34,835 bases of DNA, from assembly GCA_963676915.2 (NCBI GenBank), contig CAXXVK010000020.1, forward strand, positions 1 through 34,835. Reading direction: 5' to 3'. The DNA is from Myxococcota bacterium (GTDB lineage Bacteria; Myxococcota_A; SURF-8; G963663525). Shown one piece after another: positions 1 through 34,835 of this stretch (positions are counted from its first letter, which is position 1; every line of letters begins with the position of its first letter). The notes under the pieces were generated by a model that did not search any database, was not told the DNA's origin, and was given only the letters and a program-made list of their open reading frames with translations. The position numbers and the translations under genes are program-made.

Positions 1-904
1 TCGTTCGAGCGCGATGGCCAAGGTGTTTTCGGCTATCGAAAAAGCGGCACGCGTCAAAGCCACGGTGTTGATTACCGGAGAAAGCGGCACGGGAAAGGAA
101 CTGGTCGCCCGTGCGATCCATTACCAAAGTCCGCGAGCTTCTCAGGCTTTCGTTCCCGTCAATTGCGGGGGAATTCCCGAAACGCTATTGGAGAGCGAAC
201 TGTTCGGCCACGTCAAGGGTGCGTTTACGGGAGCGAACGAGTCTCGCGCCGGATTCTTTCAGACGGCGGATAAAGGCACGATTTTCCTTGATGAAGTCAG
301 TGAAACCGGCACGGCGATGCAGGTCAAGTTACTGCGCGTGTTGCAGGAAAAAGAAGTTTGCATGGTCGGTTCGACCAAAAACCAGCCGGTGGACGTGCGA
401 ATCATCGCCGGAACCAACAAAACTTTGCCTAACTTGATACGAAGCGGTCATTTTCGCGAAGATTTGTACTACCGCCTCAATGTGATCGATATCAGCTTGC
501 CTCCTTTGCGAGAACGCGAGGGTGATGTCTTGTTACTGATTCGGCATTACAGCGAAAAATATGCTCAGGAAATGGGTCGCGACGTGCCGGAATATTCCGA
601 CCGTGCTTTGGAACTGCTCGGGAAATACTCCTGGCCCGGCAACGTCCGGGAGTTGGAAAATCTCGTGCAACGGCTCATGGCGATGATCGACGGAAACGTC
701 ATCGACGCCCCGGATTTACCGGAAACCATGCGCTTCAAAGGAATGCTGCACGCAACCCGCCTGGATCGAACTTTGGCCGAAGTGGAAACCGAGTACATCC
801 GGCGCGTGCTCGAACACGTTCGAGGCAACAAAACACGAGCGGCGGAGATTTTGGGGATTGATCGTAAAACCTTACGGGAGAAAATCAAGAAAGAATCGCG
901 CTAG
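1..904 (+). CDS. Sigma54-dependent transcriptional activator (NtrC/AtoC-type AAA+ plus Fis-type HTH), 5' part outside the window
   Basis: Walker [15 protein letters not shown] loop, Walker [18 protein letters not shown]-terminal [23 protein letters not shown]. The frame is open upstream of ATG 14 (..RSSAMAKV), so the gene is truncated by the window edge. Confidence 0.95.
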
Positions 905-972
905 TTAGCTCTTCTTCTCTTCGGATGCGAATTTTTTGCAGGAAAATCGAGCCAATTTTTAGACTGACAATC

Positions 973-1054
973 GAAGGTCGGGGATTTTATCCCCGTTCAC
1001 ACGTTTGTCTTCTCATTGCAAAACGTGTGGAGCAGGATACAATCCTGCTCCATC
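973..1054 (-). repeat. Composite REP/REPIN-like element, copy 1 (reverse orientation)
   Basis: Reverse complement reads GATGGAGCAGGAT-TGT-ATCCTGCTCCA, a spacer CACGTTTTGCAATGAGAAGACAAACGTG, then TGAACGGGGAT-AAA-ATCCCCGACCTTC. It aligns with the copies at 1206-1285 and 32741-32817. Confidence 0.85.
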
Positions 1055-1085
1055 GATAAGTATGAACTTTTTTGCAGAAAAAATT

Positions 1086-1150
1086 GTAGGCCTGGCTAAT
1101 TTTCAACCCGACACTTTGACATTGTCGGGCAAGAAATTTGCCCGACCTAC
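1086..1150. repeat. GTAG-type REP doublet (inverted pair)
   Basis: 9-bp hairpin GTCGGGCAA-gaaat-TTGCCCGAC (1124-1146) followed by CTAC (GTAG on the minus strand). A degenerate inverted partner GTAG-GCCTGGCTAATTTTCAACCCGACA starts at 1086. Confidence 0.6.
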
Positions 1151-1205
1151 GCAAGATCTTTTCGATACATGATAGTGCAGCAATAGTAACGTTTTTTACA
1201 ACTGA

Positions 1206-1285
1206 GATGGAGCAGGATTGTATCCTGCTCCTTTCGTTTGGCTTCGAGAAAAAACACGAGGACGGGGATGCAATCCCCTTCCATC
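1206..1285 (+). repeat. Composite REP/REPIN-like element, copy 2
   Basis: GATGGAGCAGGATTGTATCCTGCTCC, spacer TTTCGTTTGGCTTCGAGAAAAAACACGA, then GGACGGGGATGCAATCCCCTTCCATC. The termini GATGG...CCATC are inverted. Confidence 0.85.
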
Positions 1286-1322
1286 AAGGCAAAAAGCGCT
1301 TAACATTGAGACAAGCACCATC

Positions 1323-1351
1323 AAAAAAGCCGGGGAAATTCCCCGGCTTTT
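1323..1351 (-). terminator. Rho-independent terminator (possibly bidirectional) after the 431-aa gene
   Basis: AAAAAAGCCGGGGAAATTCCCCGGCTTTT: GC-rich hairpin with a U6 tail on the minus strand, 22 nt past the stop at 1374. Confidence 0.85.
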
Positions 1352-1373
1352 GCATCACTTCGTCATTTCGTTT

Positions 1374-2669
1374 TTACAATTCGAGTTGGTATCCTACGTA
1401 AAATTGCAACCCGCCGTGCTCCGCTCCACTGATCGCGGTCTGTGTACGACGCACGCCGTTGTCGAGCACTTCGCTTTCGTGGTCCACTCGCGAATAAGTG
1501 TAACGGGCCTTCACCAACGGTCCGCCGTGCCAGACATCGAACCGACATCCTGCCCAAAGTCCCATTGCAAACGACACTACGTCCGATTCGACGTATTTTC
1601 CATCGTACCGGCTATCGCTGGAAGCGATGGTGCGCAGCAGGGAATCGCTGGCAACACCCAGTCCCAAACCTGCCATGGGATGAATGAACCGTAAGGACTC
1701 CGGCAAAAGGGGTTTCAGCAAGGAATGAAAGTGGTGTTCATATTCCACGAGAACGATCAACGAGCTGAGATCGTCGTTGTATTCATAAGTTACTGTTCCT
1801 CCCACCTGGCGGGTCGTCAACTCGTAAGACCAGTAATCCAGGCCCACACCGACTCTCATGCTCTGTTCCAGCCAAGGCAACACATAATGCAGAGATTGTC
1901 CCATTGCAAGCATTGCCGCTGCACTGGTTCCCTGCTGGGGAGAAATCGCCAGATTCATTCCCAAACGAGGCTCGATCACCAAAAAGATATCTTCATCTTT
2001 CTGTTCCTCTGTAGTTGCTGCGACGGGAGCGGCTACCGGAGCAGGTTCCTCTTTCGGCGGCTCGACCTTTTCCGGTTCTGCTTTGGGAGGAGCGGGTTTG
2101 GTTGCCGGAGGTTGAGGACGCGCCGCAGGCACGGCGGCTACCACGGGAGGCGGCGGAGCAGCCGGAGCGGTTCTTGTAGCAGTAATGGCCAACGCGCCTC
2201 CCTGAGGCGTATCCGCACCAACCGTCACCACGAATTTGTGCAATCCTCCTTCCACGTCGAGTTCACTTTCGGTCGCGGAACTGGGGAAAAAGTCTCCGGT
2301 TTCAGCGTAAATCTGACCCAGCTTTTTGGGACCGTTTACCGGCATCGTATTGGCGGTTTCTCCGTTCATCGAAAACGTAAACGACGCCTGCCGATTGAGA
2401 TTGTCCGGGTCGTTGGGCAGACGATTGACGAACATCTTCAGCGTGACTTTCGCCGGTCCTTCCAGGCTGAATTCCAAGGGAGCCTCGGGAGTTACGGCAT
2501 AGGTCGAGGTTCGGGTGATGTCGTAAACCACCGTCAAGGTACGGCTGGAACTGTTGACCGTAAACGGTGCGGGGCTGCCTACCTGGCTCCAGGCATGACC
2601 TGCGAGCAGAAGCATTCCCAAGCACACCACCAGACATCCACCGTAACGGACTGCATTGTGTTTGACCAT
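1374..2669 (-). CDS. Secreted hypothetical protein: N-terminal beta-rich domain, Pro/Ala/Glu linker, C-terminal outer-membrane beta-barrel
   Basis: Signal peptide ending AGHAWS, Pro-rich linker (PAAPPPPVVAAVPAARPQPP), alternating hydrophobic strands, and C-terminal strand GLQFYVGYQLEL. AGGAG RBS lies upstream. Confidence 0.75.
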   Translation of the reverse strand: MVKHNAVRYGGCLVVCLGMLLLAGHAWSQVGSPAPFTVNSSSRTLTVVYDITRTSTYAVTPEAPLEFSLEGPAKVTLKMFVNRLPNDPDNLNRQASFTFSMNGETANTMPVNGPKKLGQIYAETGDFFPSSATESELDVEGGLHKFVVTVGADTPQGGALAITATRTAPAAPPPPVVAAVPAARPQPPATKPAPPKAEPEKVEPPKEEPAPVAAPVAATTEEQKDEDIFLVIEPRLGMNLAISPQQGTSAAAMLAMGQSLHYVLPWLEQSMRVGVGLDYWSYELTTRQVGGTVTYEYNDDLSSLIVLVEYEHHFHSLLKPLLPESLRFIHPMAGLGLGVASDSLLRTIASSDSRYDGKYVESDVVSFAMGLWAGCRFDVWHGGPLVKARYTYSRVDHESEVLDNGVRRTQTAISGAEHGGLQFYVGYQLEL

Positions 2670-2706
2670 GGCAGAGACTCCTCATTCGTTGGAACAATAT
2701 CTTTCC

Positions 2707-2734
2707 AATCTAGCCTGCAGCCCGAAAAGGTCAA
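2707..2734 (-). promoter_or_regulatory. Putative sigma70 promoter for the 431-aa gene
   Basis: Minus strand TTGACC-16 nt-TAGATT, about 40 nt upstream of ATG 2669. Confidence 0.4.
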
Positions 2735-2964
2735 GAAATTAAGACGTTAGAGAACAGGGAAATACAAAGAAGAGCGAATTTTCCATTTCGTGACACCTTT
2801 GGGCCATCTCAACAACGCTAGAATTCAATTACCTTCGACAAAGCACCAAGAAAACGGAGAATTTAACCGATAAATAAAAATAGTGTAGTCGTTACCAGTG
2901 TATTATGAGATGAATATAAACATCATTCAAAGAACACTGCACCAATCCGAAATGAGTTGTAAAT

Positions 2965-5232
2965 ATGCGTACATGGACAATCCCAGCAACCCTCTCCGTA
3001 TGGATAATGTGCCTGTTGGTGGCTTCATGCTCAGAAACCGGAGTTTCGGGATTTTACGACGGCGATCTCGATAAAGAGTCCGAAACGGACGTCGAGTTTG
3101 AAGCGGACGACTTCGACACAACCCGCACGGACGATGATATCGAACCCAACAGCGTGGAAAATGACACGGATGAAATTGATTTCGATAAAGCGGAAGAGAC
3201 GGAATCCGATACGAGGGATAACGATATCGAGGAAAAAACGGAAGAAAACGATATTGAAATTGAAGTCGATAAAGATATTGATATCGACGCCATAGACAAC
3301 GACAGCAAAGAAGAAGATTCCGACAGTGAAGAGATTTCGAGGCAATGGGAATCGATCCACCCACCTTCACGTCTTAATGGCGATTTTTTAGCCGCCATCA
3401 TTCCATCGGATAGCGAGCATTGGTTAGCATTTGGAGAGAGCATTGCAACATCGAGTAATCAGGGGACAAACTGGCAGTCAGTGGTAAACAACTCGCTCCC
3501 TCGGCAGGTAAACCAATATTACGACTACTACGATATCGAATTTGCATCCGTCGATACGGCTTTCTTCGCCGCGAAAAATGAGCTATTCAAGACTACGAAT
3601 GCAGGAATCTCCTGGCAACTCGTGCTGGAAGTGGAACAGAGTCACCCATCGTATATCGACAGCTCCACCATCTATGCCTTGGACTTCCCAAACCCACAGG
3701 TCGGTTATCTGGTTGGCGGTTTCGATAAAATCTTCAAGACCATTAACGGGGGAGACACCTGGACCACACTGCGCTGGAACGATTCTACCCAACCGTATCG
3801 AAGATATTCGGACGTCGTATTTCTCGATGAACAAACAGGTTTTGTTACAGGATACCAAGTCCATAATATCTCGATGAATTTCGGATTCGAGCACTTCATC
3901 ATGATCACCACCGACGGAGGCGAAAACTGGGAAAGCCACATCATCGAAACAACGGGAGATTACAAAGGCTTGGAATTGCAGGTCATCGACACACAAACCC
4001 TGTTTGTCAGGCTACACAATACTCAGTCGTCGGAAAAAGTTGTCTGTAGTTTAGATGGAGGCCGAAACTGGTCGGAATACTCGGCAGAATCGAATTTGGA
4101 AGATGTGGAAAGCATGTACTGGTTCGATGGAGAACAGGGGTTGATTTTCGGGAAAGACTCGCCAACCCGAACGAATCACTTGCTTCGAACCACCGACCGG
4201 GGACAGAACTGGACCGCAATCCCGTTACCATTCAATGGTCCGTTGACTGATCACAGCATCATGGATATGGCATTTATCGACGCCCAAAGCGGATTTGCCG
4301 TCGGCCAGGGAGGAGCGATTTTTACCACCTCGGACGGTGGGTTGCACTGGGGTCTGGCCAATCAGGGTCATCCCGAATTCTATTCGATCGGTTTCGACAC
4401 AAACGAGCGTGGTTTTCTCAGCACCGGAACCGGTTATTACCGTAGCAACGATGGTGGCTTCAACTGGGACTACGCCACCGGCAGCGAATCAATTTATGTA
4501 TTCAACATGAGCGTCGGTCCTCAAGGCGTGTACCTTGGTGGCATACAAAACCATATTACTCGCATCGATCCCGATACCGAAATCGCGACGAGGATCATGT
4601 TGCCGATTTCTTTTTTCTATATGTATTACATGGATCAATCATCCGATGCCCTTTTTCTCGCCGGTACCGTTTCTTCTCCTTATCGACACAATGCCTTCCT
4701 GATTTCTACCGACCAGGGAGAAAATTTCGATGTTCACGAAATCGACACGGAAGGAAATGGCTTGATTGGCATCGAATACCGATCCGGCGTCTTTTTCGCA
4801 ACGACAACCAGCGAGTTGCTGGTTTCGTTGGATGGAGGAGAAAACTGGGATTTACAATACTCTTTCAGCCCGGATATCGTAAGGCATACTGAATTTTTCG
4901 ATACCAGGACGGGTATTGCAACACTCGTGGACGGTCAAATTCTTAAAACGGAAGATCAAGGTATTTCATGGGTCGTTATCGACGCTGAATTGCCTGATAT
5001 CAATGGACTTTTTACCGCAGACAATCAGACGATGTTTGCCTTTGGACAAAGAAAAAACGACTACGGCTATATAGGAACCATCTGGAAAACAGAAGACCGA
5101 GGGTCGTCCTGGGAACAAGATCCGTTGCCCGTTCTCATCGAAAGTTCATTGAAATCAATGACTGCCAACGAAAACTATCTTTATACAACCGGAGGAAACG
5201 GAGAAATTCTCCGATTGCGAAAACCTCTGTAA
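2965..5232 (+). CDS. Lipoprotein with BNR/Asp-box repeats (YCF48/VPS10/sialidase-like beta-propellers) and an acidic N-terminal stalk
   Basis: Lipobox LVAS-C22, ~100-aa D/E-rich segment, and 12 S/T-x-(D/N)-x-G-x-x-W/F motifs (e.g. TINGGDTW, TTDGGENW, SNDGGFNW, TEDRGSSW). Confidence 0.85.
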   Translation: MRTWTIPATLSVWIMCLLVASCSETGVSGFYDGDLDKESETDVEFEADDFDTTRTDDDIEPNSVENDTDEIDFDKAEETESDTRDNDIEEKTEENDIEIEVDKDIDIDAIDNDSKEEDSDSEEISRQWESIHPPSRLNGDFLAAIIPSDSEHWLAFGESIATSSNQGTNWQSVVNNSLPRQVNQYYDYYDIEFASVDTAFFAAKNELFKTTNAGISWQLVLEVEQSHPSYIDSSTIYALDFPNPQVGYLVGGFDKIFKTINGGDTWTTLRWNDSTQPYRRYSDVVFLDEQTGFVTGYQVHNISMNFGFEHFIMITTDGGENWESHIIETTGDYKGLELQVIDTQTLFVRLHNTQSSEKVVCSLDGGRNWSEYSAESNLEDVESMYWFDGEQGLIFGKDSPTRTNHLLRTTDRGQNWTAIPLPFNGPLTDHSIMDMAFIDAQSGFAVGQGGAIFTTSDGGLHWGLANQGHPEFYSIGFDTNERGFLSTGTGYYRSNDGGFNWDYATGSESIYVFNMSVGPQGVYLGGIQNHITRIDPDTEIATRIMLPISFFYMYYMDQSSDALFLAGTVSSPYRHNAFLISTDQGENFDVHEIDTEGNGLIGIEYRSGVFFATTTSELLVSLDGGENWDLQYSFSPDIVRHTEFFDTRTGIATLVDGQILKTEDQGISWVVIDAELPDINGLFTADNQTMFAFGQRKNDYGYIGTIWKTEDRGSSWEQDPLPVLIESSLKSMTANENYLYTTGGNGEILRLRKPL

Positions 5233-5259
5233 ATCCGGGCCAGACTCGAATCCTTCGAA

Positions 5260-6582
5260 TCAAAACAGTGCATCCACGAATTCCTGAGGATCGAAGCGCC
5301 GTAAATCCTCCAACGCCTCGCCAATTCCGATGAAGTGAATCGGTATCCGTAACTCGTCGGTAATTCCCAAAATCACGCCGCCTTTGGCCGTACCGTCCAG
5401 TTTGGTAACGATCAACCCCGTCAAACCCAGTTCTTCGTTGAACTTTCGAGCCTGATTGATGGCGTTTTGACCGGTGTTGGCATCGATCACCAACCAGATT
5501 TCGTCCGGGTCGCGCTCCAATGCTTTGCCGCAAACCCGCTGGATTTTCTTCAATTCCGCCATCAGGTTGTACTTGGTATGCAAACGTCCTGCCGTGTCGG
5601 CGATCATCAGCCCTGCCTTGCGGGAACGAGCCGCCTGCACGCCGTTGTAAACCACGCTCGACGGATCGGCGCCTTCCTGTGCGGAAATCACCTCCACATC
5701 GGCCCTCTTCCCCCATATTCCCAACTGTTCTACGGCTGCCGCCCGGAACGTATCTCCCGCAGCCAGAACCACTTTGTGTCCTAGGTCGGCGTATTTATGC
5801 GCCAGCTTACCGATGGTCGTGGTTTTTCCGACTCCGTTGACACCAACGACGAGAATCACCTGGGGTTTGGGTTTGTCTTCGTCGAGCCTCCAGCCGCCTC
5901 GCGCCGGTTCGAGAAGCGTCAGGATTTCTTCTTTAAGCAAATCCATGACTTTCCCCGGATCGGACAGTTCCTTGGATTTCGCCCGCTCTGTAACAGCACG
6001 AAACAGTTTTTGGGAGGTCGTCGCTCCGATATCCGCCGTATATAGGATTTCCTCAAGCTCTTCGAAAAGGTCGTCATCGATCTTCTTGGCCCCGAAAATC
6101 GCCTGTCCCAAGCGGGAAATGAAACCTTTTTTGGTTTTGCTCAATCCTTCGGACAGGCTTTTCGGCTTCGGCTTGGGTTCTTCTTCCGGCTCTGGTTCTG
6201 GCTCAGGTTCTGGCTCCGGTTCGGGTTCAGGCTCTTCGACCTCCTCTTCGACTTCGGGGAGTTCTACCGCAACGGGAGCAGGTTCCTCCTCGATTTCGGA
6301 CAGTTCTTCGTCCACGAAACCAGGATCGCTGTCCCGCACCTTTCGTTCGACGGCAGACTCTTCCTCGCGCTCATCCGATGCGAAGGCCGGTTCGTCTTCC
6401 ATCGTGCGCTGCATCGCTTTTCGACGTTTTCGACGCAACAACAGCGTCAAGAGCAAAATCAATGTAAATCCGGCGGCAACCAGTCCATACGGCCCGTTCA
6501 ATGCCTCCAGGTATTGCGAAACAAACCCTTCCAGGTCAAAATTTTCCAAGCCGAGTTCCGCTAGCAACGCATCCAAATCCAT
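5260..6582 (-). CDS. ftsY: Signal recognition particle receptor FtsY
   Basis: GVNGVGKTTTIGKLA, DTFRAAA, DTAGR, TKLDGTAKGG and GIGE motifs. Has an acidic A-domain and directly follows smc. Confidence 0.97.
   Translation of the reverse strand: MDLDALLAELGLENFDLEGFVSQYLEALNGPYGLVAAGFTLILLLTLLLRRKRRKAMQRTMEDEPAFASDEREEESAVERKVRDSDPGFVDEELSEIEEEPAPVAVELPEVEEEVEEPEPEPEPEPEPEPEPEEEPKPKPKSLSEGLSKTKKGFISRLGQAIFGAKKIDDDLFEELEEILYTADIGATTSQKLFRAVTERAKSKELSDPGKVMDLLKEEILTLLEPARGGWRLDEDKPKPQVILVVGVNGVGKTTTIGKLAHKYADLGHKVVLAAGDTFRAAAVEQLGIWGKRADVEVISAQEGADPSSVVYNGVQAARSRKAGLMIADTAGRLHTKYNLMAELKKIQRVCGKALERDPDEIWLVIDANTGQNAINQARKFNEELGLTGLIVTKLDGTAKGGVILGITDELRIPIHFIGIGEALEDLRRFDPQEFVDALF
6187..6234 (-). 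repeat. (Glu-Pro)x8 dipeptide repeat inside ftsY
   Basis: Eight 6-bp units with varied synonymous codons, followed by EEEPKPKPK. Confidence 0.9.
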
Positions 6583-6593
6583 AGGCTTTTTCC

Positions 6594-9500
6594 TCAGTTG
6601 AGATCGACGGAAACGATTTTGCTGATACCGGGTTCTTCCATGGTCACGCCGTAGAGCGTGTTGGTGATTTCCATCGTTTTCCGGTTATGAGTAATCAAAA
6701 TGAACTGACTCACTTTGCTGATTTGCTTCACAGTCTGGATGAACCGCCCGATGTTGACGTCATCCAACGGCGCATCCACTTCGTCCAACAAACAGAACGG
6801 TGTCGGACGATACAAGAAAATCGCGAAAATCAGACTCATCGCGGTCAGAGCTTTTTCCCCACCAGACAGCAGGCTCACGCTTTGCAGTTTTTTTCCGGGA
6901 GGCTGCACTTCGATTTCCACACCGGTTTCCAACAGATTTTCCGGTTCGATGAGGCGCAATTGAGCGTGACCGCCTTCGAACATTCGTGGAAACAGTTCGG
7001 AGAACTTCCGGTTGACGGCCTCGAAGGTTTCACGAAACCGCTTGCGTGTGGTTCTATTGATTTTTTCGATGGCTTTTTCAAGCGCCGTCATGGAACGCAA
7101 CAGGTCTTCGCGCTGTGCGCTCAAAAACTCGTGACGCTCGGAAAGCTCTTCGTAATCTTTGATGGCCTGAAGGTTTACCGAACCGATTTTCTCCAACTTA
7201 TCCCTCAGATCGATCCGTTCGGCTTCCTCTTCCTCGTTCAGAGGTTCTTCCCGCCGATGTTCTTCCCAGCATTCGGCAAGATTCAGGCCATAGCGATCCT
7301 CGATCAACCGAACCAGGGATTCCCGCTCGCCCTCGTCGCGCACGGCCCGAACTTCGGCGTTCTGCACTTGTTCCTGAAGTCCTTCCAGCACTTTTCGCGC
7401 TTTTTTGACCTCTTCGCCAAGAGCTTCCATCGTGGCTTTCTTTTGCAGAAATTCTTCCCGTATCCGTGTAGCAACCGTATCCACCCGAGAACGTTTCTCG
7501 ACCAGCTCGCCGGATGTCTTGTGGCTTTGTTTCGTTTTTTCTTCCAGTTCTTTCCGGCGTCGCTCGTCTCGCGTCACTTCTTCACGGGTACGCTCGACGG
7601 AGCGCTGCATTTCCTGCTCTCGCTGGCGTAACTGACTGAAATGATTATTCAATCCTCGCTGTTGCTCGACGATCTGGGCGTATTCCACGTCCACCGCCCG
7701 CAACGTTTCGCTCAAGGCGTTTCGTTTGTCAGCCACCTCCAAAAGAATATCCTGGCTTTCCTGAAGCTTCTTTTGCAATGTGGCTTGTGCCTCGCGGTCT
7801 TCCTTGATCGTGCTTTCGATGGCTTCCGCCTGCTTGCGCCAGGACTCCATTTTTTCGTCTTGTTCCGCACGCTCTTTTTCGAGTCGATTGCGGCGATTGT
7901 CTTCGCGGGCGAGATCCGCATCCAGTCGATGAAGATCCTTGTTCAACCCTAAAATCGCGATTTCGACCTGACGGCGGTCGCTTCGTATACGTTCCAGTTC
8001 TTTTCGTACCTGTTCGAAGCGGTTTTGGAAATCGTTTCGACGGCTTTGCTGTTCTTCGATGGTTTTGTCCCACCCAACAAGCTTTTCCTCCAACTCGCCC
8101 ATTTCTCTTTTTCGAGCCAACAACAACGTGCTTTGGGCTTCGGAACTACCGCCGGTCAGGCTTCCCTGACGGTCGATGACTTCCCCTTCCAACGTAACCA
8201 ATACGCATTTTCCAGGGTTCTCCAACCAATATCGGGAAGCATCTTCGAGATTCTCCGCCACGAAGACATCCGACAGCAGCGAAGATACATAGTTTCGCAC
8301 ATCGTCCCGAACCTGGACGTGGTCAAACAAACGAGGCAACGAGTTCTCGACCGAAGACAGCGCCTCGGGAGTCAATCCGGCAGGGATAAAGCTTGTCCGT
8401 CCGTAGTCTTTCGAACGAAGGATCTGCACGGCTTTGACCGACGCCTGCATATCCCGAGTGACAGGCCATTGCACGCGATCTGTAAGCACTGCCGCAAGCG
8501 CCGCTTCGTAATCGGGATCGGCTTCGATAGCATCCGCCAACGTCCCCAGCAATTCGCCTTCGTCGAAGATTTCGGCGCTTTTCGTCATGACAGTACGCAC
8601 ACCCTTGGCAAAGCCTTCCAGGTTGCGTTCCAACTCGGCTAGGGATTCCAGACGAGAAGCCGTTTTCATGCGCTTGCTGCGCGATTCGTTCAATTCTCTC
8701 GATGCCTCAGCGCTTTGCTGCCGCAATGCGTTCAGACGCTCGTCCTGCTCTTTCGTTTGTCGCTGAAGCGTCGCCTCTCGGTCTTTCAATTCCTGCAATT
8801 TTGCGACGAATTCGATCTTCTCACTTTCAAGACGAGCATATTCCTTCTCAGCCATCGCCTTTTGCACGGAATTCTGGCTGATGCGGTCTTTTGTATCCGA
8901 AATTCGCTGATACAGGAAACGGATTTCCCCCTGCTTGGAGTCGATCCGGCTGGCGAGTTTGTAATGAGCAGACTTTCGCTCGTCCACGTCTTTTTGTGCG
9001 GCGCGATAGTCCGCCTCGGCTTCATCGAACTGCTTGCGGTGGGTTTCGAGATCTTTTTTCTTTTCCTCGATCTTTTCCAGAAGCTGTTCTTTGTTTTCCC
9101 TGGATTTCACGATTTCAGCGGCGAGTTCGCCTTTTTGCTGTTCCAGTTCCTCAGCGGTGGAGGCCAGCTCGGTCTTGCGCGTCCGAATTCTTTCATCTTC
9201 TTCGCTGTAGGCTTTTCGGTTGTTTTCCTCCAGAGATATCAGTCGTTCCAACTCGTGGATTTCTTCGCTTAAATCCTTCAGCCGCGCCTCGTGGGTATCC
9301 TGCTCGATACGAACCGTCTCCAGCTTCGTTTCCATCGTATCCAGCCCGGTGCGACTTGTGGCGCGATCCTGGAGTAACGTCCCCAACTCTTTGCGCTTTG
9401 TGGAAATATCGCCGTTGAGACGATCGAATTCAAACGAGGCCGCCGCCAGTTCGAGTTCCTTCAAATGTTTTTTGATAACTCGATACCGTTCGGCTTTTTT

Positions 9501-10133
9501 CGCCTGTCGATTCAGGGAGTTAAGCTGCCGTTTCTGCTCGGCCAACACGTCTTCGGTACGTAGCAGGTTTTGCCGTGTTTGCAGCATTTTGCGCTCGGCT
9601 TCACGCCTTCGCGAATGGTAGCGGGTAATTCCCGCCGCCTCTTCGATCATGTACCGGCGATCCTCGGGCTTGGCGGAAACAATCAACCCGATGCGCCCCT
9701 GTTCGATAATGGAATACGCCTTGTTTCCCGCACCCGATCCCAAGAAAAGATGTGTAATGTCCTTCAGACGACACGGTGCTTTGTTGATGAAAAAGTCGCT
9801 GTCTCCCGAACGATACAGCTTGCGACATACCGAAATGGTGTCCACGTCATATTGCGCAGGAGCCATTCTGGCGGAGTTGTCGAAGGTCAACGTCACCTCA
9901 GCGATGGATTTCGGCGGCCGTGATTCACTACCCGCGAATATCACGTCTTCCCGATTGCGACCACGCAGGTTTTTGACGCTCTGTTCGCCCATAACCCAAC
10001 GAATGGCATCGACGATATTCGACTTACCACAGCCGTTCGGTCCCACGATTCCGACAATCGGTTTGTCGAAAATCAGGGTCGTTTTGTCCGGGAAGGATTT
10101 AAACCCGGAAATGTCCAGTCTTTTGATACGCAT
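6594..10133 (-). CDS. smc: Chromosome segregation protein SMC
   Basis: GFKSF, Walker A GPNGCGKSN, coiled coils with a hinge (GRTSFIP, VTLEGE..GSLTGG), LSGGEKAL signature, LLDEVDAPLD. Start set at ATG 10133 (MRIKRL) because a GGAGGT RBS precedes it. Confidence 0.97.
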   Translation of the reverse strand: MRIKRLDISGFKSFPDKTTLIFDKPIVGIVGPNGCGKSNIVDAIRWVMGEQSVKNLRGRNREDVIFAGSESRPPKSIAEVTLTFDNSARMAPAQYDVDTISVCRKLYRSGDSDFFINKAPCRLKDITHLFLGSGAGNKAYSIIEQGRIGLIVSAKPEDRRYMIEEAAGITRYHSRRREAERKMLQTRQNLLRTEDVLAEQKRQLNSLNRQAKKAERYRVIKKHLKELELAAASFEFDRLNGDISTKRKELGTLLQDRATSRTGLDTMETKLETVRIEQDTHEARLKDLSEEIHELERLISLEENNRKAYSEEDERIRTRKTELASTAEELEQQKGELAAEIVKSRENKEQLLEKIEEKKKDLETHRKQFDEAEADYRAAQKDVDERKSAHYKLASRIDSKQGEIRFLYQRISDTKDRISQNSVQKAMAEKEYARLESEKIEFVAKLQELKDREATLQRQTKEQDERLNALRQQSAEASRELNESRSKRMKTASRLESLAELERNLEGFAKGVRTVMTKSAEIFDEGELLGTLADAIEADPDYEAALAAVLTDRVQWPVTRDMQASVKAVQILRSKDYGRTSFIPAGLTPEALSSVENSLPRLFDHVQVRDDVRNYVSSLLSDVFVAENLEDASRYWLENPGKCVLVTLEGEVIDRQGSLTGGSSEAQSTLLLARKREMGELEEKLVGWDKTIEEQQSRRNDFQNRFEQVRKELERIRSDRRQVEIAILGLNKDLHRLDADLAREDNRRNRLEKERAEQDEKMESWRKQAEAIESTIKEDREAQATLQKKLQESQDILLEVADKRNALSETLRAVDVEYAQIVEQQRGLNNHFSQLRQREQEMQRSVERTREEVTRDERRRKELEEKTKQSHKTSGELVEKRSRVDTVATRIREEFLQKKATMEALGEEVKKARKVLEGLQEQVQNAEVRAVRDEGERESLVRLIEDRYGLNLAECWEEHRREEPLNEEEEAERIDLRDKLEKIGSVNLQAIKDYEELSERHEFLSAQREDLLRSMTALEKAIEKINRTTRKRFRETFEAVNRKFSELFPRMFEGGHAQLRLIEPENLLETGVEIEVQPPGKKLQSVSLLSGGEKALTAMSLIFAIFLYRPTPFCLLDEVDAPLDDVNIGRFIQTVKQISKVSQFILITHNRKTMEITNTLYGVTMEEPGISKIVSVDLN

Positions 10134-10535
10134 CGGTGGTGAACCTCCGATGAAACACAACTCGTTCTTACCTGTAAACGAAAAGCCTGTTTCTCATTAT
10201 CTGCAACGAAAACCGGCTTACGTCCGAACGGTAAGCTCTCGTTTTCGACGGTTTGCCTCGCTTCAATGGAACATGCAATCCTGTCCTGCAAATTCCCCCA
10301 AACCTACTATGCGAACTCGAAACAGCTTGTTCGTTTGCAGGGCGAAGTCAACCACAGCCAGCATGGAAAAGCAAGTACAGCGCTGCTGGTTTTTCTTGGA
10401 CGATTCAAGCCTGAATCGTTTTCCCATAATCTTCGGAATTTTTCACGAAAAACTACGCATCTTTGCAAAATCTCGTTTCATATAGGAAACGAAATTCAAC
10501 CGTCCATTATGTTTTTATGAAAATCCCAAATAACG

Positions 10536-10565
10536 AAAAAAGGCTCCCGCCAGTTGCGAGAGCCT
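10536..10565 (-). terminator. Rho-independent terminator closing the glt-like cluster
   Basis: Minus strand AGGCTCTCGC-aactg-GCGGGAGCCT-TTTTT, 26 nt after the stop at 10592. Confidence 0.8.
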
Positions 10566-10591
10566 GAATCTTCCGGTTCATCGGTTAAAAA

Positions 10592-11476
10592 TCAGAAGGT
10601 ATACTTCAACGTCGGATTGGCTGCGACATACAGACTGGAAGCGTTGATCAGGTATCCAGCACCGATTTCAAAACCAACCGAGAAATGCCGCAGTCCCGTG
10701 TAGTACTCTACACCCAGACGTCCACCACCGAAGAAGTCCATCATGTCGCCATCTTTAAAGCCCGTGGTGTGCACGACAGGATCTCCGTTGGCGTCGGTAG
10801 TCTGGACCGTTTCGACACCATCGGCAGCCGCCATATTGAAGGCTAATCCACCCATCAGGTCGAGATAGGCTTCCAGACGTTTGGTCGCTGCGTATCGTGC
10901 ATGAAGCACAAAAGGTATCTGCATGATCAAGGCATCGCCTTTGATCACAGCGTTATCGACCGGTGCCAGCCGCCCCGTGGTAGGGGAGATTTCTTCAATC
11001 GTTCCAGCCTGGTTGATGGTTGCCAACACATCCAACTCCAACGCCAACCAACGATCGACGACATCGTAGCCGAAACCGAATCCCGTCATCATTCCAGGCT
11101 CGGACTGGTCCGCCATGTCACCCACCAAAAAAGTGGCGAAACCGAAGCGAGAACTCATGTAAAAGCCTTTGACCACTTCGACGATGTCCGGATCGCCCCA
11201 GTAGGTCTCGACACCGCGTCGGCTGGCCGAAACCGCCAGTTCCTGTCCGCCTTCGTCAGCGGCTTCCTCGTCGGCGTATTCATCTTCGGTAACGGCTTCT
11301 TCCTCGTCGAAGTACTCTTCGTCCATCGCCGGTTCTTCTTCGGCAGGCTCTTCATCGACCATTTCATCTTCGACGTATTCCTCGTCTTCCATCTCGTCCT
11401 GCGCAAACGCAGTAAAGGGAAGCAGCAAGGCGAAAAGCGCGAGAAGCATAGTGAATTCTAGGTGTTTTCTATTCAT
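10592..11476 (-). CDS. gltH: GltH/CglE/NfsH-like outer-membrane beta-barrel protein
   Basis: Signal peptide (..PFTAFA), acidic linker, barrel strands including GVEYYTGLRHFSVG resembling CglE, C-terminal LKYTF. Sits directly after gltG as in glt/nfs clusters. Alternative start is TTG 11485. Confidence 0.7.
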   Translation of the reverse strand: MNRKHLEFTMLLALFALLLPFTAFAQDEMEDEEYVEDEMVDEEPAEEEPAMDEEYFDEEEAVTEDEYADEEAADEGGQELAVSASRRGVETYWGDPDIVEVVKGFYMSSRFGFATFLVGDMADQSEPGMMTGFGFGYDVVDRWLALELDVLATINQAGTIEEISPTTGRLAPVDNAVIKGDALIMQIPFVLHARYAATKRLEAYLDLMGGLAFNMAAADGVETVQTTDANGDPVVHTTGFKDGDMMDFFGGGRLGVEYYTGLRHFSVGFEIGAGYLINASSLYVAANPTLKYTF

Positions 11477-11521
11477 CAGATCCAACCATCGTGGTTAAAG
11501 GAAGTTCGACCTTCCGTTACG

Positions 11522-13582
11522 TTACTGGTTCTGGTTAAAGATGAACGGATAGTTGACGACAACGATACCGCCGCCCTTCGGTGCCGGGAACCGCAGCCGC
11601 TTGATAACGTTGGCTACGCAGCTTTCGACACTCGAGTTGCGCATGGTCGTAACCGAAACCATCGAGGACAACACGTTGCCACGCGGGCCGATCGTGAATT
11701 TGACCTTGATTTTACCGTACAGGCCCGGAGAACGCTGCAATTCTTTCTGGTAGCAGTAGCGAATCTGACTACGATGCTTCTGAATGATGCGGGCGATGAT
11801 GGATTTGTCCAACGAACCCTGAATCGTAGGAGATCCGGTGCGGATGTTGATGTTTCCGGAGCGCTTTTTCAGCTTTCCGCTGGCACCGATTCCGTAGCGA
11901 GCCGCGCCGCCGCGTCCGCCACCTCGTCCTCGGGTACCCAGTCCGCCGATACCGAGTGCAGCGCCACCGCCGCCCATACCGGCACCCATCATTCCGAGAC
12001 CGCCGACACCGCGCATATCCAAACCGGAGATACCTTCGAGCATACCGAGCGTTTTATCCAACCCGGCACCCAGGCCACCACCACCGAACAGGCGGTCCAT
12101 GGCTTCCATTCCGGTATCCAATGCACCGAGGATACCAGCGCCATCCACAACCCGATCTTCTTCGAGTCGCTTGCGGGCGTCACCTTCGGTTTTATCGACG
12201 ACGGCTTCGTCCTCGCCGATCTTTCCTTCATCACCCATGGCCGTATCTTCGGAATCCCGGATATCGATTTTTTCTTCTTCCGGCTCTTCGATATCGTCCT
12301 CGTCATCCATCGGTTCAAGGATGAACTTGGCGATACGTTCTGGAGCATCGAGGATATCCGCAATTTCCGGAGGCGGCATGGTCGTCAGTTGAATGTAAAA
12401 CAGCACGAACAGTGTGTACAGAAGGCCGAACAATCCGACGATCGGATATTCGAGATCTTTTGTGAACGGTGCTTTTTTGTATCCCGCCGGGGGTACCCAA
12501 CGAACGTAGTATTGTACTTCATCGAAATCGACCGTCACCGCAGAACCGGGCGCGACATCAATGCTATATGAATTGGAAGATTTCTTCTGAGCCTTGTTTT
12601 TGCTGACCAACTCTTCGAAAGAATAGCTATCGTCACCTTCTTGATAGCGCCCCTTCATGCTCTTCGTGAAATTCAACGTAGCCGATTTTCCGTTGCCGGC
12701 AAACAATTCAAAGGGCTTGTCGTCATCGGGAAGGTGATCCTGCCGCACGAAGAAGTCCGCACCCTTTTCACCAACCAGAATGCTGGGAGCTTTCGAGTAG
12801 TGAAGCATGTCCATCAGCATATTGTTCCAGAGGATCTCACGAACCTCGAAAACCTGCTGCTTCGACGTAGAACGCTCCACCTTCTCGGGAATCAACTCCA
12901 TGGTGTAGCGAGACTTGCGTTTGCGCTTGCGTGCCTCGGCCTTGGCTTTCTCGAAGGCGAGCTTTTTCTTTTCGAGAAGATCGTCTCCAGTCGCCTCTTT
13001 CGAAGCGTCCTTCTTTTCTTCCTTGGCGTCTTCAGCGTCCTTTTCCTCTTCTTCAGAGGTTTCCTCGCTTTTCGCCTCGACCGCTTCTTTCGTTTCCTTG
13101 GAAGCGTCTTTCTTCTCTTCGACCTTCTGCTCTTTTTTCTTCTCGTCTTTTTTCTTCATAGGGGGTTCCGGTTCGCTTGGTTTGGTATCTTCCTTCGCCG
13201 TCTCTTCCGAAGCGGCGGCTTCCGGTTTTTCCTCGTCGGCGGGTTCGGGTTCGTTTTTTTCTTCTTTTAGATCGTACCCTACGTCCACCACTTCTATCGT
13301 TGCCGATCCGATACGGATCGTATCGCCTTTTTTCAAATCGAATTTGCTGGTTTTCTCGTCGTTGACGAACGTCCCTTTTTCGCTACCGAGATCCATCAGG
13401 GAAAAAACATCGCCTCGCGAACTATCCAGCATCACATGAACATCCGAAATGTCTTTTCCGGATAATTTCAGCTCCGAGCTTTTTCCGCACCCGATGGTCA
13501 CGGAACCCTGCTCGAAACGGAGCGTTCGTTCGCCCGAATCATCCTTTACATTTAACTGGATGCCAAGTTTTTTGTCCGCCAT
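11522..13582 (-). CDS. gltG: GltG/PglI/NfsG-like protein: FHA domain, K/E-rich linker, one TM helix, Gly-rich segment, TonB-like (AgmX/PglI) C-terminal domain
   Basis: FHA motifs (VTIG, ISDVH, DLGSEKGTFVN), TM helix IVGLFGLLYTLFVLFYI, Gly-rich tract, and C-terminus GSLDKSII..IRYCYQKEL..GKIKVKFTIG..RFPAPKGGGIVVVNYPFIF. Confidence 0.88.
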   Translation of the reverse strand: MADKKLGIQLNVKDDSGERTLRFEQGSVTIGCGKSSELKLSGKDISDVHVMLDSSRGDVFSLMDLGSEKGTFVNDEKTSKFDLKKGDTIRIGSATIEVVDVGYDLKEEKNEPEPADEEKPEAAASEETAKEDTKPSEPEPPMKKKDEKKKEQKVEEKKDASKETKEAVEAKSEETSEEEEKDAEDAKEEKKDASKEATGDDLLEKKKLAFEKAKAEARKRKRKSRYTMELIPEKVERSTSKQQVFEVREILWNNMLMDMLHYSKAPSILVGEKGADFFVRQDHLPDDDKPFELFAGNGKSATLNFTKSMKGRYQEGDDSYSFEELVSKNKAQKKSSNSYSIDVAPGSAVTVDFDEVQYYVRWVPPAGYKKAPFTKDLEYPIVGLFGLLYTLFVLFYIQLTTMPPPEIADILDAPERIAKFILEPMDDEDDIEEPEEEKIDIRDSEDTAMGDEGKIGEDEAVVDKTEGDARKRLEEDRVVDGAGILGALDTGMEAMDRLFGGGGLGAGLDKTLGMLEGISGLDMRGVGGLGMMGAGMGGGGAALGIGGLGTRGRGGGRGGAARYGIGASGKLKKRSGNINIRTGSPTIQGSLDKSIIARIIQKHRSQIRYCYQKELQRSPGLYGKIKVKFTIGPRGNVLSSMVSVTTMRNSSVESCVANVIKRLRFPAPKGGGIVVVNYPFIFNQNQ

Positions 13583-13715
13583 GATGCTTTCTTTCGTCGT
13601 GCTTATTGATACCTGAGAGTAAAAAGATGTTCAGGCATCTATCGAACGACACCAGTCTTTATACCTACCGAACACTTGTTTTCCAAGCGCTCATTACAAC
13701 GTTTCGTATTTCGCT

Positions 13716-13970
13716 TCAGTTAAGGTCGTCAACCGACTTGAACATTTCCGCTTCGAAATCTTTTCGCACCTTGATCAACGAATCGAATTTTCGTTTTTTA
13801 CGCTCGAAGAAGTAATCACCCGTCGGTTTTTTCAGTTCACCTTCGATCAACAGATCTTCGAAGTCGATTACGGTTTTCTTCTTGTATTGAACATCCTGAG
13901 CCGATGCGGGACCAGCCACCAGAACCAATACAATGGCCATCAAGAATACCAACAAAAATTTTTTCATCAT
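13716..13970 (-). CDS. gltF: GltF/CglF/NfsF-like small exported protein
   Basis: Signal peptide plus YKKKTVIDFEDLLIEGELKKPTG..KFDSLIKVRKDF, matching my recollection of CglF. Lies between gltE and gltG, with a strong GGGAGG RBS. Confidence 0.85.
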   Translation of the reverse strand: MMKKFLLVFLMAIVLVLVAGPASAQDVQYKKKTVIDFEDLLIEGELKKPTGDYFFERKKRKFDSLIKVRKDFEAEMFKSVDDLN

Positions 13971-14095
13971 AACCTCCCTTTGGGAGTTCTCTCATCTACA
14001 ATTACGATGCCAAGAGACCGTACAACCGGTCGGTTTTTCACAAAACCGCACCATTTTATCCATTCAATAGCGATTTTTCGCTATTTTGAACGACG

Positions 14096-15814
14096 TTACT
14101 GAGCCGGAGTAGCTTCCGCCGGGGGAACTTCCGCAGGTTTTTCCTCGGGCTTCGCCTCTGCCGGAGGTTGCTCCGCAGGTTTTTCCTCGGGCTTCGCCTC
14201 TGCCGGAGGTTGCTCCGCAGGTTTTTCCTCGGGTTTCGCCTCTGCGGGAGGTTGTTCTGCAGGTTTTTCCTCAGGTTTCGCCTCTGCCGGAGGTTGCTCC
14301 GCAGGTTTTTCCTCGGGCTTCGCCTCTGCCGGAGGTTGCTCCGCAGGTTTTTCCTCGGGTTTCGCCTCTGCCGGAGGTTGTTCTGCAGGTTTTTCCTCAG
14401 GTTTCGCCTCTGCCGGAGGTTGCTCCGCAGGTTTTTCCTCGGGTTTCGCCTCTGCCGGGGGTTGCTCCGCAGGTTGCTCGGCCGGTTGTTCACCTTCCTG
14501 AACCTCAGCCGGAGGCTGATCGGCAGGAGCTTCTTCACCCTCTGCGGGAGGCTGTTGACCTTCTTCCGGCGGCGCTTCGGTCTTCGGACCTACCGGCGGA
14601 GGAGTCGGTTTCTTCTCTTCAATGACTTCAACCTTCTTGCACTCGAAGAATTCGATGAAATTCTTCGCCTGTGTATTGCGTTTTTCGTCTTCGAGATTCA
14701 AAGAAAGGAATTTCTTGAACTGAGCATCCGCGTTTTTCTTGTCATACAGATGATCGCAGTAAAGTGCACCAAGACTGAACAGTGCATAAGGATTCTCGGG
14801 TTGAGCCTTGAGCACTTTCAAGTACAGTTTTTCAGACATCTTCAGTTCGCCGTAGCCTCTCAAAGCCTGGGCCAAACCAAGGGTAGCTTCCAGGTTTTCG
14901 GGATCTTCGGCCAAAACACGTTGATAATGCTCGCGAGCATGTTTCCAGTCGCGACCTGCCACACAGATGTGACCGAGATTCAAGTTGGCCGCCGTCAACG
15001 TCTTGTCGATTTTGAAAGCTTTGCGGAAGTTGCTGACCGCTCGGTTCTTTTCACCCATTTTCAGGTAGATAAGACCTAAGTTGTTGTAAAGACCGGCATC
15101 TTCGGGACGATTCGTGTTTTTCTGCGCCTGGATACCATTGGCGGTCACCATACGAGAAAGAAGAACCTTATCCTGCGCCAGATAAATCAACCCCAGGTTG
15201 TTGAAGGCGCCGGCGTGGGCGGGATCGAGCATGAAAATCTGCCGGATGTACTTGAGTGCATTGTCCCAATCTTTGCGCTGACGGTAAATCGTAGCGATAT
15301 TGTTACGAACATTCAAGCTGTCTGGATTCGCCTCGGCTTGTTTCTGAAAGAATTCCAAGGCTTTATCCTGTTCGCCCATCATCATGTAGACTTTGCCTTT
15401 GGCGAGAATCAACTCTTCGTTGGTGGGATCTTTCTCCAGCAACATGTCAATTTTCGGCATAGCCTGATCGAAGCGACGCATTTTGACGTAAATCACCGCA
15501 ATATTGAAGTCCATGTCGTCGATGTTCGGAACATGCTTTCTCGCTTCATCGTACAATTCAAGCACGCGCTCGTAATTGACATCGGACTTTTCAAGCTCTT
15601 CCTTCGCCAGCTTCAGTGCATTTCCGGCCATATTTTCCGGGGTTTGCACCACAATACACTTGGCGGCTCGACAGGCCTTATACGGTCCGCAGTCACTATC
15701 GGTCATACATTCGGGCGGTGGGCCTTGAGGTTTGTCTTCTCCTCCACAGGCACCAAGCGCCGTAACGATCACGGCAAGCAAAAGCAGGGTGATAATCCGC
15801 GCTTTGATCGACAT
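14096..15814 (-). CDS. gltE: GltE/AglT/NfsE-like TPR lipoprotein with a C-terminal Pro/Glu tandem repeat
   Basis: Start set at ATG 15814 (AGGAG RBS; MSIKARIITLLLLAVIVTALGA-C lipobox). Multiple TPRs (FNNLGLIYL, YNNLGLIYL, NLNLGHICV). Lies between gltD and gltF. Confidence 0.8.
   Translation of the reverse strand: MSIKARIITLLLLAVIVTALGACGGEDKPQGPPPECMTDSDCGPYKACRAAKCIVVQTPENMAGNALKLAKEELEKSDVNYERVLELYDEARKHVPNIDDMDFNIAVIYVKMRRFDQAMPKIDMLLEKDPTNEELILAKGKVYMMMGEQDKALEFFQKQAEANPDSLNVRNNIATIYRQRKDWDNALKYIRQIFMLDPAHAGAFNNLGLIYLAQDKVLLSRMVTANGIQAQKNTNRPEDAGLYNNLGLIYLKMGEKNRAVSNFRKAFKIDKTLTAANLNLGHICVAGRDWKHAREHYQRVLAEDPENLEATLGLAQALRGYGELKMSEKLYLKVLKAQPENPYALFSLGALYCDHLYDKKNADAQFKKFLSLNLEDEKRNTQAKNFIEFFECKKVEVIEEKKPTPPPVGPKTEAPPEEGQQPPAEGEEAPADQPPAEVQEGEQPAEQPAEQPPAEAKPEEKPAEQPPAEAKPEEKPAEQPPAEAKPEEKPAEQPPAEAKPEEKPAEQPPAEAKPEEKPAEQPPAEAKPEEKPAEQPPAEAKPEEKPAEQPPAEAKPEEKPAEVPPAEATPAQ
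14138..14473 (-). repeat. Eight tandem 42-bp units encoding PAEQPPAEAKPEEK
   Basis: 336 bp equals 8 x 42 bp. The peptide is identical in every unit and only synonymous positions differ. Confidence 0.97.
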
Positions 15815-15877
15815 CTCGGCTCCTTGAACGTTTGCTTTTTCAGCTTCCTGAAAATTCATGGGAGTATTCATGTTTCG

Positions 15878-18800
15878 TTACCATACAGTCGCTTGCGCAC
15901 CATTAAACGCCGTTTTCTCGGCTTCGGGAGCGCTCTCGATCGGCTTCGGCTCCGGTCCTTCAGACTCTTCTTCCTTCATCTCCGGTTCGACCTCTTCCAG
16001 AGCAGGAGAATCCGGGGAGTCGGGAAGTTTCAACGCTTTGAATCGAGCCATGTACCAGGAATCGCTTTCGAAACCAGGCTCGGGAGCGAATTCTTTGGCC
16101 GGAGGATAGACATCCGGTACGAGGATGCTGAGTTGATCCAGCGAATCCATCGAGTACTTGTTGTAAACACCGAGTTTGTACGAAGTTTTTACGCAACGTT
16201 CCCAGAACCCGATCGCTTCGATTTCCGCCGGTTTACCGATGCGTTCCATCACGGAATCGACATATCGGACGTACAGGTCGTCCGGATTCTCGAATTCCAT
16301 GAAGTACGGCGGCATTTCGGAGTTGTAAATGGCAACCGACAATTCTCTGAACACAACGCCCAGCTTATACAGAGAAGCCAGCGTGTATTTGGTGGATTTC
16401 AGCTTGAGAATTTCAAGATATTGAAGCTTCAGGGAGTTGGCCATCTCGACCTTGGACGTCAACTTGTCCTTCATCTTCGTATCCCATTTTTTGATCTTCT
16501 TCGACGTCCATTCCCAGGGATTGTAATTGACGATCAGCTCGATTTCCTTGAATTCCTTCAGCTTCGGCTCGATTTTGCGGAAGTGCGTCAGAGCAATGGC
16601 GTCACGAGCTTCCTGCCCCAAGGCATAGCCTTCCTCGATATCGCAATATCCGAGCTTGTAAATGGTCTGGTACGTGGCCTCTTTGGCTTTGTAGTTTTTC
16701 ACACGGGGATGTTCGTAAATATCGAGCAACTCCAGGTGCGCGGCGAAAATCCGGTTCGGTTCGCCACGAATCTGACCACGTTTTTCTACGTTTCCATCTT
16801 TGTCGAACTTCGGCCAGGTAATGTCATTCTTACGGGATTTGAGGTATGCGTTGAAAGCATCGTAGGCAGGGAACACTTTGTCCTGCTCCATCCACATAAT
16901 ACCGAAAGTGAAGCGCATTTTGTCTTTTTGATCTTCGTCTTCAATCGACTTCATGTACTTCTTTTTGTATTCGATCGCTTTGGCGGTATTTCCGAGGTTT
17001 TCGTGGAAAATCGCCGCATTGTACAAAGCTTCGTCTTTGTGTTTCCCTTTGGGGAATTTTTTCGTGTACTCGTCGAACTGTGTGACGGCTTTGTCGAACA
17101 TAGCCATGGCCATGTAGTTCAAACCGATCTTGTAGTGGACATCCTCACGATACACGGATTTCGGATAGGTTTTCAAAAGCAGGTTCTGCTGATCGATGGC
17201 CTGCAAGATCCGACCGGCCGCAACAAGGTGAACACCGGCGTTGTACATGGCCATTTCACGGAATTTCGACCGCTTGAATTCTTCGGTAAACTGCTGATAT
17301 TCCTGAGCGGCCTGATACCATTTCTCATAAGCCGGGCGCGTCCGAGGCGTTAGCAGCAGAGCTTCACACTCGGTGGTTTCCACCTTCTTGAAGGTAACCT
17401 TCTCGTTGAGTTCGCGAAGTTCGCGTCGGAAACCGGCCTTGCGGGTCAGGCGGCGGTTCTTCAGGTATTCCCGAACTTTGGTGTACAACGCACGCCAATC
17501 GCGCTTGAGGTTGAGGGAGTCGAGAATCAGGTTGGCGCTGTACTCGGCCAGCCGGTGGGTCGTGTACTCGTTGGTGATCATCTCAAAACGACTGACCGCC
17601 TGATCGAAGTTGTTGTGCGTGTAGTGAATGATGGCGACTTTGTAAATGATGTCGATTTTGTACTTCGACTTCGGAATGTTGTCGATGTACAAGTCGCAAG
17701 CCTTCACGAAGTTTGTAACGCTGTCGGACATCTTGCGCGGTTTAAACTTCTCCTGGAAGGCCACGTTTTCTTCGCAACGCTCGACATGAGTCTTTTCGCG
17801 TTCCTTTTTGACGTGGGCTTCTTTGAGTTTGTACCCTTTATCCACACGACGGGATTTCTTCTTGGTTTCGTTCATCCAGTCGCTGATTTCTTCGTGCACC
17901 AGCTTTTCGAGAGACAAAATGGCAGAATAGGAAGCTTCTTCGAAGTGCTTACCCTTTCGGTCCATCTCGGCAACCTTCATGTAGCCTTTACCGGCACGGT
18001 CGTAGTATTCCTTCATGCTTTCGCAACTGGCAGTTCGTGCGGCAGCATCGCCACCACGGCGGTGACAGGCACGATCGTAGTTGTGAGCACGGGTCCACAG
18101 CAATTCGGCATAGTTCCAGCTAACATCGTAGAACTTATCGGATTTACTGAAGTATTGCATGTAAATGTCGTACAGTTCCTGAGTACGATCCCACACTTCT
18201 TCCCGATTGATCTTGCGGGCTTCCTTGTGGTAATCGACCACGGTACGAATCAACATCCGTTCGGCTGTAATCCATGCTTCGTGAATCGCGTCCGGTTCTT
18301 TGACGTGGTTCGCTTCGACCCACTTGGATTCTTCCGGCGGCTTGGCATATTCGACGAGATTGATGATTTCCTTCGTGGTGTTTTCCTTGTCTCCTTTGTT
18401 GGAGAAGGCTTCCACGATGCGCATCTGGAATTCCACGTTGTCCAAGTGCAGCGGATAATCGTGAATCAGGCGTCTGTACACCATGATCGCACCGTCGAGT
18501 TTTCCTTGGTTGGTCAGAATGTCGCCCAAGCGAACCAACATCATACGGAAGTATTTTTTACCGCCGACGGTCATAAAGTACTCTTCGGCTTCGCGGACGA
18601 TTTCTTTCTGGTCTTTCTTTTCCTGGTCGGCATAGGCCATAACCAAGTCGCGCAGGGCTTCTTCCTTCAGAGTAATGTTCGAAGCCGTTCCCTGTGCGTC
18701 GGACCACTCGACCACTTCCTGGAAGTTCTTGATGGACGTGTCGTAGGCACCGAGGTTGTACTCGCACCACGCCAGCTTGTACTTGGCATAACCCCACAGT

Positions 18801-19588
18801 TTGTTGGTCTGATCGTATTCCAGCACCTTCCTGAATGCGGGCATGGCGTCGTAAACATTGTTATTACCGAAATAGTAATCGCCGATGGCCATGTACGCTT
18901 CGGGAGCGAAATCGCTTTTGGGATATTCCGTCACGAGTTTGCGGAAATAATCGTTACCTTTGGCAGCCTGACCGATTTCCCGAAGGTTCGACCCCATGAA
19001 GAAGTAAGCATCGTCCATCTCGGAATATTGCGGGTACCGATCGATGATGAATTCGCAGACCGTCACGGCTTTACGGTTGTATCGCAGCCAGAGATCGGGG
19101 TCCGGCTCTTTGGGCGGCTCGCCTTCCTGGTTGGCCTTGAACCATTTCTCCATGCGCTTCTGGTGCGCTTCCATCTTATCGATATTGAGGCGCTTGGCTT
19201 TTTCGGAATACAGCTCGGCCAAACGACGCAAGGTCTGGGCGGTCTGATACCGCTTGAGAACGTTGAGCAGCTTGTTGATGGTGATATCGATGCTGCGACC
19301 GACTTTGGAGTCCATCATCGAGACGTCTTCTTCGACCATCAGCAGTTTCAGGTCGATCAACTGATCGTCCTGCTCGCCTTTGAGCAGCTTGTCCATTTCG
19401 TCTTCGCCGCTCTTTTTCTTTTGATCCTCTTTCTTGGTCCGTCGCTTGCGACGTTTCCGCTTCTTCGTGTCCTGAGCGTAGGCCGATTGATGGCTGGCGA
19501 CAATCACCTGGTCCATCACGAACGATCCTGCGCAAAACGCGATAAATACAAGCCAAAAGATAGCAAGTCTGAGCACTCTAGCTGCCAT
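15878..19588 (-). CDS. gltD: GltD/AgmU/NfsD-like large TPR protein
   Basis: 1236 aa with a hydrophobic N-terminus and many TPR/BamD-like repeats (LVTEYPKSDFAPEAYMAIGDYYF, YAKYKLAWCEYN, LKEEALRDLV, AEYSANLILDSLN). Lies upstream of gltE-F-G. Confidence 0.85.
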   Translation of the reverse strand: MAARVLRLAIFWLVFIAFCAGSFVMDQVIVASHQSAYAQDTKKRKRRKRRTKKEDQKKKSGEDEMDKLLKGEQDDQLIDLKLLMVEEDVSMMDSKVGRSIDITINKLLNVLKRYQTAQTLRRLAELYSEKAKRLNIDKMEAHQKRMEKWFKANQEGEPPKEPDPDLWLRYNRKAVTVCEFIIDRYPQYSEMDDAYFFMGSNLREIGQAAKGNDYFRKLVTEYPKSDFAPEAYMAIGDYYFGNNNVYDAMPAFRKVLEYDQTNKLWGYAKYKLAWCEYNLGAYDTSIKNFQEVVEWSDAQGTASNITLKEEALRDLVMAYADQEKKDQKEIVREAEEYFMTVGGKKYFRMMLVRLGDILTNQGKLDGAIMVYRRLIHDYPLHLDNVEFQMRIVEAFSNKGDKENTTKEIINLVEYAKPPEESKWVEANHVKEPDAIHEAWITAERMLIRTVVDYHKEARKINREEVWDRTQELYDIYMQYFSKSDKFYDVSWNYAELLWTRAHNYDRACHRRGGDAAARTASCESMKEYYDRAGKGYMKVAEMDRKGKHFEEASYSAILSLEKLVHEEISDWMNETKKKSRRVDKGYKLKEAHVKKEREKTHVERCEENVAFQEKFKPRKMSDSVTNFVKACDLYIDNIPKSKYKIDIIYKVAIIHYTHNNFDQAVSRFEMITNEYTTHRLAEYSANLILDSLNLKRDWRALYTKVREYLKNRRLTRKAGFRRELRELNEKVTFKKVETTECEALLLTPRTRPAYEKWYQAAQEYQQFTEEFKRSKFREMAMYNAGVHLVAAGRILQAIDQQNLLLKTYPKSVYREDVHYKIGLNYMAMAMFDKAVTQFDEYTKKFPKGKHKDEALYNAAIFHENLGNTAKAIEYKKKYMKSIEDEDQKDKMRFTFGIMWMEQDKVFPAYDAFNAYLKSRKNDITWPKFDKDGNVEKRGQIRGEPNRIFAAHLELLDIYEHPRVKNYKAKEATYQTIYKLGYCDIEEGYALGQEARDAIALTHFRKIEPKLKEFKEIELIVNYNPWEWTSKKIKKWDTKMKDKLTSKVEMANSLKLQYLEILKLKSTKYTLASLYKLGVVFRELSVAIYNSEMPPYFMEFENPDDLYVRYVDSVMERIGKPAEIEAIGFWERCVKTSYKLGVYNKYSMDSLDQLSILVPDVYPPAKEFAPEPGFESDSWYMARFKALKLPDSPDSPALEEVEPEMKEEESEGPEPKPIESAPEAEKTAFNGAQATVW

Positions 19589-19640
19589 AACGTTACCCGT
19601 TCGTCGTTTTGAATTGGGCGGATGAGCGATAGTTAATTAT

Positions 19641-21290
19641 TTATTCGCACTTCTGGTCAACGGTCATCAGGTAATACCCCAACTCGTCGTACCAGTATTC
19701 ACCGTCGAAAGGCCACCATTGGAAGTCGTCCCGGACGGCCGGCGTACGAAGTTTTTCCATTTCTTCGGAGATTTCCCCTACTCCCATGGCGTCCATGTCG
19801 AGTCCCTGGATGTCCCGCTTCTGAGCCTGCTCCATCATGGCGCTCGAAACTTCGACGTCCACGTTCTGCGCGTTACCGATCAGGTTACGCAGCATACGAT
19901 GGGTTTCGGCAAGACCGCGCATCAGGTATTTGCCTGCACGCTTGCGCAAGTTCAACTGCTGACGCTCCATGCGTCGAACCGACGTTTCGTGAAAAGAGGT
20001 CTGGAGAAATTCCTTGGGAGCGTCTTCCAACGTCGCGAATTCCTTATCGAACTGCTGAATGTGCAGATACATTTTCGTGAAGCTGGAGTCGTTCAACAGG
20101 TGCGTAAGAATCTGAATGGACAGGGCCGTGGTCTGCTTGTTGGGATGCTGGTAAGCCTCTTTGTACTGCCAGACCATATCGTCAAAGACGGTTTCGGACG
20201 GCTTGCTTCGCCACTCCGACAAGTAGGCTGCTGCATCTTGTTCCATTGGCTCGAACTTGCTAAAGAACCAATTAAGCTTGCGTTCGGCTTCACGATACCG
20301 GCAAAGCTGGAACCAGGTAATAGCTTCGATAAGGTGCGTTTCAGGAATGAACCGCGTGTCGAAAAACGGCGAGGCCAGCGTCAGGCTGGTACCCAATGAA
20401 ACGTCGAAACGACCGATCAACGTCGCGGCCCAAGTCTTCTGGAACAGGGAGTCGAACCAACGGACGTTCTGACGGCTCACTTTGTCGTAATATTGAATCG
20501 CCGTGTAGAAAATCTGGTCTTTGTCTTCGTCGCCCGCATCGTGACCGGCAGCGTAATACAATTGACCGGTGGCGATTTTGCTCATTTCCTTGACTTTTTG
20601 CGATTCACCGAACTCCACCGCAACTTCGGGAAGTTTTTGAATCATGTCAAAGGTGGTTTTCGCCTTGTCATATTCTTTGCGCTTGATCTCGATGATACCG
20701 CGGAAGTAATTGGCTTTCGCGTAAAACACCGAGTTTTCCTGCACTTGGCTGAACTTGATGTAGGCTTCGTCGATCTGTCCCTGCTGGAAATACATCCGGC
20801 CCAGCAAGTACACCAGCTCGTTCTGGAATTTCTGGGGGAAACTCGTCAACTCTACGGAACTGAGCACCGCGAAGATGACGTCTTCGTCACCGGTTTCGTA
20901 CGTGATCATCAACAAGCGAATCAGTGCCGGTGTGAAGTACTGCGAGTTGTCCGGTCCTTTGAAGAGGATGTCGTTGGACAACAGGTAAGTACAGGGTTTG
21001 TACATTCCAAGGCGATACAGAGACTCGGCGAAATAGAACGTGGCCGTGTCGTGAATCCCACGGAACTGCGGTTCCTGGGTGACCTTGAAGAAACCGATGG
21101 CTGCCGTCCAGTAGTCTTCGTTATTGTACGCCATGATGGAATCCCGCACGACCGGAATCTGCATGACTTCCGGGCTGGGATTGATCGTGTCGTAACGAGC
21201 GAGAAGCTCTTCACGGGTTTCCACTCCGGCGCAACCGGCGAACAGTATCGGCAAAACCCATAGCAACATGTAAGAAAAGTGCTTATTCAT
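19641..21290 (-). CDS. gltC: GltC/NfsC-like TPR protein with a lipobox
   Basis: C-terminal signature WWPFDGEYWYDELGYY..C, internal LASPFF..FIPE motif, TPR helices, and N-terminus ILFAG-C. Alternative start is ATG 21296. Confidence 0.85.
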   Translation of the reverse strand: MNKHFSYMLLWVLPILFAGCAGVETREELLARYDTINPSPEVMQIPVVRDSIMAYNNEDYWTAAIGFFKVTQEPQFRGIHDTATFYFAESLYRLGMYKPCTYLLSNDILFKGPDNSQYFTPALIRLLMITYETGDEDVIFAVLSSVELTSFPQKFQNELVYLLGRMYFQQGQIDEAYIKFSQVQENSVFYAKANYFRGIIEIKRKEYDKAKTTFDMIQKLPEVAVEFGESQKVKEMSKIATGQLYYAAGHDAGDEDKDQIFYTAIQYYDKVSRQNVRWFDSLFQKTWAATLIGRFDVSLGTSLTLASPFFDTRFIPETHLIEAITWFQLCRYREAERKLNWFFSKFEPMEQDAAAYLSEWRSKPSETVFDDMVWQYKEAYQHPNKQTTALSIQILTHLLNDSSFTKMYLHIQQFDKEFATLEDAPKEFLQTSFHETSVRRMERQQLNLRKRAGKYLMRGLAETHRMLRNLIGNAQNVDVEVSSAMMEQAQKRDIQGLDMDAMGVGEISEEMEKLRTPAVRDDFQWWPFDGEYWYDELGYYLMTVDQKCE

Positions 21291-21372
21291 CAGCATTCCC
21301 TATCGTGGTGACCGCCTCCTAAAAGAAAGAGGCGGCGTCCCTTGACGGTTAATCCGGTTTCTAACTTGGCTC

Positions 21373-22245
21373 TCAGTTCGGCGGGAGATGGAAACTCAGA
21401 CCCACCGTTCCAAACAGCACGTTGCGCAGCAGGGTTCCGCCGCGCTTATCACCGCGGACACTCATGTTCCCGACAGTTTGCTCACCCTGGGTGGCGGGAT
21501 CGCGGGTATCATCTTCGGCCAACAGAGCATAGTAGGTGACATCCACACGCAGGGACAACCAACGGTTGAAGTACAGGTTGGTCATCATGCCCACTTCAGG
21601 AGCGGGATGGATGTCGCCATTGTCAAGACCCATCGCCGAGGCACCGGCATAGATGCCGAGGTCATAGTGGGCGATGATGCTGGAAAGCAGCGCGAATTTT
21701 CCGTACATGGGATACCAGACGAAATCGGCGCCGCCCCACCAGGTCAGAGGCGAGTTCTTGACGTTCTCCGGGTCCAGGCCACCTTCTTCGATGGTGTCGA
21801 GCAGGTCTTTATCGAAGCTCTGCACGTACGCACCGGTCGCCTGCACGCCGAACATTTCATGAAAACGGAAGTTGTAACGACCACCCACGGCGAGATTCCA
21901 GGTCAGGCCGTCGAGAGCGTTGATTCCGCTGAACACGTTGACTTCGTGTTTCATGAGTTGCGGGTACAGTTTTTTCTGGACCACTTTCGCTTTCTTTTCG
22001 AGCGGAATGGTCACTTCTTTCCGCTTGGTGCGTTCCTTGGCGGAACTGCCACCCTCCTCCTCTACGGCTTCTTCTTCGCCCATTATACCGGTGAGATCCA
22101 TGGACTCGTCCATTTCCTCGCCGTAGGTTTCATCCGTTTCCGCCGCATAATCCTCGCCGGCCTCTTCCTGGGCAATGGCCGAAAAAGGCAGGAGAATCAG
22201 GAATGTGGCGAATATCCCAATCGTCATCGTTTTTAGACTGTTCAT
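21373..22245 (-). CDS. GltA/GltB (NfsA/B)-like myxobacterial-type outer-membrane beta-barrel protein
   Basis: Signal peptide (..PFSAIA), acidic linker, KVVQKKLY..HE motif, WYPMYGKFALL..HYD motif, terminal GLSFHLP strand. Directly upstream of gltC. I cannot separate GltA from GltB by eye. Start set at ATG 22245 (GAGGG RBS). Confidence 0.8.
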   Translation of the reverse strand: MNSLKTMTIGIFATFLILLPFSAIAQEEAGEDYAAETDETYGEEMDESMDLTGIMGEEEAVEEEGGSSAKERTKRKEVTIPLEKKAKVVQKKLYPQLMKHEVNVFSGINALDGLTWNLAVGGRYNFRFHEMFGVQATGAYVQSFDKDLLDTIEEGGLDPENVKNSPLTWWGGADFVWYPMYGKFALLSSIIAHYDLGIYAGASAMGLDNGDIHPAPEVGMMTNLYFNRWLSLRVDVTYYALLAEDDTRDPATQGEQTVGNMSVRGDKRGGTLLRNVLFGTVGLSFHLPPN

Positions 22246-22643
22246 GACCCTCACTCTGAGAAATAAGGTTGCCGATTCAAGATTCATCAACAATAACTTG
22301 GTCTTCCATATTGGCCCAAGGCTACAGCATTACGCTGTTTGCCAGTATTTCATTTTCCTGTTTGACCCGTACCTTTGCGGGTAAAAGACAGCTTGGCATA
22401 ACATGAAGCGGCAAGCGACGCAAGGTTTTTTTAGAGCGTTAAGTTCGGAGAAATCTCATAAAAATCAGATAAATAGACGTAACGCACATCCTTGAAACCA
22501 CTTGCATTCCTTCATTTTTTCTCTTCGCTCCCCATCGCCTCGCAAGAGCCAATCCAACAGGAAAAGGAAAAAGCGCTTCACACTTAGAAACGCACCCTTG
22601 GGAGTGGACGTGTTTTACCCGATCGAATCATTGAAAAAAAATG

Positions 22644-22671
22644 AAAAACGGGGATTTTCATCCCCGTTTTT
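22644..22671 (-). terminator. Terminator after the 403-aa Cys-rich lipoprotein gene
   Basis: AAAAACGGGGAT-tttc-ATCCCCGTTTTT, followed on the minus strand by further U-runs, 20 nt past the stop at 22692. Confidence 0.75.
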
Positions 22672-22691
22672 ATCGAAAAAGACCGTTTTTG

Positions 22692-23903
22692 TCACTTTGA
22701 TGACGGATATTCACAGGCATTCGAAGAATCCTGGGTTTCCGCATTGCAGATCAGGCTTTCGGGGAAGCATCGTCCGAAAACGTAGGGGTAAGGATCGCCC
22801 CCATCTTCCGGCGTGACCCACTGAGCGCAGGCGTCACCCAACAGCAAGGAATCCTGGCAGACCATCAGCCCATCTTTTCCAACGCGCTTGTCGGTGAAGC
22901 AGCGCCTCGAAAGCGCCGGATTGTCGGGATCGCCCGAGTCTACCTGCTGACAGGCTGCCAAAGCCTTGTCGGGGTCGTCCCGGTTGGCTTCGTCCAGTTC
23001 ACAGCGTTGATTGTAGGAGCAGAGCAGTTCGTTGCACGTCCCGTTCGGACCTGGGCTGATACAAGTTACGCAATCGTAAAATTTTTCGCATTGAATCGAA
23101 TCGGGATCTTCTTCAATAGAAGGAATCACGACCCAGTCGTCACCCTCGCCATCATTGTCGGTATCCACGCATTCGATCGCTTTTTCGGATTTGATCGCTC
23201 CGAAGGCCAGACAGGTTGGATTGCCGGGGTCGATGTTGTCGCAACAATCGATATTGCCCAACGTGCATTCGATGGCTTTGAGAATGCACTCGTTGTCGAT
23301 ACAAGCCATTTTTTCGCCGGTGCAATCCGCATCGACGCAGCATTCGTACTCGTCGGGACAAAGGTTGTCTTTGGGACGACACATCTTCTGATAGCAGACC
23401 TTGTTTTCCTTGTCGTCATCCGTTTCCCAGCACTGATAGTCCGCACAGCATTCCTCGCCGGGCAGACATTCTACCTTTTCGATGCATTCATGCAGCACAC
23501 AGGTCTGGGTCGAAGAACATTCGGAATCGCTGCAACAGACATATTCACAAGGAACGACCAACTCGTCCTGCTCGCTACCGCCACCCTGATCGTCGTCGGT
23601 GTCTCCGTCCGTATTCGGATTAGTACCCGATACACGACCCGCAGGGCCACAGCTATAATTGTCACAGGAACCGTCTACGCACTCGCTGTCTTCCTGACAG
23701 AACCACGGTGCTACATAGCAAGCGCCTTCAAAACATTTCCATTCGGACAAAGCGTCGCATTCGGCGTTTCCCTGACAGCAGTCCTGCGCCACGGTACAAG
23801 AACCGTCCCATTCGAATCCGCCGTCATCGTCTCCGCAACTGAACACGACGATTCCTATGGAAGCAACGAGGCAAGCTATCAAAATCATATGGATTTTCTT
23901 CAT
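22692..23903 (-). CDS. Cysteine-rich acidic lipoprotein, function unknown
   Basis: Lipobox VVFS-C, repeated CC-x-D-x-x-C..C-x4-C modules (CCSDSEC, CCADYQC, CCVDADC), GGGAG RBS. Confidence 0.8.
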   Translation of the reverse strand: MKKIHMILIACLVASIGIVVFSCGDDDGGFEWDGSCTVAQDCCQGNAECDALSEWKCFEGACYVAPWFCQEDSECVDGSCDNYSCGPAGRVSGTNPNTDGDTDDDQGGGSEQDELVVPCEYVCCSDSECSSTQTCVLHECIEKVECLPGEECCADYQCWETDDDKENKVCYQKMCRPKDNLCPDEYECCVDADCTGEKMACIDNECILKAIECTLGNIDCCDNIDPGNPTCLAFGAIKSEKAIECVDTDNDGEGDDWVVIPSIEEDPDSIQCEKFYDCVTCISPGPNGTCNELLCSYNQRCELDEANRDDPDKALAACQQVDSGDPDNPALSRRCFTDKRVGKDGLMVCQDSLLLGDACAQWVTPEDGGDPYPYVFGRCFPESLICNAETQDSSNACEYPSSK

Positions 23904-23957
23904 GATGCTCTCCCAAATCGAAGGGATGCCTATCCCGTTCGTTAAAAAAACCGAAAT

Positions 23958-23986
23958 ATTTTATCATGAGCCGTAGTATCTGGCAA
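23958..23986 (-). promoter_or_regulatory. Putative sigma70 promoter for the 403-aa gene
   Basis: Minus strand TTGCCA-17 nt-TAAAAT with an extended -10 TGn. Confidence 0.55.
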
Positions 23987-24045
23987 ACCCCTTCGGCAGA
24001 AATCGCCGAAAACGCTCGCCTTCTTCAGACCATGAGATATCCTGA

Positions 24046-26529
24046 TTACAGTGTCAACACCAACAGGTTGTCGGTGTCGAGTTCCACGATATACATGCGC
24101 TCTTCGGCCTGATCCAAAATGTACAATCGCGGATGATTTTCATAAAAATCGAGCAATGCGGCATCCACAGGTATGGACCCCACCACGGAATCGTATTCGT
24201 CGTCCGCATCGTATTCGTCGTCGTTCAATCCACCCACGAGGATCTGATTGATTCCGCTTGTGGTACGGAACGAATACTTGAACGTCTCCTGCCTTTTCGT
24301 GAGAATGTCTGTGGATTCGGTATCCTGACAGATCGAGAAGTCCAGCAAATCATTGGAGAAACTCATGGAGTAGGCTTCGTTGTCTTCCCAGGGATTCCGA
24401 CAGCGGATACCTTGCCGGGACTCCTCGGAATTGCTGAGATTCAGCGTAGTACGGAACCGGTACTCGTCGATTTCACCGCCCTGGCCGTCATCCACACTCA
24501 TAATGCAGAGATAGTCCAGCCAGTCATCTCTTTCGAAGCTCAAACGATCCAACTCATCCTCGCCTTGAATCACGTCCGAGGGCACGAAATCCGAGTTGAC
24601 GGCCCGCCCCTGGTACATGCGTTCTCCGATTCGCATGGAATTGCGATCCAGTTCAGTCATGTAAACCACGTAATTGTCATTGGCACGGATCTCGTAAGAC
24701 ACAGCCGTTTTAAAGCATTCCTCAAGGTCGATTCCGTTGGAGTCGAATTCCAGATATTCCGGTGTAATTCCGGTGATTTCAAGCTTTACACGTTGCAGTA
24801 CGCGCACCGCCGGTTCGCCGTTTTCGTCCAGATATTCCTGGGTACAGCCCTGGGAGTCGTTATCGGCGGAAATCGGCGAGGTGGTAATGACGATGCTGTC
24901 CCCGTTGATTCGCTCGTTTCGAGCCTGAAGGGCGGAAACATTGGCGAAATTATTTGAAGTATCGTAAAAACGGCTTTTCTCGACATCGATCACGCCGGAA
25001 TTGCTTTCCTCGGAGTAAGGAACGATTCCGTTGTAATACAATTCCCACAGACCATCGGGGGTTCGATTGCGATAAACTCGAACATCGAGATCGGCCATAC
25101 ACTGACCGTTGTCTTTCTCCAACTCGTCCTCACTGACGATCTGCATCGAAGGCGGCGTGGAGGGTCGGGTATCGAAAAGCTCGTGCATTTCGTCGTGAAC
25201 GTCCACGACCTGCACAAGCCCCCGTTGCCCGATCACGTAAGCGAACAGTTCGGGAGCCACCGCCGATGGAATCGTATCCACACCACCGATTCCCGTGTTG
25301 GGATCGTCCTGAACTTCTTCTTCGGCTTCGACCTCTTCAAGCTCTTCGTCGCCATCCAGTTCGGCTTCTTCTTCCTCGACGTCTTCGTCCCCACCCCCAA
25401 GGTCAGGAAAATCCTTCTGAACTTCGGTAAAGACCACGACCTCGGGAATGCTCTGGACGGCAATGTCGTAATCGAAACTACTCGATGCCGGAGGTTGATT
25501 GCGGTGACTGGGAAGTTCTTCGTTGGTATCTACGTAAGTATCCTGTACGAGATCGTACACCGCCACTCGCGATTTCTCGAACTTGGTGAAATACAAAAAC
25601 CGTCCGTCGGGACTTACCGAAACGGACTGCTGCGGTCCCTGAATATTGCGAACCCGAGGAGGAAGCGTGGGTTGCGCTACATCCAGCATGTAAAAATAAT
25701 CTGAATTCAGATCCGTAATGAACAGAGTCTTTCCATCCGGAGAAAGCACGATGGCGTTCGGCAAAGGATCGGGCGTTACCGTCGTAGCCAGAGAAACGGT
25801 TTCCGCAACCTGCCAGCGCTCCAGGTCGTCGCTGGGCACTTTGTCCACATAGGCCACTTCCCCACGTTCGGGAATCAGCACCGCCACCCGTCCTTCGGGA
25901 GTGGAATCGGAAGGCACGACAACCAACGCACCCGGTCGCCCAGGCAACGTAACCGGCAGAGCCAAGGCAAGGTCCGCGTAGGTATCCACGATGGACAACG
26001 CATCCTCGCCCCCTAAAGACACGAACACGCGGGACTGTTTTTCGTCACGAGATACAGCAAGATCGATGGGGAACTGTCCCACCGGAATATGACTGATCAC
26101 GAAAGGATTGCCCGCCGCGTGGGTGTCGATCACTTCCCGTCGGCACAGGTCCAACTTGGCCACGGAATCCCCGCCGGAATTGGCGATGAAAGCGAAGGCG
26201 CGGTAATCGTAGGTCAGGCATTCCTCGAAAAGCTGCTCATCTTCGTCGGCGTTGCGCAAATATCGATTGAAAAGGTTGATTTCGGTCTGAGTCGGTTCGT
26301 GCTCTAATTTAGCAATGACGATAGCTGTGGGACGGTCCAACGAACTGGCGGTCGTTGTCGAACTTCCATAGGAAGAACATCCGCAAACCCAGGCCAGGCT
26401 TGCCAATAAAACCACCGAAATCCAGGCCAGATCCGTAACGCGGAACCTCGAAAAAGGCCGTAACACGGAAAAAGAGCCGATCCGCGTCGTGCAACGGGTC
26501 GGAATCGATCGAACGTCTTCGTGGATCAA
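24046..26529 (-). CDS. Large acidic lipoprotein with a YVTN/YncE-like beta-propeller plus an unknown C-terminal region
   Basis: Hydrophobic stretch ending WVCG-C, blade motifs IPVGQFPIDLAVS, PNAIVLSPDGKTLFIT, VSVSPDGRFLYF. The TTG start overlaps the upstream TGA by 4 nt. The true start could be further downstream. Confidence 0.75.
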   Translation of the reverse strand: MIHEDVRSIPTRCTTRIGSFSVLRPFSRFRVTDLAWISVVLLASLAWVCGCSSYGSSTTTASSLDRPTAIVIAKLEHEPTQTEINLFNRYLRNADEDEQLFEECLTYDYRAFAFIANSGGDSVAKLDLCRREVIDTHAAGNPFVISHIPVGQFPIDLAVSRDEKQSRVFVSLGGEDALSIVDTYADLALALPVTLPGRPGALVVVPSDSTPEGRVAVLIPERGEVAYVDKVPSDDLERWQVAETVSLATTVTPDPLPNAIVLSPDGKTLFITDLNSDYFYMLDVAQPTLPPRVRNIQGPQQSVSVSPDGRFLYFTKFEKSRVAVYDLVQDTYVDTNEELPSHRNQPPASSSFDYDIAVQSIPEVVVFTEVQKDFPDLGGGDEDVEEEEAELDGDEELEEVEAEEEVQDDPNTGIGGVDTIPSAVAPELFAYVIGQRGLVQVVDVHDEMHELFDTRPSTPPSMQIVSEDELEKDNGQCMADLDVRVYRNRTPDGLWELYYNGIVPYSEESNSGVIDVEKSRFYDTSNNFANVSALQARNERINGDSIVITTSPISADNDSQGCTQEYLDENGEPAVRVLQRVKLEITGITPEYLEFDSNGIDLEECFKTAVSYEIRANDNYVVYMTELDRNSMRIGERMYQGRAVNSDFVPSDVIQGEDELDRLSFERDDWLDYLCIMSVDDGQGGEIDEYRFRTTLNLSNSEESRQGIRCRNPWEDNEAYSMSFSNDLLDFSICQDTESTDILTKRQETFKYSFRTTSGINQILVGGLNDDEYDADDEYDSVVGSIPVDAALLDFYENHPRLYILDQAEERMYIVELDTDNLLVLTL

Positions 26530-28115
26530 AGCTGGTCTTCCTTATACAATTTCGCGCGATTTTCGATTTTGCGGATCACCGCATGCACCGGTTGATCCTG
26601 GGAATCGAACAGTTGAATCACCACGATTTCATGCGCGTTGAAATTGGCGACAAGCGCATAAGCGCCCTCTGCGGCTTCATACGTAACAAGATCGTAAGGT
26701 CTTGAATATTTTACAAAAATTCCAGGTTCCGAAATAAACGCCTCGGGGGAAAGATCCACCACGTCGGCGACCTGCCGAGTCCGTGTATCAATGGCTTCGA
26801 GATCGTCCGTTCCGTAGATCGTCAGATAAAGCATGTCCCCGTAGGTCGCCAGATTAGCGGGCTGACTGTCCACCTCGATGAAATCAACAGCCTCGTTGGT
26901 TTCGCAGGTATCCGATTGGCCGATCTTCTGTTGATCGTCACAACCCTCCGTTTTTACACGGGTATCTAAAAATACAACCGCAGGAGAAGCCGTACCGGAT
27001 TCCAACTGACGAACGGCTGTATACAGGGTTTCACCATCTTGGGAAAACACCAGCCCACGTATGTCGGCAGCTTCGCTGACCGCGACTTCATCCACACGCA
27101 GTCCCAGCCCCGCACCTTCATTGCGATACGGACGTAACACCCCGAGATAACGACTGTTTTTGTGGGAAATATAGACCGTCCCCGTAATCGGAGAAATCAC
27201 CGCCTGGTTTCCGCCCTGACTGAACTTGCGCTCGGTGACTTTCCGTAGCGGCTGGATATCTTCGCAGAGGTATCCTTCGGGACAGCCAAGCCGAATCACC
27301 CGACCCTCGGCGTCGTATTCCGAACGATCCACTTCGCAATATGTCGCGCAATAGGATCGACCGGTGCGGAAGTTTTCGAGACAGGCGTTGTCGCCGATTT
27401 CCTCAACCAACTTCTCGTTTTCATTGACGAAATACGTCACACCACCGCATTCGGCATCGGTCGAGCAATCGCCGCACAAGGCTCCGGCGTCCACCGACGC
27501 AGGACATTGCATCGTTTCGGGAACGCAGTACCGTAAATTTTCCCGCGCTTCCGAGATCGTCCCGATTTCGTTTTCCAGAATCGTCACTTCACCGCCGGAA
27601 ACGTGTGTCACGTATACGTAGCGATCGTTTTCGTCGATACCGATGCCGTAAGGATCTTTGGAAACCGGTATCGTCCGGTAATTGTTCCAGATTTTCCCGG
27701 TTTCGGCCAAAGGCTGGTCTGCGATTTCCGTATCGATATCCACCACCACGACGTGATCGTTAAGCTGAGCTTCCAGTTCGTCCGTCGCGTTCAAAGGACC
27801 ACGAACGGCCACATACAGCCGGGTACCCGAATGATTGAAGCGGCATTCTCCCCCGAACGTGCCGATGGGCATTGTCCAGCGGTCGATGATTTCGTACGTG
27901 GTCAGATCGATGAAAATCACCGAACCGTTGTTGTACGCCTGATTGAAATTGGCGTTGACCACGGCGGCGTAACGACCCGCAGGATGCACGTCCACGCTGA
28001 TCGGGAAATGAATGATGTCATCCGGCATCTCAACGCCCGGCTGGTCGGTAATGCATCCGGTAAGCGCTGCAGCCAGCAGGACAAGAAGAACCGCAAATAT
28101 CGTACGATGAGCCAT
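26526..28115 (-). CDS. YncE-like beta-propeller lipoprotein with a Cys-rich insertion
   Basis: Lipobox ALTG-C, blades FPISVDVHPAGRYAAVVNANF, DPYGIGID, IRGLVFSQDGETLY, VDSQPANLA. Carries an internal 10-Cys segment. GGAG RBS. Confidence 0.8.
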   Translation of the reverse strand: MAHRTIFAVLLVLLAAALTGCITDQPGVEMPDDIIHFPISVDVHPAGRYAAVVNANFNQAYNNGSVIFIDLTTYEIIDRWTMPIGTFGGECRFNHSGTRLYVAVRGPLNATDELEAQLNDHVVVVDIDTEIADQPLAETGKIWNNYRTIPVSKDPYGIGIDENDRYVYVTHVSGGEVTILENEIGTISEARENLRYCVPETMQCPASVDAGALCGDCSTDAECGGVTYFVNENEKLVEEIGDNACLENFRTGRSYCATYCEVDRSEYDAEGRVIRLGCPEGYLCEDIQPLRKVTERKFSQGGNQAVISPITGTVYISHKNSRYLGVLRPYRNEGAGLGLRVDEVAVSEAADIRGLVFSQDGETLYTAVRQLESGTASPAVVFLDTRVKTEGCDDQQKIGQSDTCETNEAVDFIEVDSQPANLATYGDMLYLTIYGTDDLEAIDTRTRQVADVVDLSPEAFISEPGIFVKYSRPYDLVTYEAAEGAYALVANFNAHEIVVIQLFDSQDQPVHAVIRKIENRAKLYKEDQL

Positions 28116-28276
28116 TTTCGCTCCGAAATGTTGAAACGTCGAACCGCAACGTAGCGGTTTCGACCCGGGATGTCAATTTCAAGCGGTCAATATAACCGGA
28201 CATAGATTCGACGGCAAACCTTTCCGTTTTTCGCGATGTCGCTTTTTCCAATTCGCCCCTTCCCTATTTTCGTATA

Positions 28277-28303
28277 TTTCGTGTATAATTTTTTCACACG
28301 AAA
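28277..28303. promoter_or_regulatory. Inverted repeat overlapping a TATAAT box in a divergent intergenic region (candidate operator)
   Basis: TTTCGTGT-11 nt-ACACGAAA, with TATAAT at 28284-28289. Confidence 0.4.
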
Positions 28304-28337
28304 CACGCAATAGCATGCGTAAAAAGGAGAATCCGAC

Positions 28338-29303
28338 GTGACGTTCAGGGAATTCGGCCAACGAGAACACAAATCCGAAAGGGAAAATACCTGCAACCGA
28401 CGGCGTTTTCTCCACCTTCTGGGAACAGGTGTTCTGGTCGCCGGTTCGCCGGTCGCTTTCGCCGAACCTCCACCTGCCGCACCTATGGCAAACCTGGCCA
28501 GTGTCCGGGGAGGACGCCCTCAAGTCATTCTGGAAGCCGCGCTGCACGAAATCGGCGGTATCGGGCGCTTCGTGCACAAAGGACAATCGGTACTGATCAA
28601 ACCCAACATGAGTTGGAACCGTTCTCCGGCGCTGGCCGATACCGTGCACCCGGAAATGGTTCACGCTTTGGCGCGTCTTTGCCTGGAGGCGGGCGCGAAA
28701 CGGGTAACGGTTTTCGATCATCCGCTTAATCGGCTGAAACACTGCCTGCAAACCACAGGAATCGAGGAAAACCTTAAAGACATCCGCAGCAAAAAGCTGA
28801 AACTCATCCGCCGGATCGATAAAAACAAGACATTTCAAGACCATACACTCGAAAAAAGCCGCTGGCTGAAAACCTGGCCCATCGCAAAAGTGGCACTGAA
28901 AAGCGATGTCATCATCAATCTCGCCCAGGCCAAGCATCACAAAGTCACGGGGGTTTCGCTGGCTTTGAAAAACATGATGGGTATTGCCGGAGGAAACCGG
29001 GGAGAGTTGCACAAAAACCTCAACCAAAACATCGTCGATCTCAACCGCAACTTTCCCAGCACGCTTACCGTCATCGACGCTACCCGCACCCGGACGCAAA
29101 ACGGCCCCGACGGCAAGGACATCACCGGGGTTCGTTGGACCAATACCGTCATCGCCGCCGACAACCCCGTTGCCGCCGATATGTGCGCCTGTCGACTGTT
29201 CGAACTGGACTGGGAGGAAGTCGGTCACATTCGTCTGGCCATGGAAGAAGGTCTGGGACCGAAGGATTTCGAGAAACTGGAAAAGGTCAGAATTCGGCTG
29301 TAA
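28338..29303 (+). CDS. Tat-exported DUF362-family protein
   Basis: Twin-arginine signal NRRRFL..AFA, and motifs GGIGRFVHKGQSVLIKPN, HPEMV, AKHH..LALKNMMG, NPVAAD, GLG. GTG start with an AGGAG RBS. Confidence 0.85.
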   Translation: MTFREFGQREHKSERENTCNRRRFLHLLGTGVLVAGSPVAFAEPPPAAPMANLASVRGGRPQVILEAALHEIGGIGRFVHKGQSVLIKPNMSWNRSPALADTVHPEMVHALARLCLEAGAKRVTVFDHPLNRLKHCLQTTGIEENLKDIRSKKLKLIRRIDKNKTFQDHTLEKSRWLKTWPIAKVALKSDVIINLAQAKHHKVTGVSLALKNMMGIAGGNRGELHKNLNQNIVDLNRNFPSTLTVIDATRTRTQNGPDGKDITGVRWTNTVIAADNPVAADMCACRLFELDWEEVGHIRLAMEEGLGPKDFEKLEKVRIRL

Positions 29304-29642
29304 GTTCTTCAAACGAATAACGTTTTGTCGGCGCAAGGCTCCCGCCCCAATGCCGTTGGGCTAACCCGGAATATTCATGAAGAATCTACTCCGACTTGAA
29401 AACTCTCGATCTTTCTCTCGTTTCCCGATTTTCATCCTCGACAGACTGTCCAGTATGCCTGCGGGTGAAAATCGCTCCAACTTCGCGAAAGTTCTTCGGT
29501 TTCCGGCGTCTCGCTACGATTCTCATGAATATTTCGGGCTAAAGTCTATTAGCGGGAACCGTCACGGTCTTCGATTCGAAGAATCGATGGCCGTGACACC
29601 CACCTGAAAATAGCTTTTTCGAGCTGCAACGAGAATAATCCT

Positions 29643-32399
29643 CTACTCCTCTTCGCACATCTCCGCAGGGACACATACCCGTGACGAGCCGGTGATGCCT
29701 TTGCAACAGTTCGAGACGCAGTCGTTGTTGTATTTGCAGTGTTCGAGACAATACGGAACCCCATGATCGGCTCCGCAGACGCTGGAGCAGCAATCTCCAT
29801 GCTCGGTGCACTGTCCCTCTTCGCCATCGAAGGTACGCGAGGAATTCGAGCAATCGAAGTTGGCTTCCGGGTTCATACTGTGAGGCTCTTTCCAGATACC
29901 TTTTTCACGTTTGAACTGAATCGTGAATACCATGGTGTTCAAAAACTGGCTGAAATCCATCAACGATTGCCAGTAGTAATCCGTTCGTCCGTTGCGCTCC
30001 ATCATGATTTTTACATGTTCGCCGAACAGCGCAAAACCTTTAGACACTTCCACCCGGAAGGTGGCGTCGTCGATTTCCGAATAATCACCGTCCAGGTTGC
30101 CGTAATCCCAGCTTACGGTTGTCCAGCCGGATTGCGCGCCCAACGTGAAATTGCACGGGCCGGAGTGCTCCGGTCCCCAGGGGCAGAGGCTTTGGGAGGG
30201 GCCACAAGCTTGATCTGTGCTGGAATACCAGACGAGGTCGTACCATTGCAGGCCGACCGAGCAGAAATTGATGTCTCCAAGATACAGAATCAATGTATCC
30301 GGCTTGTCCACGGTGATCGTCATGTTCTTCCAGGCCGACCACATCCCCTGTGTTTCTTCCTGCAAGGTTCCGTCGTCATCGTCGCGCACCATGGCACGGA
30401 AACTGTAGCTACCTTCCCGATCCGGTGTGAAACTCACGGCGCAGACATCGGTGTCTTCGATGGTGAACTGCGACAGCGGCGCGGGACTTTGCAACTCGAT
30501 CTTGCAATCGGTGATGTCGCCGCCATCGGGGTCAAAAGAGGCCTCACCCACATCGATCAGATAATTGGAGCCAGCCCGGAAACCGGCGCCGTTCCAGGGA
30601 TCGGGAGCGGTGGAATCGTAGATTACCGGTGCGATCTCGTTGTGAACTTTGAATTTCACCACCGGCAACTCGTATTGAACGGTATTGGTCGAACGGACGG
30701 TAATGAGAAATTCGGATCGGGTGGTGTCGCCCTCTTCGAAAAGATCGTGGTCATTGTGAATGATTTCAATGCCATAGACATCGTCCGCCGTGTCCAGCGG
30801 ATCGTATACGATGTCGAAGGTCAGAGATTCGCGTCCCTCCAGAATGGCGGGCATTTCCTCGGAAATATTCTCGACGAAAAATTCCGGGTGAGAGGGCAAT
30901 TGCTTTTGAATGTTGAAAATCGAGAGGTTGCCGTTGCCAATGTTTTTGACGGTAATCGTCTCCCGCACCGGTTCTCCTACGCGGGCGTTGTCGAAGATGA
31001 TTTCGTCCTCGCTGACCAGCATTTCCGGATCGCTGGTCGATGCACGCATTTTCACCGTAATCGAACCAGAAGGTGTGTTGCTTGCATTGGAGAAGATTTT
31101 CACTTCCTGCAAAGGCTGTGCGCCGGTGTTCGAGTCGGGCGAAAACGTGAAGAAAATCGGCAGGCTTGCTTCGCTGCCGATGGCCGTGTAAATCATCGGG
31201 TCATCGTTGAAACCGAAATAGGAACTTCCCACGTCGCTGAATTCAAGTTCCGTGATTTCCAGGGGTTGCAGTCCGAGATTGGTCACGGTCAAAGGCAGTT
31301 CGGCGACTTGTCCGTATTGCACTTCACCGAAATCCAACTCTTCCGGCTCGACGACGATCCACGCGTCTTCGGCGAATTTCGAGGAGGCCTCGATGGGAAT
31401 TTCGGTCAGGTTGTCGGTCGCGGCGTTGTTGACGATTCGCAAGGTATTGTCGAATGCCAAGGGGTTGGGAGGCCGGAAGGTGATGAAGACATCCAACGCC
31501 TGGTTCGGCAACAAATTCACGGGGTTATCGCTACTGATGGAACCTACCGTTTCGTCGAAACTTAAAGTGAACGGCCCGCTGAGAATCTCGCCGTTATCCA
31601 ACGTAACCTGGGTAATGCGAAGTACCTGGTTGGACCCGGCTTCCTCGGGTCTGTTGTAGATTCTCAGGTGATATTCTTCAAACGAGCCGTAAATCACTTC
31701 CTCGCCGTAATCGATTTTCTCGATTTCTTCTTCGTTTTCATCGTCATCGACCGACATCGGCACCAACCGAGCCTCGCCTTTCTGCTGAGTCACGAGTTCG
31801 ACATCCACGAGCGGGTTTTCCCGGTCGTCGGAAGCGATTTGCAGGGTGTACCCTTCGTCGGGAACGAGATCTTGGGGATTGTAAACCACCTCGATGGTCA
31901 AGCCTTTGCCCGGCTCCAAGGTAACCGGCTGGAATTCCTCGGGTAATTCGCTTCCACCCATGGACACGGTAAAACTGAAATCCGAGACGTCGGACTGACC
32001 GAAACGGATTTTGGTGACGGTGGCGTTTTCCGTAGCTTGGGAGGAATTGGAAACGGTGATGTACTCTGTTTTATCCTGCTGAAACTGAACCACACCGAAA
32101 TCCACAATAAGCGGTGTGACGACGATCATCCGACCATCGTCCACTACAACATCGCTGTTTTCGGAGGTATCGTCCTCATCGCCGGTATTTCCCCACGAAA
32201 CGCAGATGCCTTGTTCCGTGTCACAGGTACCGCTGGGACAATCGCTGTTCTGCGTGCATACGGTTCCTTCCGTGTCGGTGTCGGCATCGGAAATCGTGCC
32301 GGAAGAACCTTCGTTTTCGCATCCCAAAAACAGAACGAAAACCACGAGAACTACCAACAGCATCTGGGCGGAATTTTGGAGGGCACACAGCGCTTTCAT
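29643..32399 (-). CDS. Large surface lipoprotein with four choice-of-anchor-D/ASH-type Ig-like repeats, a PKD-like domain and Cys-rich ends
   Basis: Lipobox LFLG-C. Repeats VTPLIVDFGVV..ITVSN, IDYGEE..LRIYN, VEPEELDFGEV..LTVTNLG, VSEDEIIFDN..ITVKNIG. PKD-like SFDPDGG..FTPDREGSYSF. C-terminal CTEHGDCCSSVC/CKYNNDCVSNCC. Confidence 0.8.
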   Translation of the reverse strand: MKALCALQNSAQMLLVVLVVFVLFLGCENEGSSGTISDADTDTEGTVCTQNSDCPSGTCDTEQGICVSWGNTGDEDDTSENSDVVVDDGRMIVVTPLIVDFGVVQFQQDKTEYITVSNSSQATENATVTKIRFGQSDVSDFSFTVSMGGSELPEEFQPVTLEPGKGLTIEVVYNPQDLVPDEGYTLQIASDDRENPLVDVELVTQQKGEARLVPMSVDDDENEEEIEKIDYGEEVIYGSFEEYHLRIYNRPEEAGSNQVLRITQVTLDNGEILSGPFTLSFDETVGSISSDNPVNLLPNQALDVFITFRPPNPLAFDNTLRIVNNAATDNLTEIPIEASSKFAEDAWIVVEPEELDFGEVQYGQVAELPLTVTNLGLQPLEITELEFSDVGSSYFGFNDDPMIYTAIGSEASLPIFFTFSPDSNTGAQPLQEVKIFSNASNTPSGSITVKMRASTSDPEMLVSEDEIIFDNARVGEPVRETITVKNIGNGNLSIFNIQKQLPSHPEFFVENISEEMPAILEGRESLTFDIVYDPLDTADDVYGIEIIHNDHDLFEEGDTTRSEFLITVRSTNTVQYELPVVKFKVHNEIAPVIYDSTAPDPWNGAGFRAGSNYLIDVGEASFDPDGGDITDCKIELQSPAPLSQFTIEDTDVCAVSFTPDREGSYSFRAMVRDDDDGTLQEETQGMWSAWKNMTITVDKPDTLILYLGDINFCSVGLQWYDLVWYSSTDQACGPSQSLCPWGPEHSGPCNFTLGAQSGWTTVSWDYGNLDGDYSEIDDATFRVEVSKGFALFGEHVKIMMERNGRTDYYWQSLMDFSQFLNTMVFTIQFKREKGIWKEPHSMNPEANFDCSNSSRTFDGEEGQCTEHGDCCSSVCGADHGVPYCLEHCKYNNDCVSNCCKGITGSSRVCVPAEMCEEE

Positions 32400-32466
32400 C
32401 GGTCCGGCTCCTGCGTTGAGGGAAGGAATCTAATCCATGAATTCTATTGATCGAAACGGGCATCCA

Positions 32467-32495
32467 ATTGTAATGGTAGGCCCGGTGACTGTCAA
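32467..32495 (-). promoter_or_regulatory. Near-consensus sigma70 promoter for the 918-aa lipoprotein gene
   Basis: Minus strand TTGACA-17 nt-TACAAT, about 68 nt upstream of ATG 32399. Confidence 0.75.
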
Positions 32496-32613
32496 GCGAA
32501 TCCCCATCTGACTGTTTAGAAATCACACAGGGTTAGACGATTGTGTGTAAGACTTTTGTGGTGGATTTGTGAGGTTTTCGTTAGGGGGTAAATCTGTGAC
32601 AGAGCAACCTAAA

Positions 32614-32817
32614 GATGGAGCAGGATTGTATCCTGCTCCACAGGCAATTGACAAACCCCACTTTGAACAATTTCTTCCGTCTGTAACTTATTGAAATTAT
32701 TGAAGCTCAAAAACGACAAAAAACCTTTGTCAGCAAGCTGTGGAGCAGGATTGTATCCTGCTCCACACGTTTGGCTATGAGAAAAACGTATGGACGGGGA
32801 TGCAATCCCCGTCCATC
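32614..32817 (+). repeat. Composite REP/REPIN-like element, copy 3, interrupted by a 100-bp insert
   Basis: Hairpin A TGGAGCAGGATTGTATCCTGCTCCA occurs at both 32616-32640 and 32741-32765. Spacer CACGTTTGGCTATGAGAAAAACGT is followed by perfect hairpin B ATGGACGGGGAT-GCA-ATCCCCGTCCAT (32790-32816). Confidence 0.88.
32641..32740. mobile_element. Putative 100-bp MITE with imperfect 15-bp terminal inverted repeats and a 25-bp target duplication
   Basis: Left end CAGGCAATTGACAAA versus right-end reverse complement CAGCTTGCTGACAAA (10/15 identical). Flanked by exact 25-bp direct repeats. Removing the insert plus one repeat regenerates the intact element start seen at 973-1054. Confidence 0.65.
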
Positions 32818-32876
32818 GAGGCCCAATGCAATTGACTTAGTTCCTCCCCGGTTTTTATCGTATCCATCCAAACTCT

Positions 32877-34141
32877 TTATTGCACCAACGCATAGGCAAC
32901 TTGAAGTTGCAGATCGCTCGAAGAAACTTTCGGGCTTTTCGGAACGCTCGCCAGCAACTGTTTCGTGGCGGCGTCGAGTTCGCTTAGTCCATTGCTTTTG
33001 GCTATGGCTTTCCCTTCGATTGCCACCCGCCGTCGGTCGGGTTGATCTACAAAGAATTCCGGTGTAATTCCAATGCCTTCTATGGATTTCCCGGAAGGTG
33101 TAAAATACTTTGCCACCGTGATTTTCAGGCCGGAACCATCCTCCAGATCGATGATATTCTGCACCGATCCTTTGCCGTAACTACCATTTCCGACCAGCTT
33201 GGCTCGTCCGTGATCCACGAGCGCCCCGGCGAGAATTTCGGCGGCGGAAGCGGAACGGTAATTGATCAGCACGGCCAGCGGACCTGATTGGTAAGCGCCG
33301 CCCGGACCGGCTTTTTCCACTTCGACCTGATGTGGATTACGTCCTTTGGTGCTGACGATATCTCCTTTTTCAAGAAATTCGTCGGCGATCATCACGGCCT
33401 GGTCCATCAGTCCACCGGGATTGTCGCGCAGATCAAGCACTAACCCGGAAAGTTTTCCGCCTGCCTCGGATTTCAACGATTTCAGGGCTTCAGCGGTTTG
33501 ACGTGCGGTTTGATCCTGAAAAGATTTGATTTTCAAATAGCCCGTGGTCGGACCGATCAGCCGACTTTGCACGGAATGAATCAGGATTTTTTTTCGCACA
33601 ATAGTTTTGTGCATCGGTTTGTCCTGTCCGGGACGCTGCAATACAAGTGAAATCGACGTTCCCAACGGACCGCGCATCCATTTCGTGGCTTCGGCCAAAG
33701 ACATCATGGTGGCATCTTGATCGTCGATGCGAAGGATGCGATCCCCGGAAGCAGACCTTCCCGTTCGGCGGGAGAACCTTCGATCGGCTCGATCACCGTA
33801 AGATACTTCCCCTGCTTTTCCACAATAATTCCAAGACCTTGGAATTCTCCGGTCGTATCGATCCTCATTTCCCGGTAGACATCGGGAGGCATGAACATCG
33901 TATGCGGGTCGAGGGTGTCGAGCATTCCCTTGATGGCTCCGTAGATCAACTCCTGCTGACTCACCGGCTCGACGTAATTGGTTTCCACGTAATGCAGAAC
34001 CTTGGCAAAAATGTCCAGTTTGGCGAACACATCGTTGGGAGTTTTGGCGAAACTATGGGAGCCGATCGGGATTGACACCCCCAATAAAAAGGCAACGAGA
34101 AGTCCGGAAACTTGTTTGATTCGATTCGACCGCATGGGCAC
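32877..34141 (-). pseudogene. ctpA: Carboxy-terminal processing protease (S41A, CtpA/Prc family) split by a 1-bp frameshift; a sequencing error is at least as likely as a true pseudogene
   Basis: The 5' ORF has GAIKGMLDTLDPH, GEFQGLGI and the PDZ start PIEGSPAEREGLLPG. The 3' frame continues DRILRID..LDLRDNPGG, SASAAEILAGAL, SYGKGSVQ. Adding one C to CCCC at 33743-33746 fuses them into ~421 aa. Confidence 0.9.
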
Positions 34142-34511
34142 CTTCTAAGAAATTTTGAGTGAAAACAGTCTGTTTCGATACAAATGAAACAATTTAGTGA
34201 AACTTTATCACGAAAAAAACCGTTTCGCATCGTTGAATACGCACAAGTGTAAAAGGTCGAAAGAAAGGATGCAAGGAGTAATCGAGCACAGGCCAAAATT
34301 CAGGAACAGGAAATCTCGAATATTTGCCTTGCTCGTCGTCTTATTACTGAATGGTGAACAAAGCTCCCGCAACAAGTCGAGGAGAGTTCGGATGAAAACA
34401 CGGGCACCAGGAACCAAGGGGAGGGATTTTCGTACCGAGGGACAACCGAACGTCTCCAAATCACACTCTTTTTCCGAAGTAGGCCACTCCCACGAAAAAG
34501 TTGTAAAATCG

Positions 34512-34540
34512 TTGTGAGAGATGGTGTTGAATGATATGAT
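34512..34540 (+). promoter_or_regulatory. Putative sigma70 promoter for the last gene
   Basis: TTGTGA-17 nt-TATGAT with an extended -10 TGn. Confidence 0.45.
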
Positions 34541-34613
34541 ATTGGGCCGAAAACGTAGAGATTTTAGTAGTCTTATTCAAAAAATGACGAAAATGAAAAA
34601 GGAATTGGTAAAC

Positions 34614-34835
34614 ATGAAGAGGTTGATGGGATTGACAAAACGACCGAATCGCTTGTCCCGCAATCGTTTCGGGGGAAATGTTTTTACTCTGGCTCTCCTG
34701 CTTGTCCTGCTGGCCATCGGAAGCGGATGTTCCGATTCCGGCTCTGCCGGAACCTCCGGAGACAACGACAATTCGAGCAACAACGGCGATAACGAAACCG
34801 GTTCGATGGACGAATGTTCCGACGAGAACCCCTGC
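34614..34835 (+). CDS. 5' end of another Cys-rich lipoprotein (truncated by the window end; absent from the ORF track)
   Basis: Open frame MKRLMG..NVFTLALLLVLLAIGSG-C-SDSGSAGTSGDNDNSSNNGDNETGSMDECSDENPC: lipobox, low-complexity linker and first Cys module. In-frame ATGs also occur at 34584 and 34593. Confidence 0.75.
   Translation, partial: MKRLMGLTKRPNRLSRNRFGGNVFTLALLLVLLAIGSGCSDSGSAGTSGDNDNSSNNGDNETGSMDECSDENPC

Follow-up and report, generated by a model that had tools for sequence, protein, structure and literature searches.

Gene content, order and limits of the operon

Seven co-oriented open reading frames lie on the minus strand at 10592-22293 of the window (the whole stretch of DNA that was analysed, 34,835 nucleotides), where the original prediction had placed them. 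In A-to-H order, the intergenic gaps measure 76, 52, 6, 125, 133, and 36 bases. Hairpins with T runs are present on both sides of the seven genes, at 22671-22644 and 10565-10541, and the block is therefore delimited on both sides. The genes and features are as follows.

22644-22671, minus strand: terminator-like hairpin of the upstream gene (22692-23903), with a 12-pair stem and then a T run; upstream operon boundary
21373-22293, minus strand: A, GltA/GltB-type outer-membrane beta-barrel, the sole A/B-type barrel of the locus (TIGR04565 OMP_myx_plus, 69.7 bits; cut-off 60)
19641-21296, minus strand: C, GltC/NfsC-type TPR protein (NF033756 GltC, 211.5 bits; cut-off 450)
15878-19588, minus strand: D, GltD/NfsD-type giant TPR protein of 1236 aa (TPR families; TPR_6, 80.6 bits)
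14096-15871, minus strand: E, GltE-type TPR lipoprotein (NF033758 GltE, 87.8 bits; cut-off 225)
14130-14475, minus strand: tandem repeat inside gltE, 42 bases x 8.2 copies (Tandem Repeats Finder score 615, 94% matches)
13716-13970, minus strand: F, GltF/CglF-type small exported protein of 84 aa (NF033764 CglF, 70.3 bits; cut-off 90)
11522-13582, minus strand: G, GltG/NfsG-type inner-membrane protein (NF033760 GltG, 351.6 bits over 18-647 of 650 model positions; cut-off 650)
10592-11485, minus strand: H, GltH/CglE-type outer-membrane beta-barrel (NF033755 CglE, 94.2 bits; cut-off 70)
10541-10565, minus strand: intrinsic-terminator-like hairpin closing the operon just after H, with a 10-pair stem (7 GC pairs) and then TTTTTT

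The predicted arrangement of seven co-oriented genes with short gaps (6-133 bases) and an end terminator (hairpin 10565-10541) was thus confirmed. The block had been predicted to end at 22245; the frame of A reaches 22293, but 22245 is an ATG at codon 17, ahead of the signal peptide, and is the likely start. Every operon protein has a single hydrophobic segment near its N-terminus, and in G one lies at residues 381-399; in A and H, the segment is of the signal type (residues 23-41 and 9-27, respectively). H also has an acidic N-terminal linker, in which Asp and Glu account for 34% of residues 1-110. C is probably a lipoprotein, as judged from an LFAGC sequence read by eye, and E has a lipobox (LGAC, residues 39-42, read by eye) with a likely start at 15814. 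The tail of E is repetitive and rich in Pro, Glu, and Lys, the tandem repeat in its gene encodes 14-residue PAEQPPAEAKPEEK-type repeats, and the alignment with a gltE homologue from the same genus spans only 445 of 591 residues. D, which is presumed to be a periplasmic pillar, is without a standard lipobox. G is laid out as an FHA domain (PF00498, 49.1 bits), an acidic linker, one transmembrane helix, a Gly-rich linker, and a TonB-like AgmX/PglI C-terminal domain (NF033768, 109.7 bits; cut-off 40).

The barrel set of the locus comprises one A/B-type and one H-type barrel, and the A and B pair together with GltH was not encountered. Using phmmer, which a very divergent barrel could escape, no second A/B-type barrel was detected between the terminators or upstream in relatives of family f4. 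No motor gene lies within or adjoining the operon. Downstream of it, the family scan identified smc (1066.8 bits) and ftsY (344.7 bits). This adjacency is confined to the same genus and is absent in four other genomes of the same taxonomic order. The original prediction was correct in that neither gltI nor gltJ adjoins the locus; its view that smc replaces them does not stand, given the genus-limited smc-ftsY linkage and the presence, in 10 of 10 genomes of the taxonomic order, of a GltJ-like protein encoded at another site. A suggested link to the large lipoproteins encoded nearby fared no better, as these genes neighbour the operon within the genus only.

Homology, gene order and phylogenetic position

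Family matches identified six of the seven proteins. The NCBIfam equivalog cut-offs for GltC, GltE, CglF, and GltG are not reached by C, E, F, and G, whereas the CglE cut-off is passed by H. The matches of D in the family scan are to TPR models, with no Glt model among them; D was assigned by these and by phmmer matches to the D genes in the two loci, Glt and Nfs, of a Myxococcus-like genome (228 and 231 bits). F shares 38-56% identity with 26 F proteins, some of which belong to Glt and Nfs loci. The locus thus encodes the anticipated Glt/Nfs-type trans-envelope complex, at one locus and in A-to-H order.

The WPFDGEYWxDELG-type motif that had been noticed in C was located as WPFDGEYWYDELG at residues 528-540, toward the C-terminus. 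In relaxed form (W-x-[FYI]-x-x-E-[YF]-W-x-D-E-[LIV]-G-x-Y, derived from the GltC alignment of this analysis), it was recovered in 55 of the 64 GltC-like proteins in that alignment, among them every Glt and Nfs row shown. A complex model of C (residues 23-551) and F (residues 25-84) scored 0.82, compared with 0.00 for the best control; 58 of 80 solved complexes attained the mark used for this score, as did 2 of 110 mismatched pairs. Model runs agree in 48% or more of contacts, and partner pLDDT is at least 47. In the predicted model, the C-terminal helix of F (residues 61-84) is held in the TPR groove of C. The model supports binding of F to C, and in the available text of PMC11761067 the same GltF-GltC contact is proposed for M. 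xanthus by AlphaFold modelling.

A GltD profile found 535 relatives among GTDB species genomes. In the best 80 of these loci, C-D-E are collinear in 65 and C-D-E-F-G in 48, and a GltG-family match is present in 36 of 41 sampled relatives. All five genomes examined within the taxonomic order retain the block A-C-D-E-F-G-H, with varying flanks. A collinear single locus is the common form in uncultured Myxococcota-type genomes, and Luciano et al. 2011 (PMC3169522, available in part) had previously reported expanded core complexes outside Myxococcus. The operon had been singled out as the best candidate for an undescribed system, which is contradicted by the number of GltD relatives, by collinear order being the rule in the best 80 loci, and by this earlier description. 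An alternative reading is that of a new kind of system altogether, merely resembling Glt; it could draw on the deep separate clade described below with its long stem, on GltD being at most 30% identical to anything outside its own taxonomic order, and on several Myxococcus partners (CglB, GltI) that were not found. We regard it as very improbable and already disfavoured, since a Glt/Nfs counterpart can be recognised for each of the seven genes, with the order preserved, the predicted F-C contact agrees with the M. xanthus model, and GltG-family matches are frequent among the sampled relatives. The system is a real and fairly ordinary member of a widespread family.

In a tree of concatenated C, D, E, and G, the genomes of the taxonomic order form their own deep clade outside the clade that contains both Glt and Nfs. 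The Glt and Nfs rows form a 22-row clade with an SH-aLRT of 98 that excludes the operon's clade, and the stem of the latter is long, at 0.7 substitutions per site. In AU tests, with groups named after the tree was seen, grouping the taxonomic order with the Nfs rows was rejected (log-likelihood difference 488.6, p-AU 0.0025), as was a clade with the Glt rows (p 0.00014). The system lies outside both the Glt and the Nfs clade of Myxococcus-type genomes, in line with the original prediction.

These results bear on whether the operon encodes an Nfs-like surface-polymer organiser, which would drag secreted polysaccharide around the cell for a coat or capsule, for example in a resting-cell stage, instead of moving the cell. 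The single-locus A-to-H order without I, J, and K matches Nfs as far as it is described in the available part of PMC3858216. Against the GltG and GltC models, G (351.6 bits) and C (211.5 bits) also score like the second paralogues of Nfs-type loci (335-369 and 207-221 bits, respectively). On contig C70, the Agl-class motor is followed by genes for a Wza-type exporter and a porin, and CglB, the adhesin, was found in none of four genomes of the taxonomic order. However, the AU test speaks against grouping with Nfs, and no polysaccharide genes are linked to the operon in any of the taxonomic order's three families. Moreover, a 5.0-Mb Myxococcia genome with equivalog-level GltG and GltC has A-A-C-D-E-F-G-H at one locus; therefore, contrary to the original prediction, the order is not specifically Nfs-like and does not discriminate. 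Taken together, a polymer organiser of this type appears decidedly unlikely.

Genome context and proposed working

The sole Agl-class motor of the genome (TolQ and two ExbD) is encoded on contig C70 within a second, "core" cluster, which consists of C-like, D-like, and E-like proteins, TolQ, two ExbD, and a G-like protein without FHA. The GltC motif is absent from the C-like protein of this cluster. The C70 motor groups with both TolQ and two-ExbD sets of the Myxococcus-like genome (support 98/96) and is closer to the set at 3.54 Mb than to the AglR candidate. From its position, we take the 3.54-Mb set to be of the MXAN_3003-5 type. In M. xanthus, the MXAN_3003-5 set is dispensable for motility and sporulation, and AglRQS is documented as serving two separate Glt-type complexes (PMC3858216, available in part). 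Of the partners named in the original prediction, a distant GltJ-like protein with a Zn-ribbon/TonB tail (86.6 bits; cut-off 450), unlinked to the operon, was recovered, as was the C70 set as a candidate motor, whereas CglB, GltI, and MglA/MglB were not. For GltI, the search for a homologue of its size returned no more than a TPR match of 65 bits, to an ORF of 729 aa. The source assembly, which is 90.8% complete, yielded neither MglA nor MglB; mglBA occurs in relatives, and MglA of the relative G003 matches the PDB MglA with 305.8 bits. The genome encodes flagellin and a flagellar stator, so the organism has another way to move. We know of no member of the operon's lineage in which gliding has been observed.

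It is conceivable, if rather unlikely, that the complex serves envelope maintenance or transport rather than movement, as an energised link of the Tol-Pal/TonB type that either stabilises the outer membrane or passes a substrate inward or outward via barrels A and H, which would be the ancestral core role. The matches of D to YbgF/CpoB and BamD-type TPR models, the TonB-like domain at the end of G, and the flagellar genes are consistent with such a role, and according to the part of Luciano et al. 2011 available (PMC3169522), core genes occur in non-gliding bacteria and have no known function. Against this, the operon has the "Group A" additions (A/B barrel, F, and H) that the same part of that study ties to motility and sporulation machines, the genome already holds a separate core cluster, and Bdellovibrio combines flagella with gliding (PMC13104615, available in part).

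We consider it fairly probable that the operon encodes an expanded Glt/Nfs-type envelope-spanning complex that shares an ancestor with Glt and Nfs and is a member of neither, with surface gliding, or the moving of a surface adhesin or polymer, as the likeliest use. Its product is most likely a force transducer of the TonB-like, proton-driven kind that serves gliding or surface transport in an uncultured, flagellated bacterium, probably of the GTDB phylum Myxococcota_A. Gene content and order, the limits of the operon, the homologies, the phylogenetic position, and the genome context are direct results of the analysis; by homology, we infer a force path, a motor, and a cargo. A TolQ/TolR-type proton channel encoded elsewhere in the genome would engage the transmembrane helix of GltG, and GltG, by way of its periplasmic linker and TonB-like C-terminal domain, would transmit force to the TPR pillar GltD, to which GltE may be attached. 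GltF may bridge to the GltC lipoprotein below the outer membrane, where GltC would dock barrels A and H. A surface-bound adhesin or polymer would then be moved along the cell, most likely resulting in surface gliding, by analogy with Bdellovibrio.

More tentatively, the operon may represent a third deep lineage of the Glt/Nfs machine, a minimal one of seven proteins in which the A/B-type barrel is single and for which neither CglB nor GltI was found, in a flagellated group, probably Myxococcota_A, without a clear AglRQS orthologue. Such a machine may run on the motor of the core cluster or on either of two TolQ-TolR pairs specific to the lineage (contigs C18 and C21), and it could preserve a function predating recruitment to gliding and spore-coat formation; we regard this proposal as fairly unlikely.

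To our knowledge, no proton-driven systems other than the Glt/Nfs machines carry cargo directionally across the bacterial surface. How they arose is a question to which the locus adds little by itself; the surrounding survey is more useful. The compact A-to-H operon is the usual form and the split Myxococcus arrangement the exception, and operons of this kind are frequent in a sister phylum to which ortholog-based surveys assign no A-motility genes. If a relative can be cultured, the seven-gene version without CglB, GltI, and a second barrel would be simpler for reconstitution and structural work.

Comparison with known systems

The operon shares with the M. xanthus Agl-Glt system (GltA-K, AglRQS, and CglB) homologues of GltA/B, C, D, E, F, G, and H, their domain plans (FHA-TM-TonB-like G, TPR proteins C, D, and E, and a small F), and the predicted insertion of an F helix into C (PMC11761067, available in part). 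The two differ in that the genes are at one locus here and split into the G1 and M1 clusters there, and in having one A/B barrel instead of two; in M. xanthus, GltA and GltB stabilise each other (same part of PMC11761067). CglB and a GltI-size protein were not found in the genome, the GltJ-like protein is distant and encoded away from the operon, and C, E, F, and G fall below the equivalog cut-offs. Like M. xanthus Nfs (NfsA-H), as described in the available part of PMC3858216, the operon is a single A-to-H unit without I, J, K, or its own motor, and its distance to the Glt models is like that of Nfs-locus paralogues. In contrast to Nfs, it has seven genes instead of eight because the second barrel is missing, and it does not branch with Nfs.

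The expanded core clusters of Bdellovibrio bacteriovorus (e.g., Bd0828-0838), by their description in the available part of PMC3169522, likewise contain A/B, C, D, E, F, and G in a flagellated organism outside Myxococcales without GltI and GltK. The Bd0828-0838 cluster includes aglRQS-like genes and is without GltH, whereas here GltH/CglE is present and the motor is encoded elsewhere. Bdellovibrio is without GltH, I, J, and K. Finally, the "core complex" of GltC, D, E, and G with AglRQS (Group B of Luciano et al. 2011) has one such cluster in the same genome, on C70. Compared with it, the operon has no motor genes and is extended by the barrels, by F, by an FHA domain on G, and by the C-terminal motif of GltC.

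Operon layout and flanking genes

The source assembly (5.18 Mb, 74 contigs) is estimated to be 90.8% complete, and the window is its entire 34.8-kb contig C20. Seven minus-strand open reading frames (A, C, D, E, F, G, and H, with A at the upstream end) fill positions 10592-22293, with intergenic gaps of 76, 52, 6, 125, 133, and 36 bases. The original prediction of a seven-gene operon of the Glt/Nfs type, that is, related to the Myxococcus xanthus gliding machine (Glt) and its spore-coat paralogue (Nfs), is confirmed: the frames lie where it had placed them, family scans back its gene calls, and terminator-like hairpins occur on both sides. Because one hairpin follows the last gene and another ends the preceding gene, the seven-gene block looks, from its sequence, like a single transcription unit.

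Features in and around the operon
10565-10541: strong terminator-like hairpin, after the last gene (H)
22671-22644: terminator-like hairpin, ending the preceding gene (22692-23903)
14130-14475: tandem repeat in gltE, 42 bases x 8.2 copies, 94% matches, coding for a Pro/Glu/Lys-rich tail at the end of E

Best family matches of the seven proteins (bits; model cut-off in brackets)
A: OMP_myx_plus, 69.7 (60)
C: GltC, 211.5 (450)
D: TPR only, no Glt model among its matches
E: GltE, 87.8 (225)
F: CglF, 70.3 (90)
G: GltG, 351.6 (650); AgmX/PglI tail, 109.7 (40); FHA, 49.1 (20.7)
H: CglE, 94.2 (70)

Residues 528-540 of C are the WPFDGEYWxDELG motif quoted in the original prediction. A lipobox is present in E and, read by eye, probably in C, and G contains one hydrophobic helix only (residues 381-399). 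The alignment of E with its same-genus homologue spans just 445 of 591 residues, so the length of the repeat tail probably varies.

Downstream of the operon lie smc and ftsY. A link of the operon to smc or to the large lipoproteins encoded nearby was considered, but among the genomes of the order compared, the same-genus genome is the only one to share smc-ftsY and the upstream lipoprotein genes. Another family of the order (f4) shows conserved flanks of a different kind, with FabK- and YchF-like genes among them, and the flanks of genome G003 differ from both, while the arrangement A-C-D-E-F-G-H is kept in five genomes (G001, G003, G004, G005, and G007). The changing flanks argue that the conserved unit is the seven genes and nothing more, and a link to the lipoproteins or smc is thus ruled out, as flank conservation occurs within the genus or within the family only. 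A second barrel upstream of A was also ruled out: the gene at 22692-23903 matches no family, and a terminator sets it off, and in family f4 the upstream genes are the FabK- and YchF-like ones. A minus-strand run at 22692-32399 comprises genes with few or no family matches (403, 827, 529, and 385 aa) followed by a 918-aa choice-of-anchor-D/ASH-domain protein; these genes are conserved in the same-genus genome only and are unlinked to the glt operon in other families.

Distribution and relation to Glt and Nfs

The relatives of the window's GltD-like protein comprise one at 90% identity, a dozen at 44-61%, and others at no more than 30%. A profile built from these relatives was searched against one-genome-per-species GTDB contigs and yielded 535 confirmed relatives, the best 80 of which are all from metagenome-assembled genomes (MAGs) labelled Myxococcota, Deltaproteobacteria, or mislabelled. 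When these 80 loci were scanned with the window's seven proteins, D had at least one collinear neighbour in 79, C-D-E was collinear in 65, C-D-E-F-G in 48, A-C-D-E-F-G in 28, and the full A-C-D-E-F-G-H in 12, all of which are lower bounds because contig ends cut many loci and A and H are weakly detectable. In a sample of the window's phylum, 36 of 41 genomes contained a GltG-family match (E <= 1e-20), none of them above the equivalog cut-off. Such loci are common but poorly annotated in the window's lineage.

Canonical GltG, scoring above the cut-off, was found in 0 of 201 in the window's phylum sample and in 0 of 150 in a sample centred on genome G203, and canonical references were taken instead from the class of a Myxococcia MAG (G356), around which 45 of 61 genomes scored above the GltG cut-off. 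In the large genomes of that class GltG occurs twice, at about 1050-1098 bits and as a full-length paralogue at 335-369 bits. Three such genomes carry the lower-scoring copy in an Nfs-type A-A-C-D-E-F-G-H locus and the higher-scoring one in a Glt-type D-E-F-G-H locus, whose C and two barrels are at other sites. In another genome of this class (5.0 Mb; GltG 798 bits, GltC 701 bits), all genes are gathered at one locus. A single-locus order is thus no mark of Nfs, and the gene order of the window cannot be called Nfs-like, as it originally was.

Trees were built from concatenated C, D, E, and G (2481 columns; FastTree with 68 rows, IQ-TREE under LG+G4 with 42 rows), using core-type paralogues of the source genome itself as the outgroup. 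The window's order forms one clade with a long stem (SH-aLRT 100), and Glt and Nfs both fall within a separate clade of 22 rows (SH-aLRT 98). Trees of this kind had been proposed as a check, and they place the window's proteins outside the Glt and Nfs clade; the AU test, with groups named after the tree was seen, rejected constraints joining the window's order to Nfs (cost 488.6 log-likelihood units, p-AU 0.0025) or to Glt (72.1 units, p-AU 0.00014). An apparent placement of the window's clade as the earliest branch is not secure, since long-branch attraction between its stem and the outgroup could produce it. In the same trees (loci L034, L044, L047, L051, L070, L071, and L091), loci from other, uncultured lineages cluster with the Glt-type loci of Myxococcus-like genomes and likewise with the Nfs-type ones; among these uncultured loci is L034, from a genome of the window's phylum. 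With MAG taxonomy taken as labelled, this grouping makes the Glt/Nfs split look older than the "recent duplication in a terminal branch" of Wartel et al. 2013 (PMC3858216).

Candidate motors and other partners in the genome

Features elsewhere in the source genome
C70:4958-20618 (L017, L117): in order, GltC-like, GltD-like (944 aa), GltE-like, TolQ-like, two long ExbD-like (246 and 209 aa), and GltG-like without FHA; then a BBP2_2 porin and a Wza-type polysaccharide exporter
C18:1-1067 (cut by the contig end) and C21:1623-2485: TolQ-TolR pairs
C51:17438-19351 (L115:2439-4352), minus strand: GltJ-like protein, 637 aa, GltJ model 86.6 bits (weak)
C43:76071-78570 (L116): two small exported proteins (162 and 168 aa), then a 469-aa TPR protein
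C46:13755-15552, C10:63198-63608, and C33:33649-34053: flagellin-type genes

The search for the AglRQS proton-channel motor returned one Agl-class set, that of the C70 cluster, which is the sole such motor of the genome. In a TolQ tree, its TolQ falls with the two TolQ+2ExbD sets of the Myxococcus-like reference genome (support 98/96). On position only, we take the set at 8.16 Mb to be AglRQS and that at 3.54 Mb to be MXAN_3003-5; the C70 protein is nearer the 3.54-Mb set, and a clear AglRQS orthologue is absent. Other channels comprise a Tol-Pal-type TolQ/TolR, an ExbB-ExbB-ExbD set, and flagellar MotA. The TolQ-TolR pairs on C18 and C21 belong to a lineage-specific clade without a Myxococcus-like counterpart and are candidate alternative motors for the operon. 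A same-strand TolQ/ExbD pair also occurs a few genes (~6 kb) upstream of A in 27 of the 80 related loci (L029-L087). The seven of these pairs included in the TolQ tree all cluster with generic TolQ sets outside the Agl class, and such pairs, which may represent Tol-Pal operons, were left out of the count of dedicated motors.

CglB was detected in none of four genomes of the order, against 589 bits in the Myxococcus-like genome, and the search for GltI returned no homologue of its size. A distant GltJ-like protein does exist: it starts with an MJ0042-type zinc ribbon and ends in a TonB-like tail of the AgmX/PglI type. It is kept in 10 of 10 genomes of the order, in none of them beside the glt operon, and its match to GltJ is weak. 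MglA and MglB were not found in this 90.8%-complete assembly, but the same-genus genome and three others of the order encode MglB, and in G003 the gene beside mglB is a clear MglA; their absence probably reflects an unassembled part of the genome. TraA (NF033759) was found in the Myxococcus-like genome only. The small C43 proteins consist of little beyond the AgmX/PglI tail (74.5 and 83.4 bits). One of the three flagellin-type genes adjoins the flagellar stator gene motA (310.9 bits, cut-off 237), and the source organism is probably flagellated, unlike cultured Myxococcia.

Proposed force path and comparison with known systems

The complex of C (residues 23-551) and F (residues 25-84), each supplied as an alignment, was predicted with a model score of 0.82 versus 0.00 for the best control; of solved complexes, 58 of 80 come up to that mark, and of mismatched pairs, 2 of 110. 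Between runs, agreement on contacts is 48% or higher, the partner's pLDDT is 47 or more, and residues 61-84 of F are predicted to sit in the TPR groove of C. The model supports but does not prove binding of F to C, and the same contact, itself modelled rather than solved, is described for GltF-GltC of M. xanthus (PMC11761067). By analogy with the M. xanthus model (PMC11761067), a TolQ/TolR-type channel would engage the GltG helix, the linker and TonB-like domain of GltG would engage GltD, GltE would bind GltD, GltF would bridge to GltC, and GltC would dock beneath barrels A and H. Both the motor and the cargo of the operon are ones that we infer.

Gliding or surface transport is the favoured function, on two grounds: the locus carries the "Group A" additions, by which machines for motility and sporulation differ from the core complex, and a core complex is already present in the genome, as the C70 cluster matches that of Luciano et al. 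2011 (PMC3169522). Rival readings stay alive, given that CglB, GltI, a second barrel, and a clear AglRQS orthologue are all lacking. What stands of the original interpretation is a Glt/Nfs-type complex outside the canonical clades; an undescribed system, an Nfs-like order, and links to smc or lipoproteins do not. Our literature search returned no paper on Glt-type loci specifically in Myxococcota_A, which is probably the phylum of the source genome and is the GTDB phylum to which a 2026 preprint (10.64898/2026.07.10.737566) assigns class UBA796, and supplements, notably that of Luciano et al. 2011, may list such arrangements. Expanded core complexes outside Myxococcus, the Glt/Nfs paralogy, and the shared AglRQS motor are already covered by Luciano et al. 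2011 (PMC3169522) and Wartel et al. 2013 (PMC3858216). With these and the 535 GltD relatives, the reading as an undescribed system is not supported: the locus adds a new and divergent member to a known family.
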